From: a virus
DNA length: 64,000 nucleotides
Virus record (IMG/VR): IMGVR_UViG_3300045988_151684
Location: 32,001 to 96,000 of that record
Direction: 5' to 3' (one strand)
The notes below the pieces were generated by a model, which worked only from the letters and a program-made list of their open reading frames with translations, had not been told where the DNA came from and searched no databases. Below are positions 1-64,000 of this stretch, piece by piece. Positions within the stretch are counted from its first letter, which is position 1, and every line of letters starts with the position of its first letter. Both the position numbers and the translations under genes were made by a program.

Positions 1-346
1 AGTGCTGATGAAGCTGATTGATTTGCTGCTTCTGCTGATACAATATTATTGTTAACTCGCTGACTTGCTTCTGCGATTCGGTCAGCGACTGACGTGCCTC
101 CGCCGTTGCTGTCTGCGATAACTGCAGCTGACTGCTGAGCTGAATCAATTCCTTTTCTAACAACTGCAATTTCTGCTTCTGCTTTTCGTTGTTGATCTGC
201 AGTCTGCTCAATGCACTGGACTGCTCGATGGTCTGCGTCTGGGGCTGTCCGGTTGTCTCGGAACAATAGCCAGACGAAAGCGGCCACAGCAATGACAAGC
301 ACAATATAGCCGCCATAAGTAAGATACTTTTTGACGTTCTCATTCA
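1..346 (-). CDS. Partial CDS with an N-terminal transmembrane anchor and Gln/Ala-rich coiled coil; possible lysis-associated (i-spanin-like) protein, 3' end outside the window
   Basis: ATG near 346 with a GGAGA RBS; translation MNENVKKYLTYGGYIVLVIAVAAFVWLLF... then a coiled-coil-like region; position next to the lysis genes. Confidence 0.3.
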
Positions 347-363
347 TGGTGTCTCCTTTCCCG

Positions 364-774
364 TTATAAGATTCTCCCTAAGATGTAGCCCAGGGCTAAA
401 ATTTCCATTGCTTGGTAAATGTCCTGCCGATGCGCAATGAGCATTTCCCCGAAGGCCTTGATATACTCCTTTACGCTCCGCTTTTCGTACTCTACTTTCC
501 CCTGCAAGACAGCAACGCTCTTCTGCAGCCCCCGGCTGACATCTTCCAGCTGATGCGCCCAGGCATTGCTTCCAGCTTCTTTGAGTTTTTCAGCGCCCAG
601 CTCCAGTTCTACTATCGTGTTCTGGTATGTTCTGATCAGAATCTTCTTGTCTTCTTCACGCATTTTATGCCCTCCATTCTGTTTCACTTGACTTTTCGAA
701 GAAATATGCGCTCCTACTTGATTTATAAAGTCAAGTAAGTACGCATATTCCCTGCAGAAGTCAGAATTGGACAC
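364..774 (-). CDS. Hypothetical protein (136 aa)
   Basis: ORF downstream of the endolysin; no recognisable motif. Confidence 0.35.
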   Translation of the reverse strand: MSNSDFCREYAYLLDFINQVGAHISSKSQVKQNGGHKMREEDKKILIRTYQNTIVELELGAEKLKEAGSNAWAHQLEDVSRGLQKSVAVLQGKVEYEKRSVKEYIKAFGEMLIAHRQDIYQAMEILALGYILGRIL

Positions 775-794
775 GGAGTTAACTCAGCTTTAAC

Positions 795-1409
795 TCACTC
801 ATCATAATAGATGCTTGCATCATAGCCAAAGCCAGCTAAATTGTCCGTGAACTGGTGCATCCGAATGATGTTATTCGGATATTCCTCTTTGAGATAATCC
901 CGACAGGCCGTTTCGAACGTGTTGCCCTCACCATAATTTGCCACCCAGTATGGCACATAATCGGGCAGGTCTTCGATTCGGATGTGATGATCCCCTTCAG
1001 CGCTCAGCCAGTTCCAGCTGGCGTAGATTCCATTGTACTGATGGCCATAGTCTGTCAATCGATTGATGAACGCCCGGCAGCACTCGGTCACATCACCGTT
1101 AAGCATCCGTTTTGACTCTGCATCATACCAAATACCCAGCGACGGGGTTTCGCCCCTCAGATATTCCTTCAGCCATGCAGCCACCTGATCAGCCTCAGCC
1201 ACCGCCTCATCATAGGTGCAAGCGCGGGCAAAATAATAAACGCCAAATTGTAAACAATTTTCCACAGCCTTATTGATATGATCCACAAACATATCATCCA
1301 GGTGGGAATGTTCGCCAATCTTCAATATAACGCCCTCGATACCGGCATCTTTCACGGCCTGCCAGTCCACATTCTCCTGCCATGCAGAAATATCGATTAC
1401 CTTCATCAT
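795..1409 (-). CDS. GH25 muramidase endolysin (catalytic domain only, no cell-wall-binding domain)
   Basis: MKVIDISAWQ...GIEGVILKIGE...GVYYFA...DAES motifs typical of Glyco_hydro_25; about 85% identical to the 36067..36678 paralog. Confidence 0.85.
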   Translation of the reverse strand: MMKVIDISAWQENVDWQAVKDAGIEGVILKIGEHSHLDDMFVDHINKAVENCLQFGVYYFARACTYDEAVAEADQVAAWLKEYLRGETPSLGIWYDAESKRMLNGDVTECCRAFINRLTDYGHQYNGIYASWNWLSAEGDHHIRIEDLPDYVPYWVANYGEGNTFETACRDYLKEEYPNNIIRMHQFTDNLAGFGYDASIYYDE

Positions 1410-1567
1410 TAGTTCTTACCGCCTTTCTTATTCGGTCTGTAATTTCGCGGAAATGGGCACATCTTAAAAAGACTGTATTCCATTTCCTGCACTTGATTTA
1501 CATAAAAACCCTGCCGCCTTGCTGCGTATGCAAATGCCGCTAACTAATTCACTCCACGCTAAACCAT

Positions 1568-1762
1568 TCATTTTCCCTCCGTGTTCTCCTGCGCTTTCCC
1601 GTGCAGGTCTTTTCCTGCCACTTTGCCGCCTAAAAAGCCTACAAGCCCTATGGCGATATTGTTTTGTAGTTGTGTATCACCGCCGATAATTTCGGCGATT
1701 ATAAGCGCAACCACAAGCCCTATAGCGATAATTTTATCCGTTGTAAAGTATTTAGCCTCCAT
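1568..1762 (-). CDS. Small two-TM membrane protein, holin-like candidate
   Basis: 64 aa with two hydrophobic helices and a charged C-terminus, immediately upstream of the endolysin. Confidence 0.4.
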   Translation of the reverse strand: MEAKYFTTDKIIAIGLVVALIIAEIIGGDTQLQNNIAIGLVGFLGGKVAGKDLHGKAQENTEGK

Positions 1763-2039
1763 TTCTCCCTCCTACAACACTGTCAAGCCTGTCCAGTCTG
1801 TGATGGGCACTAGCCGCGCTGGCTTCAACCTTTGCGACACGCTCCTGTAGTTCGTTCCGTCTTTGTTCGCTGTATCTTAGTTCGTCCTTGAGTTCTGAAA
1901 CGATTGTTCTAAGCCCTTCGATGGACTGGTTCAACGGTTTCAGGACGATGTAAGAAAATGCCCCTGCAAAAAATCCTGCTATAGCTACCGACTGCGCTAT
2001 TGTGTTCAAAATATCCATTTCACCACCGCCATACAACAC
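1752..2039 (-). CDS. Small membrane protein with one TM helix plus a coiled coil (holin or XhlA-like lysis accessory candidate)
   Basis: Hydrophobic segment AIAGFFAGAFSYIVL followed by a charged coiled-coil region; located in the lysis cassette. Confidence 0.35.
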   Translation of the reverse strand: MLYGGGEMDILNTIAQSVAIAGFFAGAFSYIVLKPLNQSIEGLRTIVSELKDELRYSEQRRNELQERVAKVEASAASAHHRLDRLDSVVGGRNGG

Positions 2040-2169
2040 CTTCCGCTACACTGTTCCATTCGCCAAACAGGTATGTTGTCACCATGCCAATTGCTCCCGT
2101 TATCGTTCCCCACACAACTTCAAAACGCACCGGTATTATGGACTTAATAATTTCATTTATGAACTCCAT
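2018..2169 (-). pseudogene. Truncated holin remnant, homologous to the N-terminal ~40 aa of the intact holin at 36684..37127
   Basis: Translation MEFINEIIKSIIPVRFEVVWGTITGAIGMVTTYLFGEWNSV... matches MNVIIEAIRSLVPVRVEALWGTTTGAIGMVTTYLFGAWNSV..., then diverges to a stop; nucleotide homology also visible in the antisense ORFs 2000..2254 and 36976..37197. Confidence 0.6.
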
Positions 2170-2182
2170 ACTTTCACCATTT

Positions 2183-2581
2183 TTACTTGCTATTTACTTT
2201 GAACCCGATAGTATTGTCATTCTGTGGCTCTATCACTGTATTGTTAACTATTGAATACTTGCCGCTGCTTTCCTTAGTGATTTGTATTATTGGCAGCATT
2301 TTGGTCCCATCACCTGCCTCATCAAAATATATACCATCATTTTTCATCACCATACGGGCTTCACTGTCATTATCAAACAATATACTTACTGAATTATTAG
2401 CTAAAAGTTCAATATTACGTGTTGGATCGGATGGAATACTTATATCATTATATCCATTAAACAATACTCCATTTATTTTTGCACCAGGTGTTAACTGCCT
2501 AGCAAATGGTGCCATAAAATACGCCTGCATTTGTGCAATTATATATTTAATATTATCCAATGTTATTAAAGATTCAGCCAT
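2183..2581 (-). CDS. Hypothetical protein (132 aa), distal tail region
   Basis: ORF only. Confidence 0.35.
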   Translation of the reverse strand: MAESLITLDNIKYIIAQMQAYFMAPFARQLTPGAKINGVLFNGYNDISIPSDPTRNIELLANNSVSILFDNDSEARMVMKNDGIYFDEAGDGTKMLPIIQITKESSGKYSIVNNTVIEPQNDNTIGFKVNSK

Positions 2582-2586
2582 TTTAA

Positions 2587-3630
2587 TTAACCTCCAATAA
2601 AATTTATTTTAAATTCACTTTTTATAGGAACATATTTTTTATCTTTCTTAAAAATTATTTTCCCCGTATCAGCATCATAAGTAGCGGTCATTTCATCATA
2701 ATCATATCCGTTTTCATAAAGACATTTTCCGCTCAATGAATGTTCCAATTCTGCAATCATGTTAATTTTAAATTTTTTATAAAAATCATAACTATTCCAT
2801 TCATCTATATTACATGTACATACAATAGTTCGAGTAGCTGGTGTATAATCACTACCATATGTATATAATTCCATATTAATATCAATGGTTTCTTCTTTAT
2901 TAGCTGGCGCTGCTGATATTTGATTGTCTATTATTTTTTTTATTACCAATAAATCATTAAATGTTATTTTAATTTTTTTATAGTAGTATTCATTACACTC
3001 TAATTCTATATCATACCAAGTAGGCTTTATTACTATTGGAACAGTCCCATATGCATTTAGATTTTTTACGCTAGATGCTTCAAACATCATTTTACCGCCA
3101 TATTTTGTAGCCCAGTCTTTTACTGATAACATATTTAACGTCCAAGGAAATATTTGTGGCAAGCTGCGGCATCCGCTAAACATCAAATAAAAATTTTGAC
3201 ATTTTGATGTATCAAATTCAGATAATTTTTGTAATTTTTGACAATCATAAAACATCGCTTCTGCACTACCAAGCAAAGGTGTTTTTAAACCATTTATTGA
3301 AATCAGTTCCGTGCATCCATCAAAACAATGATTAGCACTAATAGCATTGCTTAAATCCAAATTATCTATATTCTTTAATGCTGAACATCCTTTAAACAAC
3401 TCATCAGCACATGTTAATTTAGAATAATCTATATCATACGGTATTTCTGTCATTGATTTATATGTATCTGGATATAAATCAATCATTCTATAGCCAGTTT
3501 TTTCAAGCAAATAACTTTTATTTGTTTGCGTTGTCTTTAACAATTCCTTGGTGTCTTGTGTTACTGATTTATTTAAAAATTTACTTTTAATATTATTAGC
3601 TTGACCATGGCTTAATATTTTATTTCCCAT
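2587..3630 (-). CDS. BspA-type leucine-rich-repeat protein, putative receptor-binding or adhesin-like tail component
   Basis: Repeated F.GC.SL...I and LRR_5-like units (CFDGCTELISI, MFYDCQKLQKL, MFSGCRSL). Confidence 0.5.
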   Translation of the reverse strand: MGNKILSHGQANNIKSKFLNKSVTQDTKELLKTTQTNKSYLLEKTGYRMIDLYPDTYKSMTEIPYDIDYSKLTCADELFKGCSALKNIDNLDLSNAISANHCFDGCTELISINGLKTPLLGSAEAMFYDCQKLQKLSEFDTSKCQNFYLMFSGCRSLPQIFPWTLNMLSVKDWATKYGGKMMFEASSVKNLNAYGTVPIVIKPTWYDIELECNEYYYKKIKITFNDLLVIKKIIDNQISAAPANKEETIDINMELYTYGSDYTPATRTIVCTCNIDEWNSYDFYKKFKINMIAELEHSLSGKCLYENGYDYDEMTATYDADTGKIIFKKDKKYVPIKSEFKINFIGG

Positions 3631-3642
3631 TATATCACCTGC

Positions 3643-3963
3643 TTATTGATATACATTTAATGGAACTTTTTTGCCCTGTATGTTGCAATTTTGCATATAT
3701 TCATATATTTCGCTATTTCCTTCAATATGCACATTATCTAATATGCCATCATAAACTGTTTGCCGTGCATAATATCGTCTATCTGCTTTTATAATTTGTT
3801 TAATACTACCATCAGATATTACACCATGTATTATTTCATTATCCATATTTAAATCGCTATTAGCTGTTATAACAAATTCTCCTTTTTTATAACAGTTGCT
3901 TTTCAAATATGATACTAACTGCTTTATATCATCAATTGTTGCCCATTTATCAGCCATTTTCAC
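3643..3963 (-). CDS. Hypothetical protein (106 aa)
   Basis: ORF only. Confidence 0.35.
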   Translation of the reverse strand: MKMADKWATIDDIKQLVSYLKSNCYKKGEFVITANSDLNMDNEIIHGVISDGSIKQIIKADRRYYARQTVYDGILDNVHIEGNSEIYEYMQNCNIQGKKVPLNVYQ

Positions 3964-4523
3964 ACCTTCACACGTCCATTAATTATAATCATATTTAAAC
4001 TTGTCCCCAAATTATCAGCGGTCATATTTGCTATTAATGAATCTGGTACATCTTCAAATCGTGCAATTGTTACGCTGCTTCCTGAAAATATGCCCTTTAT
4101 ATTATCTATTCTTTCATCTATGCTTTTACATGATATAATCCATGGGAAAACTCCTGGTAATGATGAACAATCTTTAAACATATCTGCTAATGATACCGCA
4201 TTAGATGTATCTAGCCAATTTATATTTTTCAATTTAGCGCAGCCAGAAAAAGCTGCTTTATAATTTATCACCTTATTCCTTCGAAACTTCGTTATTACAT
4301 CATCTGGCAATAAATTTATGTTATTGTATGAATCGGTATAATTATTTGACATATAATTAGTTGCATCAATATCCGTAATATTTTTTAATGATGATAATAC
4401 GTTATCTAGGTCTTCTTTAGTTGCATGATTACTATAATCTTTTTTTAATAAATAGGTTGCTTTAGTTTTTTTAGCTAATTCATTTATGGCTTCGCTGCCA
4501 ACCAACTTTATATTACTTGCCAT
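3960..4523 (-). CDS. BspA-type leucine-rich-repeat protein (second copy)
   Basis: AFSGCAKLKNI...MFKDCSSLPGVFPW repeats, similar to the 2587..3630 protein. Confidence 0.45.
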   Translation of the reverse strand: MASNIKLVGSEAINELAKKTKATYLLKKDYSNHATKEDLDNVLSSLKNITDIDATNYMSNNYTDSYNNINLLPDDVITKFRRNKVINYKAAFSGCAKLKNINWLDTSNAVSLADMFKDCSSLPGVFPWIISCKSIDERIDNIKGIFSGSSVTIARFEDVPDSLIANMTADNLGTSLNMIIINGRVKV

Positions 4524-4534
4524 TTTATTCTCCT

Positions 4535-4984
4535 TTAAAACAAGGCATCAACTTCAGCAGCAGTCATATATTCCACTGTAGATCCATCAGGCATTATTTG
4601 ATTCCCCTCATCAACCGCTAATACAATTACTTTTGACAAATATTTATCCGAATCAGGTATAATTTCTTGAATTTCATTTGATGGTACACATATTTTTTCT
4701 TGTACGGTGACAGCAGCATTAACTTGGTTACTGCTGCCACCTTGGTTAAAATCCACTACATTAATTACCGCTTCCGTTCCTGCTCCATCTATTGCTCTAG
4801 CATAAACAGTTCCTGCAAACGGTATTTTCTGCCCTGATAACAGGGGTATGCCTTCCCCTTGCTTTGCATCTGATGAACTAGTTAATTCCACATTATCACG
4901 TCCAGCATTATAAATTGTGCCAGCAGTTTCAGTAATTTTTTGTAACTTAGGTGTTAATACATATTGCTTAGCCATTTTCATCAC
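4535..4984 (-). CDS. Hypothetical tail-region protein (149 aa)
   Basis: ORF only. Confidence 0.35.
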   Translation of the reverse strand: MMKMAKQYVLTPKLQKITETAGTIYNAGRDNVELTSSSDAKQGEGIPLLSGQKIPFAGTVYARAIDGAGTEAVINVVDFNQGGSSNQVNAAVTVQEKICVPSNEIQEIIPDSDKYLSKVIVLAVDEGNQIMPDGSTVEYMTAAEVDALF

Positions 4985-6545
4985 CTTTTTGTTTCATTAT
5001 ATTTTTTGCCATTTGTCTTATTTTAGATTGACTAACTTGATTTATTCTAAAATTGTTTCCATAACCAACATAGCTATCAATTATTTGCACCTCAACGTCT
5101 TGTTTGCTTATATCAACTAAACTAAGGTCCTTTTGAGACATTACTAAATATATTCCATTAGCTACTTCTAAAATATCATTTGGAACTGTCATATTAGTTA
5201 ACCCTAAATAATCACAGGTTTTATATGGATATTTACCGTCAGCATTAAAAGTTACTGGTATACCATTTCCTTTTAAATCTTTTCCTATAGGTATAGTAAA
5301 ATCGTAATATTGGGGCTCTTCAAAATATTGTTCTTTATTATCCGGTATTGCAGGTGGTGGTGTTTTTGTATGCAAAATTTTAAAATATTTTTTAGTAACT
5401 ATTTCTTTTTTATCATCAGAATAAATTATTTTGTCATCTACTAATACAGATAAATTATAATTCCCTTCATTATTTTTTTCCCACGTAAACGGATTGCCCA
5501 CATCACCATCTAATTCTTCTTTACCAATATATCCAACAGCTAATTCATATTTCTCAGATGCTTCATATCTCGTGCTTATTGCTATTTCATTCAACTGTTT
5601 CTTTTCATAATAAAGATGCCTATGCGTGGTACCACCGCTAATATGGGTTCTCCGTATTACACGTATGTTCTTAAAAATGCTTCTGTTATTATATTTAATA
5701 TCATCTAATGCTGTGTCTTTAGCTTCATCAGGTATAATAGGTCCAACAGTTTCAGTATTTATGCACTCACCTTCTATATATGTGAGCCTATCTGTATATG
5801 CATAAACAGGATAATCTGAAACAACTTTATAATTTGATATTACTAGTTCCACTTTCTCATCTTGATATTCACCACTCCCCTCATCCGCAAATGCATAATA
5901 ACATCCACCTTTGTTATCTATATATACTGGTTCTGTCACTTGAGGAATAATTTTTTCTGCTACATCATTCTTAAAAATCACACATCCTGGAATATACCTA
6001 TCTCCATTATAACCGCCAATGTAGGCAGTTATTAGATCTCCGTTATCTGTTATAGTTGCCATGTTAACATACGGATTATGAATTGTATATCCTCCTTTAT
6101 CATCATTTAGATAGTACCGTTGTAAATCTATTTTATTATCATTAATTATATCTATCCATTTTAATGATGTTCTGCCATTTTGCCACCAAGCATTATTATT
6201 ACCACACACCAATGTACTATATGGGGTAATACCAAAATTTTTTGTTTTAAAGTTTTTAATTCCCAGCCCATATAAAAAACCTCCCATATATGAGCTTATA
6301 TATGGATAATAATGTTCTCCCCACAACATACCACCACCGCTTCGAGCTTCCAATCCATATATATATTTACCATCTGTCCAAACCGTATCACCTGGAACGA
6401 AACTACGATTACCTGTAAAAATTAATTTACTGCCATTAGTAGTTATTCCTTTTCCTTCGGATATTTTTGCCAATGTTTCGCGGTATACCATTATAATTAT
6501 ATTCCTCCACCAATTATTGCTACCCCTGATGGGGTTGGCAGACAA
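4968..6545 (-). CDS. Putative tail fibre or baseplate protein (525 aa)
   Basis: Large ORF in the distal tail module, Gly/Tyr/Asn-rich. Confidence 0.4.
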   Translation of the reverse strand: MSANPIRGSNNWWRNIIIMVYRETLAKISEGKGITTNGSKLIFTGNRSFVPGDTVWTDGKYIYGLEARSGGGMLWGEHYYPYISSYMGGFLYGLGIKNFKTKNFGITPYSTLVCGNNNAWWQNGRTSLKWIDIINDNKIDLQRYYLNDDKGGYTIHNPYVNMATITDNGDLITAYIGGYNGDRYIPGCVIFKNDVAEKIIPQVTEPVYIDNKGGCYYAFADEGSGEYQDEKVELVISNYKVVSDYPVYAYTDRLTYIEGECINTETVGPIIPDEAKDTALDDIKYNNRSIFKNIRVIRRTHISGGTTHRHLYYEKKQLNEIAISTRYEASEKYELAVGYIGKEELDGDVGNPFTWEKNNEGNYNLSVLVDDKIIYSDDKKEIVTKKYFKILHTKTPPPAIPDNKEQYFEEPQYYDFTIPIGKDLKGNGIPVTFNADGKYPYKTCDYLGLTNMTVPNDILEVANGIYLVMSQKDLSLVDISKQDVEVQIIDSYVGYGNNFRINQVSQSKIRQMAKNIMKQKGDENG

Positions 6546-6766
6546 TATACCAACACACCATTTTTTAATATAATATCTTTACTAGCTAATGAACAATTAT
6601 ATAATTTATCATTAATAACTACTTTCCCATTATAATATATCCCCTGTTTTGCTGTTGTATTTTTCATCGATTTTATTCGCTGCATTTTTAAGTTGTTTTG
6701 TTGAATTACATTTTTTATTCGATGCACTTTATTGTTTAAATAATTCAAGCTGCTCATTATTTCCAC
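6497..6766 (-). CDS. Hypothetical protein (89 aa)
   Basis: ORF only. Confidence 0.3.
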   Translation of the reverse strand: MEIMSSLNYLNNKVHRIKNVIQQNNLKMQRIKSMKNTTAKQGIYYNGKVVINDKLYNCSLASKDIILKNGVLVYCLPTPSGVAIIGGGI

Positions 6767-8739
6767 CTCACTAATACTAAGGATTGTTTTAATTCTTTTG
6801 GTGATATTGATACATTGTTGCTAACAAGATAATATTCACATCCTGCTAAAATAATTTTATCTCTAAAATCTATAATATGTTTGTATTCAGAAATTCCATT
6901 ATTCACTGATGTTATTAAATCTAAGGTAACAGTTTCTTTAATCCTTTGATTACAGTATTCCGATATTTCCTTAAAATATTTATTATTAAGTGAACTGTCT
7001 TCTATTGAAAATGGTAATGTATCATTTTCCTCACTTGAATAATACGTATTGGAATTACCATAAGTATCATTTAGCTGGTATAAATACCAGCTATGGTGTT
7101 CCCCTACTGATGGAGTAATTATTATGCTATGGGATATATTATTTAAACCTGTTACATTATTAGTATTAGCTATTGCATTTTCAATAACACCACTTATATC
7201 GCTTTTTGATGTTATAGCATGACGATGGCCTAGATCAGTGTGATATACGTTATATGAATCATTTTTTTTACCATTCTTTAATACTGTATGATTTTCATTA
7301 ATCTGTCTAGCATTTGTATTATAATCAAACTTTATAACCTCCTGTGATCCATCCGCATTATTTATAATTTGCATGGCTGGTCTATTATATATATCATAAA
7401 TTATTTCATTATCAGCACTGCCCGTTTCAAAATATAGCAAATTACCATTATCATCGTTATCACCATCTTCAAAATCGAAATCTATATTTACATCATAACC
7501 AACATCTTTGTTTAACAATATTGCCATAGTTTTATAAATCATTATTGGTTCCTGTTGAATTACTGGTCTAGTATGCGGAATGTCAGTAATATCTACTATA
7601 TTTATTTCATGACCTCGTTGTAATGCATATATTTTTTTATTACGTATAAATACATTTATTTGATGCCAGGGTATTTCCTTGCTCCAGCTAAAAAAATTAC
7701 TGATCAAATCAATACATGTAGCACTTTGATTAGCACATCCATTAGATGGTGTAAAATCATCGAACATTATTACCGGTTCCAAACCTAATATATTGGCTAA
7801 ATATTTAAAATGTACACTTGCTTTAGCGGTTGGTTCTCTTTTAGAATCGTCAACACCTCCAGACACACCATAATTTAGTGTTGTATGACCGCCAATATTA
7901 CCACCGCCTGTAACTATATGCGGTTCACTTGGTGAAGTATCTCTATAAATTACAATTTTTCCATTTTTATCAAAATCAGGATAACGAACAAGTGAATGTG
8001 TCAATATTTTCCAAGCCGTCGTTGACGTTATTGATAGTTTCTTGTCTGTTATTGATGTTGTTTTTACCATAAAATCATAATAATAATCCAAAATATTACC
8101 ACTTATTCTATCTTTAGGTAACATTGAACCAAACATCAAATCCATACTTATATTATCATTAATTGTATTTTCTTGTATGCTAATTGCTGCATTTATTAAC
8201 CGCATTCCTTTTGGCTGAACAACTTGACCATTTTGCCACGATATATTTTTTAATGCCTGTGCTAAAGTATCAAATTTTATTTCAATCGAACCATTTTGAA
8301 TTACTTTCGTTGAAAAATTCCACTTTGTCAAATATCCTTGCTTACGAAATGTATCCGATGATAAACTTATATGTTTGTATACATAACGTTTTAAATCAAA
8401 ATCACTAACTATGCTTATATATTGTGCTAAATCTCTTTGAACATCATATGAAATAGTCATTGTCTTATCTATAATTCGTTTTGCAATGCTATTATTTATT
8501 TCAAAATTACTAATATAACGTTTTATATCATATTGAACAGCTATTGCTGTTCCAATAGATAAGTCTCGTTTAGTTGCATAATAAGCCTGCAACGACTTTT
8601 CAACATTACGTTGTATATAATAATTTTCATCTATAGTTATAGCGTTGTCTGCAATTATATACGCATATAACGATATTGATGATATATCCGCTTTTTGTTT
8701 TCTACAATTTGCATAACTAATGAACGACAGATTCGCCAT
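6757..8739 (-). CDS. Putative tail-associated or baseplate protein (660 aa)
   Basis: Size and position downstream of the TMP and Dit-like genes. Confidence 0.4.
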   Translation of the reverse strand: MANLSFISYANCRKQKADISSISLYAYIIADNAITIDENYYIQRNVEKSLQAYYATKRDLSIGTAIAVQYDIKRYISNFEINNSIAKRIIDKTMTISYDVQRDLAQYISIVSDFDLKRYVYKHISLSSDTFRKQGYLTKWNFSTKVIQNGSIEIKFDTLAQALKNISWQNGQVVQPKGMRLINAAISIQENTINDNISMDLMFGSMLPKDRISGNILDYYYDFMVKTTSITDKKLSITSTTAWKILTHSLVRYPDFDKNGKIVIYRDTSPSEPHIVTGGGNIGGHTTLNYGVSGGVDDSKREPTAKASVHFKYLANILGLEPVIMFDDFTPSNGCANQSATCIDLISNFFSWSKEIPWHQINVFIRNKKIYALQRGHEINIVDITDIPHTRPVIQQEPIMIYKTMAILLNKDVGYDVNIDFDFEDGDNDDNGNLLYFETGSADNEIIYDIYNRPAMQIINNADGSQEVIKFDYNTNARQINENHTVLKNGKKNDSYNVYHTDLGHRHAITSKSDISGVIENAIANTNNVTGLNNISHSIIITPSVGEHHSWYLYQLNDTYGNSNTYYSSEENDTLPFSIEDSSLNNKYFKEISEYCNQRIKETVTLDLITSVNNGISEYKHIIDFRDKIILAGCEYYLVSNNVSISPKELKQSLVLVRWK

Positions 8740-8740
8740 A

Positions 8741-9565
8741 TTAACTTCCCTCGCTCGTTATAACAATTTTTTCTTTATCTATAGCTGTAAATACAGTTTG
8801 CTTTTCAGTTGTTAATCCAATTTTTTTTGATATTTCATTGGCTTGAACCGTTAAGCCGGTTACATCACCACCACCAGCAACATTAAATATTGCTTGTAAA
8901 CAATCAATATTGTACCCCTTTAGTTCATCAATATTCTCTGGTGCTGCCAACATTATTTTTTTATTAATATTATCTGTTTCATAGCTGCTATCATCTTTTA
9001 AAATCCAGTCAGTAGTTATTGTTGGCTTTATTTTTACAATTTTATCATTAAAGTCAATTTTACTATCTGAAATTATAATCATTTTAAAATCATATCTATA
9101 TTTACTATATGGATCACATATTAATAGTTTTGTAATTGATTCATCAGCTAGATAATTACCATTCAATGATACTACCGGTGAATCATCTCCTGCTTGTTTT
9201 ATGACAAAAACACCATCTGTACCACTTTTTATATGAATAATAATATCAAGATTTTTTGTATTTAAAACAAATGGTTCAGAACTGATTTTATCATCGGTTT
9301 TTATCACCCAATTTAAAGAATTTGCATTACACGATATTATTATTTGATGATTAGCGGACTGAAACGATATTATGTCTGTATCAAAACCACCAGTATAATA
9401 TTCTGCTTTAACTCTCACCCAATATTCTTTTTTATTTTCACTAACCAGGTCCAAAACAGGCGCATTAACCAACTTATATGGCAATGCTAATGAGTTGGTT
9501 CTTTCAAAAACATCTGTATAATCATCAAAAAAATATTTACTATTTATCGTAAATTTTTTAAACAT
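8741..9565 (-). CDS. Putative distal tail protein (274 aa)
   Basis: Position and size; no motif recognised. Confidence 0.35.
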   Translation of the reverse strand: MFKKFTINSKYFFDDYTDVFERTNSLALPYKLVNAPVLDLVSENKKEYWVRVKAEYYTGGFDTDIISFQSANHQIIISCNANSLNWVIKTDDKISSEPFVLNTKNLDIIIHIKSGTDGVFVIKQAGDDSPVVSLNGNYLADESITKLLICDPYSKYRYDFKMIIISDSKIDFNDKIVKIKPTITTDWILKDDSSYETDNINKKIMLAAPENIDELKGYNIDCLQAIFNVAGGGDVTGLTVQANEISKKIGLTTEKQTVFTAIDKEKIVITSEGS

Positions 9566-9582
9566 AAATTATCCTCATTCAC

Positions 9583-9993
9583 TTATACAGCCTTGATTTT
9601 TGTTGTTATTCTAATATTAGTTGAACTATCAATGACTGGATCTTCATCAGCTGTTGATAGTGCTTTAATATATAATATTTTATTGGTTTCATTTATTGAA
9701 TCTCTAATGATTAATGAACTTTCAAACGAACTGTTTTCACTAGCAGATATTACCCATTTATTACTATTACTACCAACAAAAGTTATAGCTGTATTGCCTG
9801 TAGTAATAAACCCTGGTTCACACCGTACTGCTACTTTAACTGTCTTGCTTTCATTATTGGCAGCATCAAGTGTAATTTCTAATGGTGATGTTTCTGTATT
9901 ATCTGTAGATATTGGTATTCCGTCACTTCCGCCCTCTGTTACATCTCCCATGTATAAATTAATATATTTATTAGACATTTTATTCATCCTCAT
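9583..9993 (-). CDS. Hypothetical tail-region protein, paralog A (136 aa)
   Basis: Paralogous to 9990..10400 (YINLY...TEG..DG...S...ES..VK...RCE motif). Confidence 0.4.
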   Translation of the reverse strand: MRMNKMSNKYINLYMGDVTEGGSDGIPISTDNTETSPLEITLDAANNESKTVKVAVRCEPGFITTGNTAITFVGSNSNKWVISASENSSFESSLIIRDSINETNKILYIKALSTADEDPVIDSSTNIRITTKIKAV

Positions 9994-10400
9994 TCATTTA
10001 CTAAAATCATTGCCTTTAACTGCAAAACAACTGACCTATCATTTTTAGGCAATGCTGCATCTGATTTCACTTTAACAAAAAAAATTGTATTCGTAGTATT
10101 TATTTCATCTTCAAATATCAAGCTCTTTTTAAATTCATCTGTTTCATTTTTAGCAAACAACCAATTAGTTTTATCATCATTGACAGCAGTTATAACTGCT
10201 CCTGGTGCTGCCTTCCACCTGTTTTCACATCTTAATCCCAGTTTTATATTTTTGCTTTCAAATTCACCTACATCCAAAACAACTTCCACTGGATTACTTT
10301 GTTCACCATTAAGACTAACTAATACTCCATCTAATGCGCCTTCTGTTGGATTGTTTTTATATAAGTTTATATATTGATTAGCTGCCATTATATTCTCCAA
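9990..10400 (-). CDS. Hypothetical tail-region protein, paralog B (136 aa)
   Basis: Tandem paralog of 9583..9993. Confidence 0.4.
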   Translation of the reverse strand: MENIMAANQYINLYKNNPTEGALDGVLVSLNGEQSNPVEVVLDVGEFESKNIKLGLRCENRWKAAPGAVITAVNDDKTNWLFAKNETDEFKKSLIFEDEINTTNTIFFVKVKSDAALPKNDRSVVLQLKAMILVNE

Positions 10401-10744
10401 ATTTCCAATGCTGCTTTTACTGCCTGCTTAGCATAATATTCTACATATTGCCAGTTTTTTATCACTATACGGCAATTTGATATTTTTTTCCCACTTTCAT
10501 CAGTTACAGTAACTAACGTCCTTGACTCCCATAATTGATAAATTTTGCTAAAATCTTCACTTCTAAAAGTCGTTGAAACTGTAATTTTATCCCCTGCTGT
10601 ATTGTGACCAAAATCTTGTACTACCGTTCCATCAATCACATCAATTCTAGTTTGCCGATCATCTGGTGTTATTTGCCATGATTCAGCTTTTCCAAGTGAT
10701 GATATATCATTTATTTGTAAAACTGCCAAAATACTCACCTTCAT
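10388..10744 (-). CDS. Hypothetical protein (118 aa) downstream of the TMP
   Basis: ORF only. Confidence 0.35.
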   Translation of the reverse strand: MKVSILAVLQINDISSLGKAESWQITPDDRQTRIDVIDGTVVQDFGHNTAGDKITVSTTFRSEDFSKIYQLWESRTLVTVTDESGKKISNCRIVIKNWQYVEYYAKQAVKAALEIWRI

Positions 10745-10745
10745 T

Positions 10746-13622
10746 CTAATAACTTAAACCTACATCAGCATCACCTAATGCTTTAGCTACTATTTCCGCT
10801 CCAGCTTCCGCTACTTTATTTTCAGCATCTTCCAAACCGCTTACTAGTATATGCATCTGAATTTTTTTAGTAGCTTCTGGATAATTATTAATTTGTCTTG
10901 CGCTAGGATTATAATTTAGTTTACTAGAATTATTTTCTAATGTGCCAACTATTTTAGTCAGGCTATCAGTAACCCTAGTAATATCATCACTGCTAAACAT
11001 TGCATTAGCCTGTTGCTGCGTCCATAAAGGATAATCCTGCCAATTTGCCGTCCCGCTTGGCTGACTATAATTATAATAATCTGTCTGCGTTCCTTTAATC
11101 ACTGATACAGCCGCTTCCCCAGTTATCATACCTGCCATTTTAAATGCATCAACTGCCTCAGTATTAATACCGGCCAATACATCCCCTGGCAATTGGTAAC
11201 TGCTTTGCGTTCCGCCCACTACTTCAACCATCGCTGCTTTTACCCCTCTATAGGTCGCATCTGACAAAATAGGAACTAAATTATTATTAGCTATCTGCAT
11301 TGCTTGCTGAAATTGTGCTATTTCAGCAGGTGAGGTAAATGACATATTAGCAATTCCTTTGTCTTTTCGCATTTGTTCAGCAATCTGTTGTGCAGCTCCA
11401 TTAATATCCGCTCCTCCAGCCATTGCATTTCTAAATATTTCTAAATATTTTTTCTGTGATGTAAACATTTCTTGTGCTGATTGCTGTTGTAATTGTTTTT
11501 TAGATTCTTCTGCCCACTTAGTTGCTTTTACTTCATCTAATCCTTTTTGAATCCAAGCTTGTTTTTCCCGATTAATTTCTGATAATCTTTTTTGATAATT
11601 ATTTCCCCAAATAGAATCTATCTGACCAGCAACTTGCGCATCCCAATCAGAACGTATTTTAGATTTTCTTGCCTGCGCCCATTTGTTGGCTTCATCTGAA
11701 CTTGCACCACGCTTAATATAATCTTTAGCTTGCAAATCTACATCATCAAGCTGATTTTGTAAGTCTGTCTTAAAAGCTTGTGCCATTGGAGCAGTTACAT
11801 TCCTAAACTTATCCTCTGCTATACGTGTTGATTTAGCATTGATAAAATCATTTATTAAATCATCAGGAACACCATTTGCTTTAGCCTTTTCAGCTTCCAC
11901 ATACATAGCATGTGTGGCACTGTCAATATCATTATGGGTTAGCGTATAAATGGTTTCTGCCAGCTGTCCGGCAGCAGTTGCCCGCCATTTCATGGCGTCA
12001 GCAGCCTTTAATTGAGCGCTGGCGTTTTTATTTGCCGTTTCTGCATTCTTTTTATCTGCATTTTCCGCTTTCATGCTTGAATTAACAACGCGGTTCCAAG
12101 CTTCTTCAATAAATGGCGTATTTTTATTTATTATATTGGCATATTTCGTAAATCCTTCCGTGCTAGGTGCATCTATGCCCTTATGTAAGGCTTTTTGAAA
12201 AACATTCCCTATGCTGCTATAGTCTTTGCCTTTTTGTATATCATCATAAACGCCTTGTTGCATCCTATAGGCATCATAATCTTTTTTTATTAGCGAGCCT
12301 CCCAAATAGGCACTAATTGGATTAGACATCATAGCTATGGTATTCAATTTGCCTTTATTGTTCCAGGAATATTCTAATTCTTTGAGCACTTGACCAGACT
12401 TTAAGCCTATAACCCCAATTACTTTAGCAACTGCCTCTATAGCTGTTGCCCAGCCTTCAATAGAGTCTTTTACATCATCCTTGTTATCCTTAATAATGCT
12501 AACAAATGTTTTCATCCCGTCGGTTACTTCTGGCATTATTGCTTGCGCTATTGGTATCATTGCTGCACCAAAAGCTGTTTTAAGCTGTCCAGCTTCCGCA
12601 TTCATGGTTCTCCATTCAATTGATAATTTATGTGCTTCAACTGGATCAAGCAAACCGGTAGTCTTAACATTATTCGCTATCTGCATATTAGTTTTATAAT
12701 CTTCTAACAACGGAATCAGCTCTGCACCACGACGCCCTAATATTTGCGCTTGAAATTCTTCCAGCTTCCCGGCTTCGGCTGCTCTTTGATATCCTGCGGC
12801 TAATTCATCTAGCTGACGATTTAACGGCAATAAATTACCTGCTGAATCCTTTAGATTTATACCAAATGACAGTAAAGCTAAACTTGTGCTATTAAGTCCT
12901 TTATTTGAACTCAACACTTGTTTATCCAGATTGGAAAAAAAAGGAATAACTGCTTGTATATTAACTCCACTGATAGAAAACACTCTATTCAAACTGGCAG
13001 CTTCTCCAGTAGTAAGATGAAGTCTATTGGATAATTTATACAGGTTTTCTCCAGCCTGCATTGCATCTTGCGTTATATTGAATAATCCTGCTCCAGTAGT
13101 AGCTATCGCCATAAAAGCCGCTAATTTACCACTTAAAAGTCCAAAACTTCCTGTTAATTTATCCAAGCCTGAACTAGCACCATTTGCCATTTTTGATATT
13201 CCTGATTGGTTAACTTTATTTTGTTCAACTTGAACCATTTTTAGCGCATTTTTTAACTTTTCTAATTGTGTTGCCTGTTGAAGATAATTATTTTGAGCCC
13301 TATATGTTACTTTAGATTTTCCACCGAATTGTTCATTGGCTGCTTTATACGCCTGTGCTAAAATGTCAACCTTTCGTTTTTGAATTTCAATTTGCTGTGT
13401 TAATGACTGCTCTTTTATTTTTAGCTTGTCAACATCATTCCCAGCTTCCCCAAGCTTTGCCGCATCAAAGCTAGCTTTTAGCTTGATAGTTTTTGCTTCC
13501 GCATTTAGTTTTTGAATCTCAGCATTTATTGAATTTTTCGCAGCATTAAAACCGCCCGCTAAATCATCAATATTAAGTCCCAATGATAAATATAATTTTG
13601 ATACTTCCGTTCCTGCTGCCAT
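10746..13622 (-). CDS. Tail tape measure protein (958 aa)
   Basis: Long Ala/Gln/Lys-rich coiled-coil protein directly downstream of a frameshifted tail chaperone. Confidence 0.8.
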   Translation of the reverse strand: MAAGTEVSKLYLSLGLNIDDLAGGFNAAKNSINAEIQKLNAEAKTIKLKASFDAAKLGEAGNDVDKLKIKEQSLTQQIEIQKRKVDILAQAYKAANEQFGGKSKVTYRAQNNYLQQATQLEKLKNALKMVQVEQNKVNQSGISKMANGASSGLDKLTGSFGLLSGKLAAFMAIATTGAGLFNITQDAMQAGENLYKLSNRLHLTTGEAASLNRVFSISGVNIQAVIPFFSNLDKQVLSSNKGLNSTSLALLSFGINLKDSAGNLLPLNRQLDELAAGYQRAAEAGKLEEFQAQILGRRGAELIPLLEDYKTNMQIANNVKTTGLLDPVEAHKLSIEWRTMNAEAGQLKTAFGAAMIPIAQAIMPEVTDGMKTFVSIIKDNKDDVKDSIEGWATAIEAVAKVIGVIGLKSGQVLKELEYSWNNKGKLNTIAMMSNPISAYLGGSLIKKDYDAYRMQQGVYDDIQKGKDYSSIGNVFQKALHKGIDAPSTEGFTKYANIINKNTPFIEEAWNRVVNSSMKAENADKKNAETANKNASAQLKAADAMKWRATAAGQLAETIYTLTHNDIDSATHAMYVEAEKAKANGVPDDLINDFINAKSTRIAEDKFRNVTAPMAQAFKTDLQNQLDDVDLQAKDYIKRGASSDEANKWAQARKSKIRSDWDAQVAGQIDSIWGNNYQKRLSEINREKQAWIQKGLDEVKATKWAEESKKQLQQQSAQEMFTSQKKYLEIFRNAMAGGADINGAAQQIAEQMRKDKGIANMSFTSPAEIAQFQQAMQIANNNLVPILSDATYRGVKAAMVEVVGGTQSSYQLPGDVLAGINTEAVDAFKMAGMITGEAAVSVIKGTQTDYYNYSQPSGTANWQDYPLWTQQQANAMFSSDDITRVTDSLTKIVGTLENNSSKLNYNPSARQINNYPEATKKIQMHILVSGLEDAENKVAEAGAEIVAKALGDADVGLSY

Positions 13623-13812
13623 TATTTTCTCCTTTATATAGGCAAAACATCATCAATAAATGCCTGTGTTGGTTCATTTTCTACTTTATCCATCACATAT
13701 ATCATTTCAAACAAATCTTCTAAATCAGTATCATCTATTTGTTTGATAGTCCAATGATATGTCTTAGCTAACTGACAATATAATGAAAGTGCTGTTTCAT
13801 GGGCGGTCAGCT

Positions 13813-14118
13813 TTATTGTTCTGCTGCCGCCGTTTCTACGTTTGGGAGGTTATTTATTTTTTCATAAAAAGTCCGGTATACATATTTGCTTGCATCAATA
13901 TAAGCATTTGCCACATCTTCAAATGACATTTTTTCAATTTCCTTATCTGAAACGTCGTATATCAGCAATATTCCCTGTATTGCTATATTGGCAGCGTCTT
14001 TTATTGAATTTTCACTCTCATATTTTTCATTTAATTTCAAGATTTCACGCCAATCACCAACAGTTATTTTTTTTGCACTATATTCAGTTCCATCTATCAC
14101 AATTTTTGGGATTTCCAT
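13813..14118 (-). CDS. Tail assembly chaperone (G-like); a -1 frameshift extension (GT-like product) reaches ~13635
   Basis: 101-aa acidic protein upstream of the TMP; -1 frame stays open from the slippery site to just before the TMP RBS. Confidence 0.65.
   Translation of the reverse strand: MEIPKIVIDGTEYSAKKITVGDWREILKLNEKYESENSIKDAANIAIQGILLIYDVSDKEIEKMSFEDVANAYIDASKYVYRTFYEKINNLPNVETAAAEQ
13842..13848 (-). other. Candidate -1 programmed ribosomal frameshift slippery heptamer C CCA AAC (read on the minus strand)
   Basis: XXXYYYZ heptamer near the 3' end of the chaperone ORF; -1 frame open for ~60 codons to 13635. Confidence 0.5.
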
Positions 14119-14175
14119 AAACGTTATCCTTTCTATGTAGAAAAAACAGACGGTAATTAACCGCCTGCTATATTA

Positions 14176-14760
14176 TCAGGCTGTTGCAAACCAATCCGTT
14201 TTAGTCTGCTCAATATAGCCTTCTGCTTCTTCATCTGCCTGCATAACCGCTACATGATCACTGTTTCTATACACAGCTGTAGCTGTCATTTGTGGCGTAT
14301 TGTACGAAATATTTTCTTCTTTGGTCTTAGCATCTTCATCCGGCTCAGCAAATTTAACTTTTACAAATTTTATAAATCTTGCTTTGCCATTAGACTTATT
14401 GGCTTGAAATGCTACTAAAAAATATGGTGCTGCATCAGTAGACTTTATCGTCATTATGCCAGTTTTATCATCGTAATCATGACCGCATAATAATGCTCTA
14501 TATTCTAGTGGTATATTAGCCATATCAACAGTTAACTGATATTTTGATACTACATTGGACGATTCTACAGCTGCATCATCTGCGTATAGCGATTCTTCAT
14601 TTGTTTGCGGTTTAATTTGTACTTCCCGCAATTGCGGAATATGAATCATTTCAGCATACGTAGCTATTCCCTCTGCTGGATCCGTAAGCATTTCCGCAAT
14701 ATGAAATTGCGAAATACCTATGAACGGAGAATTGGTAATGCCTGATTTTGTTCCTGCCAT
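14176..14760 (-). CDS. Putative major tail protein (194 aa)
   Basis: Position between the tail completion genes and the chaperone. Confidence 0.5.
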   Translation of the reverse strand: MAGTKSGITNSPFIGISQFHIAEMLTDPAEGIATYAEMIHIPQLREVQIKPQTNEESLYADDAAVESSNVVSKYQLTVDMANIPLEYRALLCGHDYDDKTGIMTIKSTDAAPYFLVAFQANKSNGKARFIKFVKVKFAEPDEDAKTKEENISYNTPQMTATAVYRNSDHVAVMQADEEAEGYIEQTKTDWFATA

Positions 14761-15140
14761 TATGCTTCAACTCCAATCTTATAATCAGCCACGCATAATG
14801 CATGGCCATCATCTTCCTTTAACTCATTTACTTGTAAGCGTGAAAATCCTAACTTGACCATTATAGTATTAATTATCTCGTAAAGCTGCCAATATCCCCC
14901 AGTATTTCCTGTTACAACATGTATTCTTAATGTTACATAATGCCCTAATTCATAATCATCACCACATATTCCTGGTATATCTGATACAACAGAATAAACA
15001 ATATATGGTATTCGGGCTTCATTGCCTGGCGGAGCTTGTATATGATATATACCTTGACTTCCTTTAGCCAAATTATCCGTAAGCTTTTGGTCTTTACTTA
15101 ATGCACTATAAACTTTTGTCAATAATTCTGCTGTTTTCAA
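14760..15140 (-). CDS. Putative tail completion or neck protein (126 aa)
   Basis: Position in the head-tail joining block. Confidence 0.4.
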   Translation of the reverse strand: MKTAELLTKVYSALSKDQKLTDNLAKGSQGIYHIQAPPGNEARIPYIVYSVVSDIPGICGDDYELGHYVTLRIHVVTGNTGGYWQLYEIINTIMVKLGFSRLQVNELKEDDGHALCVADYKIGVEA

Positions 15141-15572
15141 TTATTTGCTTCCTCGTCGTTTTGTAGCATTTTGAACTGCTTGAATAATTGAATTTCTTAC
15201 AGCCTGTTGATGTGCATCAAACGCTGGGTATAAAAACGGTTTATTTATTTTACTAGAAAATTCAACAAATAATCCATACGGCAGTCCTGATGTGCTACTT
15301 TTGGCATTAGCTTCAATATGATATACCGAACCTTCTTTTTTACCAACTGCTTTAATTGAAGCTTTTAAAGCTCCCGCCTCAACATCAGCTCTTGGTAAGC
15401 CGTTATATACTGGAACTCTATTTTTAGCATCCTCAGTAATTGTATTGACGCCCTGTTTTAAAGCTGCTTTAGCAGCTTTAACAACATTTACGCCAATTTC
15501 TTCTAATGCTTTTACTGCCTGAGCAACACCACGTACATCACCACGAGTAAAATCATTATAGCGTTTGGCCAT
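15141..15572 (-). CDS. HK97 gp10-family head-tail joining protein
   Basis: 143 aa, MAKRY...NVVKAAKAALKQG... resembles the HK97 gp10 family. Confidence 0.5.
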   Translation of the reverse strand: MAKRYNDFTRGDVRGVAQAVKALEEIGVNVVKAAKAALKQGVNTITEDAKNRVPVYNGLPRADVEAGALKASIKAVGKKEGSVYHIEANAKSSTSGLPYGLFVEFSSKINKPFLYPAFDAHQQAVRNSIIQAVQNATKRRGSK

Positions 15573-15987
15573 CTTCCACTAACTCCCTACAATCAATGAC
15601 TAGCCATATATGACGATTCTCGGCATCATATGGCGGTGATACTATTTGTAATTTTTTTGACCGCCAAAATATTATATCGTCCGTTTTAATATTTTTACGA
15701 TAACGGATTATTATCCTGTAATATATTTCAGCTGATTTACTTGCCACATCATGACCATCCTTTGCAGCATATGGCAAAATTTTAGCCCAACAAGTGTAAC
15801 GCGTTTTCTCTGTACGACTAACGATGTCGCCAATTTCATCACGGCTATAGTCATAATAAAGAACCTTTATTCTCTCTCGTAAATCATCAAAAGAAGTTCC
15901 CTTTATGATACTTCCTTTACTAATCACAATTAATCCTCCGCAAAATTCTGTAACTGCGAAATCATCGAACGTATAAAATATGGCCAT
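15556..15987 (-). CDS. Putative head closure protein
   Basis: Position and size. Confidence 0.4.
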   Translation of the reverse strand: MAIFYTFDDFAVTEFCGGLIVISKGSIIKGTSFDDLRERIKVLYYDYSRDEIGDIVSRTEKTRYTCWAKILPYAAKDGHDVASKSAEIYYRIIIRYRKNIKTDDIIFWRSKKLQIVSPPYDAENRHIWLVIDCRELVEDGQTL

Positions 15988-16226
15988 TCAGTGCGACTAT
16001 CATTATGTGAATCTCTATTAGAATACATTTCCGCTATTAACGCATATAACAACATATTAGCTTCAGGCTCAAATTTATTGTTTTTCATAAGTTGTTCAAA
16101 ATTATCTATTGAATTTTTGCAATAACTTTCAGCAGATACTATACATTGTTGCAAAAACGCATCATCATGAGTAATATCATCATCTATGCGCAAATAATTT
16201 TTTATTCCACTTAAATCAATTGCCAT
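15930..16226 (-). CDS. gp6-like head-tail connector protein
   Basis: 98 aa, LSGIKNYLRIDDD...DDAFLQ...A..YC pattern typical of the Phage_connect_1 family. Confidence 0.55.
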   Translation of the reverse strand: MAIDLSGIKNYLRIDDDITHDDAFLQQCIVSAESYCKNSIDNFEQLMKNNKFEPEANMLLYALIAEMYSNRDSHNDSRTEWPYFIRSMISQLQNFAED

Positions 16227-16243
16227 AATTTCAGTTAACCTTC

Positions 16244-17224
16244 TTATGCAGTCGTAACAGCGTATGCCTTCATTGCATTCACATCATCAGCTACTACATC
16301 AAAACGTTCAACACAACGTAAGGCTGTCGCATATTTATCAAAAAGAAAATCTTGTGATACCGCTATTTCTATTCCCTGACGTTCAAAAAATGCTGCATAA
16401 TCTGCCAACGAACCAACATAGAATGGTATTTTTTTGGCGGTAGTAGCTAATGTATTGTTCGGTAATACAACAATTTCCTTTCCTCTAAAACGATATGTAT
16501 CTGGTGCAGCAACATCCGGCAATAATAAAGGGCGATTCTGACCATCTTCCAATTCTGATAACCACTGAAAACCATCCTGATTAGTGATAATTTTTGCATT
16601 AGCATAATAAGCTGGATCAATATCTACATTTAACGCTTTTACCAAATTTTTATAACCTGTTAGCGCAGTTGATGATAATTTAGCCAACAGCTTTAATATT
16701 TCAGCATTTTCCGTATTTACTGCTTTTCTAGCAAACCGTTTACCAATAATATCTACAATACTTACATCTGCATCCGCTAACAGCTGATTTGATACTGGAA
16801 TGATATCACCGTAATCTTTGATTTCATACTTCAATTGACCAAAATCAAAATCAGACTGTGTTATACTATTAAGTTCTTCAAAAGCAGTAAGCAAACCAGA
16901 TTCATCACCAAGTGTTGGCATTTTCCCTGATAAACTATTTGCATTTTGAACATGTGTAAGCTGCTTTATTGCAGTATATGCTTTTCTGTATTCTCGTATA
17001 GTTGCCAATTGCTCCTCAGGCACCAAATAGCCGCCCTTATTCGGTGTCCCAGCAACCTGTCCCGGCGAACCAATTGTATTAGCTATTTCTTTTTCATCGT
17101 CATTAAGCTTATGCCCTAATACCAGCTTATTAAATACTCGATTTTTTAATTTAACATTATTCACATGCCTTCCATTCACAGGAGCAGCATTTTTGGTAAA
17201 ATTGGTCATTGCTGCTGCTTCCAT
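16244..17224 (-). CDS. Major capsid protein, HK97 fold
   Basis: 326 aa directly downstream of the prohead protease; GYLVPEE and other HK97-family features. Confidence 0.75.
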   Translation of the reverse strand: MEAAAMTNFTKNAAPVNGRHVNNVKLKNRVFNKLVLGHKLNDDEKEIANTIGSPGQVAGTPNKGGYLVPEEQLATIREYRKAYTAIKQLTHVQNANSLSGKMPTLGDESGLLTAFEELNSITQSDFDFGQLKYEIKDYGDIIPVSNQLLADADVSIVDIIGKRFARKAVNTENAEILKLLAKLSSTALTGYKNLVKALNVDIDPAYYANAKIITNQDGFQWLSELEDGQNRPLLLPDVAAPDTYRFRGKEIVVLPNNTLATTAKKIPFYVGSLADYAAFFERQGIEIAVSQDFLFDKYATALRCVERFDVVADDVNAMKAYAVTTA

Positions 17225-17367
17225 AGCTTTTGCTGTATGGTATTTGTTTACTGTCTCTGTTAATTCCGTGCTTAGTTTTGCTGCATCAGAATACTTTTAA
17301 TTCTGTTGCAGTTGTTCTATTTTTCCAGTCAATTCATCTACAACTTTTTTCAATTCATCAGATTTTT

Positions 17368-18111
17368 TCATTTCAACATTGCTCCTTTCGCAAGTGCCAA
17401 AGCTATTTCAGCTTTGTATTTATCATTATTTTTATCTAACATTGTTTTTTTCAATGCCATTTTTTGTTGTTGCACTATTTCATAAGGGATTTTGGTTTTA
17501 TTCATATAATTCAAGCCTTTGCCTGCACATGCAGCTACTTGTATTGGTTCAGTTTTATTTATATTGAATATTTTAGACGCTTCGTCACCAGTTAACCATG
17601 TTTCTGACTCTACCATAGAATGTATTTTTTCAGCTGTTATTCCATCTAAAGCGCAATTTATATAAATTTTTTCAAGTCCGTCTTGAATTGTGTCAAGGAT
17701 TTCCGCCATTTTTTTCATATCATTAGAATTACCACTACTATATGCGGATGGTTTATGTATCATTAAATATGTGTTGCTTGGCATTTCTCGCTCATCTGCT
17801 GAAAAAAATATTTGTGTTGCTATACTGCAACACCAGCCTTCAACAATTGCCTTGGTATGACCATCATGATTATGTATCATATTCGCAATTGCTACTCCTG
17901 CCGGTACACTGCCACCGTCAGAGTTAATATATATCGTTAAATCTTTTCCTTGTAAATCATCCAGTTGTTTACGAATTTTTTCAGGCCATTGATATCCTGT
18001 GGTATTGCTATACCATTCTTCTATGCAACCACCATTATCATCATCTATTATATTTCCACTAATAACTATTTCCGCACTATCATTAGTTTGATTTTGGATT
18101 CTTATCCCCAT
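17368..18111 (-). CDS. Prohead maturation protease (ClpP/S14-like) with a C-terminal coiled-coil, scaffold-like region
   Basis: INSDGGSVPAGVAIANMI...MIHKP motifs. Confidence 0.75.
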   Translation of the reverse strand: MGIRIQNQTNDSAEIVISGNIIDDDNGGCIEEWYSNTTGYQWPEKIRKQLDDLQGKDLTIYINSDGGSVPAGVAIANMIHNHDGHTKAIVEGWCCSIATQIFFSADEREMPSNTYLMIHKPSAYSSGNSNDMKKMAEILDTIQDGLEKIYINCALDGITAEKIHSMVESETWLTGDEASKIFNINKTEPIQVAACAGKGLNYMNKTKIPYEIVQQQKMALKKTMLDKNNDKYKAEIALALAKGAMLK

Positions 18112-19339
18112 TGCTTTTCACCTCGTTGTTTTCATACGCTTTTCCTATATCTTCTAATTTCACATATGAACCATTAACCATATGCACATCACCGCCTATA
18201 CATGGCGGTATATCTAAACGGTCACGAGCTTCATTGACGCTATACACTGATGATTGAACCATTTTTTGCAAAACATCTGCCTGTTGCTGCGGATCACCGC
18301 GTAATATTGTCCAAACATTGAATTTAAATCCTAATCCAGCTAATTGTTCTTTTTTAGTTAATAATTTTCTATTCATTTCCTGCTCATAAATTGTGACATT
18401 ATATAGCAAGGTATTAACATAAAATTGCAAATTTTGCATAGCACTATTGTTATAACTTGATTTTGTATAATCATTTAGATGATCTGGATTTACCCCAAAA
18501 GCAGCTGCTATCTGTAATGCATTGTATTTGCGCAATTCATAAAACTGTGAATCGGTCAATTTTAAATCAATTGGCTGAATATCAAAACCTACGGGTAAGG
18601 TAATCATGCGCCTAGCATCATCCCGGGATTGTTCATCAATCCTTTTTAAAAGTTTTCTTTGTTCAATACTATTTAAATCACCAACATATTTAACCACGGC
18701 ATTAGCCGTTAGCCCATGACTATATAAATTGGTTAAAAATTCTTGGGCAGCCTTATTGCCTGCCATATTTGCGGCCAATATCTCTCGTACTGATTTTCCA
18801 ACATAACAACCATTTTCAGTAATCCACGCTTTGACGTGTAACATATTTTCAGGATCTATCCAAAAATCTTTACCGGAACCACTATCAAAATAACGATAAT
18901 AATACTGCCGTTTTGTATAATCAGCTGTATTATTAACCCAAACTTGAACCTTTTGTGGATCAAGTAAATGCAATCCCTTTAAAATAGAATTTTCCCGCTC
19001 AATATACGCATAACCATTGCCATAATGGTTGCGACAATATTCCAATCTAGAAAAAAATTGTATTGGTGTCATTATTTTATTTGGTGCTATGCTAAAAATT
19101 GAAACAGTTTCATGATGGCTTATTCTATTCTTTTCCTTATCAATTAGATAAACTGGCATTTTTCCCAAATTTTCAGCTAACGTTTTTAAACATGTAAAAT
19201 AAGTTATTTCAGCTAAATCCGGACCACCAATTTTATTTTTTGATGCAAAAAATAATTCATTTATATCATTCAAAGAAATATTAGCTGTCATATTATTTAT
19301 TTTTCTTTTAAGCAACGTCAATATACTAATCTTCCTCAC
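18083..19339 (-). CDS. Portal protein (HK97-family-like)
   Basis: 418 aa between TerL and the protease. Confidence 0.7.
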   Translation of the reverse strand: MRKISILTLLKRKINNMTANISLNDINELFFASKNKIGGPDLAEITYFTCLKTLAENLGKMPVYLIDKEKNRISHHETVSIFSIAPNKIMTPIQFFSRLEYCRNHYGNGYAYIERENSILKGLHLLDPQKVQVWVNNTADYTKRQYYYRYFDSGSGKDFWIDPENMLHVKAWITENGCYVGKSVREILAANMAGNKAAQEFLTNLYSHGLTANAVVKYVGDLNSIEQRKLLKRIDEQSRDDARRMITLPVGFDIQPIDLKLTDSQFYELRKYNALQIAAAFGVNPDHLNDYTKSSYNNSAMQNLQFYVNTLLYNVTIYEQEMNRKLLTKKEQLAGLGFKFNVWTILRGDPQQQADVLQKMVQSSVYSVNEARDRLDIPPCIGGDVHMVNGSYVKLEDIGKAYENNEVKSNGDKNPKSN

Positions 19340-21062
19340 CTTCTTTCTCAGTGATTTCCAGCCACTCAGCTAAAGCAGCATGACCATCAACTGTATCACT
19401 TTTTTGTGAAAACCATACTTTCCAAGCATCTATAATGGCATCTACACAATCAATACGATTTGTTTGTGTCATCTTATCAATTTTTATCTCACCAAATGAA
19501 TTAGGTGCTGAAATAATTGCATTTACAGCGCTCCATGTCATTAATGCATTTTGTTTATCATACATTACTTGCCCAGATTTAACAGATAACTGAAAATCTT
19601 TTGTAACATCATTTAATGACCGTGCTGACTGCTTAATCTCAGTTAAATCACAATCCAAAATTTGTTCCAAATCTTCTAAAAAGGCACTGGCATTATGCGC
19701 ATCATAACCACATCCTATTATTTTTAAATGATATTTGTTTATCATATTATTTAATTCTGAAATGATATGCTTATAATCTGTTTTTATGCCATACATGCCA
19801 GATGTAAGCGTCAATAAACCTGCATTTTTCCACATTCCATACGGTGCATCATCTGACTGTATATGTTCAGCCAAACGTAACTCTGGCATATAACTATGTG
19901 AGTATAAATATATCCTTGACTGCTCCAGTGGGAAAAGCAACGCTATACTTGTTAAATCACCGCCACTAGATAAATCTATACCTAAAAAACATTCCTTGCC
20001 TTCCATGTCAGAAATTTTTTTATTAGCGCCGCATCGCTTCCAGCACTCTAAATCCAGTAACGCACCGCCTGTATATGTTACCCAGCGGTTTAACGATTTG
20101 GTTTGAAAATTAACTAATTCATTTCCTTGTTTTTCCTTTGCATCTATTGCCTTTTCAGCCATTCGTGCAACCATTTGCTTATTGATAGTATCATCATCAT
20201 TCCATAGATACAGCGGATTTGCTTTAGCCCAATTTTCTGGCAGCCAAATATCATCATCTTGATCCATTTCAGCAATATATATAAATAGCGATTCTTTTTT
20301 TACATTTCCTGTCAACACTTTTTTGCAATATTGATATTGCTCATAGCATGGACCATTAAGATTAAATCCAGCCGTTGTAATCGCTAGCGTCAAAGCATTA
20401 TCAACCAAAATTTGACCATCATTTACTAACTTGTACATCTGATTGGTTGGATGCGCATGATATTCATCAACAATTGCTAGTATTGTTCTAAAACCATCTG
20501 CGCTTTTAGTGTCTCTGCCAATAGCTTTTATAACTGTTCCAGTTATACGTGATGTAATAACATGATCGTATTTACGGATTGTATATAATTCAGCTAGGTC
20601 TGAATCTGATTCAATAAATTTTTGCACATCTTCCCAAACAATATTAGCCTGGTCCTGTTTAGTAGCTGTACAAAATATCCGCCCATAATTATATCCTCCA
20701 AATGTAGCAAAATCATTGCATAATTCACCAGCTATAAATGATTTACCATTTTGTCGTCCCATTTGGATATAACCCTCACGAAAGCGACGCAATTTACTAC
20801 GTTTTTTTCGCCAGCCAAATAAGCTTCCAATTATAAAATTTTGAAAACCTCTTGTTTTTAACGGTTTCGGACTGCCTTCACCTATTGTCAATGTATTTGC
20901 TATAGCTATATGACGCTCTGCTTGTTTAACATCAAAAATATATTCAAAATTTTTATTTTCCATGTCATTAAGATGACGTTTACAAGCTAAATACTCAGCA
21001 CGACCACATATTTTTTTACCACTTATTATTTTTTTTGCGTATTCAGTAGTTAAGTCTTTCAT
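19326..21062 (-). CDS. terL: Terminase large subunit
   Basis: Walker A GRQNGKS, Walker B ILAIVDEYHAH, C-terminal nuclease-like region; start probably ATG (MKDLT...). Confidence 0.9.
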   Translation of the reverse strand: MKDLTTEYAKKIISGKKICGRAEYLACKRHLNDMENKNFEYIFDVKQAERHIAIANTLTIGEGSPKPLKTRGFQNFIIGSLFGWRKKRSKLRRFREGYIQMGRQNGKSFIAGELCNDFATFGGYNYGRIFCTATKQDQANIVWEDVQKFIESDSDLAELYTIRKYDHVITSRITGTVIKAIGRDTKSADGFRTILAIVDEYHAHPTNQMYKLVNDGQILVDNALTLAITTAGFNLNGPCYEQYQYCKKVLTGNVKKESLFIYIAEMDQDDDIWLPENWAKANPLYLWNDDDTINKQMVARMAEKAIDAKEKQGNELVNFQTKSLNRWVTYTGGALLDLECWKRCGANKKISDMEGKECFLGIDLSSGGDLTSIALLFPLEQSRIYLYSHSYMPELRLAEHIQSDDAPYGMWKNAGLLTLTSGMYGIKTDYKHIISELNNMINKYHLKIIGCGYDAHNASAFLEDLEQILDCDLTEIKQSARSLNDVTKDFQLSVKSGQVMYDKQNALMTWSAVNAIISAPNSFGEIKIDKMTQTNRIDCVDAIIDAWKVWFSQKSDTVDGHAALAEWLEITEKEGEED

Positions 21063-21078
21063 CACACATAGCAACTAC

Positions 21079-21552
21079 CTATAGGTATTTCAAATACTTA
21101 TTTACCGTTTTTTCTTCTTTAGTTGGAACAATTAATTTCAATCGATCCGTTGTAGCTAATCCTAGTTTCGTACTGCATTTCATTATTTGAGTCGCTGAAT
21201 CATTAGCAATTCGACAATAAGCCGATGGTATTTCTCCAACTTTGCCTTCTGTAGTCAAACCTTTTTCATTAAGTGATTTACTCGCAACGATATACCTGCT
21301 GTAATTATCTGCATAAATTGCCAATATTGATAAATCCAGGTTATCAAGCAAATTAACTTTAGCTGCTTCACGAACTACTCTATTATATTCATAAGCAGCC
21401 TCATCATTAAGCCACTTGGGAGCGCCTGTTTCTAATTGATCACGTCCGACTTTTAATTTGGATTCTTGCAATTCACGATTCATACGGTCTTTTTTACTTA
21501 TTTTACCGGTTGATATACCAATTACTTTTCTTGGTCTTGCCACATGATTCAC
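21079..21552 (-). CDS. terS: Terminase small subunit
   Basis: 157 aa immediately upstream of terL. Confidence 0.55.
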   Translation of the reverse strand: MNHVARPRKVIGISTGKISKKDRMNRELQESKLKVGRDQLETGAPKWLNDEAAYEYNRVVREAAKVNLLDNLDLSILAIYADNYSRYIVASKSLNEKGLTTEGKVGEIPSAYCRIANDSATQIMKCSTKLGLATTDRLKLIVPTKEEKTVNKYLKYL

Positions 21553-21661
21553 CTCCTACTAATGTATGTTCACTCAATGCGTATTTGCTTGCAGTTATAT
21601 CTATTGGCATTTTTGGCATTTTTCCAAAATAAAAGGGGGAGCGCGCTCCAACTAGTAAATA

Positions 21662-22081
21662 CTAAAACTTTTTTCGCCTTCCCCTGGCAGTAACAATATC
21701 TATAAGCTTAGCTTGCAATAATTTCTTTTCGTTTCCTTCTTTTTTATAAATATCATGGACCTTTTTATGATTCTTGCGTGATAAAAAAATAAGATTATTT
21801 ATATCAAGTGCTTTGTCCGGTTTTTCTTCCAGTGTATATATGTGATGTACTATATTTCCAGCCTGATATTGTTTTGATTCTGCCATAACCAATTCATCAG
21901 CACCGTGTGCTATTATCTTTATTTTTTCAACTATCTTTCGCCATGCTAAACTATGATAAAATTTATTTTTTTTCTGATCACGTTTCTCATTGTTATACTG
22001 ACGTTGCCGTAAGCTAACGCATGGGCAAGTTACACCTTGTGGTAGTTTACGGCCACATGCGCTACATATGGTCATAAGCAC
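21662..22081 (-). CDS. HNH endonuclease (terminase-associated)
   Basis: C..C...HH...N..H pattern; located next to terS. Confidence 0.6.
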   Translation of the reverse strand: MLMTICSACGRKLPQGVTCPCVSLRQRQYNNEKRDQKKNKFYHSLAWRKIVEKIKIIAHGADELVMAESKQYQAGNIVHHIYTLEEKPDKALDINNLIFLSRKNHKKVHDIYKKEGNEKKLLQAKLIDIVTARGRRKKF

Positions 22082-22182
22082 ATTATATTCACCTTCCCTC
22101 TATTCATTTTAGATAATAAGCCTAAATAACTATCTCGGCATTAAATATAGTTATCCTTATTGAAAATAATAGCATTGATTGG

Positions 22183-22593
22183 CTAGTTTAAGGTGCTGCC
22201 TTTTAATCGCAAATGCATTTCAATTATTCGATTTATTATTTGCCGCCACCACTCTTTTAATGTTCTTTCAGCAAATAAACAACGAGCATTAATAAAACGT
22301 TTATTTATTTCCTCTGCATATCGTCTTTGAACATATGCTGTCCAAGCGTGCCGCCCACGGCCATTTGTTTTCTTGCCTTCTGCTTCTTGACGTACCATAA
22401 TAAATATTCTTTTTCGTTCACCGTATGTTCGCAAGGTTAAATCTATAGCCTGCAACCACTCATTATCTTTAATATTTTTATCCACTTGGGTTTGGTAAAT
22501 ATCATAATTTAGAATATACTTAGCTGCCATTTTACGATCTTCCCGCATTTGTTTAACAATTTCTTGCGCATTGTCATACTGATATTTTTTCAT
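22183..22593 (-). CDS. Putative late-gene transcriptional activator (ArpU/RinA-like)
   Basis: ~136 aa basic protein directly upstream of HNH-terS; RBS AAAGGGG before MKKYQYD. Confidence 0.4.
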   Translation of the reverse strand: MKKYQYDNAQEIVKQMREDRKMAAKYILNYDIYQTQVDKNIKDNEWLQAIDLTLRTYGERKRIFIMVRQEAEGKKTNGRGRHAWTAYVQRRYAEEINKRFINARCLFAERTLKEWWRQIINRIIEMHLRLKGSTLN

Positions 22594-22725
22594 AATTTCC
22601 CCTTTTATGTAATACGTGTTTATAAAACTCCTTGGCAATAGTCAGTTTTTGAAATCTCCTTGACAATATAGGATAAAACATATATTATATCTATAGGATA
22701 TATCACATATTATCAAGGAGTAACA

Positions 22726-23082
22726 ATGTCAGATTTTGAAGTCAGTTTCTATACTTGCCACGATGGCGGCAAGCCTGCTAAAGATTTTATCCTTGGTCTG
22801 GATAAGAAGATGCGTACCAAAATGTTACGCACCATCGAAATTCTTGAAGATAAGGGCAATCTGCTCCGTGAGTCATATTCTAAGCATTTAGACGATGGTA
22901 TCTTTGAACTTCGTGCCAAAGTCGGCAGCGATATTTCACGGGTGCTATATTTCTTCGTGGTAAACCACGAAATTATACTCTCCCACGGCTTCATCAAGAA
23001 AACTCAAAAGACACCACCTGCCGAAATCGAACGTGCAAAAAAGAACCGTAAGGACTATTTGGAAAGGATGACTGACAAATGA
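22726..23082 (+). CDS. Gp49-like (HigB/RelE-superfamily) toxin
   Basis: DGIFELR...RVLYFF...ILLHGFIKKTQKTP motif typical of the Phage_gp49_66 family; overlaps the downstream HTH gene. Confidence 0.65.
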   Translation: MSDFEVSFYTCHDGGKPAKDFILGLDKKMRTKMLRTIEILEDKGNLLRESYSKHLDDGIFELRAKVGSDISRVLYFFVVNHEIILSHGFIKKTQKTPPAEIERAKKNRKDYLERMTDK

Positions 23083-23357
23083 GCGAATTTAGGGATTTTC
23101 TCAATAAACAACTGCAAGATCCAGAAATTAAGGCCGAATATGATGCTTTAGAACCGGAATTTGCCATTATTCGCGCCATGATTGATGCACGGGAACGGCA
23201 GGGCATAACTCAAAAGGAATTAGCCGCCCGCACCGGCATTGCGCAGGCCGATATAAGCAAACTGGAAAACGGCAACGCCAATCCATCCATCAAGACTCTT
23301 AAACGCCTGGCATCCGGCCTTGGTTGTCGCCTAAAAATTGAATTTGCAGCCCTATGA
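23079..23357 (+). CDS. HTH XRE-family antitoxin
   Basis: ITQKELAARTGIAQADISKLENG helix-turn-helix; 4-nt overlap with the toxin stop. Confidence 0.65.
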   Translation: MSEFRDFLNKQLQDPEIKAEYDALEPEFAIIRAMIDARERQGITQKELAARTGIAQADISKLENGNANPSIKTLKRLASGLGCRLKIEFAAL

Positions 23358-23387
23358 GGAAAGGCCTTTGCAGAATTTGATATGATA

Positions 23388-23440
23388 CCTCTAAAGTAGA
23401 TAAGGTAAATAACTAAAATCTACTTTGGAGGTATTTTTAT
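23388..23440 (+). terminator. Rho-independent terminator of the toxin-antitoxin operon
   Basis: 13-bp inverted repeat CCTCTAAAGTAGA / TCTACTTTGGAGG followed by TATTTTTAT. Confidence 0.6.
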
Positions 23441-23588
23441 GGGTAGAAAAACCAAATGTACGTTTGAAGAAAAAGTTTCTGCTGATAAAAATTTGCACTA
23501 GAAAAGGCCACCCGCATTTTTGCGAGTGGCCATCAGGTACACTTCTATGCCCTGATAATATCATGTTCGGTATTCGGTTGTCAAATTT

Positions 23589-23786
23589 TTATTTTGTTGT
23601 CATCATACGCTCGGCGCGAGCGCGGTCTTTTTTGACGATTTCAGCGTATTTCTTGATAAGTTCCCATTCGTCATCATGCGCCCGTACCTGCCGTTGTTTG
23701 CGCTGATTGCTTTCGGCCTTGGTTGTTCCCTTTGGCCTGCCAGCCCCGGCGCGTTTGCCGCCCCAACCGTTGTTAGTATCTGCCAT
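23589..23786 (-). CDS. Small basic protein with an AT-hook-like GRPKG motif
   Basis: 65 aa, GKRAGAGRPKG. Confidence 0.35.
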   Translation of the reverse strand: MADTNNGWGGKRAGAGRPKGTTKAESNQRKQRQVRAHDDEWELIKKYAEIVKKDRARAERMMTTK

Positions 23787-23946
23787 GCCCCATCACCTTC
23801 TTCAGAACAAAAAGCGATACCGCCAGAGCTGCTAGTGACACTGCCAAAGTTACACTTGTCAATATTTCCATTTTCGTGATATGAAAACTATGCTATAATT
23901 ATCTTAACCCTCCAATGGAGGGGGAGGCTTTCGCCTCCCATCGCTT

Positions 23947-24057
23947 TTACTTGCGATGTTCTTCTTTATAAGCCTTGTACATCAGTAATGCCGTTACCAG
24001 TTGGATTACTGCTGTTACAAGGCTTATTGTGTTTGCTATAATTTGCATTGTTTCCAT
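23947..24057 (-). CDS. 36-aa hydrophobic peptide (single TM plus a charged tail); type I toxin-like or small membrane protein candidate
   Basis: Perfect RBS GAAAGGAGGTGAGGAT-ATG; METMQIIANTISLVTAVIQLVTALLMYKAYKEEHRK; two GC-rich hairpins immediately downstream (23905..23945). Confidence 0.4.
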   Translation of the reverse strand: METMQIIANTISLVTAVIQLVTALLMYKAYKEEHRK

Positions 24058-24185
24058 ATCCTCACCTCCTTTCTATGATTTTATTATATATCATCTTGAT
24101 TATTTTGTCAATCATAAAATCAAAAAATTTATGGGAACATCATTTTTAGCTCCCGCTAGTACCTATAACCCCCGGGGGCTATATT

Positions 24186-24206
24186 TGTGCCCAAGTTGGG
24201 CACAAT
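24186..24206. promoter_or_regulatory. Palindrome TTGTGCCCAA-G-TTGGGCACAA, candidate parS/centromere-like site (copy 1)
   Basis: 10+1+10 perfect inverted repeat; a near-identical copy lies at 27835..27855 beside parAB. Confidence 0.45.
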
Positions 24207-24209
24207 CTC

Positions 24210-24560
24210 TCAGACATCCCAGCCCATTGCCTTCCTGTTGAGCCTATAGACTTCGTCTGCGCTCATCCCCTCACGCTCTGCAACGATTGCAAGCAATTCA
24301 TCACGTTGAATGTTACCTGAATGAGCACCAATATGGCAGCACGTACACAGCTGAACCAAGTTGTATGATACATCGCCACCGCCGCTGCCAACCGTGAAAA
24401 TGTGATGTGGTTCAATTCCTGCGTAACGCCCGCAACGTTCGCAGAAGTTCTTGCGTGCAGCTTTGATGGCTTTGCGGTCCTTTATTCTCTTGTGTTTACT
24501 GAGTCCCAACAACATATTTCCTCCTTTGCATACAAAAAGACCGTTGGGGTACTCCCGCAA
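24210..24560 (-). CDS. HNH endonuclease
   Basis: CERCG...HHIFTVGSGGGDVSYNLVQLCTCCH. Confidence 0.6.
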   Translation of the reverse strand: MREYPNGLFVCKGGNMLLGLSKHKRIKDRKAIKAARKNFCERCGRYAGIEPHHIFTVGSGGGDVSYNLVQLCTCCHIGAHSGNIQRDELLAIVAEREGMSADEVYRLNRKAMGWDV

Positions 24561-24672
24561 CGGTCTGCTTTCTTTTGGGCACTAAAATAGCCGCCCGTTA
24601 TACGCGGACGGCTTTGCTCTGCAATAGTTAGTGCTTTACACGCTCTATTATACCTTCCTCTCATTCTGACTG

Positions 24673-25149
24673 TCAACCGTCGCACAATCTTCGATAAAGT
24701 TCTTTTGTCGTGGGTTTGGATAAGTCCGTCTTGTGCCGGGGCTTTCCGCTTCTTGAGCCGCCGCCTTTCGTAGGCCGTCCGCCAATTATAGCCGCATATA
24801 TGTCTTGCGAATGATTGAACACCGGGAAATCCTCGGTGGTCTCCATAACTGCGCGGATATCGTTGCGGGTTTCCGCGTGTGTTTTTTTGCCGTACCAGAC
24901 TTCAGTGGCACATTGCGGACATTTGCAATAGGTATCGTCTATTGCTATCATCGGGACACGGCATCGCTGGCAATACCATACACCGTGTTTCTTGATCGCA
25001 AGTTCCGCGCCTTGCTTATTTTGTTTGTAGCTTGCTTCGCCGCTTGGCCATGCTTCGGCTCCGCACTCCGGGCATTTATCAAACATTCCCGCTTGTGGCT
25101 CCATTAGCACCCTGCATTCCTGACAAAACCACGTCTTGTCGTTTTCCAT
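24673..25149 (-). CDS. Tandem zinc-ribbon protein with a basic, disordered C-terminus
   Basis: Two CxxC-x(n)-CxxC units (WFCQECR...CPECG; WYCQRCR...CPQCA). Confidence 0.45.
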   Translation of the reverse strand: MENDKTWFCQECRVLMEPQAGMFDKCPECGAEAWPSGEASYKQNKQGAELAIKKHGVWYCQRCRVPMIAIDDTYCKCPQCATEVWYGKKTHAETRNDIRAVMETTEDFPVFNHSQDIYAAIIGGRPTKGGGSRSGKPRHKTDLSKPTTKELYRRLCDG

Positions 25150-25533
25150 TAGTTCGAGCCTCCTCCGCGGTTCTTCTTTTTCCTCTGCTTGTGTTTCTTT
25201 CGATTCTTTGGCTGCTTATTTATTATAACGGTGTGCTGGCTGGCTATTTTCACCAGCCTTAGATATTCCCTTAGCTTCATGACTTCGTCCCTCCCAGCCA
25301 GGTATTTTATCCGGCTTATCAGATTTTGTTCCGCTCACCCAAATAATGGTCATGATGAAGATAGCCACTGCTAATATATCAAGCATGTTTATCCCTCCGG
25401 TTTGCTTCTTTCTCGTAATACCTGCGAACGCTTCTTTCGTAGTCGCAACGTCCGCCCACGGCAAAAATTACGGTTATCATCATGCCAAAGATGGCACCGA
25501 GCATAAAATCGATTACACACTCCAGCATGTTTT

Positions 25534-25842
25534 TTATTCCTCCCCGTATATGATTCTCTTTCCCTGTTGCAGCGCAAAAGCTGTTTCCGCTCGGCATCCG
25601 TTAGAATCTTCCCAGCCGTTGCAAACCAGCAACGTATCGCAACGTGATAATAGTTCAAGGCACTGGCTCAGTTCCTGACAGTAGTTCACGGTTTTATTAT
25701 CCGCATCGCCGAACAACCCCAGTGGCGTTATAAATACTTTGTCCGGGTATTTCGCCTGTAAACACGCCCTGATAGCTTTCGCCTTTTTTATATTACTTTC
25801 TTCGTCCCCCGTGAACGGGTGGGCAATATATACAAGCTCCAT
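25534..25842 (-). CDS. DUF4406-like protein (nucleoside 2-deoxyribosyltransferase-like fold)
   Basis: MELVYIAHPFTG...start and ~100-aa size resemble the DUF4406 family. Confidence 0.4.
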   Translation of the reverse strand: MELVYIAHPFTGDEESNIKKAKAIRACLQAKYPDKVFITPLGLFGDADNKTVNYCQELSQCLELLSRCDTLLVCNGWEDSNGCRAETAFALQQGKRIIYGEE

Positions 25843-25843
25843 G

Positions 25844-26086
25844 TTATTTTCGTCCTTTCCGTTCTTTTACCTTGCGCTGCTTGATTTGCCCGCACATAAT
25901 GCCAAAATACCGACGCCAATATTTCTCGCTCCGGTTGTCGATAGCCACCTGCAGCTTAATCTTGACACCGAACACTTTTTCAACGCTTGCACTGATATCT
26001 GCAATAATCTTCCTCTTTTCTTTTTCCCATTCCTTGCGAAACTCGGCGAAGTCCGCCGTGGCGTCCTCTGCCCATAGCTTTATCAT
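25844..26086 (-). CDS. Hypothetical small protein (80 aa)
   Basis: ORF only. Confidence 0.3.
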   Translation of the reverse strand: MIKLWAEDATADFAEFRKEWEKEKRKIIADISASVEKVFGVKIKLQVAIDNRSEKYWRRYFGIMCGQIKQRKVKERKGRK

Positions 26087-26277
26087 TTCATCACCTTCTT
26101 TTTTTTCCGTTCCAGTTCTTCTAACATCGTGTCACAGCTTCGGCGGACGGCATTTACAGTATGGCTTTTCATTATTCCAGCCTTAAATGCGTCCAGCGCT
26201 TTTTTTCGTTGTTTTAAAACTTCACTTTCTGCCTGCTTGATTTCATCAAGTGTCATTTTATTTTTTAATACAATCAT
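26083..26277 (-). CDS. Hypothetical small coiled-coil protein (64 aa)
   Basis: ORF only. Confidence 0.3.
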   Translation of the reverse strand: MIVLKNKMTLDEIKQAESEVLKQRKKALDAFKAGIMKSHTVNAVRRSCDTMLEELERKKKKVMK

Positions 26278-26295
26278 GCTCTCCCTCTTTCCAGT

Positions 26296-26562
26296 CTATT
26301 CAGTCCACTTCATAACGCCAGCTTTTACCATCTCATTGGCGTCTTTGAATCCATGACTTTGTGCATGGTCATTGCTGACAAAAGTTGACCATTGCCCGCA
26401 TATTTTACAAATGCCCGCCCGCCAGCGCGTCGGTTTAACCTGCCGTGGTACAACCGCTGGATGCCGATGATTATCTTGCTCAATGATGGCGCATATTGAC
26501 TGACTGATTTCTTTCCGCCCACAGCGTTGCTGCTTTAAATACTCGCTTTGATGTTTTTTCAT
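26296..26562 (-). CDS. Small zinc-ribbon-like protein (88 aa)
   Basis: CKICGQW...H..H pattern. Confidence 0.3.
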   Translation of the reverse strand: MKKHQSEYLKQQRCGRKEISQSICAIIEQDNHRHPAVVPRQVKPTRWRAGICKICGQWSTFVSNDHAQSHGFKDANEMVKAGVMKWTE

Positions 26563-27803
26563 GACGCTGTCTCCCTGATTTTCTGCTCAAGCTGGCGTGT
26601 TTGCATAATTAATGTGTTGATATGGTTAAGGGCAATTTGCAGAGCGTCGATAGTCTCATCGTCCCCGCCGTTTTCCCAAGCGTCCGACTGTTGTTCGTAT
26701 AGTTCCGCCCGCGCTTTTTCCAGCGTATATGCCGCCAGCTCGTAGCCTCTTGCTTCTGCCAGCTTGCTGGTGTCCGGTTCCGTGTCATAATGAATGGTTT
26801 CCTGCGGCTCGTTTTGGTCATCCGAAATGTCCAAGGTGTTTGCTGGTGTCTGCTGTGCTTTCATTTTCAGCAGTTCGTTCCCCAATGCATCCTGCGTAAT
26901 CATTTCCAGCGCACCATCCCATGCTGCTTTATAAGAAACATATTTCTGGTTTTTGTCGACATACTCGAAAGCGTGAATCTGTCCATCTGATTCAGTAGCT
27001 TGTCCGCAATATCCAGCATAATACCGCCCGTCATATTGCCCAATTATTATAAATAATTCTCCAGCGCTTTCAGGAATATCTTGCAGGCGGGTTTTGGTTT
27101 CTTTTGGCAAAGGTTTATCATCTTGCAGGTCTGCCAGCTTGACCTTAGCCCCTTTTGTCGCATGTATAACTTTTTGTTCTTTTTCTGACTTACTGGCCAG
27201 CTTGTCGGCCACTCCCGTGGATATATTGCCGTCTTTGTATTCCTGCTTATATTCATCCGTCAGGCTTTTTTCAATCTTTTCCAAACGACCAACGGCTGAA
27301 AGGCTCATGCCTAACGCCTCCGCGATATGTTCACGACGGCGCCCTTTTATTTTCTCCCCAGCATCTTCCCGACGTTTAAATATCTCGTTCATCCGCTTGA
27401 CGGCCTGCATTTTCTCCCAATCGGAAATAACACGGTTCGGCAGATTTGCTTCTAACAGCATTTGCTCGGCATCCGTTTCGTCAGCATCGATAATTACGCA
27501 ATCGACTTTTCTAAATTCTTCTTTTCCTTCCGCTGCCAGCCGTTCATGCATCAGCTTACGGCGATGTCCCGAAATTAAAGTATACATACCACCGCCCGCC
27601 GGCCGAACGATAAGCGGATCTAAAAGTCCAAACTGCTCGATTGAATCTTTAAGCAGCGCGTTTTTTTTCTCAATCTCTGTACCGCCCGTTACCTCAAAGT
27701 CGTTATTTTCATCGTCTGCGATATTGGCAAGGTCAATTTTTACAATTTCCCTCGTTTTCTCTGCCATGTAGTCGCCCATAGCGCCCATCATGCTAAAAGC
27801 CAT
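26559..27803 (-). CDS. parB: ParB-like partition/nuclease-domain protein
   Basis: ParB/Srx box LISGHRR; start probably ATG at 27803 after RBS AAGGGAGG (MAFSMMGAM...). Confidence 0.7.
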   Translation of the reverse strand: MAFSMMGAMGDYMAEKTREIVKIDLANIADDENNDFEVTGGTEIEKKNALLKDSIEQFGLLDPLIVRPAGGGMYTLISGHRRKLMHERLAAEGKEEFRKVDCVIIDADETDAEQMLLEANLPNRVISDWEKMQAVKRMNEIFKRREDAGEKIKGRRREHIAEALGMSLSAVGRLEKIEKSLTDEYKQEYKDGNISTGVADKLASKSEKEQKVIHATKGAKVKLADLQDDKPLPKETKTRLQDIPESAGELFIIIGQYDGRYYAGYCGQATESDGQIHAFEYVDKNQKYVSYKAAWDGALEMITQDALGNELLKMKAQQTPANTLDISDDQNEPQETIHYDTEPDTSKLAEARGYELAAYTLEKARAELYEQQSDAWENGGDDETIDALQIALNHINTLIMQTRQLEQKIRETAS

Positions 27804-27829
27804 TATAAAACCTCCCTTATGCCTTATGT

Positions 27830-28612
27830 TCAAATTGTACCCAAGTTGGGTACAACCTCAGCTATAAAAGTACGATAATCTACTGCCGATCGGCATTTTT
27901 TTGCGTACTCAACGACTGGAATATGCGCAAACACTGATTCTTTAACTTTTACACTCATGTGGATTACTGACTTAAATACCGGGAATTTTGTTTTTTCGCG
28001 CAGAAAAGTCAGTCCATCCCGATCCATTTTGGTGCGGGCGCTGAATTTCGTAATCAGTACCCCTGCCAGTTTGCAGTCCGGGTTATAACTCTGCCTTGCT
28101 TCCAGTATACGGTTTTCTACTTCCCGCAAGCCATCAATACTGAAGCCGTCTATCTCCATCGGCACAATAACATCCGTGGCGGCTAAAAATGCATTGATTA
28201 CGTTCGGTGTCATATTCGGGGCGCAATCGATAATGACAAAATCAAAGCTATCGGCAACGCTTCCCAACGCCTCTTTTAAAATCAGTGCTGCGCTAACCCC
28301 CTGATCATTGCGCTGTCTAGCCATAAGTTCCATGTTCACGCTTGCCAAATCCATATCGCCCATGATTACAAAAAGATTTTCGTATTTCGTCGGGCGGATA
28401 GCCTTCCGCAGGTCAGCCCCACGGAACACATCAGCAATAGTCGGGACGCCTGCCGTTTTGCGCTGTTCGTAAAATGCGGATGCGTTGCCCTGTATGTCAT
28501 TGTCTACCAGCAAGACACGCTTACCTTCCTCAGCCAATAAATAAGCCATATTGCAGGCGGTGGTAGTCTTTGCGACGCCACCTTTCATGTTGACAATAGC
28601 AAATATTCTCAT
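27830..28612 (-). CDS. parA: ParA/Soj-family partition ATPase
   Basis: Deviant Walker A NMKGGVAKTT; start MRIFAIVN after RBS AAGGAGGG; stop overlaps the parB region. Confidence 0.8.
   Translation of the reverse strand: MRIFAIVNMKGGVAKTTTACNMAYLLAEEGKRVLLVDNDIQGNASAFYEQRKTAGVPTIADVFRGADLRKAIRPTKYENLFVIMGDMDLASVNMELMARQRNDQGVSAALILKEALGSVADSFDFVIIDCAPNMTPNVINAFLAATDVIVPMEIDGFSIDGLREVENRILEARQSYNPDCKLAGVLITKFSARTKMDRDGLTFLREKTKFPVFKSVIHMSVKVKESVFAHIPVVEYAKKCRSAVDYRTFIAEVVPNLGTI
27835..27855. promoter_or_regulatory. Palindrome TTGTACCCAA-G-TTGGGTACAA, candidate parS/centromere-like site (copy 2)
   Basis: 10+1+10 perfect inverted repeat at the parA/parB junction. Confidence 0.5.
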
Positions 28613-29151
28613 TGTTTGCCCTCCTTGTGCACTATAAAACTGTTTTTTTGCCATGCATCATCCAGCATAAGCGTCAGTACATTACAGCCGTTAACCACGA
28701 CCATATCTCCGATGCATACCAGTTCTAGTTTATCGCCTATCATGTTCAGGTAATCTCCTTGGACTAAAATATAACCGTCCGCCCCAGCATAAAGCCTGCC
28801 GTCCATAGGGGTATTTTCGTAAAGAACAACAGCAATACCAGTCGGGGTTAATATTTCGCCCTGTTCAGCCTGCTTTATCCATGATAGATATTTTTCCAGC
28901 ACACCATCACAATCCGGCTCCCTTGCCGACTGCACCCAATTGGACTTTATGCGCTCATAATAAACGTTTCGTTTTTCTACTTCCAGCTTGCACTGGATCC
29001 GGAACGCATCGCGCTGGCGCAGGTGTAAAATAAATGTTTCTGTCACCAAGTAATGTTCTTCATCACGATCAAGCAACATGAACGTGCCGGACTGTTTCAC
29101 TGCCCGTACTACTGCCGAACAGTTTATCGGATCTATTTTTTCTTCCTCCAT
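28609..29151 (-). CDS. Hypothetical protein (180 aa), translationally coupled to parA
   Basis: Stop overlaps the parA start (ATGA); no known motif. Confidence 0.4.
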   Translation of the reverse strand: MEEEKIDPINCSAVVRAVKQSGTFMLLDRDEEHYLVTETFILHLRQRDAFRIQCKLEVEKRNVYYERIKSNWVQSAREPDCDGVLEKYLSWIKQAEQGEILTPTGIAVVLYENTPMDGRLYAGADGYILVQGDYLNMIGDKLELVCIGDMVVVNGCNVLTLMLDDAWQKNSFIVHKEGKQ

Positions 29152-29169
29152 GTCTTTCTCCTTTTCTGA

Positions 29170-30018
29170 CTACATGTTTTTATCTTGCAACGTCTGCACT
29201 TTTCGGGGCTTTTGCCAACACAAAACGTGCTGAGCAGTTCCCCCGCCTTTTTGGGATTCATTCTTCTGCTTTCCCTCCAGCTTGACGTATACCGCGTATT
29301 GCATGGGGTAGCCGTACCGGTTTACGCCACTATAAGATAAATTCTTGTCGATGTAATAGCCTTTTCTTTCCGGCGGTTCCTTCCTCCACGTTTTAGCATG
29401 GACAACACGAGCCTTTGGCGTCGCCTCTCGCAAGTTACGGGATGACGAAAATCTTTTTTTTATTATCGGATCGTCGCTTAGAAAAGTTTCCTCCCCGTTC
29501 TTGATGATGTACGCTGCCACACTGTGCCAGTTCTGCGTTTTATCAAGGTGGCTGGCGTGAACATGTACCCACTCACCACCGTTTACAATATTCTGCCAGT
29601 TGGTCGCTATTATCTCCGTGTCAATTTTGGTCAGTATCATGTGCAAATGGATTGCTCCACGTTTTCCACGACCAACCGAAAAGATATACTTACATTCTTT
29701 GCCATCCTGCCGATATTTCTTGCGGATCCGCTTCAAGAACTCTTTTATATTTTTCTTTACTGTATCACTGTCAGGAGTGCTCTTTGCTGGGTAGGTCAGT
29801 GTTACCCATAGATCTCCCGGCTGAAAGTTCTGTTTATCTCGCAGAAGTCTCCACACCTTTCTGACTGCTTCCTTGCTCTGCCATCTTAGCTGTTCTTCTG
29901 GTGTAGCTCTCTGTGCTGCTGCTTTCTCTCTTTTTTCTCTTATTCCATATCGGCCATTGGTATATTTATGGACTTCTACCACGTTTCCCCGATCTATTAC
30001 TTTTTCAAGATAAGCCAT
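29170..30018 (-). CDS. Rolling-circle replication initiator (HUH endonuclease Rep)
   Basis: RCR motif I LWVTLTY, motif II HUH = IHLHMIL, motif III YIIKNG (Y..K); likely start MAYLEKV after RBS GGAGGTG. Confidence 0.7.
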   Translation of the reverse strand: MAYLEKVIDRGNVVEVHKYTNGRYGIREKREKAAAQRATPEEQLRWQSKEAVRKVWRLLRDKQNFQPGDLWVTLTYPAKSTPDSDTVKKNIKEFLKRIRKKYRQDGKECKYIFSVGRGKRGAIHLHMILTKIDTEIIATNWQNIVNGGEWVHVHASHLDKTQNWHSVAAYIIKNGEETFLSDDPIIKKRFSSSRNLREATPKARVVHAKTWRKEPPERKGYYIDKNLSYSGVNRYGYPMQYAVYVKLEGKQKNESQKGGGTAQHVLCWQKPRKVQTLQDKNM

Positions 30019-30146
30019 TATGCAGCACCTCCTTCTGCTACTCTTTATTTTTTTTATTATTCTTTTATTATTGGTTCTTAAAACAATATGTTTAACAAGC
30101 CCAAACAGTCCCCCAGCGGGGAATAAAAAAGCAAGCTTGAAAAAAG

Positions 30147-30176
30147 CGCCAGGCAATAACTGGCGCGCTTTTCTTA
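30147..30176. terminator. Bidirectional intrinsic terminator
   Basis: GCGCCAG-gcaataa-CTGGCGCG stem with an A-run upstream and a T-run downstream. Confidence 0.55.
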
Positions 30177-30422
30177 CTCGTCTATGGTCGCCGATGCCAA
30201 TGTTGCCAGTAAATCCTCGCCCATGTGCTCTACAAAAAACGCATGGAGGCACGATTTGGGGACTCGGCACTCATTGCCGAATCTGATAGCCCCCAGCAAT
30301 CCGGCGTCTATCAGTCCTTTGACAAATTTTCTTCCCGTCCGCATCCGCTTTGCGGTTTCTTCTAAATTCATCAAGCGGTCAGCATCGTCTAAAATCAACA
30401 CATTTTCAGTCATGTCTATCAC
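30174..30422 (-). CDS. HTH_17/excisionase (AlpA/Xis)-like DNA-binding protein
   Basis: LMNLEETAKRMRTGRKFVKGLIDAGLLGAIRFG helix-turn-helix. Confidence 0.5.
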   Translation of the reverse strand: MIDMTENVLILDDADRLMNLEETAKRMRTGRKFVKGLIDAGLLGAIRFGNECRVPKSCLHAFFVEHMGEDLLATLASATIDE

Positions 30423-30688
30423 CTCCTTAAATCAGCTTTATCTTCTGGCGTAGCGGTAAGGATATAACCCGCAAGAGTTAATATCGTATTTGTTCCGCCC
30501 ATCTCGCGGATTTTTTTTATTATCCGCATTGTTTCCATGCGGGCCTGCTCGCTACGCAGGGCTTCAAGTATAGTTCCTTTATTCATTTTTATCCTCCTTT
30601 TAATAATTTCATTTTGTGCTTTTCAAGCTTTGTTGTCGTTCTTTTCTTTTAATAACAAATATGTTATAATTTTCTTGGAGGTGATATT

Positions 30689-31048
30689 TTGCACCAAGTA
30701 GAGTTTTATGCTGACTCCCAGGGTAATGAGCCTGTCAAGGATTTCCTTGTAGAGCTTCAAGCAAAGAGGGATTCCGATAAGTCAGCCCGCATCTTGTCAG
30801 AGAAAATACTGACATACATCCGTGTATTGCAGGAATACGGCACCAGAGCAGGTATGCCATATATGCGCCATTTGGATGGTGATATATGGGAACTTCGACC
30901 ACAGCCGGAGCGGGTTCTGTTCTTCTCTCATCACAATGGAAAATTCATTCTGCTCCACCATTTCCGCAAGAAAACTCAGAAAACTCCCAAAAGAGAAATT
31001 GACTGTGCCAAGCGACGTGCCAAGGCCTATAACGAAAGGAATGATTAA
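30689..31048 (+). CDS. Gp49-like (HigB/RelE-superfamily) toxin, second copy
   Basis: DGDIWELRPQ...RVLFF...ILLHHFRKKTQKTPKREI; paralogous to 22726..23082. Confidence 0.65.
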   Translation: MHQVEFYADSQGNEPVKDFLVELQAKRDSDKSARILSEKILTYIRVLQEYGTRAGMPYMRHLDGDIWELRPQPERVLFFSHHNGKFILLHHFRKKTQKTPKREIDCAKRRAKAYNERND

Positions 31049-31322
31049 CATGGGTACTAACTTTAATGATTTGTGGAATGACTCCTCATTCATCAGCGAG
31101 GAGCAACGAAACAAAATAGATTTTGAGGTTGCTCTGATTGGCAAGCTGATTGAAGTCAGAGAAAGCAAAGGCTTATCCCAAAAACAGCTGGCTGATATGT
31201 GCGGGCTGAAACAGTCTGCTATTGCTAGACTGGAAAAAATGAATGTCACCCCTCAGCTCAATACCCTTATTAAAGTCTTAAAACCTTTGGGCTATAGACT
31301 GGATATTGTTCCCTGTGATTAA
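31041..31322 (+). CDS. HTH XRE-family antitoxin
   Basis: LSQKQLADMCGLKQSAIARLEKMN; start overlaps the toxin stop. Confidence 0.6.
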   Translation: MINMGTNFNDLWNDSSFISEEQRNKIDFEVALIGKLIEVRESKGLSQKQLADMCGLKQSAIARLEKMNVTPQLNTLIKVLKPLGYRLDIVPCD

Positions 31323-31640
31323 GCTCCGCCCCGTGGGGCTTTTTCATGTGTCAGAGGTTCTAGCAATTTATCACCTCCTCAAGGATTTTTTTTTAGCCTT
31401 ATACATCGTCTTGAAGCGATGCTTCCCGACCTTGGCGTTAGGCTTGTTTAGCCTATTGCGCCACATCTTCAACCAGAAAACTTTATCCCATTTTCTTAAA
31501 TATTTGTTTATCTTGCGAGCTTCTTTCCCAGTAAGTGGCTCGCTTTTTTCATGCGCTAATTCAGTCATTTAGCAACCTCCTTTCCTAGCTCCGCTTTACT
31601 CATTTCTAGACCATCCTAATCTTGCGTACTTTTGCGATAT

Positions 31641-31760
31641 TTTTATAGTTGTTTTGCGTTTACATACTCATTATACCAAATTCAATACGTATGTCAACGT
31701 TTTTATAGTTGTTTTGCGTTGACATACGCAATAAAAGATATTATGATTATATTAATGAAA
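31641..31760 (+). promoter_or_regulatory. Promoter/operator region of the cI-like repressor: two 27-bp direct repeats (31641..31667, 31701..31727), an inverted half-site (31687..31699) and a sigma70-like promoter TTGACA(31719)-17-TATGAT(31742)
   Basis: Read directly from the sequence; ATG of the XRE gene at 31773 with RBS AAAGGTGGTG. Confidence 0.55.
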
Positions 31761-31772
31761 GGTGGTGACTAT

Positions 31773-32255
31773 ATGACAAACATAGGAGAGCGCTTGAAAA
31801 TCTTTCGAAAATCAATCAAAAAAACACAGGCTGCGTTCGGCGAACTTTTAGGAACCGGTCGTGACACAATTTCGAACTATGAAATCGGGCGCGTTGAACC
31901 TACGGAAACATTTATACAGTTGCTAATAACTAAATATAATGTTTCTGAGAACTGGCTAAGGACTGGCCAAGGGGAAATGTATGCGGAAACGGAAACGACT
32001 TTGTTTTCTGCCTTTGCCAAGCAGTACGATTTAAGTAAAGCGGAACAAAAAGCCGCCCGTTATCTTTTGCAGCTGTCCAGTGCCGAACGCCAGCAAATTC
32101 TTAAGTGTGTTTCAGGACTTGCGGCAGCTATCGCCAGTGCAGAAGATGAAACAGCAACGGCTATCGACAAAGAACTTGCAGCCTACAAAAAAGAATTGCT
32201 TGCAGAACAAAAGGGGTTGTCAGCCTCCGGCATTGGCGAAGAAAAAAACGCATAG
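31773..32255 (+). CDS. XRE-family HTH transcriptional regulator (cI-like repressor candidate)
   Basis: N-terminal HTH TQAAFGELLGTGRDTISNYE plus a C-terminal oligomerisation-like region; adjacent to the integrase. Confidence 0.65.
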   Translation: MTNIGERLKIFRKSIKKTQAAFGELLGTGRDTISNYEIGRVEPTETFIQLLITKYNVSENWLRTGQGEMYAETETTLFSAFAKQYDLSKAEQKAARYLLQLSSAERQQILKCVSGLAAAIASAEDETATAIDKELAAYKKELLAEQKGLSASGIGEEKNA

Positions 32256-32453
32256 CAAAAAAGCCGCCCATCACAGGCGGCCACGCAAAGATTTATTCAT
32301 TTTTCAAACGAATCATGTGAAGGACTGACTCATTGCAAAACAAAAGCCGCCCGCTAGCAACGGACGGCAAATATAAGGGTACATAATTGAACCCATACAA
32401 CTAACAGTTCAATTATACACCTTATCTTGTAATATTGAAAGGGTGTGTTTTTT

Positions 32454-33551
32454 ATGTCTTATATTCGCAAGAAAGGAAATCGCTGGTATTTCACAATAGA
32501 AATTGGCGAAGGCGGCAAACGCAAGCGCAAGGAACTGGCGGGCGGTAAGACGAAGGCAGAAGCAGCCTACGCCCGCGCCTTGGTTGACCTGCAAGTGAAT
32601 GGTGCTTATATCGAGCCAACCAAAAAGACGCTCAATGAATTTGCCAGTGAATTTTTTACCGATAATTCCCGTAATGTTCACGCTAACACCATTAAGTCGT
32701 ATCAATCTATCTACAGAAATCACATCGCCCCAATTATTGGTGAGCATAAGCTAAGGACGATAAAACCGCGGACGCTGCAAAACCTCTTGAATCAGAAAAA
32801 GGAAGCAGGACTCGCCCGTTCCACGGTTTCCTCTATTTATACCGTCTTGAAAAGGCTTTTTGTTTATGCTGCTGATTTCTGCGAATACATTCCTAAAAAT
32901 CCGGCGCAAAACATCCACCTGCCGAAATACACTCAGCCTCCCCGTACGGTTTTAAGCTTTTCCCCGCAACAAATAGCGGAAATCTTTCGGCGCTTCCCTA
33001 AAGGGCATCAGTTTTTTCTGCCATTAGCTATTTCCTATTATACTGGCGCCCGATTCGGGGAATGTTGTGCCCTTACCTGGCAGGACGTGGACTTCGACAC
33101 GCGGGAAATATCTATAACCCGAACAGTTGTCGAAATGTCCGGCGGTCTTACGGTCCAGGACGTGCCGAAAACATCGAGCAGTTTCCGGATTATTCCTTGC
33201 GGTAAAAAGCTTATAAGTATTTTGCGGGCAGAAAAAGCACTGCAAGCAGCCGCCCGCCTTGCCGGATCCGGTTATGCTGATAACTTTATCATTCATGACA
33301 AACATGGCAAACTCATGGAACCAAACGCAATCAGATACTTTAATATGTATATAAAAAAATACGGCAACGGTTACTCGGTTCATTCCATGCGCCATACGCA
33401 CGCTACTATGCTGCTGGAAGCTGGCGAAGAACTTGAACTCGTCTCAAAACGCCTTGGACATGCCTCAATTGACATCACCGCAAAAACCTATTCTCATGTC
33501 CTCGAAGCACGCAAAAATAAATCCCGCCGACTAATCGACGAGATACTTTGA
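32454..33551 (+). CDS. int: Tyrosine site-specific integrase
   Basis: C-terminal catalytic motifs HSMRHTHATMLLEAG...LGHASIDITAKTYSHV; N-terminal SAM-like domain. Confidence 0.85.
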   Translation: MSYIRKKGNRWYFTIEIGEGGKRKRKELAGGKTKAEAAYARALVDLQVNGAYIEPTKKTLNEFASEFFTDNSRNVHANTIKSYQSIYRNHIAPIIGEHKLRTIKPRTLQNLLNQKKEAGLARSTVSSIYTVLKRLFVYAADFCEYIPKNPAQNIHLPKYTQPPRTVLSFSPQQIAEIFRRFPKGHQFFLPLAISYYTGARFGECCALTWQDVDFDTREISITRTVVEMSGGLTVQDVPKTSSSFRIIPCGKKLISILRAEKALQAAARLAGSGYADNFIIHDKHGKLMEPNAIRYFNMYIKKYGNGYSVHSMRHTHATMLLEAGEELELVSKRLGHASIDITAKTYSHVLEARKNKSRRLIDEIL

Positions 33552-33675
33552 CAGGGCATATACCATATATGCTATTCAATTAATTGAAAAAACTACATAT
33601 AGTATACAGTTAATTTTATATATTATAATTATGGAATACTGCTTTACAACCTTAGTTTTTTTATATAAAATTAAA

Positions 33676-33706
33676 GCAGAAGTCAATGTACCAGATTGAC
33701 TTCTGC
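33676..33706. repeat. Perfect 12-bp stem hairpin GCAGAAGTCAAT-gtaccag-ATTGACTTCTGC in the integrase-distal att region
   Basis: Read directly; AT-rich flanks. Confidence 0.5.
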
Positions 33707-33725
33707 AATGGAATAAACTCTTTTT

Positions 33726-33772
33726 TGAGAGCCTCTGCTATTTGGAAATCCAAATGCGGAAGGCTCTTTTTC
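33726..33772 (+). terminator. Imperfect long hairpin plus T-run, terminator-like
   Basis: AGAGCCT...AGGCTCT stem followed by TTTTT. Confidence 0.45.
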
Positions 33773-33902
33773 CATAGTTCTTTGCGTATATACGCGTTCC
33801 ATCTTTCAGCGTTATCCAAGCTCTAAAGATGTAGTGCCCTTTTCCTTTCGCCATGCCACTCACCTCCTCATGTTTATGTCATATATCTATGATAAACAAG
33901 GT

Positions 33903-34439
33903 TTAGTTCCTTGGAATTTTGGAAAGCTGGTATTTGGCGGATGAATACGATACTCCACATGACTCCTTGATGTAGTCAGCAGTCATATCTCGCGATACTA
34001 AGTGTGCCGGGACAAGTAACTCTCCAGAGAAGGCTTTTGCTTGCCATTCAGGCGAACAATATGTTGGTATTGTTCCACTTGCAATGCGCGCATGAGCTTT
34101 ATTATTACGATGAAAAAGCCAATGCCCTAATTCATGCGCCATGGTATCACGATCCATGCCTGCACCTCTCGCCGCACGCATATATACATCTTCTCGGATT
34201 TTTACAGTTCCATTTGGTAGTGTCAATCCATGAAAATCCCCCATCTCAGGCTGGCTAGTTACTTCCATATTCCAATCTGTAAAAACCTCTGGCATGCTAT
34301 TCATGATCTCCATGACCTCGACAATGGGGAAATACATTGTTTTGTCTGCCCCAAACATCTGTCTAAACGTCAATGCTCGACGTCTTATGTCCATTCGACT
34401 AAGCGGCGGCACCACTAAATCTTGCTGGCTCATTGGCAT
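33903..34439 (-). CDS. ImmA/IrrE-family metallopeptidase
   Basis: HEXXH motif AHELGHWLFH; paired with the upstream XRE repressor. Confidence 0.65.
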   Translation of the reverse strand: MPMSQQDLVVPPLSRMDIRRRALTFRQMFGADKTMYFPIVEVMEIMNSMPEVFTDWNMEVTSQPEMGDFHGLTLPNGTVKIREDVYMRAARGAGMDRDTMAHELGHWLFHRNNKAHARIASGTIPTYCSPEWQAKAFSGELLVPAHLVSRDMTADYIKESCGVSYSSAKYQLSKIPRN

Positions 34440-34801
34440 CAGTCCTTCCTTTCTGCACTCAGCATCTTGAAAATTTCTTTTTTCTGTTCGCTATTGAGCG
34501 AGCCAAACTCTCTTGCGAAAGCTATAGCTAGATTTCTATCCTGCTCAGAATGCTTGCTCAAATTGATTCGTATTTCTGTCTTTGACTTGTTAATCGCATC
34601 CATCAGCTCCAGTGATTTCTCTTCTGATAGCTTATACGCCTTGACAATTTTATCCCTCCACTGTGCAGGGATATTTTTTTTTCCGTTTTCTACAGCCGAC
34701 AAAAACGCCGGGGATACCTGCAGATATTCAGCCATATCTAGCATAATCTGGCCACGATCAATCCGCAGTTTCCTACAAAACTTCCCGAATGCCGTTACCA
34801 T
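34439..34801 (-). CDS. XRE-family HTH repressor (ImmR-like)
   Basis: IMLDMAEYLQVSPAFLSAVENGKK helix-turn-helix; overlaps the ImmA start. Confidence 0.65.
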   Translation of the reverse strand: MVTAFGKFCRKLRIDRGQIMLDMAEYLQVSPAFLSAVENGKKNIPAQWRDKIVKAYKLSEEKSLELMDAINKSKTEIRINLSKHSEQDRNLAIAFAREFGSLNSEQKKEIFKMLSAERKD

Positions 34802-34981
34802 AATAAACCCTCCATAATGTTCTTCCTCCCTTTGTAACTTAATTATACATCTTCTGATTATTTTTGTAAACCTTATTCGGTTAATTTATTTCATGTATTT
34901 AGTAAAACCAATACAATACAAAAGGCCGCACCCCATTCAAGGGTGCGACCTTCTCATGTATACGCTATGCAGTTGTGCACG

Positions 34982-35461
34982 TCACTGATGTGTATCGGTC
35001 TTGTCGTTCTGTTTAGGGAAATGCTTGGTTATCGTCACATTCTTCGATGAGAGAAAACTGACCACTATAAAGCCGACATACATGACGCCGGATGAACCAG
35101 CAAAAACATAGTTTTCGGTATAGAGTGAGTACATCATGATCGCCAGCAAGGTCATGGATACGACGAACGCCATCCATTGGCCTTGCCACTTTTCCTTTAT
35201 GCTCGCTTCTAATGCCATACGTTCCTGCTCTCTTATGTGAGCAGAATTCTTCTCGAATTCGGTGAATATCCGTTCTGGCAAACTCTCATCGATATCTTTA
35301 TACCCGCGTAGCAACGACGGTGGCGGTATCGGTCCAGCGTATTTTGTTGCTATGCTCACATACTCCTGTGGCAAAACGTCAGCACGTTGCTCTTGTTGAG
35401 GTGCCGATTCTCTCGATGATGCCTCAACCTGGTTATTCGCCTCTACTGGTTCCATTGCCAT
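34982..35461 (-). CDS. Membrane protein with an acidic N-terminus and two C-terminal TM helices (159 aa)
   Basis: Hydrophobic segments WMAFVVSMTLLAIMMY and VMYVGFIVVSFL. Confidence 0.4.
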   Translation of the reverse strand: MAMEPVEANNQVEASSRESAPQQEQRADVLPQEYVSIATKYAGPIPPPSLLRGYKDIDESLPERIFTEFEKNSAHIREQERMALEASIKEKWQGQWMAFVVSMTLLAIMMYSLYTENYVFAGSSGVMYVGFIVVSFLSSKNVTITKHFPKQNDKTDTHQ

Positions 35462-35648
35462 TCAAAACTCCTCTGTTGTTGTCGATTGCCTGTTTCAGCA
35501 TAAAGCCGGTGCGTTCCCAGCTATTCTGCGCAATCTTGTCAGCCCCGGAAATATATGTGCTATAATCCGATGAAGGGAATAGCGAAAACGTCATCGCCCC
35601 GTAAAAAGTCGCTGCAACTGCGCAAGCAAGTGCATGTAATTTCTCTGC
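35433..35648 (-). CDS. Small membrane protein (~72 aa from the ATG with RBS GGAGGGG)
   Basis: MAEKLHALACAVAATFYGAMTFSLF hydrophobic segment. Confidence 0.35.
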   Translation of the reverse strand, partial: AEKLHALACAVAATFYGAMTFSLFPSSDYSTYISGADKIAQNSWERTGFMLKQAIDNNRGVLNGNGTSRGE

Positions 35649-35928
35649 CATAACATTCCCCTCCTTTTCGTTCTTCTCGTTCATTATAGCACACATTTTA
35701 CCAATTAGGTATCCCCCGAGAACTTCCGCCATTTCCAAAAGCGGCGGAAGAATTGGCGGAAAAGCGCTTGCAAGCCTTGAAATTATTGGGCAGTACATTT
35801 GTTTTATACTTATCGGAAGTTATGCGCAGGAGGAATTATCTTTAACTACTAAAACACCGCCATCCCTTTATTATTAAAGGATTGACGACGTTTTAGTAAC
35901 TAAGCGTGTCTAGGCAAAATTTATGCGT

Positions 35929-35981
35929 TTGCAGACTTTTTGCAGACAAATCCCTCTTTTATGCAGACAATATGCAGACAA
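35929..35981. repeat. Four direct copies of the TGCAGACA octamer in the intergenic region at the left border of element 2
   Basis: ttgcagact / ttgcagacaaa / atgcagacaa / atgcagacaaa read directly from the sequence. Confidence 0.6.
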
Positions 35982-36037
35982 ACTGCTGCTGCATCCTTTA
36001 ACTCAATCTAACGTAATCTAACTCGTTTTTAACTTAT

Positions 36038-36072
36038 GATTAACTCAACGATGAATTGTCGTCGAGTTAATC
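36038..36072. repeat. 14-bp near-perfect inverted repeat GATTAACTCAACGA / TCGTCGAGTTAATC overlapping the endolysin stop
   Basis: Read directly; one mismatch. Confidence 0.5.
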
Positions 36073-36678
36073 ATCATAATAGATATTGGCATCGTACCCG
36101 AAACCGGCCAGATTATCCGTGAACTGATGCATCCGAATGATGTTGTTCGGGTACTCCTCTTTGAGATAATCCCGACAGGCCGTTTCGAACGTGTTGCCCT
36201 CGCCGTAGTTGGCTACCCAATACGGCACATAGTCCGGCAAATCCTCGATACGGATATAATGCGAACTTTCGGCACTCAGCCAACTCCAACTTGCATATAC
36301 ACCATTGTACTGGTGCCCGTAGTTTGTGAGCTGGTTGATAAAGGCGCGGCAGCACTCAGTCACATCACCGTTAAGCATCCGGTTTGACTCTGCATCATAC
36401 CAAATACCCAGCGGCGGTGTTTCGCCTCTCAGGTATTCTTTCAGCCATGCAGCAACCTGATCCGCCTCTGCCACAGCCTCATCATAAGTGCAGGCATGAG
36501 CGAAATAATAAACGCCATACTGCAGGCCATATTCCACAGCGTGATTGATGTGCTCGACAAACATATTGTCGAGGCTGGAGCGCTCGCCGATCTTTAAGAT
36601 AACACCCTCAATGCCGGTATCAGCGAGTGCCTGCCAGTCAATTTCAGTCTGCCATGCGGATATATCAATTACTTTCAT
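36067..36678 (-). CDS. GH25 muramidase endolysin (catalytic domain only)
   Basis: Paralog of 795..1409; same Glyco_hydro_25 motifs. Confidence 0.85.
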   Translation of the reverse strand: MKVIDISAWQTEIDWQALADTGIEGVILKIGERSSLDNMFVEHINHAVEYGLQYGVYYFAHACTYDEAVAEADQVAAWLKEYLRGETPPLGIWYDAESNRMLNGDVTECCRAFINQLTNYGHQYNGVYASWSWLSAESSHYIRIEDLPDYVPYWVANYGEGNTFETACRDYLKEEYPNNIIRMHQFTDNLAGFGYDANIYYDD

Positions 36679-36683
36679 TTTGC

Positions 36684-37127
36684 TTACTTCCTTTCTCGTT
36701 CTTCAGATAGCTGCTTTAACGTATTTTTTAATTTTGCTGGTATTGGCACTCCTGCCTTGCCAGCATTTTCTAATATAGATAGCCCTTCATTGCCTAGAAA
36801 AAACCATGTTACCGCTACACAAATAAGCTGCTGCCCCATAGCATTATCCATGAAGTGAGCTAATGACACTAACAGCAAAATCATTAGTTTTTTGCAAATG
36901 CCTTGAAACCCTCTATGACTGTCAAGAGCCATGTCAGGGTTTACATAAGCCGCCAGCACTCCGCTGATATAGTCAATGACCATTGCGAATATAAGTGCTT
37001 CAAGTACACTGTTCCATGCGCCAAACAGGTATGTTGTCACCATGCCAATTGCTCCTGTCGTCGTCCCCCATAGGGCTTCGACACGAACGGGGACGAGTGA
37101 CCTTATCGCTTCTATTATTACATTCAT
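36684..37127 (-). CDS. Holin (phage_holin_4_1 / phi LC3 family-like)
   Basis: 147 aa with multiple TM helices, directly upstream of the endolysin with a 5-nt gap. Confidence 0.7.
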   Translation of the reverse strand: MNVIIEAIRSLVPVRVEALWGTTTGAIGMVTTYLFGAWNSVLEALIFAMVIDYISGVLAAYVNPDMALDSHRGFQGICKKLMILLLVSLAHFMDNAMGQQLICVAVTWFFLGNEGLSILENAGKAGVPIPAKLKNTLKQLSEERERK

Positions 37128-37408
37128 GCGCCCTCCATTATTCTTCTGTACCCGTTATTTCCCGTTTTCCTTACATCAACACTATCATGGCGGATGAATG
37201 TATTTTCTATACTTCATGATTTTCTCCACTAAAAAAGCCAACCTATCTTTACTTTGATAAGTTGGCTGTTATTCTGTTGTTTATAGATAGAGCACGCCCC
37301 ATCCAAATTTATTTATTAATTCTTCATCTTCTGTTAGCTATATTATAGCTTACATTCTAATCTTTTTCAATTAGTGGATTTATATATTTCATATTTCCTC
37401 CGTTCTAT

Positions 37409-39060
37409 TTACTGCACAAAATCTTTCAGCGCTTTCGCATCATGCAGCAGCTGTGCTTCCTTAGCCGTTGGTTTTTTCTTTGTATGCCACTCTTTTTGAG
37501 CACGCTCCTGAGCGCTCCTATTAGAATCGCTTTCATACCGCTTGAACTGCTTATCCGTTATGCCTAAATCCTGCATAGCCCGCTTATTCTCAGATGTCTT
37601 ATCCTTACGGTATGCATCCATAGCATCCTTCTTTTCATCACCATAACGGCTGCGCATATCATAAAGGTAGCTGTTAATGAAGGATGTATTAGATTCATCA
37701 GTGCTGCGGAAACCCAGCCCATGAATGACTTTAGCAAAACCATCTTCATATACGCTATTAACGCGGTGATGCGTACCATAGCTTGCACCGTTAACCCAGG
37801 CCTGAATCATATTGCCCAATGCTGGTGATATTGCCTTGATTGCTTCCGCTGGATTTCCATTATGCAGCTGGTCAATAGTATTAAATGCTGTGCCCAGAAC
37901 CGGACCGCCTAAAGCATTGGCAATAGCTCCTGCTGCCGATGACGGCGCCGTACCATAATATTTCCCGCTGAACGCACCTGACATCCCGACACGACCTGAA
38001 ATATCAATGCCAGCTAATGCCGGTATTCCATAGATAACCGTTTCAACAAGTTTCTTGCTTGCCGGGTCGTTGCCTGCCCATTTCATCATAGCTGCCTTGC
38101 ACTCATCAGCAAGATTTTCATCTTTACCGGTATAAATACCAAACAGGAATGAGAAGAATTCATTTAGCAAATCGCCAAATGGCAGCGCTCCGGCCGCACC
38201 GGCCAGCAGCATATAAGGAACAAGGAATCTTGCCCGCTGCGCATTGTTTTCAGCATGAACAACATTGTTCCACATAAATTCAAGCTGCATAATCGGGTAC
38301 TTTTGGAACTGGAACATTTGCTGGGTTAATACCGATCCCGCTCTCATTACGCCCGGAGTTGCTACATTTGAATAATCAAAGTTAGCATCAAAGTTTACTT
38401 CCTTGGCATATTGCATAGCTTTTTTAGAAATGGTCTTGCCTGGTTCAGGTTTCATTCCCTTTTCAGTTACACCCTGATAGTATGCTCCTAGGATAGCAGC
38501 TTTACGCATTAATGAATCAGCCATAGTAAACGGCAGCATGGTTTTATTGGCAGCACGTTTTATATTGCCTAAAACATTACGCACTCTGCCTGAATCACGG
38601 TTATGGGAATAGCCGCCACTGTTATCAGCTAATGTTATTTCATTCATAACACCGCTATTCTTCAGTATGCGCCGGTCTAGCTTATTTGGCTTGAGTGCCC
38701 GCTTAAGTCCCTCCATTGCCCATTTGTAACTATTCAGCTTTGTACCAATATTTACAAACTGCATGAAGTTAATTGCTGCTGATGCAAAGTTACCTAAACC
38801 AAGTTTAACTACTGCTATGAAAGAACTGAAATTACTGGATAATGCTAGTGCTGGTCTGCCATTATAATAATCGCTCAGCCGTCGTCCTAGTGCTGTTTTC
38901 TCTAATGACTTATTCAAAAGTTTCTCAAGCCGGCTCGGAACACCGTTCATATCGTTGATATGGTTCTTGATATACCATGCTATATCTGTCTTAGGCTCGG
39001 CATTGAAATCACCAAACCAGCGCTCATAGGTAGATATTGCCTGCGGTTTCCAATGTTCCA
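37409..39060 (-). CDS. Virion-associated protein (550-567 aa) with Gly/Ala-rich segments; start ambiguous (GTG at 39112 overlapping the giant ORF, or ATG at 39060)
   Basis: ORF directly downstream of the giant protein. Confidence 0.45.
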
Positions 39061-39063
39061 TTG

Positions 39064-42000
39064 CTACATAACGTGAGGATGCATTGAAGTAATGCTCCAG
39101 CAGCCACGGCACATCTTTTTCAAACCCCTCGGCGCCTTGCGTTTTTTCATATTACCAAAGAAACGATGCCGTCCCTTTATTTTTGCGCCAGCTGATTCAC
39201 GCAGGAACTTTCTTGCTTCATTGAGTGACATATCCGTATTCTTATGTATCTGGCTAGTCATTCTAGCAAAATCACGGTCCCCAACTACGACGTTGTTGTA
39301 TTCCTCATCATATTCAAAGCCCTGTGCTCTAATAACATATTCAGAATCTGGATTTTCCTTTGCATAACCATTAGCAAGTTTAGCAGCCTCTTTTAAACTT
39401 CTGCCACTGCCACGAGTTACAAGTATTTCTTCTCCATCTTCATTAGTATATTTTTGATAAACCATGAATTTATGAAAGAAATGCGGTACATAGCCAGTTA
39501 ATTTAGTTAAAGGCTTGGGCCGTTCTGTATAATCAACCCGCCATAAAGTAGTACCTAAATCATCCGTCACGGGTTCAAAATCTATAACGCAAACATCCTT
39601 ATCTGCCTTTAATTTACTTAAGGCCTCAGGCGATACCATCTCGCCCGTATGTTCATAAATTTTAGCGCCGCGATATGTTACCAGTATTTTGCCATTGCCT
39701 TTATTAATTATACTAAGAATATCGCTGTCCTTAAGGAAATGTGCCTTTTTGAAATCATCCAGCTGGCTTCTATGAAGAATCTTATTGCGCTCTATCACCT
39801 GCATCCGAGCATCATTTATCAGCTTATAGGCACTGCCAAGACGCAGCCGAACCAGCTTATAGGCACGAATTGCATTATCGGAAAGTCCCATTTCCTTCAA
39901 ATCCTTAACTTTGTATTCCTTGCCTTCCATATCACCTTGCAGCAGCGCCTGTGATACATCGTCCAAATCCTTCTTATCTTTGGTATACTGGTTAAACCGT
40001 TTCATAGCCTCGCCATAATGCGCCCTGAGTTTTTCCTGCTCATCGTATGCCTTGCGGGCTAAATTATAGAAATACTTGACAGCATTATTCTTCTTTGAAA
40101 CCTGTCTTACCGTCTTAACCCACATATCGAGCATATTCAAGTTGTCAATATCACGCTCCTTTTTCTTGCGAATTTCAACGTTCTTTTCGGTGGCAATTTT
40201 ACCCAGCTCGCTCATTGACCTTTTAATGCGGTTCAGCGAACCAGCCGGTTCCGTCTCCGTCTGCATTTCACTGATGGAGTATTTTTGCGTACTAGAAAAG
40301 CCGTCCTTGTCAGAACGGCTTACTGATAATTTGTTGTTGTCGTATTCATAATCGTGAATTGCCTTAACATCGTTTAGATATAATACTGATTGAACCTCGT
40401 AGCTTACATTTTTCTCGGGTTGTTGATTACGTGCATTAAGCTCTCGTACTCCTCCTGTATAGCCTTTCTCAACCTCGACTTCACTTCTTCTATCGGCATT
40501 GTCGGGTGTTCTTTTATCATATCTGGCAGGAGTTCCTCCATCTTTAATGGCTCTATTTTTGACGTTGTTTTGTCGGTTGTCTGATACATAACGCTCAAAC
40601 TCCTCTCCTAATCGGTTAAAACGGCGTGAGTATTCATACGCTTCTTTTGGAAAACCATTCATATCGAAGTTGAATTTTGACCGCAATTCACGAACTATCT
40701 TAGTTCCTAAAAACGCTTGGTCTAACTCATCGTCCGTCATGTCAGGTTTTAGCTTGCCTGCTAATTCCTGCTTCATCTGCTTAATGTCATTATCGGTCAC
40801 TTTTAGGGCATTGTCAAGCTCTCTTTCCCATACTTTTCCAGATTCTATATCCTTAAAAATACGGTTTACTTCCTCAGTCTTGGCAATGATGGAACGCAGC
40901 TTATCAACCATTTCACGGAATTTTTTCCATAGCTTGCCAAACTTGAATGAATTACCGTTAGGGTCTTTAGTAACTCCCTTATTTCTAGCTAGGAACCAGT
41001 CACGGTATCTGTCAGCCGCATACTCAATAACGTCCTTGCCAGCTTTCCTAGCGTCCTCTTTATACGCCTTGATGATTGCAGATTTTTCTTTATCTGTGAG
41101 CACCATATCCCATACCGCATGAAATACTTCATGGTATACGGAACCTTCATCGCCATTTAATGCTAACTGTATTACTGCCTTACTGCCAACCGTATACTCT
41201 TTGCCGTTGACCTTTATCTTTACGCCAGCTTCTAACCCGTGAGCCTTCCTTGCTTTGTCAGCGTCTCCATTATCAACATTGAGTTCATCAGCAATTTGTA
41301 TTTCCACTTCTGCTTTATTGAACATAGTGAAATAAAGTGATGAGCCATCATCACGAATATTTTTGGCAGTCGGCAATGCTTCAGCTATTTCCGTGCGTAA
41401 CCGCCCCATAGCCTGCGCTTTTGCCTGTTCGCTAATCTGCTCTTTTACATTATCTGCTGGGCTGATACTGTAATTGCTTTCGGCTAACAATGCGTTAGCT
41501 TCTTTGACAAATTCATTGCGGTCATTTTCATTTTCAAAGATAAATGAATTGTTAGCATACTTGCTATAGTGACCGTTGTGCTCTTTAGCCAGGTTACTGA
41601 TTGAACGGTATTTATCGCTTAAATATTCGGTTGGTCTTGCCGTTGAATAAAGTTTGTCAACGTTTGGACGGGTATCTTCATGCGTGCCAAGCGTGAAATA
41701 CTGTTCAGATTCAGTGTTTTCAGCTGGTTTAGATTCCGTTGTCGGTACTTTAGCATTAGGGTTATTGGCTTTTTCTGCCAAGTATTTATTGGCAGTACGC
41801 TCAAATTTATTGCGCAATGATTCAGTCGCAAAACCATAACCGCCAAACTTTACATTCCTTCTTCCTTGGTAGTCAAATGCTATTGCATATAACCTATCGT
41901 CGTTCATCAGCTTTACATCATCGACTAAAGCCATATAGCTGTTATTAATGCTTTTTTTATTAACAGTATTGGTGAAATGATTTTTTATATCGGCGCCAAT

Positions 42001-45000
42001 ACGCTCAGGCATGGTCATATTTTTAATACGGCTGAAAAGGTCTTTGATATTCTCTATACCTCTAAGGTCTACTTCATTTCCACCTTGTGCCTGTTTCATA
42101 TCCTCGTCAGTAAGGTATTTATCAATGACTAATATCTTTGTAGCTACGCTTGTTCCAGCACGCTTAAACGTGCATTGTGGAAGTCTTATGGTATTAATGA
42201 GTAAGGCATGTTTTGCTTCATTGTTTCCGTACCATTCATCAAACCGCTTATTAAATGCAGGACCATCAGGGACAATTGCTATTACTCGCCCGCCATCATA
42301 AAGATGTTCAAAGGCTTTTGCCAAGTGTTCCATAGCGGTCTTGCCACCTTTACCGTAAGGAGGATTCATAGCAATACCATCAAACTTATTGGCTTTGGCG
42401 AACTGCTCAAAGGTCGTAGTTTCTACTCTTGAAGTAGTACCGCCTTTTAACCGCATTTTAGCAAGTGTAGCCAGCTGTTCGCTTGGCTCAATAATAGTAT
42501 TCCTTGTCGTAGCACTAAAGTAACGGGATATTGCGCCATGACCTGCGGACGGCTCCAATGCTTTGTTGCCATTCTTCAAGCCTAACCATTCTACCATCTT
42601 AAAGCCTACTGGTTCAGGTGTCGGGTAGTAGTCTACACCTTCACTTGATTTATTACGGCTGTTCTTTTTCGCATTGGTGAAATAATCCGATACGGCTTCA
42701 TCAAATTGGCTAACGCCACTCATTGCTTTGCCATCACGGGCTTTACCGCCTGTACCTTCGGTCTTGCTGTTTGGCAGATAACGTTTCCATGTATCACCGT
42801 CTATTGATTCCATAAAGCCGTTTACGATAGCGTCTCTAAGGTTGCGTGCTTCATAGCCCATAGAAAGATTTTCAGCGGTTGAAGAACGTCCCGCAATCGT
42901 ATCAGCAAAAGCCTGTCTTTCAAAATTCATGCCAGTATTCAGATAGCGGATAATAGCATTAGTTACTACGCCAGTACGATAGATTCGCCCTTCACATTGG
43001 ATTAAGTCCGTTGGTCTTGTTGCCAGCCCCAAGTCTATTAATACCCGCTGGTGTTTTCCTGTCCTGTCGTGCAGGGATATACCTTCTTTAGCAGACGCCC
43101 GCTGACAAAGAAGAACTCTTAAATCATCCTCATCGTCATTAAATTTGTCAACACTATCCTGTCTTAATGATTTTTTCACATCACCATTAAATATGCCGAC
43201 TGTCTTTCCAAGCTCCGACTGAAAACGTTCTATAGGTGACATCAGGTCTTTCATATCCAGCTTTAGCAGTTCAGGATTTTCAGCACAAAAATCCTCATAC
43301 TGCTTGTGAGCCTTAGCCTGATCAGACGGGTCAAGCTCTGCAAAATCATCACTAATAAGCATAAATGGATTTGCAGCTTCATTCTTTTTGAAATCATGGA
43401 ACACTACTACCTGCTTGCCAGCTTTTAAATATTCCTTGATTATTGGGATTGCCGCTTTAGCCTTGACTGCTTCCAGCAGATAACGCCGTCCATTCTTCTT
43501 TAGTTTTTCATCAACCATCTTGGCAATCAGACTGTATTTGTCTCTATCGCCTTTTTCATCGTTGCCATGCAGAATGTCAAGTCCTCTATCAATCTGCTTG
43601 CCTACGCCACCATCAACTAGGATATAGCCACGCTCATAATCGGGCTTAACTTCTAATTTACGGCTGGAAACAGCGCCAATGCTTTTCAGCCATTCATTAA
43701 ATTTTATTTCCATAATGTCTTGGTTAACTTCTGCGTCAGGCTTATTCAGCTTGTTATTGCGCATACGATAACCAAAATGGTCAATCATAAACTGTTCTTG
43801 ACCATCGGTATCATTGTAGTAGCCATGTTTTTCTTTGGCAGGATAATCAAACAAATACCCCTCAGCATATTCTATATTTTTGATGTAGGCAAATGGCGTA
43901 GCTGACAGGAACAGCACTTTATGGCGGTCATTAGCTCCCTTGGCGTCCTCTGCCTGCATAGCTTCATACTCTGCCTTTAGCTTATGGCGTATTCTTTCAT
44001 TTTTAACATGCAGGTCTGCCAGCTGCTGTCTATCACTAGCCGTAAAATCAGATGCTCCGGCTCTGCTGTTCAATGACCTTTCCTGCATTACATTATCATA
44101 ATTTTTAGCTTCGTAATAATCGTTAAAGCCTCTATTATGATAGGTCATGGCACGAACTTTGTTAAGTGCATTAGTATTATTTGCCTGTTCTCCCTGCATT
44201 AGTTTATGAGATTCATCAGTTACGATTAAATCCCAGTCACGTTCTAAAAGGGCGTTGTTTTCACCTACATTTTGATATGAAGTGATAACAATGCCCTCGC
44301 CTTTATCCTTGGTGCTTTTCAGTTTGCTAATATCCAAGCCAAAGAAACCTTTACCCGCATTAATCCAGTCATTCTGTGTTTTATCCTGTGGCGCAATGAT
44401 AAGAATATTCTTTTTGCCACGCTGTACAAAACGCTTGATAACGCCTAAGCCTGTAAAGGTTTTGCCTGTTCCTGTACCGTTGGTAAACATCATACCTTTA
44501 TACGGTTTACCGTTTTTATCGGTGCTGAACAAACGGTTATCAGCTTTTACAACATCATCAACCTGTCCTTTCATCAGGAACGGCATACTAGCTTCTATTT
44601 GCTTTTTACTGCCAGTTTTAAAATTCTTCTTATCGACTTTAGCACCATTTATTGCGCCACGTTTACTGCTTTCATTGACTGGTCGGTTTTCAGCAGATTT
44701 AATACTTTCTGCGCTTCGTCCATCGTCAACCGGCGGTCTGTCGAAACTGTCTCTAATGCTTCTTGATAGGTGTTCAGCTCCGGTGCTATCATTTCCAGCT
44801 GACTGTTTGGTTTCTTCGCTTTGTACTCGGCTATTGCCAGTCTTTCCGCTAGTATCGGTGCTACGTCCGTGAACGCCGCCGCTACGTTGTGACCGTACTT
44901 CTTTTCCAGACGATTGTACACTCTGTCCTCGCCCTGTTCGGGATTCTCCATCTTCATGTACTGACCCCACTGCGTCTTGATTGTCCCCTGCGCTATTTCG

Positions 45001-48000
45001 TTCAGCAGGTTTGTTGGTGCTGTCATAAAGCTCACTGTCCGTTACCTCCTTAGGATTGTTAATTACATTATCTGCGCCAATAAAGCCAAGTTTGAGTAAT
45101 GGTTCAAAATCCTTAGCATTATCTTCACCATATTTTTTAGCAAACTCATTGCGAATATCTTCAAAACCTGCTTTGGGATTCTTTTCCATGACACTGCCAA
45201 CATAGTTAAATGCAGGTATCATTTGAGATTCATCAACCTTGCCGTCAGCAGATTCGAGCATTGACCATACAGGGTGCAGCCATCCACGTATATCATCACC
45301 AAGAGTATCAATCATGGTTTTAGCAAATTCGGTAAAGCCTTTTGCGCCACGTGCTACATACAGTCTGCCTAACTTAAATGCTGGTGCAAGAATGTCGGGG
45401 TCAAATACCGGCAGGGAATTTAATCTGTTGCGGGATTTTTCAAGTGCCTGTTTTAACTCTGCTACCAATTTTGTTTCGGCTTCTTCTGAAATATCAACGC
45501 CAGCAAATTTTTTAGGGTCAATATCCTTCGGCTTATTACCATCAGATTCATCTTTTGATTCTGCTTTAGCTGGTTTTTCCTCAGCCTTTTTCTTTACAGG
45601 TCGAATACCTAAAGCCTTTTCAAGCTCTTTTTCGGCTTCCTCCTGTGTTGAGAAAATCCTGTGTTTCTTTTCTTCTTTTGGCTTTTCATCTTTTACCACG
45701 GGTTCGGATTGAACGGTTTCAGTCCCCTGTGTATGCTCGCTAGATACTTCTCCGCCGTTTCCTTCGGCAACTGTTTCATTACCATCAGTTCCAGCTCGTT
45801 CGGTTCCCTTTTTCTTAGCTTTACTATTGCTAGGCTTTGCAGACGTATTACTATCTTGTTCCTCCTCATGTATTCTTTCCAACAAGTGCTTCCTTATAAG
45901 CACACTATCTGCTAACACACCAGCTCTACTGTACGGATATAAGTCTGGGTTGAATACATTATCGTCTGTATCTTCTATTTCCTTCTCTAACTTGGCTAAT
46001 CTCTCTATTGCTTCTTCATAAGTGATACTTTTTGCCCGATAAGCCTTGATAATCTTGCTTCCTTTTTGGTTAAAACCTTCTCTTATTTCCTCTTTCTCTT
46101 TGTATGAATAGGTTCTGTGCTCATTTTCATTTGTAGCTTTTTCGTTGCCTTCCTCAGCTGGTTCAGCTCCTGCCTTTTTTTCCTGTTCTTCGGCAAGCTC
46201 CTTAGCATAATCAGGTTCGCTCGTATCGGTATCAATTTCTTTTGATTCACCATAGAAATCTTTGACAAAACGGGCTTTATCATCAGAAGTTTCAAAGTCA
46301 AGATTATATACAGGTTTACCATTTTCCAAGTGTCCACGATAGCTTTCAATGTTATAGCCACGGTCGATATAATCCTTTATGTCAGATTCATAGATACCGC
46401 TAACTCCTTTTAGAACAGTATCTTCTTTAGCTGATTTTTCTGCTTTAACTTCCTGTTTATCCTGCTCAGTAACGTTTTCAGCTGCTTCATTCTTGGCAAT
46501 AGCTGGTGTTGCTTCCTCAGCTGGTTTAATTTCCTGCTCTGCTTCATCGTTGGTTTCAGCATTAGCAAGTTTCTTCTCAGCATTGACTATAGCCTTTGGC
46601 ACGCCATGTTCTAGGTCATTGCGCAAATTATCATTAACAGAAATATTCTTTGCTTTCAGCTCATTTAAAAGCTCCTTGCCTAGTTCAATGCGATCAGCCC
46701 GTGACATTTTCTTGACTTCGCTTAACCGTTTTTTATAGTCAAACCTGCTTGGAACATTGCCATACTGACTGTTTCTTATTTGCTCTGCTTCCTTATGGAA
46801 CCCCATTGCGTCCGCTTCATTTGCCATTGCACCTATATCACTCTTGGCTTTTGCTTGACGGAATACAGGCGAATCGTTAAGCCGTGCCATTGGGTCATTG
46901 GTATTTACGGTTGGTGCTTTACGTTTTGGCGTGTCAGGAATAACAATATCAGGAGTTTCAGCAGGTGCGCCATTCGGAACAATAATCCCTGCATTAGGCG
47001 TAGCAGGATTAATTGCAAGCCCAGCTTTCTGCATACGTGCGTCTATTGCTTGACGGTTGGCATTAGCCTGTTGCTGGTTATTGTTTAAATCCTGCTGTAT
47101 GGTGCTGTCTAAAACATTACCGTCTATTGGCTGTCCATTCATAGCTGACTGCATAATAGCACTAGCCGTTGTGGGCAGATTTTGCTGTGTGGCCTGTGCA
47201 GCAGCATATTGCGGGTTATTATTTGCTATGCTGGCTAACTCTTCAAGATTTGCTATTGAAATATGCTGCTGATTATTTTTTATATTGCCAGCCAGTCCCT
47301 GACCATCCGGCAGTGCGGGGAAAGCATTTGGCACATCAAGCTGGATGCCATTCATGATAGCATTTTGAATGTTGCCAGCTGAGGCATTAACTCCCTGCGT
47401 CAGCAGATTGACCATAGTATTGTTCCAGCCATTACTGCGGGCAACTAAAGCAGCCTCAGCAATTTTTCCCTGTGATGCCAGTTTAGTGATATCATCTACT
47501 GTCTGAGCAAATCTGTTGCCATAATTAGTTGAAACTCTTGTCTGTGCTGGTGCCTGCGGATTAATATTGTCAATTTTCGGTGTGGCCGGCGCTCTCCTTG
47601 GTGATGGGGCTTTAGCTGCCATCACGGTCTTCATCATAGCATTAGCAGTTTCCTGCGGATGCATCTTAAATATTGCGCCAATATCACCACCATCAATTGC
47701 ATTTTGCATAGCAGCTGCATGGGCTGCGTCCTCATTTACATCATCACTTACTGGCATATTCATCAACTGAGTAGCCATTTCCATTACTGACTGCTGCTGC
47801 TCCGGCGTCACCTCATTATTGCTAATAAGTGCCTGCGCTGCTTCCATATTCGCCTTTTCCTGCTCTGGTGTCAGGTCATATTGAGATAAATTGAATCCGG
47901 GAACAGTTATATTATAACTGCCACCACTGCCATTTAAAGCTTCACCATGGTCACTGAAATGTAAATGACCGCCGGTAGCATTAGCCGAAGGATTACTATA

Positions 48001-49863
48001 TTCGTCTAAACCATATAATCCATATTCCTTAGCCTTATCTATTAACCAGTTACGCGCATCCGCATTACCCTCAAGAAAATCATCGGCCGTATCAAAAGCC
48101 TGTGCCGAATCATGCCAGCTTTCACCACCGCCATTGCGAGCCATCGACGTTATATAAAAGTGCCGTCCATACTGGTTATAATAGTCACGGTCTAACAGTC
48201 TTAATTTCTGCTCAGTCAAATCAGTTAGATTAGGATTAGAAACTTCACCGCTTATAGTATAGTCTGCTGTCTGTGGAATATCTAAAGCTGGTGACTGCGC
48301 TTTTTCATCAGCAAAATGCCCCATTGCACTATTTACATAGCCAGCTATGGATGGACCATTGCCCTGTGGCGCATCCCAAGGTCTGCCATTTTGGTCAGTA
48401 GCTTCTCCCTCAACCCAGCGCTGAGCATTGTTTGGACCGGAATACCATGCAACTAATGCCCCTTCTGGACCATACTCATCAAAATACTGTCCCATTTTAA
48501 AACGTCCGACTTGACGGTACGCATCATCATCATCCATGCTTGCACCACCAAGACCAGCTTCTTTTGACCATGCATCCCAATTTTCCGGCTGAATCTGATA
48601 AACACCACGCGCACCCGTAGATGATACCGCATCAGGATCACCGCCGCTTTCCTGCATTTCAATAGCGTTGAAAAATGCTTCTTTGTCGCTGCCGCCGTTA
48701 TTAGCATTGCCACGTTGTACCGTAACTGTGCTTTCCGGAACATCAGCAATCTCTGTTTTATTGCCAGCAGTTTCTTCCATGCCATTAAATGGATTATTAG
48801 GATTACTTTTAGCAGCTTCATTATTCATTCTATTAATTCTAGCTTTATAATCCCTATAAGCAGTATGGCCTGCGCCAAACAGACCTAATGGCAGGCTGCC
48901 CATAAAGGCAGCTCGTCCTGCCTGCTGTTCGTCCTCTGTTGGATTAAAGAACGTACCATACGGCTTGCCACTCCATTTATTTTGTGCCTGCTGTTGTGTC
49001 ATTTCCTGAGCATACTCCGAGGCTGCCGAGCCCGGAATATTAACGCCATAGCCGGCAATCTTGCCTGCTCTGCCACCCCGTTTGAATATCGGCTTAAAGC
49101 CTTTACCTTCAAGGATAGGTCCCATAATACCCTGAGTAAGCATATCCATTGGCAGTTCTTCTTGTATCATGCTATTCATACGACGAGCAATTTCATCATC
49201 AGAAAGTCCCTCGTCTTTTAAATCAGCATACATATCGCCGGCATTAGTTGCTGCTTCCAGTGGTCCCGTACCTAAGGCCCATTTTGCTGCTGAAGCTCCT
49301 GCCTGCTGTCCTGCCTTTGACATAATAGCCTTGCCTATCTGCTTAGCTCCAGCACGGGCAGCCATTGAACCAATACCACGTGCAGCAAGTGCGCCAGCAC
49401 CGCCAAATGGTGCTGCGGCACTAGCAGCCGCAAACGGAATAGCCGAACCTGCCATCTGACTAAAGTCAGCCAGCAGACCTCGTTTGTCTGTCAAATAATC
49501 AGCACTGGTTAATCTGTCAATTATACTCATATCCTGATATTTATCAAGCGTGCCAGATTCAGCAAAATTCTTAGCTGCTTTATCATTAAGATATTCACCA
49601 TTATTTATAAATGAATCGCCCCATTTACCGAGCGTACCCTCATCTGAATTGCGGATTGAATCAACATAAGAACTTTCCCGCCCTGCCTCGTCAAAACGTT
49701 TCAGTTGTGCTCCTATATAATCAAGCCCGCCACCAATTACGCTTTCGGCTCCGCCTGCTAAGTTATCCATTATGGTTGAAAACAATCCCTTTTCTTTTGG
49801 TGCAGCAGCTGATACGCCAGCTACTACAGGATTGCTTATTGCATGTTCTTTTAAAAATGACAT
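39064..49863 (-). CDS. Giant polyvalent virion/ejection-type protein (3,599 aa) with lytic transglycosylase, M15-like peptidase, low-complexity linkers, SNF2-family helicase, N6-adenine MTase and an HExxH domain (DarB-like anti-restriction architecture)
   Basis: Motifs read in the translation: AIEMQESGG..GVYQIQP (SLT); SWHDSAQAFDTAD..GGHLHFSDHG (M15); GTGKTFTG, DESH, LSATPF, QCEGRIYRTG (SF2/SNF2); EPSAGHGA and NPPYGKGG (MTase I/IV); VYHEVFHAV (zincin). Confidence 0.85.
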   Translation of the reverse strand: MSFLKEHAISNPVVAGVSAAAPKEKGLFSTIMDNLAGGAESVIGGGLDYIGAQLKRFDEAGRESSYVDSIRNSDEGTLGKWGDSFINNGEYLNDKAAKNFAESGTLDKYQDMSIIDRLTSADYLTDKRGLLADFSQMAGSAIPFAAASAAAPFGGAGALAARGIGSMAARAGAKQIGKAIMSKAGQQAGASAAKWALGTGPLEAATNAGDMYADLKDEGLSDDEIARRMNSMIQEELPMDMLTQGIMGPILEGKGFKPIFKRGGRAGKIAGYGVNIPGSAASEYAQEMTQQQAQNKWSGKPYGTFFNPTEDEQQAGRAAFMGSLPLGLFGAGHTAYRDYKARINRMNNEAAKSNPNNPFNGMEETAGNKTEIADVPESTVTVQRGNANNGGSDKEAFFNAIEMQESGGDPDAVSSTGARGVYQIQPENWDAWSKEAGLGGASMDDDDAYRQVGRFKMGQYFDEYGPEGALVAWYSGPNNAQRWVEGEATDQNGRPWDAPQGNGPSIAGYVNSAMGHFADEKAQSPALDIPQTADYTISGEVSNPNLTDLTEQKLRLLDRDYYNQYGRHFYITSMARNGGGESWHDSAQAFDTADDFLEGNADARNWLIDKAKEYGLYGLDEYSNPSANATGGHLHFSDHGEALNGSGGSYNITVPGFNLSQYDLTPEQEKANMEAAQALISNNEVTPEQQQSVMEMATQLMNMPVSDDVNEDAAHAAAMQNAIDGGDIGAIFKMHPQETANAMMKTVMAAKAPSPRRAPATPKIDNINPQAPAQTRVSTNYGNRFAQTVDDITKLASQGKIAEAALVARSNGWNNTMVNLLTQGVNASAGNIQNAIMNGIQLDVPNAFPALPDGQGLAGNIKNNQQHISIANLEELASIANNNPQYAAAQATQQNLPTTASAIMQSAMNGQPIDGNVLDSTIQQDLNNNQQQANANRQAIDARMQKAGLAINPATPNAGIIVPNGAPAETPDIVIPDTPKRKAPTVNTNDPMARLNDSPVFRQAKAKSDIGAMANEADAMGFHKEAEQIRNSQYGNVPSRFDYKKRLSEVKKMSRADRIELGKELLNELKAKNISVNDNLRNDLEHGVPKAIVNAEKKLANAETNDEAEQEIKPAEEATPAIAKNEAAENVTEQDKQEVKAEKSAKEDTVLKGVSGIYESDIKDYIDRGYNIESYRGHLENGKPVYNLDFETSDDKARFVKDFYGESKEIDTDTSEPDYAKELAEEQEKKAGAEPAEEGNEKATNENEHRTYSYKEKEEIREGFNQKGSKIIKAYRAKSITYEEAIERLAKLEKEIEDTDDNVFNPDLYPYSRAGVLADSVLIRKHLLERIHEEEQDSNTSAKPSNSKAKKKGTERAGTDGNETVAEGNGGEVSSEHTQGTETVQSEPVVKDEKPKEEKKHRIFSTQEEAEKELEKALGIRPVKKKAEEKPAKAESKDESDGNKPKDIDPKKFAGVDISEEAETKLVAELKQALEKSRNRLNSLPVFDPDILAPAFKLGRLYVARGAKGFTEFAKTMIDTLGDDIRGWLHPVWSMLESADGKVDESQMIPAFNYVGSVMEKNPKAGFEDIRNEFAKKYGEDNAKDFEPLLKLGFIGADNVINNPKEVTDSELYDSTNKPAERNSAGDNQDAVGSVHEDGESRTGRGQSVQSSGKEVRSQRSGGVHGRSTDTSGKTGNSRVQSEETKQSAGNDSTGAEHLSRSIRDSFDRPPVDDGRSAESIKSAENRPVNESSKRGAINGAKVDKKNFKTGSKKQIEASMPFLMKGQVDDVVKADNRLFSTDKNGKPYKGMMFTNGTGTGKTFTGLGVIKRFVQRGKKNILIIAPQDKTQNDWINAGKGFFGLDISKLKSTKDKGEGIVITSYQNVGENNALLERDWDLIVTDESHKLMQGEQANNTNALNKVRAMTYHNRGFNDYYEAKNYDNVMQERSLNSRAGASDFTASDRQQLADLHVKNERIRHKLKAEYEAMQAEDAKGANDRHKVLFLSATPFAYIKNIEYAEGYLFDYPAKEKHGYYNDTDGQEQFMIDHFGYRMRNNKLNKPDAEVNQDIMEIKFNEWLKSIGAVSSRKLEVKPDYERGYILVDGGVGKQIDRGLDILHGNDEKGDRDKYSLIAKMVDEKLKKNGRRYLLEAVKAKAAIPIIKEYLKAGKQVVVFHDFKKNEAANPFMLISDDFAELDPSDQAKAHKQYEDFCAENPELLKLDMKDLMSPIERFQSELGKTVGIFNGDVKKSLRQDSVDKFNDDEDDLRVLLCQRASAKEGISLHDRTGKHQRVLIDLGLATRPTDLIQCEGRIYRTGVVTNAIIRYLNTGMNFERQAFADTIAGRSSTAENLSMGYEARNLRDAIVNGFMESIDGDTWKRYLPNSKTEGTGGKARDGKAMSGVSQFDEAVSDYFTNAKKNSRNKSSEGVDYYPTPEPVGFKMVEWLGLKNGNKALEPSAGHGAISRYFSATTRNTIIEPSEQLATLAKMRLKGGTTSRVETTTFEQFAKANKFDGIAMNPPYGKGGKTAMEHLAKAFEHLYDGGRVIAIVPDGPAFNKRFDEWYGNNEAKHALLINTIRLPQCTFKRAGTSVATKILVIDKYLTDEDMKQAQGGNEVDLRGIENIKDLFSRIKNMTMPERIGADIKNHFTNTVNKKSINNSYMALVDDVKLMNDDRLYAIAFDYQGRRNVKFGGYGFATESLRNKFERTANKYLAEKANNPNAKVPTTESKPAENTESEQYFTLGTHEDTRPNVDKLYSTARPTEYLSDKYRSISNLAKEHNGHYSKYANNSFIFENENDRNEFVKEANALLAESNYSISPADNVKEQISEQAKAQAMGRLRTEIAEALPTAKNIRDDGSSLYFTMFNKAEVEIQIADELNVDNGDADKARKAHGLEAGVKIKVNGKEYTVGSKAVIQLALNGDEGSVYHEVFHAVWDMVLTDKEKSAIIKAYKEDARKAGKDVIEYAADRYRDWFLARNKGVTKDPNGNSFKFGKLWKKFREMVDKLRSIIAKTEEVNRIFKDIESGKVWERELDNALKVTDNDIKQMKQELAGKLKPDMTDDELDQAFLGTKIVRELRSKFNFDMNGFPKEAYEYSRRFNRLGEEFERYVSDNRQNNVKNRAIKDGGTPARYDKRTPDNADRRSEVEVEKGYTGGVRELNARNQQPEKNVSYEVQSVLYLNDVKAIHDYEYDNNKLSVSRSDKDGFSSTQKYSISEMQTETEPAGSLNRIKRSMSELGKIATEKNVEIRKKKERDIDNLNMLDMWVKTVRQVSKKNNAVKYFYNLARKAYDEQEKLRAHYGEAMKRFNQYTKDKKDLDDVSQALLQGDMEGKEYKVKDLKEMGLSDNAIRAYKLVRLRLGSAYKLINDARMQVIERNKILHRSQLDDFKKAHFLKDSDILSIINKGNGKILVTYRGAKIYEHTGEMVSPEALSKLKADKDVCVIDFEPVTDDLGTTLWRVDYTERPKPLTKLTGYVPHFFHKFMVYQKYTNEDGEEILVTRGSGRSLKEAAKLANGYAKENPDSEYVIRAQGFEYDEEYNNVVVGDRDFARMTSQIHKNTDMSLNEARKFLRESAGAKIKGRHRFFGNMKKRKAPRGLKKMCRGCWSITSMHPHVM
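41080..41160 (-). other. Domain: zincin-like HExxH motif
   Basis: GSVYHEVFHAVWD encoded at ~41105..41135. Confidence 0.4.
42150..42650 (-). other. Domain: N6-adenine DNA methyltransferase (gamma-class motif order)
   Basis: Motif I LEPSAGHGA upstream of motif IV NPPYGKGG (~42350). Confidence 0.75.
42950..44500 (-). other. Domain: SF2 helicase (SNF2-like)
   Basis: Walker A GTGKT (~44465), DESH (~44210), LSATP, motif VI QCEGRIYRTG (~42990). Confidence 0.8.
47900..48180 (-). other. Domain: M15/Hedgehog-type zinc peptidase-like
   Basis: SWHDSAQAFDTAD (about 48106) and GGHLHFSDHG (about 47945). Confidence 0.55.
48400..48720 (-). other. Domain: family-1 lytic transglycosylase (SLT)
   Basis: EMQESGG...ARGVYQIQ motif encoded around 48640..48670. 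Confidence 0.75.
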
Positions 49864-49884
49864 TTGTTTCCTCCAATATAAGAA

Positions 49885-51675
49885 TTAATCACCATATCGG
49901 TTTCTCATGTCTTGAATAATAGCAGGATCTATACGTGCCAAAAGCTCGTCATTGCCTGTTTTTATATCATCCCAATAAATTTTGGTATTTGGATTTGCTG
50001 GATCCCGATTATATTCTCTTAAAAAATTCCCTAGATACTGCAATTCATTATCCTCCCAAGCATTATCATCTTCATCATGCCCAGGAATACCAATAGCTTT
50101 TTCTTTAAACCCATTAAAATCTATATCGCCACTAAGATATTGCTGTATATACTGGTCATATTTGGCTTTATGACCTTCTTCCTTAGCTGTTGCTGCTGAT
50201 GATTTAGCACCTCTTTGGTACTTTCCACTTGCTAAATCTTCGGCGTGCCATTTATCTCTTGCTTGTATATCCTCAGCCTTACGTTTATTTGCTGCCTGCT
50301 CTTTCATAACCGCCGTCTGATAACCAAAATTCTGACCGCGGGCCGTAAGATTCCCCTTCATTTTATCCGTTGGACTTATTGCTTTGTTGAATGTCTGCGT
50401 ACTGCCAGCACCATAACCGCTCGGGTCATAATAAGAAACATACTTCTTATCACCTGTATCAGTTTCATGCATAGTGTAATTACGCTTTGTTTTATCAAAA
50501 GCATTGATAATGTCTTTCGGATCAGCGCCGGATGCTACCAGCATAGCCAGCATACTTCCAGCTTGAGGATTGCTTGCCAGGCTTTCAATGAATTTACCCT
50601 GTAGCATTTTCTTAGTCTTTTCTGCTTCCTGCTTATCCATCTTGGCCAACGCCGCCTCAACCTGATTTTGTGGCAACCCCTGGTTAATCAAAGCACGGCG
50701 CAAATTATCCCGATAATCCGGTGAAGCTTTTTCGCTAGCAATATCTTTCATAGCCAGTTGCTTGGCTGTTGCGTCTAACACAGTGTTGTAATCTGCACCC
50801 TTGCCATAGACATCGTATATATCCTGCATGGTAATAGTATCTGGATTACTATAGGCTTGTTTTGCAGCATCCTGAACATCCTTAACACTGAACGTATAAG
50901 GATTAGTATTGGCAGCATTATTTCCCGCCGGAAGCTGATTTTGTGCTGCTCCGTTTTGTCTTATTGGCTGTGCTCCAGCTAATTCATTAGCTACTTCCTG
51001 TAATGTCTGTGGCGATGCATTGCCATTTCTGTACAGCTCACTTATTTCTGCTTTGGTAGGCGCATAGTTAAACGGCTTTAGTCCTAATGCTGCCTGAGCT
51101 ATTTCTTCTTTGGTGGGTGGCTTCTTATATGATATATCCAGCTCATTTTTTGGCATTTGATAATTGCCAAATCTGTAATTTGGTGACATTTCCGCCTCAG
51201 CAGCAGCCTTGGCAGCAGCTAAACTGTTGACATTCCCCCCTACTTTTGACATATCTATATGCTTTCTGTCACCAATCTTACGGAACTCATCGGCCATAGT
51301 ATGTGCCGTATTTTGTATATCACGGAATTTTTTTACATCATCGGAATCTTCACCGTAACCATTATTAAGTAAATATTGTGCATCATTCTGTGCCTGCCAC
51401 CAGCGACGTTTAGCATTTAATAAACCTTGCTGTGGTGTAAGACCTACATAATCACCCGCATTAGACTGATTCTTTAATGCCTCTGCTGCTTCTGCTCTAT
51501 GCTGATCAGCATACTTATCAAGCATATCCTGCTGATACCTCTTGATAGCGTCACCAGCTTTATCTATGCCACGCTGATTATAATTTTGTGCCCAGGCATT
51601 ACCTAGTGCTGCCCCTAAAGCACTGCCAAGCTCCGGTGAAAAAACATCATCTCTTATATCACTCCACCAGCCCAT
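49885..51675 (-). CDS. Virion internal or structural protein (596 aa), Gln/Ala/Asn-rich
   Basis: ORF immediately upstream of the giant protein. Confidence 0.4.
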   Translation of the reverse strand: MGWWSDIRDDVFSPELGSALGAALGNAWAQNYNQRGIDKAGDAIKRYQQDMLDKYADQHRAEAAEALKNQSNAGDYVGLTPQQGLLNAKRRWWQAQNDAQYLLNNGYGEDSDDVKKFRDIQNTAHTMADEFRKIGDRKHIDMSKVGGNVNSLAAAKAAAEAEMSPNYRFGNYQMPKNELDISYKKPPTKEEIAQAALGLKPFNYAPTKAEISELYRNGNASPQTLQEVANELAGAQPIRQNGAAQNQLPAGNNAANTNPYTFSVKDVQDAAKQAYSNPDTITMQDIYDVYGKGADYNTVLDATAKQLAMKDIASEKASPDYRDNLRRALINQGLPQNQVEAALAKMDKQEAEKTKKMLQGKFIESLASNPQAGSMLAMLVASGADPKDIINAFDKTKRNYTMHETDTGDKKYVSYYDPSGYGAGSTQTFNKAISPTDKMKGNLTARGQNFGYQTAVMKEQAANKRKAEDIQARDKWHAEDLASGKYQRGAKSSAATAKEEGHKAKYDQYIQQYLSGDIDFNGFKEKAIGIPGHDEDDNAWEDNELQYLGNFLREYNRDPANPNTKIYWDDIKTGNDELLARIDPAIIQDMRNRYGD

Positions 51676-53183
51676 TAATCATCACCCCATATCTCGCTGC
51701 TGCCACCATTGGCAATGAAGCCATCCGCAATGTAGTTGTTTGCGCCGTCAACCTGCAAATCATAGACCCTGCGTTCACCGCTATAGACAACACTTTGAAC
51801 TTTGCCAACATTTTTAAGCTCTGTACCAATCGTAAGGTAACTTAGCATTACATACTCGCCATCAGGCTTCATAAAGCTCTGTGTAAGTGTGGTACTCGTA
51901 TGACCGTCTTTTGCAATGACACAATAAACGTCATTGTATCTAGGTTCCATAGTCTTTACTACCTTAGCAGTAGTGCCATCAGCCGTCATGACTTCATCAC
52001 CTGCATGAACATGCTTAATATCCCGCTTACTGCCATCAGCCATGTCAATCATAGTTCCCTCCGGGAAACAAGCCCAGCCCATAGCAGCACCACCTACAGC
52101 TGACCCTAGCAAGTTGCCAAAGAAACTGCCGCCTGATGTATGCTGATTTTGTGTTGATGTACTAGTTCCTTTTCCGGCAGCTGCGGCCAACGCTCCAGTA
52201 TTGGCACCATTGAGACCAAGCGAAGTCTGCCACAAATTCATTGCTGGCGTCTGCGCTGCTTCCTGCGCTGTTGCCGCTGCCGTAATAGGTGATGTAGCTG
52301 AATCAATAAGATTGCCATACAAACCTTGGTTAGCACTGTTATTGCCCTGCGTATTGCTTAGCTGCTGCTGCGTTATGGCTCCTGCCTGGCCAAGAGCACC
52401 ACTATTAACACCGTACTGCCGGCTTATAATATCACCTAAGCTGTTCGTTGCATTGTTAGTATTTTGATTTTGCTGCTGGGCAAGATTGGCTGCCTGATTA
52501 ATATTGTTTTGATACTGTGATGCCACACTGTCGCTGGCATTTTTCTCAATGTCATTAAGTGCACTCGATGTTACGGACGAATTTAGTACGCCTCGATTGC
52601 CTAAATTGTTAATCGCTTTGCCAACCGTATTATTAACCGCTGAGTTGATACTTTTTTCCATATTCTGCTGATATGCAGAAGGCAAATTGCCATTTTCTAA
52701 GCTGCTAAGCGTACTATTTGCTTTATTTGCCGAATCAACATAGCTTCCCGCAAGATTTCCATACTGATTTGATGTACTATTAGCCAGTTTATAATTCTGA
52801 TTTACTAAATCACCAAGCGTGCCGTTAGCGTTGTTAGTTGCTGAATTATTACTGCCAATAAGCCCTGCCAGCCCATTTGTCGCATTGCCTATCTGATTTT
52901 GTGCATTTTTGTTCATGGCGTTATAGTCGACCTGAACCGTACCTAGAGAATCTCTAAGCAAATTCATAGCATAATCATTAAGCGTTATGGCATTTGGCAT
53001 AACAGCATCAATATATTTGCCCTGCTGCTTCATCAGATACTTTTCTTCCTCTGATGGAGTATAGGTACTGGTATTAGTAACGGTTGTCGAATGTCCTTTG
53101 AAGTAGCAACGATGGAAATATTTTCTGTATACTTCGCTGTGTAAATTATCTTGCGGTCTATCAAACCACATCTGCTGAAACAT
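51675..53183 (-). CDS. Asn/Gln/Ser-rich low-complexity protein with a C-terminal Hint (intein/BIL-like) domain
   Basis: C-terminal ~130 aa: CFPEGTMIDMADGS...VYDLQVDGANNYIADGFIANGG; long N/Q/S-rich N-terminal region. Confidence 0.65.
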   Translation of the reverse strand: MFQQMWFDRPQDNLHSEVYRKYFHRCYFKGHSTTVTNTSTYTPSEEEKYLMKQQGKYIDAVMPNAITLNDYAMNLLRDSLGTVQVDYNAMNKNAQNQIGNATNGLAGLIGSNNSATNNANGTLGDLVNQNYKLANSTSNQYGNLAGSYVDSANKANSTLSSLENGNLPSAYQQNMEKSINSAVNNTVGKAINNLGNRGVLNSSVTSSALNDIEKNASDSVASQYQNNINQAANLAQQQNQNTNNATNSLGDIISRQYGVNSGALGQAGAITQQQLSNTQGNNSANQGLYGNLIDSATSPITAAATAQEAAQTPAMNLWQTSLGLNGANTGALAAAAGKGTSTSTQNQHTSGGSFFGNLLGSAVGGAAMGWACFPEGTMIDMADGSKRDIKHVHAGDEVMTADGTTAKVVKTMEPRYNDVYCVIAKDGHTSTTLTQSFMKPDGEYVMLSYLTIGTELKNVGKVQSVVYSGERRVYDLQVDGANNYIADGFIANGGSSEIWGDD

Positions 53184-53195
53184 TTCTGCACCCCC

Positions 53196-53615
53196 TTATA
53201 TGTCCCATGTAATATAAAAGGCCTGCCTGCCATCATCCTTATATTTGAATGCTGGCGAAGCATAGCCCATCTTCTTTGTAGTTTTATTTATTGCCTGATA
53301 TCTAGTCGCACCATCTTTCAGTAACTCTTTTTTTACTACTTTATAGCCAAACAATCTGAAATATGCTGGTGGATTACAGCGGATATTTATAGTACCACCG
53401 TGATGTATACCTGCTTTTTCCGCCGCCTTATCTACGGCATTTTTCCAATAGCGTGCATCACCGCCAAGCTGTCCAATAAATGCCATGCGTTTTGTCATAA
53501 GAACCTCACAGAATCCTTTATCTTCTTTAAAGAAAAGCGCATACCTATTGTCACGCTGAAACTTATCATGCAGATTCTTTCTGTTGTAAAAATCTATCCA
53601 TTCATCCAGTGTCAT
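53196..53615 (-). CDS. Hypothetical protein (139 aa)
   Basis: ORF only. Confidence 0.35.
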   Translation of the reverse strand: MTLDEWIDFYNRKNLHDKFQRDNRYALFFKEDKGFCEVLMTKRMAFIGQLGGDARYWKNAVDKAAEKAGIHHGGTINIRCNPPAYFRLFGYKVVKKELLKDGATRYQAINKTTKKMGYASPAFKYKDDGRQAFYITWDI

Positions 53616-54970
53616 AAGTCAGCCACCTCAACAATAACATGCTTCGGGGAGAACGGCGTGCTGCTAGATAGTTCAAGCGTCATTTTCGATGTCGTATGAT
53701 TGCACCGTATCTTGCGCCGGTCATTTGCCGGCATATCGACTTCGATGTTATCAAGCTTTAAGTGCAGCTTGCCAGCGCTTGGAGCGTCAGCGTCTGTATC
53801 GACTGCTCTTGTGATTATCTTTTCTGTGCTGACTGTATCCTTAAATTTCATACGGAAAAGTATTGGCTTCCCATTATCATCACCAATAGTATCAGATAAT
53901 TCGTAAAGGCCACTGCCACTTGCCACGATAACCTTATCCAATGTTTCCACAATATCAGTTACAGGAATAGCAAACTGCAAAGTAGTAGCGCTGCCCAAAG
54001 CATAGTTAAAAGCTATCATATAGTGCCAGTCTGCTGTCGGTCTAATAAGCAGCAGCTTCCTGCGCCTGAGATTAAAAAGTCTTGGCTCATACTGACCTTG
54101 TGTGACAAGCGCCGTGAACTTTTGTCCGATGTCACCCGTAGCAATATTCCCGTAATCCATAGTAGTAGCAAGCGTTCTAAGCCCGCCTCTGGTCACGAAA
54201 ATCACGTCATTTCCGACCGGCATAGCACACTGACGACCGACTATATCCGTCTCAGTAGCTATACGATATACCGCCCATGAGCTTACATCAGCGTCGCCGG
54301 TCAACTGGTAAACCATGCCATTTGACTTGAAAATCATCAAATCCGTTGCCAACGGTGCTATTGCTATCACATCACCACTGTCACCATAGCCAATATCTAT
54401 CCACTGACCGCTAGAAGCGTCATTATCATCAGTAGTCCATGTTTCGCCGTCACCTGTAGCCGAATAAGTTATGCGGTCACTGCCGGTCATACATACGCAT
54501 AGCCGTGCAAAGCGCTGAAAGACTACATCGCATTTCGGCGATGATAGCACTGTCTTTATGCTCTCTTTAGTCGAATAATCATAGTATTGAAGATAGTCGC
54601 CACTTGCTATCCACATTCTGTCTTGAAATTTTGCGCAGCTCGGACGCTTAGTACCCGTCAGACTGCCGATTTTCTCGGGTGCTTTATCTATAGTGACTAC
54701 TCGATATATCCCGCCGTCTATGGTAAAAAGCAAAAAAGTGTTGGTATCGACATCATAAAAAAGCGATAGTATCTCTGTCTCAAGCGTAGAAAACGGCTTA
54801 GACAAGCCACCACGGGGCGACAAAGACCGCTGAAATCCGACAAAAAGCAAATTTTGGCACTCTTGAAGCTCATTCTGCGCTATCATATCGCCGTCAGACA
54901 TGACATTTATACCGCCTGTGAAGTCATTAAAAGCTATCTGAGTAGCTTGGTGCTTGCTTGTGCGGCGCAT
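53612..54970 (-). CDS. Putative virion structural protein (452 aa)
   Basis: ORF only; position in the structural operon. Confidence 0.4.
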   Translation of the reverse strand: MRRTSKHQATQIAFNDFTGGINVMSDGDMIAQNELQECQNLLFVGFQRSLSPRGGLSKPFSTLETEILSLFYDVDTNTFLLFTIDGGIYRVVTIDKAPEKIGSLTGTKRPSCAKFQDRMWIASGDYLQYYDYSTKESIKTVLSSPKCDVVFQRFARLCVCMTGSDRITYSATGDGETWTTDDNDASSGQWIDIGYGDSGDVIAIAPLATDLMIFKSNGMVYQLTGDADVSSWAVYRIATETDIVGRQCAMPVGNDVIFVTRGGLRTLATTMDYGNIATGDIGQKFTALVTQGQYEPRLFNLRRRKLLLIRPTADWHYMIAFNYALGSATTLQFAIPVTDIVETLDKVIVASGSGLYELSDTIGDDNGKPILFRMKFKDTVSTEKIITRAVDTDADAPSAGKLHLKLDNIEVDMPANDRRKIRCNHTTSKMTLELSSSTPFSPKHVIVEVADL

Positions 54971-54985
54971 AAAATCACCACCTTT

Positions 54986-55222
54986 TTATGATAAAGTACC
55001 AGCTACCACATTTAAGGTAGCGTGGCTGCCAAGCGCCCTTGCGTACACGATACCGCTGCTTGAGTACGTCTTGGCACACCCACCGTGCAAGATAAAGCCA
55101 GTATCTGCCTTGGCTGTATCACTTACTTCTATAGACTGCCCAGGCATGACATAAAAGACACCACTACTCTCTGCTATCTTTGTAAAATCACTCGATAACT
55201 TATACTGTGACATAAAATACAC
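54986..55222 (-). CDS. Hypothetical protein (78 aa)
   Basis: ORF only. Confidence 0.3.
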   Translation of the reverse strand: MYFMSQYKLSSDFTKIAESSGVFYVMPGQSIEVSDTAKADTGFILHGGCAKTYSSSGIVYARALGSHATLNVVAGTLS

Positions 55223-55375
55223 CTCTCTTTTACACTAAAAAAGCACCTGCCCAAGCGCAAGTGCATATTTTTTCTTTGTATCTACTTTATAAAGCCACAA
55301 AATAGCTTACATTGATATTTTACTACTATATATAGCCTAAAAACTTTTAAAGCTCAAAAAAAAATAAAAAAAGAC

Positions 55376-55404
55376 TTGACATTATATACTGACTACAGTA
55401 TACT
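55376..55404 (+). promoter_or_regulatory. Near-consensus sigma70-like promoter TTGACA-17-TATACT driving the plus-strand moron cassette
   Basis: Read directly from the sequence. Confidence 0.55.
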
Positions 55405-55437
55405 TAAATTATCAAATACAGAAGGGAGTTGATAAGG

Positions 55438-55554
55438 TTGCCGACAAGAAGGGAACGGCAAGCACAAAAAAGAGCTGAGTTAATGCAAGAAATTCAGACG
55501 GTTTGTGCTATTATCTCAACCATAATAGCAATTCTGTCATTCTTGCGATAATCT
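55438..55554 (+). CDS. 38-aa peptide (TTG start) with a basic N-terminus and hydrophobic C-terminus
   Basis: GGGAG RBS 9 nt upstream; MPTRRERQAQKRAELMQEIQTVCAIISTIIAILSFLR; followed by a 12-bp stem-loop (55566..55598). Confidence 0.3.
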
Positions 55555-55629
55555 CAGCTTGTGGCTTACAGGAGGGCGTTAATCTCCCTCTTGTAAGTAA
55601 ATTATATCAAATTTGAGGAGGACAAAGCA

Positions 55630-55719
55630 ATGGAACAAAGGGCAAAATTACTTTTTTGGCTAACAATTATTAACATGTTCCTAATTATTGGTTTAGCAAT
55701 CAAAATTTGGAGCAAATAA
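55630..55719 (+). CDS. 29-aa hydrophobic peptide (single TM)
   Basis: Perfect RBS GAGGAGG; MEQRAKLLFWLTIINMFLIIGLAIKIWSK. Confidence 0.4.
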   Translation: MEQRAKLLFWLTIINMFLIIGLAIKIWSK

Positions 55720-55728
55720 GGTGATAAT

Positions 55729-55929
55729 ATGGGAAAAACCAAAGCGCAAATTCGTGCTACAGAAAAATTCAACAAGAACAACTATGAACGGCTTAGTTGC
55801 TCAATCCCTATTGGGGAGCGTGAAGTTATAAAAGGTTTTGCGCAAGAACATGGTTTGTCTCTTGCACAATATATACGACAAGCCTGCTACGAAAAAGCTG
55901 GTAAGAAAGCACCAGCGATGAAAAAATAA
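55729..55929 (+). CDS. Ribbon-helix-helix (CopG/ParD-like) protein
   Basis: ERLSCSIPIGEREVIKGFAQEHGLSLAQYIRQA resembles RHH antitoxin/regulator domains. Confidence 0.5.
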   Translation: MGKTKAQIRATEKFNKNNYERLSCSIPIGEREVIKGFAQEHGLSLAQYIRQACYEKAGKKAPAMKK

Positions 55930-55977
55930 AGTGTGGTTTCCCTCCCTTCACGGGGAGGGATTAAGGAGGTAATTAAC

Positions 55978-56238
55978 ATGAAAAAGCAGGAATTTGAAGT
56001 ACGGGAAATCCACACTGATGGGCATGTGTCCTACTTCTGTTTTTTAGCCAAATCAATTAGGGGCGCTAAGATTTTGGCTAAAAAATACAGAGGTAGCCAA
56101 AATTCTGACTTGCAAGTCATGTGGCGTGACGTGCAAGTCGCAAGTATGTACTCCAATAAGTGGCAAGGGGGGCGTGATGATGAAATTGGTACTGAGGCGT
56201 ATATAAAAGAGCGCCTTGGTAATGGCTTGCCTTGGTAA
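55978..56238 (+). CDS. Hypothetical protein (~86 aa) downstream of the RHH gene
   Basis: Start MKKQEF after a GGAGG RBS; no known motif. Confidence 0.4.
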   Translation: MKKQEFEVREIHTDGHVSYFCFLAKSIRGAKILAKKYRGSQNSDLQVMWRDVQVASMYSNKWQGGRDDEIGTEAYIKERLGNGLPW

Positions 56239-56251
56239 TGGCGCAAGCAGT

Positions 56252-56289
56252 AAAAAAAAAGAGAGGGCGAAAAGCCCTCTCTTTTTTAA
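56252..56289. terminator. Bidirectional intrinsic terminator
   Basis: AAAAAAAAA-GAGAGGGC-gaaaa-GCCCTCTC-TTTTTT. Confidence 0.7.
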
Positions 56290-56738
56290 TCGGCTGAACC
56301 GTTAGTTGCGTGCTTGTTTATTTCTTCTGACCACGAAATAGTTACTTCATCATCATAAAGGGAAGCATCAACATACACATTAACAATGGGTGCCGTGTGA
56401 TAATACTTGCCTATGCTTATCAAATAGCATTGCCACCATGTATAGTCATCTGCATCTGTTTCGTACACGTCACCACAACCTACTGCGTAAGTTTTCCCCG
56501 GCGTCACTTTTACATAAGCAGTATAATATCTTTGCTGATGACCTCTACCATATCCTACAATCTTCACCACCGTAACCCTAGCTGGCACTGTAAAGCTTGT
56601 TGTTACTTGTTTGCTTCCTGCTGGTACAGGTACATATCTCTGCCATACAACTACCCCGTCCAGCTTTACAGTCTGAACTTCCTTGCCGTTATACAAAATA
56701 TTAGAAGGTCGTACCCCCCCGAAAAGCAAATTACCCAT
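56286..56738 (-). CDS. Hypothetical protein, paralog A (150 aa)
   Basis: Begins MGNLLFGGVRPSNILYNGKEVQT...; paralog of 56748..57254. Confidence 0.45.
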   Translation of the reverse strand: MGNLLFGGVRPSNILYNGKEVQTVKLDGVVVWQRYVPVPAGSKQVTTSFTVPARVTVVKIVGYGRGHQQRYYTAYVKVTPGKTYAVGCGDVYETDADDYTWWQCYLISIGKYYHTAPIVNVYVDASLYDDEVTISWSEEINKHATNGSAD

Positions 56739-56747
56739 GTTGTCCTC

Positions 56748-57254
56748 CTACTTAGTCCAATCTAAATGTTGGTGGTCACTTGTACTATCGCTGAAATTAT
56801 GCTTGTTAATTTCAGGTGAGCAATATATTTTTACGGTAGCATACACGCTTTTTTTATCGTAAATGGTCACAGCTACTATCGGTGCACCGCTTAGCCCTAC
56901 GCCAAACTGTACCTCTGCTTTTGAAACAAACTGCGGATAAACCACGCCATACTGTGTATGCAATGTTACTTTTATTTTCTGCCCAGCCTTTACTTTTATA
57001 TACATTTCTTTAGATTCGGTTTTTTTGCCGTCTATACCGCCTTCGCCATAGTACCTGATAACATTAACCCCAGTTGGCACCACATATTCTTCTTCTTTGT
57101 TATCAAAAGCGGAACTGGTTGCACTATAGCTAGTAACATTAGTTGGTACATTTTCCCACACCGTAACTCCATTAAATTTAAGTGTCTGCACATCTTTTCC
57201 CTGATATGTGATACTAGTCGGGCGCTTACCGCCGTATAAAAAATTACCCATGTT
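56748..57254 (-). CDS. Hypothetical protein, paralog B (~168 aa from MGNFLYGG after RBS AAGGAGG)
   Basis: Shares the MGN(F/L)L(Y/F)GG.RP..I.Y.GK.VQT N-terminus with paralog A. Confidence 0.45.
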   Translation of the reverse strand, partial: NMGNFLYGGKRPTSITYQGKDVQTLKFNGVTVWENVPTNVTSYSATSSAFDNKEEEYVVPTGVNVIRYYGEGGIDGKKTESKEMYIKVKAGQKIKVTLHTQYGVVYPQFVSKAEVQFGVGLSGAPIVAVTIYDKKSVYATVKIYCSPEINKHNFSDSTSDHQHLDWTK

Positions 57255-57277
57255 TCCTCCTTGACTTACATACGCCA

Positions 57278-57670
57278 ATGACGTATACTAACGATATGAA
57301 TACTATTTCCATTCCACAAGTTGTTGCTGAAACAACCCCATATATCAAAGCTGTAAATGCTATATGGGATGAAGAAACTCAAATAGAATTTAAAAATTAC
57401 ATAGGTGCTAATCCATATAAAGGTGATATTATTCCTCATACTGGTGGCATAAGAAAAATTCGCTGGCAAAGTGGAGGTCATGGCAAGCGTGGCGGTGCTA
57501 GAATAATTTATTACCTTTATAACGAAAATCACCCGATTTATCTTCTATTTGCTTATCCTAAAAATGTACAGATCAACTTGTCAGAAACTGAAACAAAACT
57601 TTTGAAAAGTGCCGTTGCTAAATTAAAAGAAGTTTTTAGAACAAAGGAGGAATCATCGCATGAAAAATGA
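57278..57670 (+). CDS. HigB-like (RelE-superfamily 'plasmid killer') toxin
   Basis: IRKIRWQSGGHGKRGGARIIYY motif; toxin-first gene order with a downstream HTH. Confidence 0.6.
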   Translation: MTYTNDMNTISIPQVVAETTPYIKAVNAIWDEETQIEFKNYIGANPYKGDIIPHTGGIRKIRWQSGGHGKRGGARIIYYLYNENHPIYLLFAYPKNVQINLSETETKLLKSAVAKLKEVFRTKEESSHEK

Positions 57671-57962
57671 AATCTCACCTGCTGTTTCAGCTATTCTTAA
57701 TGGTCTAAACGAAGCCGTGCTAGACGCTCAAGGTTCTTCCGTTACAGGTTTACGCAAGACTGTCATTCAAACAGTTAAGCCTAAAGAAATTCGAGAAGAA
57801 CTCAATATGTCTCAACAAGAATTTTCAAAAGCCTACGGCATCCCTCTTGCTACTCTGCGCAATTGGGAGCAAGGCAGGCGCAAGTTAGATACAACCGCAA
57901 TAGCGTACCTAAAAGCTATTATGCGCTTTCCAAAAGAAGTTATGGTTGCACAAACAAATTAA
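57660..57962 (+). CDS. HigA-like HTH XRE antitoxin
   Basis: LNMSQQEFSKAYGIPLATLRNWEQGRRK helix-turn-helix; overlaps the toxin stop. Confidence 0.6.
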   Translation: MKNEISPAVSAILNGLNEAVLDAQGSSVTGLRKTVIQTVKPKEIREELNMSQQEFSKAYGIPLATLRNWEQGRRKLDTTAIAYLKAIMRFPKEVMVAQTN

Positions 57963-57993
57963 CCTTTAGCCGTGGCGTTTATGCTACGGCTTT

Positions 57994-58929
57994 TTAAGTG
58001 CAAGTCGTTAGATTAAGCGTTGAGCCGTCCCACGACGCTACCTTAACTATGCTTGCTGGCTTAGACGATACATTTCCCCATGCTACTGCATTGGCACTGC
58101 CTGCGCTGTTAGCATAGCTGACACAGAAATTGCTTGGATTGTAGACATACTGATTTGCTCTGTCATTCCCGCCCCACATCCAAGTCGGCTGACCGCTTTG
58201 TCCTGACCAATGAAAAGTTATCGGATTACCAGTGTTTCCGCCTTCCCCGATTTTTCCTGCCGTATTCGCCGTACTAGAGTTACCAGTACATGAACTTGCT
58301 GTTTTCGCATTGCCCGTACATGAAGCAGACGAGCCAGTTATATTAATTCCCCACGTACCAATAGCCCTTGAGCCGTTTGTTGCAGGATATGCGCTATCAT
58401 GATTATGACCTGACGGCGGGTACGTGCTTGGTTTTCCCGTTACACCCGCCCACGGTACACTGCTGGCACTAGACGCATTGCCTTTAAGCGTAGCATTGAT
58501 ACCACCGCTAACGCTTATAGTGCCGTCGTCATTAGCTGTTATGCGGGCAGTATAGTCTGTAGTCTGCTTGTTAGTGCTATGAAAGTCAATGTATTTACCA
58601 ACTTCCATGACACCACTGCCATCTATTTTCGGAATCTTGTTCGTGATAGCTTGGCTGTCATTGCTCCCCGCTACATTCAGACCACTTAATTTATTCGCTG
58701 AATCCGCAAGGGTAGCATGATTATCTTCTCTCCAAGTCTTATTAGCAACGTTGATAAGCGTGTACGTTTTGCTGAAATCGGTACGGTAGCACTTCATACC
58801 TACCTGCAAATTGGTAGTTGGAAAAGCCGTACCACTGTTGTTGCTCATAACTGTTTTAATCGAATCGTTTATCGTTGTTCGGGAATTTTTTATGTTATCC
58901 TGCCCGTTAATTTCTTTGAATGCCTGCAT
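57994..58929 (-). CDS. Tail-fibre-like protein (Gly/Ser/Thr/Asn-rich, 311 aa)
   Basis: Composition and repeats (GNTGNPITFHWSGQSGQPTWMWGGN). Confidence 0.45.
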   Translation of the reverse strand: MQAFKEINGQDNIKNSRTTINDSIKTVMSNNSGTAFPTTNLQVGMKCYRTDFSKTYTLINVANKTWREDNHATLADSANKLSGLNVAGSNDSQAITNKIPKIDGSGVMEVGKYIDFHSTNKQTTDYTARITANDDGTISVSGGINATLKGNASSASSVPWAGVTGKPSTYPPSGHNHDSAYPATNGSRAIGTWGINITGSSASCTGNAKTASSCTGNSSTANTAGKIGEGGNTGNPITFHWSGQSGQPTWMWGGNDRANQYVYNPSNFCVSYANSAGSANAVAWGNVSSKPASIVKVASWDGSTLNLTTCT

Positions 58930-58941
58930 TTTATCACCCCT

Positions 58942-60141
58942 TTAATAGCCTACTGCCTGCCAAGATATAGTGCCTGTAGTCCGTGTGTAGTCATCTTTTA
59001 GAAGTTCAACTTCAAAATAGTAGCCTGCGTCGTCCTTGTCTATATCAGTGATGTTCGGCGTTATAGCTCCGTCCTTGGTATTTCCGCTATATAAAGCGAC
59101 TGCTACCTCTGGTTTAGTATAGTAGTGCTTGCTGAAATGAATTCTCGTTGCCTTGCTGGTGTCAGTTATAGCAGTCTTGCCACGGTCAACGGTATCATCT
59201 ATATCAACGTGAATAACTGCATCATAGACGGCAGGTTCTGCACCCGCTGAACCCGCTTCAATGCTTAATCTGACCAAGGCTTTTTGATATTCGTACTCAC
59301 CGACTATGTATGGTATAAAGTGCTCATAGCCAGCAGGCTGATTGACTAAAATTTTAAAAGCGTCCATATCCATAGCACCTTTTTTGACGGCCACATCAGC
59401 AAGCACGCCGTCAGCTGCATGGAATTTTTTGTCTTTAGTATGAAATTCTTCCTGCTGTTTTTCGGTATAGTGAGTAGCATAACCCTCAGCAGCATTGACG
59501 TTCTCAGCAAATTCACGCTTCATATCGGCTATATGGCGCAAGGTTTCAAGAAAGTCTACATGTTCCCTGCTCCCCTGCTTCATATCCTGCCTGCGGTATT
59601 CTTTGATAGAAGTCTGTTCTTTCGCCTTTGTTTCAGCATAATTAGCATGAAACTCCATAGCCTTCACTGCTTCATCAAACCCTTTATGAAATTCTGCGTG
59701 CCTTAGTGCCTGGTCTATCATGGCTACCTGTTCAAGCGTCAAAGAACTTAAACTTACTGTTCTGCTGTCCACTATAGCCACTCTTTCATTTTCTGCATGT
59801 GCCGTGCTATTAGCATTGTTATCTGCTATGCTAGCATTTTCTACGACTTTCAGCAGGTAATTTATTAAATCCCAATAGGTTTCTTGTGTAGTTATGTTTT
59901 CCCTGCCTGCAAGCGTAGTTAAACTCCGTGACAGCCGTTCTGCTGGTTTTATTTTTTCCTTGGCACATTTACCTAAGTCACGGCGTTTTCTTTCGCCTAC
60001 ACTAATATAGTGCGTATCAGAACGGTCATGACTATATATACCAAAGTTATCCCACGTTTCATTAGTGCATTGAAATGCTTCCCAGCTAAAATTAGCCGTT
60101 TCCCATGTATATAGTGCCTTTAGTGTCGATACCGTCCCCAT
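58942..60141 (-). CDS. Virion structural protein (399 aa)
   Basis: ORF only. Confidence 0.35.
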   Translation of the reverse strand: MGTVSTLKALYTWETANFSWEAFQCTNETWDNFGIYSHDRSDTHYISVGERKRRDLGKCAKEKIKPAERLSRSLTTLAGRENITTQETYWDLINYLLKVVENASIADNNANSTAHAENERVAIVDSRTVSLSSLTLEQVAMIDQALRHAEFHKGFDEAVKAMEFHANYAETKAKEQTSIKEYRRQDMKQGSREHVDFLETLRHIADMKREFAENVNAAEGYATHYTEKQQEEFHTKDKKFHAADGVLADVAVKKGAMDMDAFKILVNQPAGYEHFIPYIVGEYEYQKALVRLSIEAGSAGAEPAVYDAVIHVDIDDTVDRGKTAITDTSKATRIHFSKHYYTKPEVAVALYSGNTKDGAITPNITDIDKDDAGYYFEVELLKDDYTRTTGTISWQAVGY

Positions 60142-60153
60142 GACTATTACCTC

Positions 60154-60597
60154 TTATGACAGAGTGAATTGAAAATGCGACTCGTAGGTATCGTCACTGC
60201 CTTTATTGATAACAGCAAATGTTACTCTGTCTAGGAAAATACCACCGCTAGACGCATTGCATATACCTGCTTCCGTGATTGCGCCCGTGGCTTCACCTTC
60301 GGCAAATTTAGTCGTATAAGTAAATACCTTAGTACCTGCCGTATGCTCATAAGTGGCAGGCTTGCGGGCTAATTCTTTAGCAAGTGCGGTCTGCTCAGGT
60401 GCCGTCGCATTGGTGCCCGTGCCTACCGCCGTATAGCCCATGCAGGCAGGTCTGCCGTTTGCTTTGCCGATAGCGTCTGCAATAAAGTCAAAACCGACGT
60501 TTAAGATAAGATTGTCTTTCCGTCTTACTTCAACGCTGCCGTCCTTGTGGCGCAAAATGCCTGTAAAACTGCCTTTTAGTTTTAATTTATCCATCAT
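60154..60597 (-). CDS. Virion structural protein (147 aa)
   Basis: ORF only. Confidence 0.35.
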   Translation of the reverse strand: MMDKLKLKGSFTGILRHKDGSVEVRRKDNLILNVGFDFIADAIGKANGRPACMGYTAVGTGTNATAPEQTALAKELARKPATYEHTAGTKVFTYTTKFAEGEATGAITEAGICNASSGGIFLDRVTFAVINKGSDDTYESHFQFTLS

Positions 60598-60603
60598 ATC
60601 ACC

Positions 60604-62379
60604 TCATAATTTAGGATATAGATATATTTCTGAAAAAGCTCCGATTGGTGTTGCTTTTTCTTTGCCATAAAAAATCATGTCATAGTTCATTGAATGAGCG
60701 AATAACCTGCGCTCCTGTTCGTCCTGCGCAATGGCTACCGTCAGCCAGTCACGCTCTCTTATAGCTAATTCATCAGTCCATACCGTAATACCGTCGCTGC
60801 CACGCAAGAACATCTTGTTACTGTCACCATCAACACCAAGAACTAAATAACTGCTATTGCCTTTTATAGTTGCCAGCATAGTATCTTTTATGCCCTTCTT
60901 GAACGCTATATTGAATGAAAACGTAAACACCTCAGGAGCAGCAATCTTATACGCAAGCCTAGTAGTATCGCCAATATAAAGGCCTGTATGCCATCTGCCA
61001 TCACGGTAACTGTCAGCGTGCTGTGCTTCAAACGGATTTACCTTTGAATCACTCTCAAGCGTTCTGTTAAGCCCTACTATGTCAATAAAGCCCTCAGCCC
61101 GCTTGCCTGTATACCTAGCGATTTCATGTGTTACCGTCACGCCCTGCAAATCACCAACAGTACCGTTCCACATGGTATTGGTGGCTTCAACTGAATCCCA
61201 TAGCCAGTCCATATCGTCCCATAGAATAGTCGAATTTGTCTCGCCTATGACTTTGTACTCGAACCAATTACGTGCCCTGTAAACCTGTGGGAGTTCCACA
61301 TCAACGATATATTCGCCATGCGTACCTTCCTTATCCAGCTTCAACTCCTGCGCTGGTGCGTCATAGTACATGTTGTTCTTAACGCCATTATATGCTACCT
61401 GTTCTTGGTCAAGCTCAATAATAACATTCTTATGAATATCAAGTTTATTGGTGCAAAACACATAAGTAGCATTTTCTGACATGTTGCCATGTTCATCAAC
61501 CGCTTTAATCAGCATGTAATAGTCGCCGGTGTTAGGATAAATGTACCTGTGTTTGTTGTTTGGCGTATCAAAAAGCTGTAGTGCCTTGTTCCAATCAGGC
61601 GTAACACCAACTTTTACTATATAGTGAACGCCATGTATTTCAACTGCGTCCCAGTAAAAATACAACTGTGAATCGTTACGTTCAACCATAAAATTAGTAA
61701 CATCGGGCAAAATACAGTAGAGTGTTTCTCTTTCGCCCTCACCGAATTGGTCATAGTAAGCAACACTTACCACCTTGACAATATCAGGGTCGGTATATAA
61801 GAAAAGATTGTCAGTCGATACATACTGCGTACCGTTTATATAAATATTAGCCCCCATACAATCTAAAGGAATTTCCAAAAAAGATATGAGTGTACCCTCT
61901 TGGTTTTTGGTAAGTGCCAAGTCTTTAGGTGCGGTAGGTCTAGCCTTGGAATAGTGCAGCTCCACTCCTGTACTGCTATCGCCATTCTTATTGACCGCAA
62001 ACAGGTAGATATGACCAACATAGCTGGTAGGCAGTACGGTTGATTTATTGTCTCTCGTACGCTCCAGCAAACCATCAACATTGCCTAACTGCTTGTTTGT
62101 ACGTGTCTCATAATAAGCTAGATTTTCTACGTCATAAACATGCGACCATGTAAGCACCCCGCCCAAGCGGTCAAACGACAAGAAAAAATTCTTCGGTGCT
62201 GGTATCTTTCCTTCATCGGCCTTTTGTATATCCTCTGCCGAAAAACCGTTAGCAAGGTTTACTTCATGCGCTGTCTGTGCTAAAAAATCCCTTAGCAATG
62301 TCATGAGATAGCGGCCATCGCCTTTTACCACGTTAGGCAGGTCAGGCACTCTAAGGATTGTCGCTTTTTCTTCTGCCAT
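60604..62379 (-). CDS. Large virion, tail or baseplate protein (591 aa)
   Basis: ORF only. Confidence 0.4.
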   Translation of the reverse strand: MAEEKATILRVPDLPNVVKGDGRYLMTLLRDFLAQTAHEVNLANGFSAEDIQKADEGKIPAPKNFFLSFDRLGGVLTWSHVYDVENLAYYETRTNKQLGNVDGLLERTRDNKSTVLPTSYVGHIYLFAVNKNGDSSTGVELHYSKARPTAPKDLALTKNQEGTLISFLEIPLDCMGANIYINGTQYVSTDNLFLYTDPDIVKVVSVAYYDQFGEGERETLYCILPDVTNFMVERNDSQLYFYWDAVEIHGVHYIVKVGVTPDWNKALQLFDTPNNKHRYIYPNTGDYYMLIKAVDEHGNMSENATYVFCTNKLDIHKNVIIELDQEQVAYNGVKNNMYYDAPAQELKLDKEGTHGEYIVDVELPQVYRARNWFEYKVIGETNSTILWDDMDWLWDSVEATNTMWNGTVGDLQGVTVTHEIARYTGKRAEGFIDIVGLNRTLESDSKVNPFEAQHADSYRDGRWHTGLYIGDTTRLAYKIAAPEVFTFSFNIAFKKGIKDTMLATIKGNSSYLVLGVDGDSNKMFLRGSDGITVWTDELAIRERDWLTVAIAQDEQERRLFAHSMNYDMIFYGKEKATPIGAFSEIYLYPKL

Positions 62380-62392
62380 AACGCTTCACCCC

Positions 62393-62866
62393 TTATGTAT
62401 CTGCCATGCCTTGCGCAATGACCTGCTTAATCTCATCGACTAAAGCCTTATCCTGCGATATATCATACTCATTCTGATTAAGTGCCAGCAGGACTGCGCT
62501 CTTGACTGCTACATCGTTAAGCTGCTCGTGCCTGAATGGCATATCCTCGACAATATCCTCAATCTGCTTTTTAGTCGCAAAGTATCTGAAACGAATTTCA
62601 TCCATTTCCTCATCAAGAAACGCCATTTTCTGCCCTGTAATTTTAATAGGGTAAGTTCCAGCAGGCTTTACAAAATCATCAGGCAAGTCCTCTAGGTTAT
62701 GAATTTTTATTTCCATAACCATCTGCGGGGACTTTGCAGCAATGAGCAAGTGGGAAATCTGCTGTACCGCCGTATTCAAAAAGCCTATGCACTCATCAGT
62801 AGAGTATTCATCAGATATATCATGTGTAGCCGTCTTTATGTTGGCTACCGCTTTTTCAACCTTCAT
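62393..62866 (-). CDS. Hypothetical structural protein (157 aa)
   Basis: ORF only. Confidence 0.35.
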   Translation of the reverse strand: MKVEKAVANIKTATHDISDEYSTDECIGFLNTAVQQISHLLIAAKSPQMVMEIKIHNLEDLPDDFVKPAGTYPIKITGQKMAFLDEEMDEIRFRYFATKKQIEDIVEDMPFRHEQLNDVAVKSAVLLALNQNEYDISQDKALVDEIKQVIAQGMADT

Positions 62867-62875
62867 ACTCTCACC

Positions 62876-63541
62876 TCACAAATAAAATGGCATTTTTTGT
62901 CTTGAGTTGCTGTATCGCCGTCTTGGAATAACTTCATCAACTGCTCCGGTTACTGCCTGGGTCATAGTATCTACGTCAGTATTATTAAGCACTATGCGAA
63001 TAAGTTTCACTAGTGTATCAAAGAATATCTCCGGCAAATCGACTTCATCTTTTTCGATATTCTTTACTGGTGCAGCACCGCCCATATAGCCTAAAATGAA
63101 CTCTTTGTGCTTAACATAAATCCTGCCGCCAGCCATAAGATACTTATCTTCGCCATACCCGCTTTGCAGTTCCAGCAGCGTGCTGACTGGATGCAGTCTA
63201 TAACCATCCGTCCGCTGAATATACATAATGGATATAAAACTATCAGGAACTTTGACACCTGTAACAGCAAAGTCAACTAATTCTTTCGGTTCATATTCCG
63301 GCGTATCAACATTGGCTTCATTATCAGCTACTATGGCCGCGTTAATCTCATCCTGGTTATATCTGGCCATTTTGTGCAGATAATCACTGCCCTTATTTGA
63401 TAGGTCCACATTGACATACCTCAGCACTTCATTCATAGCACAGGTTATATCATAGTCACTATATTTTACTTCATCATTATCCTGCTCCTTCTGTCTTACA
63501 GCTCGCAGGATATTTATTGCTTTCATTAAGCACCACTCCAA
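62876..63541 (-). CDS. Hypothetical structural protein (221 aa)
   Basis: ORF only. Confidence 0.35.
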   Translation of the reverse strand: MEWCLMKAINILRAVRQKEQDNDEVKYSDYDITCAMNEVLRYVNVDLSNKGSDYLHKMARYNQDEINAAIVADNEANVDTPEYEPKELVDFAVTGVKVPDSFISIMYIQRTDGYRLHPVSTLLELQSGYGEDKYLMAGGRIYVKHKEFILGYMGGAAPVKNIEKDEVDLPEIFFDTLVKLIRIVLNNTDVDTMTQAVTGAVDEVIPRRRYSNSRQKMPFYL

Positions 63542-63828
63542 TACTTTGCACTTCTTAGCACTGCAAATTCTGGATGCAGGCTAAAAAACTTCATTACATA
63601 CTTCTGATATTCATGCCGGTCACCTGCCGCCCTTGCCTTTTTAGCTTCCAGCAGCCACGGGTCAAAATTCCAATACTCAGGCGGGATGTAGCCTAGTGGA
63701 ATCAAATTCTTGCCACGGGCCTGTGATTCACTTACTTCTTTGGCCATGCCTATAGCTTGTGACACATCTATGGTATTGCAAAGCACTGTTTTGCCATCAC
63801 GTTCATATAATTTTTGATTTAATATCAC
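63526..63828 (-). CDS. Hypothetical protein (100 aa)
   Basis: ORF only. Confidence 0.35.
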   Translation of the reverse strand: MILNQKLYERDGKTVLCNTIDVSQAIGMAKEVSESQARGKNLIPLGYIPPEYWNFDPWLLEAKKARAAGDRHEYQKYVMKFFSLHPEFAVLRSAKYWSGA

Positions 63829-63900
63829 ATTGTCACCACCTTCTAACCAATAGAAAAAAGGCTACCCACCTAGGAATAGCCCTGTATTCTATCAATTTTT

Positions 63901-64000
63901 ATTTCACGCTGGCAAGTTCACAATAGCACCGCTGGCTTTCGGCTGCGTGCCTTTCACACCAATCGACGCCTCCAACACGTACTCGGTATAGGTACCTTTC
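63901..64000 (-). CDS. Partial CDS (C-terminal fragment; gene continues beyond the right window edge)
   Basis: Open minus-strand frame ending ...GAIVNLPA with a stop near 63901. Confidence 0.3.

Follow-up and report, generated by a model that had tools for sequence, protein, structure and literature searches.

The DNA analysed here (the window) is a 64,000-nt stretch covering positions 32,001 to 96,000 of the IMG/VR virus record IMGVR_UViG_3300045988_151684. On its minus strand lies a giant gene that is split by a one-nucleotide deletion into two overlapping open reading frames (ORFs). The gene and its surroundings are laid out as follows.

37409..49863, minus strand: full extent of the interrupted giant gene, made up of two overlapping ORFs, about 4,151 aa with the missing base restored
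39064..49863, minus strand: ORF A, 3,599 aa, of which 3,576 are authentic residues and the rest a 23-residue out-of-frame tail
37409..39112, minus strand: ORF B, 567 aa, the C-terminal two thirds of a conserved PLxRFG-like module
39137..39138, minus strand: frameshift site, a 1-nt deletion in an A3 run, placed by DNA comparison with loci L011 and L012
49885..51675, minus strand: 596-aa protein directly upstream of the giant gene
36067..37127, minus strand: lysis cassette, holin (36684-37127) and GH25 endolysin (36067-36678)
32445..33551, plus strand: tyrosine integrase, marking the prophage end

The first-pass annotation had described ORF A, which begins with ATG, and a real ORF was found exactly where it had been placed; it had been treated as a complete protein, but its natural end is missing and the final 23 residues are read in the wrong frame. 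A Gly/Ala-rich flanking protein of about 560 aa that had been listed beside it proved to be ORF B, the severed C-terminal part of the same gene. The other proposed flanking protein, of 596 aa, is by comparison a constant upstream neighbour, occurring also at L011 and at L034-L040, and had no family match. It had been considered too that the long ORF might be a frameshifted fusion of separate genes; a frameshift is present, but with the direction inverted, the ORF being a truncated piece of a larger gene.

Near-identical prophages carry one unbroken gene of 4,091-4,830 aa at this position. The intact orthologue P0029 (4,091 aa) is 95-97% identical to, and colinear with, both ORFs, and it was found in two metagenomes with identical synteny; single ORFs of 4,229-4,830 aa were present at six further places sharing the 596-aa neighbour. 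Other intact relatives are carried by prophages of Megasphaera massiliensis NP3 (L025, 4,046 aa) and M. intestinihominis (L022, 4,135 aa). At the lesion the window reads CGC AA-G GCG CC and the intact orthologues read CGC AAA GGC GCC, and 22 homologues run unbroken through RHRFFGN..RKGAxGF, that is, across the junction. A frameshift in the A6 run (GAAAAAAC) was rejected on the alignments with homologues and with intact DNA, which put it in the CGC AAA GGC that follows.

Among the late genes the giant gene comes last, ahead of the holin and GH25 endolysin genes, which lie downstream on the minus strand as the first-pass annotation had observed, and in every relative it forms the terminus of the virion module. 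An SU10/P22 portal and an SU10 major capsid protein are encoded upstream of it, past the window end, so the earlier remark that no tape measure or head gene is recognisable holds inside the window, with the head genes lying beyond it; a tape measure gene is absent because the phage is short-tailed. The element is a temperate podophage whose portal and capsid are of the SU10/P22 type, and a diderm Firmicute (Negativicutes) is the most likely host. Origin from a conjugative element was rejected on this context (portal, capsid, holin and endolysin). The giant gene gave no match when compared by megablast with isolated phages.

Domains of the giant protein

The following segments were delimited in the giant protein, residues being numbered from the start of ORF A.

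48403..48687, minus strand: SLT lytic transglycosylase domain, residues 393-487
47920..48231, minus strand: candidate LAS/M15-like zinc peptidase, residues about 545-648, with H-x6-D and HxH
45814..47766, minus strand: low-complexity A/N/Q- and E/K-rich linkers, residues about 700-1350, defined by composition
42970..44502, minus strand: SF2/SNF2-type helicase (ResIII, Helicase_C), residues 1788-2298
42094..42636, minus strand: gamma-class N6-adenine DNA methyltransferase, residues 2410-2590, TP...xPxxGxG...NPPY
40804..41466, minus strand: zincin-like metallopeptidase domain, residues about 2800-3020, HEVFH plus a downstream E
37409..40161, minus strand: conserved C-terminal module, about 917 aa, from residue about 3235 to the restored end, spanning the frameshift

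All of the motifs from which the domains had first been proposed were located in ORF A, in the order given: EMQESGG (402), SWHDSAQAFD (582), GGHLHF (631), GTGKT (1798), DESH (1883), LSATP (1986), QCEGRIYRTG (2289), EPSAGHGA (2437), NPPYGKGG (2500) and HEVFH (2911). The lytic transglycosylase scored well above the Pfam cutoff (PF01464, E 2.6e-8, 33.9 bits against a gathering score of 21.3), and Foldseek matched its predicted model to the Slt of P. aeruginosa with a probability of 0.97-1.0. HMM searches likewise backed the proposed SNF2-type helicase (ResIII 5.8e-12, Helicase_C 4.7e-5, with SNF2-rel_dom slightly under cutoff), which also matches PHROG 10691 and 5143 and whose homologues bear a Strawberry-notch-type Helicase_C_4 domain. 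The Pfam scan was rerun on ten sub-segments of the giant protein, and the methylase was the sole gain: scanned alone, this segment matched MTS (1.7e-5) and N6_Mtase (2.1e-4), both over cutoff, in addition to PHROG 6263 (DNA methyltransferase, 2.4e-21). The gamma-class assignment was in this way upheld, and the helicase and methylase motifs are not coincidental. The HExxH motif at residue 2911 lies in a domain with a zincin fold. The long linkers have the composition first ascribed to them and had no family match in the Pfam scan of sub-segments.

The M15-like zinc peptidase proposed by the first-pass annotation fared less clearly. Among 15 diverse homologues the H, D and E of the LAS motif are invariant, with H or D at the position of the third ligand. 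A family profile searched against the PDB reached E 0.009-0.03 for hedgehog N-domains and LdcB, aligned on H-x6-D, and its best 23 matches were all LAS-fold proteins; the single-sequence search matched LdcB at E 0.05. No Pfam match was obtained for this region, and a poor AlphaFold model of the SLT and M15-like region (pLDDT 62, about 60-80) let Foldseek recover the SLT but gave no LAS match. The assignment is thus marginal and at superfamily level, resting on the conserved motif and on profile E values of about 0.01-0.03.

A conserved C-terminal module joined to differing cargo

The C-terminal module has 23 homologues (32-78% identity, 95-100% coverage) with differing N-terminal cargo, and was found at 21 genome loci, mostly in Negativicutes and Synergistota. 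The cargo, absent in some cases and as long as about 3,900 aa in others, includes in relatives zeta toxin, ART-PolyVal, ddrB-ParB, PBECR1 and LPD3/LPD23. At L019 the module is a separate gene, and at L008 a 97%-identical cargo is joined to a 49%-identical module.

The module sits C-terminally in a very large phage protein, as the PLxRFG domain does. ORF B matched NCBIfam NF032893 at E 8e-20 over profile positions 300-671 of 681, with a score (70.8 bits) that, like those of P0004 (73.5) and P0023 (81.2), is below the curated cutoff of 100 bits; the three matches span profile positions of about 270-670, and the restored 917-aa module itself had no NF032893 match in the same scan. To our knowledge no function has been assigned to the PLxRFG domain in any phage. 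There was no match to the module by tblastn among 50,697 isolated phage records, nor in a PDB profile search.

Known relatives

The best match from an isolated phage is gp81 of Serratia phage Parlo, annotated as 'DarB-like antirestriction', which is 37.6% identical over 1,214 aa of the helicase-methylase core and whose C-terminus is colinear with the C-terminal module, including ORF B (E 1e-7 in a pairwise search). Parlo has the same gene order, from virion proteins through the giant gene to lysis, although the adjacent virion genes have no similarity to those of Parlo. The domains of Parlo gp81 (3,764 aa) have been described (PMC6606913), and JC1 gp69 (4,515 aa), encoded ahead of the lysis module, was detected in virions by mass spectrometry with 51 unique peptides (PMC9144972); according to the citation in that paper, the giant protein of Bcep22, gp75, is likewise present in purified virions. 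The protein described here shares with these Bcep22-like and Parlo proteins a length of more than 3,500 aa, an N-terminal transglycosylase together with helicase and methylase, and a gene that ends the virion module of a temperate podophage, with the lysis genes next. It differs from them in its Negativicutes-type host lineage (Proteobacteria in theirs), in an extra LAS-like peptidase, in that no acyltransferase domain was detected in it, in the frameshift, and in a C-terminal module too divergent for tblastn. The match to Parlo gp81 and the location as final gene of the late operon bear out the original idea of a giant virion-module protein combining transglycosylase with helicase and methylase, whereas the DarB order and the separate flanking protein proposed with it did not stand.

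Phage P1 DarB, a 2,255-aa antirestriction head protein, combines an SF2 helicase with an N6-adenine methylase that belongs to the family found here (TP...NPPY), and a role at DNA entry would be expected for both proteins. In P1, DarB shields the entering DNA from type I restriction, acting in cis. The DarB-type arrangement suggested by the first-pass annotation survives in part: our methylase, gamma-class and EcoKI/TaqI-like, is homologous to P1 DarB residues 88-275 (blastp, E 4e-6, with 24% identity across 200 aa), but the helicase has no significant similarity to the DarB helicase (E > 4, pairwise blastp), and the order is reversed, methylase preceding helicase in DarB and following it here. 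DarB is moreover without SLT, peptidase or PLxRFG module, and P1 is a myophage whose DarB requires the partners DarA, Hdf and Ddr.

The concept of polyvalent proteins, with its methylase-helicase dyad and processing by a metallopeptidase (MPTase), is due to Iyer, Burroughs, Anand, de Souza and Aravind (2017; PMC5512222). Such proteins belong to phages, where their genes stand among late or virion genes, and to conjugative elements, where they stand among T4SS genes, and they would enter the host together with the DNA. As in those proteins, several disparate enzymatic domains are predicted in one polypeptide here (SLT, helicase, methylase, a zincin fold and a probable LAS peptidase), including a lysozyme-type domain, a methylase with an SWI2/SNF2 ATPase and an MPTase related to anthrax lethal factor, and the gene has a late/virion location, with portal and capsid upstream and holin and endolysin downstream. 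The published dyad has the order LPD36-methylase-SF2 helicase (PMC5512222), whereas here the helicase (1788-2298) precedes the methylase (2410-2590); no LPD36 match was found in the giant protein, and none of the Pfam polyvalent models (LPD, MPTase-PolyVal) matches the giant protein itself.

The Lastavirus PLxRFG proteins (Klebsiella phages ZX1, SopranoGao, SJM3 and LASTA; 495 kDa) are also giant, their C-terminal ~700 residues being the PLxRFG domain, and the ZX1 protein matches the helicase-methylase core at 36% identity; in comparison ORF B is under the curated cutoff, with just the C-terminal 55% of the profile matched. The likeness to T7 gp16 and P22 gp7/gp16/gp20, internal podophage proteins that leave with the DNA, is a functional analogy: T7 gp16 bears an N-terminal lytic transglycosylase, as the giant protein does, but the giant protein is ten-fold larger than the T7 and P22 ejection proteins and has no PHROG or Pfam match to their families. 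Very large putative ejection proteins have been noted before (PMC8402733), and the combination of SLT with helicase and methylase is already described for Bcep22-like phages, Parlo, Lastavirus and in the polyvalent survey (PMC9144972, PMC6606913, PMC9505181, PMC5512222).

Discussion

We interpret the locus as a giant late gene of the polyvalent type, carried by a temperate short-tailed prophage, encoding a packaged and ejected multi-tool protein with exchangeable cargo, and present in the window as a frameshifted copy; we give this reading a probability of about 0.78. That such proteins are packaged and ejected is the accepted hypothesis for the giant DarB-like class, and the scheme that follows is built on analogy with Bcep22/JC1 gp69, Parlo gp81, P1 DarB and T7 gp16. 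In intact relatives the product is one polypeptide of 4,100-4,800 aa, with a Gly/Ala-rich N-terminal region first, then SLT, the probable LAS-type zinc peptidase and the long low-complexity linkers, and lastly the Sno/SNF2-type helicase fused to the N6-adenine methylase, the lethal-factor-like zincin and the PLxRFG-like module of ~900 aa. It would be produced late, packed into the capsid and released with the DNA at infection, whereupon the SLT and LAS domains may open the periplasmic peptidoglycan and the helicase/methylase pair may work on the entering DNA, blunting restriction. The zincin domain could cleave the polyprotein to working pieces, and the C-terminal module may be a constant chassis for incorporation or ejection, with the N-terminal cargo swappable.

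The alternative that weighs most is that the gene in the window is dead, its function abolished by the frameshift and the remnant a pseudogene with no current role in a decaying prophage, to which we would give a little less than even odds. The deletion severs the last 567 residues in the middle of the motif that is best conserved in the C-terminal module, so the copy is probably impaired or recently inactivated; the site has no slippery heptamer, and one intact ORF was found at 8/8 of the other places examined. Since the deleted allele is present in two large contigs, it is probably a true mutation and not an assembly error, although both contigs may come from the same strain. Against a decaying gene, the 12.4 kb hold no additional stop or frameshift, and ORF B differs from its intact orthologue by 11 synonymous and 6 non-synonymous changes (98.9% identity), from which the lesion would be very recent or tolerated; the synonymous/non-synonymous comparison across the frameshift is not significant, and beyond 300 codons upstream it is spoiled by indels. 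Separate cargo and module ORFs also occur naturally in relatives (L019), and the GTG start of ORF B is preceded by an SD-like GAGGGG.

It is improbable that the protein is left unpackaged and acts late in the producing cell, its methylase and helicase modifying progeny DNA while the SLT and peptidase aid lysis. This would suit the position of the gene, which shares its strand with the lysis cassette and lies directly upstream of it, and many bacterial genomes encode the helicase-methylase unit by itself, as a protein of about 840 aa; however, purified virions contain homologous giant proteins (JC1 gp69, PMC9144972), a dedicated GH25 endolysin is already present, the gene closes the virion module in every relative, and 4,000 aa with a conserved non-enzymatic module are hard to square with a cytoplasmic enzyme. 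A programmed split, with the ORFs joined by ribosomal frameshifting or deliberately made as two subunits, is very improbable and was rejected because a slippery site is absent (C GCA AGG does not fit the X XXY YYZ heptamer) and close relatives are intact (unbroken at eight closely related places), even though a -1 shift after AAG would give back the exact wild-type peptide RKGAEG. The 10-N gap at the identical codon in the independent scaffold L003 is an assembly feature with no codons missing, and the in-frame TAG codons interrupting the gene in relatives L009 and L010 lie elsewhere in it and speak for stop-codon recoding rather than frameshifting.

A bolder and rather doubtful proposal is that the C-terminal module is a self-contained delivery chassis of diderm-Firmicute/Synergistota podophages, possibly trans-acting, onto which arbitrary cargo is grafted by recombination. 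It is prompted by the mismatch in identity between cargo and module at L008 and by cargo that ranges down to none. If the chassis acts in trans, split alleles such as the window copy and the two-gene arrangement at L019 could stay functional.

The idea of an ejected multi-tool protein dates from 2011-2017, and the present finding opens no new mechanism. For annotation it teaches that a 567-aa 'hypothetical protein' beside a giant gene can be its severed C-terminus, and that the label 'DarB-like' masks a reversed order and a helicase without significant similarity to that of DarB. Negativicutes and Synergistota are gut and rumen diderms of which few phages have been studied. The locus and its relatives extend the giant DarB-like/polyvalent class from Proteobacterial podophages to prophages of these two groups, whose phages would carry a conserved C-terminal module with interchangeable cargo; were the chassis proposal true, that module would amount to a natural, programmable protein-injection system.

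Domain content of the giant gene

The first-pass annotation had described a giant reading frame carrying transglycosylase, peptidase, helicase, methylase and HExxH motifs, and this proved to be a correct and careful reading of a real feature. Listing and translating the ORFs of the window gave an ATG-started frame of 3,599 aa (39064-49863, minus strand; hereafter ORF A), in which all of the quoted motifs were found in the order claimed. The transglycosylase, helicase and methylase assignments were supported by Pfam, and that of the methylase also by a match of ORF A to the 'DNA methyltransferase' PHROG 6263 (2.4e-21); residues 2400-2600, scanned alone, passed the Pfam cutoffs for MTS and N6_Mtase. 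The other Pfam domains were:

Residues 393-487: SLT domain (E 2.6e-8, above the gathering score)
Residues 1788-1900: ResIII/SNF2
Residues 2212-2298: Helicase_C

The HExxH region gave no Pfam or PDB sequence match. It belongs to a domain (residues about 2800-3020) present in 128 representative clusters, mostly proteins of 3,000-5,800 aa. An alignment of 21 diverse members showed no variation in the H, E and H of the motif or in a glutamate 32 residues downstream, and the AlphaFold model built on this alignment was confident (mean pLDDT 82, pTM 0.78). The region is the lethal-factor-like 'MPTase' of polyvalent proteins (Iyer et al., PMC5512222).

The proposed M15-like zinc peptidase could be retained as a candidate. 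This region had no Pfam match, and as a single sequence it matched the LD-carboxypeptidase LdcB at E 0.05, aligned on SWHDSAQAFD. Across 15 diverse homologues H-x6-D was invariant and the second position of HxH was H or D. When the profile was compared with the PDB the best 23 of 25 matches were LAS-fold proteins, namely hedgehog N-terminal domains (E 0.009-0.06) and LdcB (E 0.03), aligned on the zinc-binding helix-strand-HxxGxAxD element. Structure prediction for this part gave a model of poor quality. We regard a LAS/M15-type peptidase as likely. In a stand-alone homologue of 235 aa (P0026) an M15-like domain (60% identity to residues about 535-660) precedes a NUMOD/HNH homing endonuclease segment of I-HmuI type, possibly because such an endonuclease has invaded a relative of the giant gene.

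A single-nucleotide deletion divides the giant gene

A 567-aa frame (37409-39112, minus strand; ORF B) overlaps ORF A by 49 nt and matches NCBIfam NF032893 'PLxRFG domain-containing protein' (nickname tail-700; E 8e-20, profile positions 300-671 of 681). It had been regarded as a separate flanking Gly/Ala-rich protein of about 560 aa, but the frameshift and the continuous homologues identify it as the C-terminus of the same giant gene. Three-frame translation revealed that the sequence runs on in another frame at the junction, and a query joined across it retrieved 23 homologues (32-78% identity), most at 95-100% query coverage; in 22 of the 23 the motif RHRFFGN..RKGAxGF..W.L.HY is unbroken across the junction. 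A continuous protein of 4,091 aa from a 50%-identity representative library (P0029) shares 95-97% identity with the window protein across the two ORFs, and is encoded by two independent metagenome contigs with the same neighbouring genes. DNA comparison showed that these contigs read CGC AAA GGC GCC GAG whereas the window reads CGC AAG GCG CCG AG, and one A is therefore missing from the window at about 39137-39138. ORF A consists of 3,576 authentic and 23 out-of-frame residues, and restoring the gene would give a product of about 4,151 aa. At six further places with the same upstream gene, encoding a 596-aa protein, the giant gene is always a single ORF (4,229, 4,277, 4,717 or 4,830 aa).

The exact 3,599-aa product is recorded in two large contigs (322,526 and 430,859 bp; ENA, JGI/IMG), so the deletion probably exists as an allele and did not arise by an isolated error of assembly. 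As the frameshift falls within the most conserved motif of the C-terminal module (the PLxRFG-like end, about 900 aa, of the restored protein), the window copy is probably impaired. No lesion besides the 1-nt deletion was found in the giant gene. ORF B is 98.9% identical to its orthologue; the two differ by 11 synonymous and 6 non-synonymous changes, against 17 and 2, respectively, in the 300 codons upstream of the frameshift, a difference that was not significant. Given that two-gene forms occur and that the gene has not decayed further, the split into two ORFs may be tolerated.

On an independent metagenome scaffold (L003), a 10-N gap (about 4428-4437) lies between CGCAAG and GGCGCG, at the same codon where the window lost one A and with no codons missing. 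It too splits the gene call, the product P0014 beginning MEHFKP. The agreement may be chance, or the site may be locally variable or prone to errors.

Relation to DarB and to giant proteins of isolated phages

The arrangement had been called DarB-type, which held in part. The methylase gave the only significant pairwise match to P1 DarB (24% identity, E 4e-6), whereas the helicase matches (E > 4) were not significant. The order is also reversed: in P1 DarB (2,255 aa) the methylase (residues 88-275) precedes the helicase, as it does 'nearly always' according to Iyer et al. (PMC5512222), whereas in the window protein the helicase comes first. 'DarB-like' is therefore a matter of functional analogy and partial homology, not of membership. 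Proteins of about 840 aa that consist of the helicase-first unit alone (38-41% identity) are widespread, and many of them match the Strawberry-notch-type Helicase_C_4.

Among isolated phages, the helicase-methylase core matches gp81 of Serratia phage Parlo (3,764 aa, 'DarB-like antirestriction'; 37.6% over 1,214 aa), the 'PLxRFG protein' of Klebsiella phage ZX1, and Pseudomonas phage Skulduggery. In Parlo the giant gene likewise follows those for virion proteins and precedes the lysis genes, and the C-terminus of gp81 is colinear with ORF B. The Parlo protein was described as having helicase, methylase, N-terminal transglycosylase and acyltransferase domains, and was tied to Bcep22-like phages (PMC6606913). 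The homologue in Bcep22-like phage JC1 (4,515 aa, 22% of the genome) is encoded before the lysis module and was identified from 51 unique peptides in purified virions (PMC9144972). Lastaviruses have a PLxRFG protein of 495 kDa (PMC9505181), and Casjens and colleagues list proteins of this kind among the very large ones with a putative ejection function (PMC8402733).

Genomic surroundings

The giant gene is the final gene of the late operon, and its position just upstream of a lysis cassette was borne out by Pfam matches to a holin and an endolysin downstream; a tyrosine integrase is also present:

32445-33551: tyrosine integrase
36067-36678, minus strand: GH25 endolysin
36684-37127: Phage_holin_4_1 holin

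A contig with the same structural genes that reaches past the window end carries a terminase-sized gene, a portal (matching SU10_portal/P22_portal) and a capsid protein (matching SU10_MCP), and then the genes that occupy 49-64 kb of the window. The element carrying the giant gene is a short-tailed phage, and a tape measure is therefore absent. An unrelated prophage lies to its left, in the left third of the window:

About 360-22,100, minus strand: long-tailed prophage that encodes a terminase, portal, capsid and tape measure of its own (30-36% GC, against 42-47% elsewhere)
10746-13622, minus strand: tape measure
16244-17224, minus strand: major head protein
18083-19339, minus strand: portal
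19326-21074, minus strand: large terminase

The GH25 endolysins at 795-1409 (minus strand) and 36067-36678 fall in the same 90%-identity cluster, and the long-tailed prophage and the podophage therefore carry near-identical lysins; the left copy is in a 47% GC stretch adjoining low-GC structural genes, suggesting that its lysis cassette is recombinant. Between both prophages, adjoining the integrase, are ParA-like, ParB-like and rolling-circle Rep-like genes (26559-30270, minus strand) that may be parts of a third element, either integrated or derived from a plasmid. A 502-aa protein encoded two genes upstream of the giant one (51675-53183, minus strand) carries, at the very end of its C-terminus, a Hint/intein-like domain, with Hom_end_hint matched at residues 372-432 and an intein C-terminal splicing motif at 473-490. 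All of the relatives retain it, at 502-503 aa, which suggests that this virion-module protein may be autoproteolytically processed. A RelE/HTH_3 toxin-antitoxin-like pair (57278-57962, plus strand) is inserted in the structural module of the podophage but is encoded on the opposite strand; relatives have RelB/YoeB or HicAB at this site and one (L035) an AcrIF11-like ADP-ribosyltransferase.

Modularity and distribution of the C-terminal module

Homologues of the C-terminal module differ in their N-terminal parts, which include zeta toxin/AAA_33 (P0004, 1,340 aa), LPD23, ART-PolyVal, PBECR1 and, in loci L009 and L010, LPD3 with ART, ddrB-ParB and PBECR1. One locus (L019) encodes the N-terminal cargo (1,459 aa) and the module (967 aa) in two separate, neighbouring genes. 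At another (L008) a stretch of cargo shares 97% identity with window residues 1352-3018, but the module that comes after it shares only 49-50%, which indicates recombination at the cargo/module boundary. The module had no PDB sequence relative and no tblastn match in isolated phages; its constancy suggests a putative role in incorporation or ejection.

In four related loci (L034-L036 and L040; giant gene start about 11813 or 21141) the 596-aa and structural genes are identical and the giant gene (4,717-4,830 aa) carries an alternative cargo, SLT with WH_1, DUF8437 and Helicase_dom (Pfam PF28553-PF28555), and no ResIII/methylase version; the cargo type therefore varies within one phage lineage. 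In L009 (9995-10003 and 11552-11593), and likewise in L010, the giant gene was called as three ORFs (2,699 or 2,765, 517 and 348 aa) that share a frame and are separated only by single in-frame TAG codons, one of which aligns with a Gln of the window protein. It seems that TAG stop codons are recoded in the late genes that these phages carry.

Scanning one genome per species gave 21 loci with the module, in Negativicutes (Selenomonas, Pectinatus, Acidaminococcus, Megamonas, Megasphaera and Veillonellaceae), Synergistota and two metagenome bins labelled Ruminococcaceae and Bacillota; the ORFs that it ends reach >4,280 aa. Two prophage proteins, of 4,046 aa in Megasphaera massiliensis NP3 and 4,135 aa in M. 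intestinihominis, have the whole architecture of the window protein. A diderm host is consistent with a requirement for cutting the wall in the periplasm.

For the polyvalent proteins that they defined, Iyer et al. proposed injection with the DNA, breaching of peptidoglycan by lysozyme domains, DarB-like protection by the methylase-helicase dyad and processing by the MPTase (PMC5512222). From this literature and the homologues, we infer that the giant protein would be expressed late, packaged and then ejected, that it would cut the wall and methylate the entering DNA, and that it may process itself. It falls in an already described class, represented here by a frameshifted allele in an under-studied host group.

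Follow-up and report, generated by a model that had tools for sequence, protein, structure and literature searches.

The 64,000-nucleotide stretch of viral DNA analysed here (the window) contains a small cassette. It is best read as an accessory operon, autonomous and self-repressed, that is carried by a temperate phage with a Gram-positive gut host. In the reading we favor, for which the probability is put at roughly 0.55, a two-toxin module like yonT/SR6 is placed under an Aca14-like autorepressor of the ribbon-helix-helix (RHH) type, and a gene for an orphan protein of 86 aa has been added recently. The promoter, the regulator gene, and the terminator are kept across approximately 20 related phage contigs, and the cassette is therefore real. 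Its features are as follows.

55243..55264, minus strand: terminator-like hairpin at the left bound of the cassette, 8 pairs followed by TTTTTT, with an A-run before and a T-run after
55376..55404, plus strand: sigma-70/sigmaA-type promoter, TTGACA (55376-55381), 17-nt spacer, TATACT (55399-55404)
55385..55402, no strand: 18-bp palindrome TATACT-GACTAC-AGTATA, putative operator, overlapping the spacer and the -10 element
55438..55551, plus strand: peptide 1, MPTRRERQAQKRAELMQEIQTVCAIISTIIAILSFLR, 37 aa from TTG 55438 (40 aa from TTG 55429), basic N-terminus and hydrophobic C-terminus
55464..55596, minus strand: predicted cis-antisense RNA of about 130 nt, SR6-like, with 5' hairpin, long stem, and UUUUUU
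55564..55598, plus strand: GC-rich hairpin between peptides 1 and 2, arms GGAGGG and CCCTCT, 13 bp
55601..55609, minus strand: extended -10, TGATATAAT (ATTATATCA on the plus strand), facing the hairpin and peptide 1
55630..55719, plus strand: peptide 2, MEQRAKLLFWLTIINMFLIIGLAIKIWSK, 29 aa, ATG start, one transmembrane segment, GAGGAGG 8 nt upstream
55729..55929, plus strand: 66-aa RHH regulator with an N-terminal helix, PHROG 13890, from profile and predicted structure
55939..55960, plus strand: hairpin TCCCTCCC / GGGAGGGA, immediately before the Shine-Dalgarno site that serves the 86-aa gene
55978..56238, plus strand: gene for the 86-aa orphan protein, AAGGAGG 7 nt upstream
56031..56096, plus strand: long imperfect hairpin within the 86-aa ORF, with miRNA-like Rfam matches
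56255..56287, both directions: two-way intrinsic terminator, A-run on one side and T-run on the other

The preliminary description had proposed a promoter-to-terminator accessory cassette on the strand opposite to the structural genes, and this is borne out by all of the parts located. Each element that it named lies where it had been placed, including the 29-aa hydrophobic peptide with its perfect ribosome-binding site, the RHH protein, and the 86-aa ORF. Two of its counts change. The first peptide was given as 38 aa, while its ORF encodes 37 aa from TTG 55438 or 40 codons from TTG 55429; because TTG 55438 is spaced better to the GGGAG site, the earlier figure is off by one or two residues. 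The stem-loop was given as 12 bp, and 13 bp are counted. The 18-bp palindrome, the antisense extended -10, and the hairpin at 56031-56096 had been overlooked. The cassette is not a single unit but a mosaic whose modules can be exchanged. The statement that the locus matches no family is correct for curated function libraries but not for the peptide module, which has a studied counterpart in SPbeta and dozens of unannotated relatives.

Both ends of the cassette carry stable hairpins. The left hairpin has a folding energy of -14.1 kcal/mol (z = -4.2); it is located just upstream of a 78-aa minus-strand gene, inside a block that is conserved in sibling phages. The right-hand structure had been called a strong bidirectional terminator, and it is stable on both strands (-22.7 kcal/mol, z = -6.7 on the plus strand; -21.3 kcal/mol, z = -6.0 on the minus strand). 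It ends both the cassette and the converging tail-gene transcript. A nucleotide search of GenBank phages with the cassette gave no match, and an Rfam scan gave chance or terminator-like matches in addition to the miRNA-like ones at the hairpin of the 86-aa ORF. With tblastn a tail protein found remote matches in Achromobacter phages only.

The promoter and the palindrome show that the arrangement is more than chance, since their combination is unique within the window (0.02 expected) and conserved in all related loci. The TTGACA-17-TATACT promoter is present as first described, with 11 of 12 matches, and is the best site within 4 kb; for promoter-like sites as such the region shows no enrichment, with 10 found against 9.1 expected. 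It is kept in every related cassette, those of a second phage type included. The palindrome is probably the binding site of the RHH protein. In sibling loci that have a different RHH N-terminus the operator is TGTACT-N6-AGTACA, and this G-to-A / C-to-T difference is symmetric, affects both half-sites, and goes with the alternative N-terminus. A palindrome of the same type heads more than 25 unrelated two-peptide operons. Among loci with relatives of the RHH gene, a second copy of the promoter-operator heads the next operon in L147-L149, L153, and L154, while L152 has the downstream copy only and L150 and L151 the upstream copy only.

The 66-aa protein is recognizable as an RHH regulator by profile and by fold, with a strand-helix-helix core and a G-x-S/T turn. 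Its sub-threshold profile matches are all to RHH families (a NikA-like family at 20.7 bits, DUF6290, RelB). A relative in locus L037 meets the TacA1 cut-off and also matches the Arc, CopG, and FitA models, and the best match of the window protein to a solved structure is AmrZ (E = 0.005). The AlphaFold2 model (pLDDT 73) has a helix at residues 5-22, an extended segment at 23-29, and helices at 30-40 and 45-56; its top Foldseek matches are RHH proteins at 1.3-1.7 Å, with E > 1 and thus not significant. Comparison with Aca14 gave a marginal hhalign match (probability 54%, E = 1.3e-4, 42 ungapped columns, 21% identity) and a BLASTP E of 0.006 as a single comparison. A scan of species-representative genomes for the RHH protein gave no match. 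The regulators of related cassettes fall in PHROG 13890 and PHROG 2277; those of PHROG 2277 are present in virulent phages too, there without the peptides. It appears that the RHH protein is the autorepressor of the cassette.

The first half of the operon contains two small membrane peptides separated by a hairpin. Peptide 1, the ORF of which spans 55429-55551 when counted from the first TTG, has a maximum Kyte-Doolittle value of 2.7 over 15 residues and a net charge of +3, and for peptide 2 the values are 2.35 and +3. Both have the properties of type I toxins, with fewer than 60 aa, a hydrophobic membrane-spanning segment, and charged segments. Neither matches PHROG, Pfam, or NCBIfam. The start codon of peptide 1 is TTG, and the Shine-Dalgarno site in front of it is modest. 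The copies of the window type carry no substitutions here from which coding could be judged. Among five copies of peptide 2 there are two substitutions, both synonymous and at third codon positions. That the peptides are genuine genes is supported by other phages, in which their sizes, order, and hydrophobicity recur at loci without nucleotide similarity. Counterparts of peptide 1, identified by position and physicochemistry, are found in L028, L039, phiCT453A, B025, and others. The L028 counterpart of peptide 2 also has 29 aa and likewise ends in SK, and in other loci the length ranges from 28 to 51 aa. By analogy, peptide 1 is proposed to be a YonT-like toxin. The hairpin between the two genes (-21.4 kcal/mol, z = -6.2) has an equivalent in 27 of 28 family loci, with a mean of -16.2 compared with -7.8 in shuffles, and sense leaders are strongly folded (z = -5.3, -4.2, and -4.3). 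A role for peptide 2 as a signalling peptide of the arbitrium, SHP, or PrgQ-like type was dropped because there is no receptor gene, and a leaderless bacteriocin was dropped because a transporter and an immunity gene are absent and the composition is atypical.

An antisense RNA directed against peptide 1 is probable from the sequence of the window and its relatives. The exact antisense motif TGnTATAAT occurs in 17 of 37 non-redundant family loci (0.71 in shuffles) and in none of the 37 on the sense strand; with up to one mismatch the antisense motif occurs in 32 of 37 (12.1 in shuffles). It was looked for in the sibling cassettes with acidic payloads and is absent from them. The same letters could be read as a sense-strand regulator half-site, ATTATAnCA, but this was judged less likely, since each of the eight specified positions agrees with the promoter consensus and this very site acts as the sr6 promoter in SPbeta. 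The predicted RNA would open with a 5' hairpin complementary to 55564-55598 and continue into a long stem formed by 55472-55561, and its UUUUUU would be the complement of the A-run at 55466-55471. The predicted fold has an energy of -47.3 kcal/mol (z = -6.0). A heuristic for antisense terminators was positive in 24 of 27 family loci and in about 15 of 29 shuffles; it is weakly discriminating, and it was discarded as family-wide evidence because it is too permissive.

These features suggest how the operon could be controlled. A dimer of the RHH protein would bind the palindrome and repress its own operon, as Aca14 and the Arc/AmrZ-type regulators do. Peptide 1 would act as a small toxin of the membrane. 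The antisense RNA, about 130 nt long, would start on the minus strand near 55594, end at a stem followed by U6 near 55465, and pair with the 3' two-thirds of the peptide 1 message, leading to its degradation or blocking its use. Peptide 2 may be another membrane toxin, though a weaker one, or may act together with peptide 1, and the folded mRNA could be a third layer of restraint. The 86-aa gene would be co-transcribed and therefore co-regulated. The likely benefit to the phage would be retention of the prophage, killing of the host under stress or on superinfection, or both.

Comparison among phage genomes shows that the first half of the operon, from peptide 1 through the hairpin and the antisense extended -10 to peptide 2, belongs to a widespread phage module. 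Of 37 non-redundant loci in Firmicutes phages, about 30 begin with the operator-promoter and continue with peptide 1, a GC-rich hairpin, the extended -10 on the antisense strand, peptide 2, and a small regulator; Clostridium tetani phiCT453A and Listeria B025 are among them. Relatives of the module are present in L028, L039, 62 IMG/VR loci, and 95 GenBank phage records. Both peptides are hydrophobic in 22 of the 37 loci, and the geometry is conserved. In most phages the module is alone with its regulator, adjoining the lysis genes and the attachment site, and its usual place is the interval between the endolysin gene and the attachment site. In the B025 locus the annotated genes are on the wrong strand. 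The layout thus appears to be common yet unannotated in Listeria, Streptococcus, and Clostridium phages; no literature on this operon in these phages was found, which does not prove that none exists. The phiCT453A-type subfamily of peptide 1 resembles residues 1-25 of YonT (BLASTP E = 8e-4; hhalign probability 47%, E = 1.9e-4). The alignments to YonT begin at residue 1 in both programs. A tblastn search with phiCT453A-type peptide 1 did not retrieve SPbeta.

The second half of the operon has a different history. The nucleotide diversity of the 86-aa gene is 0.004 while that of the 3' half of the RHH gene is 0.10, and this 27-fold gap indicates that the two genes have not evolved together. Variable sites are at third codon positions in three of three cases in the 86-aa gene and in 22 of 28 in the 3' half of the RHH gene. 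Searches of 5.8 billion proteins and 1.84 billion cluster representatives with the 86-aa protein retrieved only the cluster to which it belongs and a single remote homologue, P0011 (39% identity, E = 2.5e-8), which heads a cassette that has no RHH gene; a third match was a repeat artefact. The protein has no family in Pfam, PHROG, NCBIfam, or PADLOC, and its single-sequence AlphaFold2 model (pLDDT 48) is too poor for a fold search. The long hairpin within its ORF has an energy of -29.9 kcal/mol (z = -5.8) and miRNA-like Rfam matches on both strands that are far under the gathering score; it provides no covariation information because it is invariant in all copies. The sequence comparisons thus mark the 86-aa gene as an independent addition of recent spread, inserted after the RHH gene and ahead of the terminator.

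Other genes occupy the corresponding positions in sibling phages. The promoter block, the 3' half of the RHH gene, and the terminator are conserved, while the middle encodes acidic proteins of 66-108 aa. In L015-L022 the cassette consists of the promoter, a 90-aa protein, the RHH gene, and the terminator only, with the terminator directly after the RHH gene. In L023-L026 the RHH gene is retained and genes for 117-aa and 78-aa proteins replace the 86-aa gene. The hairpin at 55939-55960 (-17.0 kcal/mol, z = -1.7, not significant alone) is part of a junction of a hairpin and a strong Shine-Dalgarno site that recurs ahead of other payload genes, and L025 reuses the junction of the 86-aa gene ahead of its 78-aa gene. 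The possibility that the hairpins between genes are integron-like or attC elements was dropped, as their sequences differ and each directly precedes a ribosome-binding site. Overall, an old scaffold consists of the small RHH regulator and the two-way terminator, and sibling phages have exchanged the genes that lie between and after these for acidic proteins or other orphans.

A conserved small regulator with varying payload around it is also compatible with a counter-defence operon related to acr-aca operons, although this explanation is considered unlikely. The Aca14-type RHH protein would tame a strong early promoter, and the peptides and the 86-aa protein would block immunity or take over the host. 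The payload class could be counter-defence because the sibling slot holds acidic, anti-defence-like proteins and the relatives of the RHH protein behave like Aca regulators. The sibling payloads are strongly acidic orphans that resemble DNA mimics, and the RHH protein agrees with Aca14 in size and in its N-terminal helix, with a weak match that is in register. The operator-promoter also precedes two successive operons in some relatives, as reported for Aca14. In the second phage type the cassette is found among methylase, pentapeptide-repeat, and ArdA genes, a setting that is suggestive only. However, the payload proteins of the window and its siblings belong to no known family in Pfam, PHROG, NCBIfam, or PADLOC. 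The peptide module has its own antisense promoter and hairpin, which are common to a proven toxin-antitoxin locus and foreign to acr operons, and it mostly occurs alone with its regulator beside the lysis genes and the attachment site.

The location of the module raises a second alternative, about as improbable as the first, in which the peptides are non-toxic lysogenic-conversion proteins of the membrane that block entry of superinfecting DNA or modulate the timing of lysis, at a low level set by the repressor. Both peptides are small, single-pass or amphipathic membrane proteins, the interval from endolysin to attachment site is the usual home of conversion genes in temperate phages of Gram-positive bacteria, and an autoregulated promoter of constitutive type fits expression in a lysogen. 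On the other hand, the conserved antisense promoter at peptide 1 and the heavy folding of the mRNA are marks of genes that are nearly silenced, and the architecture fits yonT/SR6.

The exchange of payload genes argues strongly against a type II toxin-antitoxin pair, in which a CopG/ParD-like RHH antitoxin would be paired with a new 86-aa toxin and the peptides would be leader ORFs. The order of an antitoxin-like RHH gene and a gene for a toxin-sized protein, the palindromic operator, the weak matches to RelB, DUF6290, and TacA-type antitoxin models, and the HigBA or RelB-YoeB modules in the neighbouring slot are consistent with such a pair. However, the RHH gene is kept where the 86-aa gene is missing (L015-L022) or replaced (L023-L026), and P0011, the sole remote homologue, is in a cassette without an RHH gene. 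A 48-nt gap and a hairpin separate the two genes, their diversity differs 27-fold, and the 86-aa protein matches no toxin family. The pair was rejected on gene co-occurrence, and its probability is very low. The resemblance to toxin-antitoxin loci that had been suggested earlier therefore applies to the two-peptide half with its antisense RNA gene, which is like yonT/SR6 of type I, but not to the RHH and 86-aa genes. Least probable of all is that the peptide ORFs are untranslated and that their 320 nt act as structured RNA, a leader or an attenuator for the RHH and 86-aa genes: the strong structure (z = -5.3), the TTG start of peptide 1, and a module that is nearly invariant over five copies, with no coding signal for peptide 1, would fit this, but two ORFs of the same sizes, order, and hydrophobicity with Shine-Dalgarno sites persist at loci without nucleotide similarity, peptide 2 has a perfect ribosome-binding site and synonymous changes only, and YonT is a proven protein toxin.

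If the favored reading is correct, dozens of hypothetical mini-genes beside the lysis genes of well-studied temperate phages would be candidates for type I toxin modules whose antisense RNA can be tested, including those of Listeria B025, C. tetani phiCT453A, L. reuteri LR2, and group B streptococcal prophages. The yonT/SR6 type, reported from Bacillus only, would reach across Firmicutes phages, and a toxin module would be under an extra, dedicated DNA-binding repressor; to our knowledge, classical type I systems have no dedicated protein repressor. One chassis of promoter, operator, and regulator would carry two cargoes, the two-peptide module or, in sibling phages, acidic anti-defence-like genes. 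Searches by guilt by association that score all neighbours of Aca-like regulators as counter-defence would be affected by this. The symmetric operator change and the swapped RHH N-terminus would provide a natural specificity pair for studies of DNA recognition by RHH proteins with an N-terminal helix. A broader and more doubtful possibility is that the operon of two peptides, antisense RNA, and small repressor is an unrecognized, phylum-wide toxin family and a distant extension of yonT/SR6, with members in phages of Listeria, Streptococcus, Lactobacillus, C. tetani, and gut Clostridia. It would be under three stacked controls (protein autorepressor, antisense RNA, and mRNA folding) on a chassis shared with anti-defence genes, and the regulators of PHROG 2277 and PHROG 13890 and Aca14 would have in common an N-terminal DNA-reading helix that moves with the operator in recombination.

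The closest known system is yonT/SR6/yoyJ of the Bacillus subtilis prophage SPbeta, a proven type I toxin-antitoxin locus whose product YonT has been established as a protein toxin (Reif, Loser and Brantl 2018, PMC5848175). SR6 is a 100-nt antisense RNA with an extended -10, it overlaps the 3' end of yonT and the 5' end of yoyJ on a polycistronic mRNA, and the published survey found homologues in Bacillus only (PMC5848175). In both loci, which are in prophages, a small ORF for a toxin, in the window a proposed one, is first in the operon, a GC-rich stem-loop follows its stop codon, and an extended -10 TGnTATAAT is on the opposite strand a few nucleotides past the stem-loop, the position of the sr6 promoter. 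The SPbeta order is the yonT stop, the stem-loop, 11 nt, ATTATAACA, and yoyJ. At its 5' end the antisense RNA, here a predicted one, carries the stem-loop complement, and it stops at a stem and U-tract inside the toxin gene; when folded, the SPbeta SR6 region gave two hairpins and a U-tract, as in the window antisense RNA. A second small membrane ORF and then a third small gene follow. In contrast, no similarity of the window peptides to YonT or YoyJ was detected in PHROG, Pfam, and NCBIfam scans, the charged part of peptide 1 is N-terminal, the reverse of YonT, and peptide 2 has 29 aa and YoyJ 83 aa. The predicted antisense RNA stops short of the ribosome-binding site of peptide 2, while SR6 covers that of yoyJ. 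The third gene encodes a DNA-binding regulator with a palindromic operator in the window and YonU in SPbeta, and no palindrome comparable to the window operator was found in the SPbeta yonT region.

Other toxin modules also share features with the cassette. In the type I modules of Clostridioides difficile prophages (CD0977.1-RCd11 and others), toxins of 30-56 aa that have one hydrophobic segment and a charged tail are paired with cis-antisense RNA antitoxins, and the modules are proposed to help maintain the prophage (PMC6563280). Each of these loci has one toxin gene and lacks both a protein regulator and a second peptide. In omega-epsilon-zeta and other type II systems under RHH control, as proposed for the window, transcription of a toxin module is controlled by a small RHH repressor of its own that acts at a palindromic or repeated operator. 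Their toxins are enzymes while those proposed here are membrane peptides, and the cassette has no protein antitoxin. Its regulator gene follows both peptide genes instead of being first, and the partner genes of the RHH gene are not conserved.

The regulatory part of the cassette also resembles Aca14. The repeat bound by Aca14, TGTATATG-taag-CATATACA, differs from TATACT-N6-AGTATA, its hosts are Pasteurellaceae while those here are Firmicutes, and the window has no known anti-CRISPR gene and a payload that resembles a toxin module. As with Aca regulators, which have their inverted-repeat operator over the -35 or -10 element, a small regulator is encoded in the operon and an inverted-repeat operator, probably bound by it, lies over the -10 element of the strong promoter. 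The gene order varies, with the regulator gene last in L015-L022 and followed by the 86-aa gene in the window. Both regulators are about 66 aa long and place a helix at the N-terminus before the RHH core, and both have an AT-rich inverted repeat over the -10 element of a strong promoter. In both cases the regulator gene is inside its own operon after variable small orphan payload genes, and among the relatives of the window cassette, as with Aca14, the repeat also heads the neighbouring operon.

The cassette at window 55376-56289 is real and modular, and at a probability of about 55% it is a two-peptide type I toxin module of the yonT/SR6 kind (the toxin-antitoxin system of the Bacillus prophage SPbeta) with an Aca14-like ribbon-helix-helix (RHH) autorepressor and an appended orphan gene. 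The preliminary description had listed a promoter, two small peptides, a stem-loop, an RHH gene, an 86-aa gene and a bidirectional terminator, and every one of these was found within the interval:

55376-55404, cassette strand: promoter TTGACA-17-TATACT, 11/12 matches, the best site in 4 kb
55429/55438-55551, cassette strand: peptide 1 ORF, basic and hydrophobic, TTG starts giving 40 or 37 aa
55564-55598, cassette strand: 13-bp stem-loop (-21.4 kcal/mol, z = -6.2)
55630-55719, cassette strand: peptide 2 ORF, 29 aa, hydrophobic, GAGGAGG 8 nt upstream
55729-55929, cassette strand: RHH ORF, 66 aa
55978-56238, cassette strand: 86-aa ORF, preceded by AAGGAGG
56255-56287, both strands: two-way terminator

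All parts are opposite in strand to the flanking structural genes. A Phage_holin_4_1 holin and a GH25 lysin in the same element mark the host as Gram-positive. No closely related isolated phage was found by a GenBank phage nucleotide search with the cassette or by tblastn with a tail protein. Terminators flanking the cassette, at 55243-55264 (-) and 56255-56287, break up the minus-strand late genes, and one of them is only ~20 nt upstream of the start of a 78-aa gene. Late transcription past the cassette would need read-through or restart, and late transcripts crossing it would be antisense to its full extent.

The distribution of payloads, the genes beside RHH that vary between phages, points to exchange on a common scaffold. 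At least 23 metagenomic contigs encode an identical 86-aa protein. Most are siblings that encode an SU10-type capsid protein together with a giant protein of 3599-4830 aa, and two represent a second phage type in which the cassette lies among early genes near ArdA. Alignment of relatives gave two conserved blocks, the promoter region (window 55201-55416) and the stretch from the RHH 3' half to the terminator (from ~55790 on). In the variable middle, siblings have acidic 66-108-aa proteins in mixed combinations in place of the two peptides. More distant relatives (RHH 64% identity) have only a promoter, a 90-aa acidic protein, RHH and a terminator, and in others the 86-aa gene is replaced 3' of RHH by 117-aa and 78-aa genes or by a 185-aa acidic protein. 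The RHH 3' half has a nucleotide diversity of 0.10, third codon positions making up 22 of its 28 variable sites, and the 86-aa gene one of 0.004. Promoter, RHH and terminator are therefore an old scaffold and the payloads young insertions.

In the cassettes of comparison loci L002, L005, L010, L015, L023 and L025, and at window 55939-55960, nearly all payload genes follow a GC-rich hairpin that lies just 5' of a strong Shine-Dalgarno site. In L025 one such junction is re-used with a different gene behind it. Such junctions may serve to process or stabilise mRNA, or they may be joints favoured by recombination. Some siblings have a radical-SAM gene among the tail-fibre genes adjoining the cassette (tail region of L009 and L015-L022), and one contig has an IS110-family transposase inserted in its tail region (L022 3807-5018).

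The regulator and its operator vary together. Profile matches of the 66-aa protein are only to RHH families, all sub-threshold; one relative reaches the TacA1 cut-off and is also matched by models of Arc, CopG and FitA. Among solved structures AmrZ matches best (E = 0.005). AlphaFold2 (pLDDT 73) predicts an N-terminal helix at residues 5-22, followed by an extended segment and a further two helices, and Foldseek with this model returned RHH proteins below significance. The protein is assigned to PHROG 13890. Between the -35 and -10 lies the palindrome TATACT-GACTAC-AGTATA (55385-55402), present once in the window versus 0.02 expected. The window-type N-terminus (MGKTKAQIRATEKF..., R21) accompanies the operator TATACT-N6-AGTATA, while siblings with an alternative N-terminus (MKISPARYRANNKY..., Q21) have TGTACT-N6-AGTACA, both half-sites being altered symmetrically. 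A recombination breakpoint falls within the RHH gene at ~55790-55805, so the operator and the first ~25 regulator residues are co-inherited. In an RHH subgroup (L147-L149, L153, L154) the same consensus promoter with TGTACT-acatgc-AGTACA is present twice, before the operon itself and just 3' of the RHH gene, ahead of the next operon; the copy after the RHH gene is the only one seen in L152, and the copy before the operon the only one in L150/L151. Among the payloads of L147-L154 are a conserved cysteine-rich protein of 144 aa and strongly acidic ones of 78-111 aa. According to a 2026 preprint, Aca14 is a 66-67-aa RHH protein extended at its N-terminus by a helix; an AT-rich inverted repeat covers the -10 element, and Aca14 represses both the operon it belongs to and the neighbouring one. 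The promoter-operator behaviour of the cassette RHH and its relatives agrees with that description, and direct sequence comparison is marginal and in register (hhalign 54%, E = 1.3e-4). The cassette RHH probably represses its own promoter.

Both peptides are genes, and they belong to a large family. A promoter-operator pattern scan recovered an unrelated phage (L028) and a metagenomic contig (L039), in which no nucleotide similarity to the window was found beyond the promoter. Their order is that of the window: operator-promoter, then a Shine-Dalgarno site and GTG start for a peptide of 32-39 aa that is both charged and hydrophobic, then a GC-rich hairpin, a second peptide (29-41 aa) with a single membrane segment, and last a small regulator, its Shine-Dalgarno site overlapping the stop codon before it. 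In place of the RHH protein this regulator is another small protein, PHROG 2277, which has the N-terminal motif A-x-x-K-[WFY]-x-x-K-N in common with the RHH proteins and Aca14. As bait it recovered 62 IMG/VR loci and 95 GenBank phage records, with matches in phages of Streptococcus, Listeria, Clostridium and Lactobacillus. Fixed geometry with both hydrophobic peptides is found in 22 of 37 non-redundant loci, and seven more have one peptide. The palindrome, peptide-1 start and peptide-2 start lie ~340, ~300 and ~100-150 nt before the regulator in the family, and 344, 300 and 99 nt in the window. In the C. tetani phage phiCT453A the module is genes 58-60, between an amidase gene and attR. In Listeria phage B025 it lies between ply and attP, opposite in strand to the annotated gp29/gp30, with an operator-promoter, 33-aa peptide, hairpin, 45-aa peptide and 69-aa regulator (L134, record positions ~22850-23470); the deposited gp29/gp30 annotation has probably been placed on the wrong strand. 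The module hardly varies within the window lineage, peptide 2 having two changes only, both synonymous. PHROG 2277 homologues without the two peptides occur in the virulent phages S. mutans M102 (ORF24, L135) and S. thermophilus CHPC1148 (gene 0029, L136), after a DnaC-like loader gene or an IbrA/IbrB pair, showing that the protein family is broader than the peptide module.

The family also has a conserved promoter signal directed against peptide 1. The inter-peptide hairpin is present in 27 of 28 family loci (mean -16.2 kcal/mol versus -7.8 shuffled), and 3-35 nt past it the sense strand reads ATTATAnCA, or TGnTATAAT on the opposite strand, the extended -10 consensus. Exact copies occur in 17/37 loci on the antisense strand, 0.71 in shuffles (maximum 4) and 0/37 on the sense strand; with at most one mismatch the figures are 32/37, 12.1 (maximum 21) and 9/37. 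Sibling cassettes that carry acidic payloads lack the antisense motif. The window copy is at 55601-55609. Folded from ~55596 to 55458, the window minus strand forms a 5' hairpin and a long stem followed by UUUUUU (-47.3 kcal/mol, z = -6.0). An inverted repeat (55472-55561) with an A-run (55466-55471), first seen as long-range structure in the peptide-1 message, is explained by this fold and its SR6-like layout as a predicted antisense terminator. A family-wide terminator heuristic recovered the 100-nt length of SR6 but is too permissive to discriminate.

In the proposed mechanism, RHH would repress the two-peptide operon, an antisense transcript would act against the peptide-1 message as in yonT/SR6, and the peptides would be toxic. 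Control by RHH of a counter-defence payload is unlikely: the acidic payloads of siblings and the Aca-like regulator fit it, but it leaves the conserved antisense promoter aimed at peptide 1 unexplained. A non-toxic membrane function of the peptides, such as superinfection exclusion, fails to account for the same promoter and is improbable.

The 86-aa ORF is a real protein gene, as judged from its strong Shine-Dalgarno site, third-position variation (all three variable sites) and one homologue (39% identity, E = 2.5e-8). That homologue comes first in a separate promoter-to-terminator cassette, in which its partner is a 60-aa protein and RHH is absent. A type II pair of RHH and the 86-aa protein is therefore disfavoured, since the homologue's cassette lacks RHH and RHH relatives have other downstream genes. 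No family was found in Pfam, PHROGs, NCBIfam or PADLOC, and single-sequence AlphaFold2 gave no usable model. A strong imperfect hairpin of ~27 bp inside the coding sequence (56031-56096 (+), -29.9 kcal/mol, z = -5.8) does not vary between copies, and the gene of the remote homologue lacks it.

A second promoter-to-terminator accessory cassette, 57261-57991 (+), lies 1 kb right of the first:

within 57261-57991, +: promoter TTGACT-17-TATACT
57278-57670, +: RelE-family (HigB-like) protein, 130 aa
57660-57962, +: HTH_3 (HigA-like) protein, 100 aa, overlapping the HigB-like gene
57968-57991: terminator

Siblings have a RelB/YoeB pair here instead, so the tail-fibre genes include a second slot open to exchange. 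The giant ORF (39064-49863 (-), 3599 aa; 3599 to 4830 aa across siblings) has relatives with SLT (lytic transglycosylase), ResIII/helicase and winged-helix domains. A 502-aa structural-region protein (51675-53183 (-)) has a Hom_end_hint (intein/Hint) match in the existing annotation of sibling contigs. Left of the structural genes are:

29170-30270: rolling-circle-type Rep protein
32445-33551: tyrosine integrase
36067-36678: GH25 lysin
36684-37127: holin

This interval (29170-37127), which also holds an HTH protein and an IrrE-like M78 peptidase, is the junction of the two mobile elements numbered in the preliminary description.

The closest known counterpart of the arrangement of hairpin and antisense extended -10 is the experimentally characterised yonT/SR6 system. 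The SPbeta locus runs yonT stop codon, annotated stem-loop, 11 nt, ATTATAACA, yoyJ, and the SR6 region folded here has the same layout as the window antisense fold. SR6, a 100-nt antisense RNA whose promoter has an extended -10, overlaps the 3' end of yonT and the 5' end of yoyJ and promotes RNase III-dependent decay of yonT mRNA; that mRNA is polycistronic, with yonU as its third small gene (PMC5848175). YonT has weak similarity from residue 1 to the phiCT453A-type peptide-1 subfamily (BLASTP E = 8e-4, hhalign E = 1.9e-4); none was seen for the window peptides, which have no PHROG, Pfam or NCBIfam match. Type I toxin-antitoxin systems in prophages are a known kind, as are phage accessory operons that regulate themselves. 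Relative to the literature found, four points appear to be new: how widely the two-peptide module occurs beyond Bacillus, that it is tied to an operator and repressor of its own, that acidic payloads can take its place on the same chassis, and that operator and regulator N-terminus are swapped as a linked pair.
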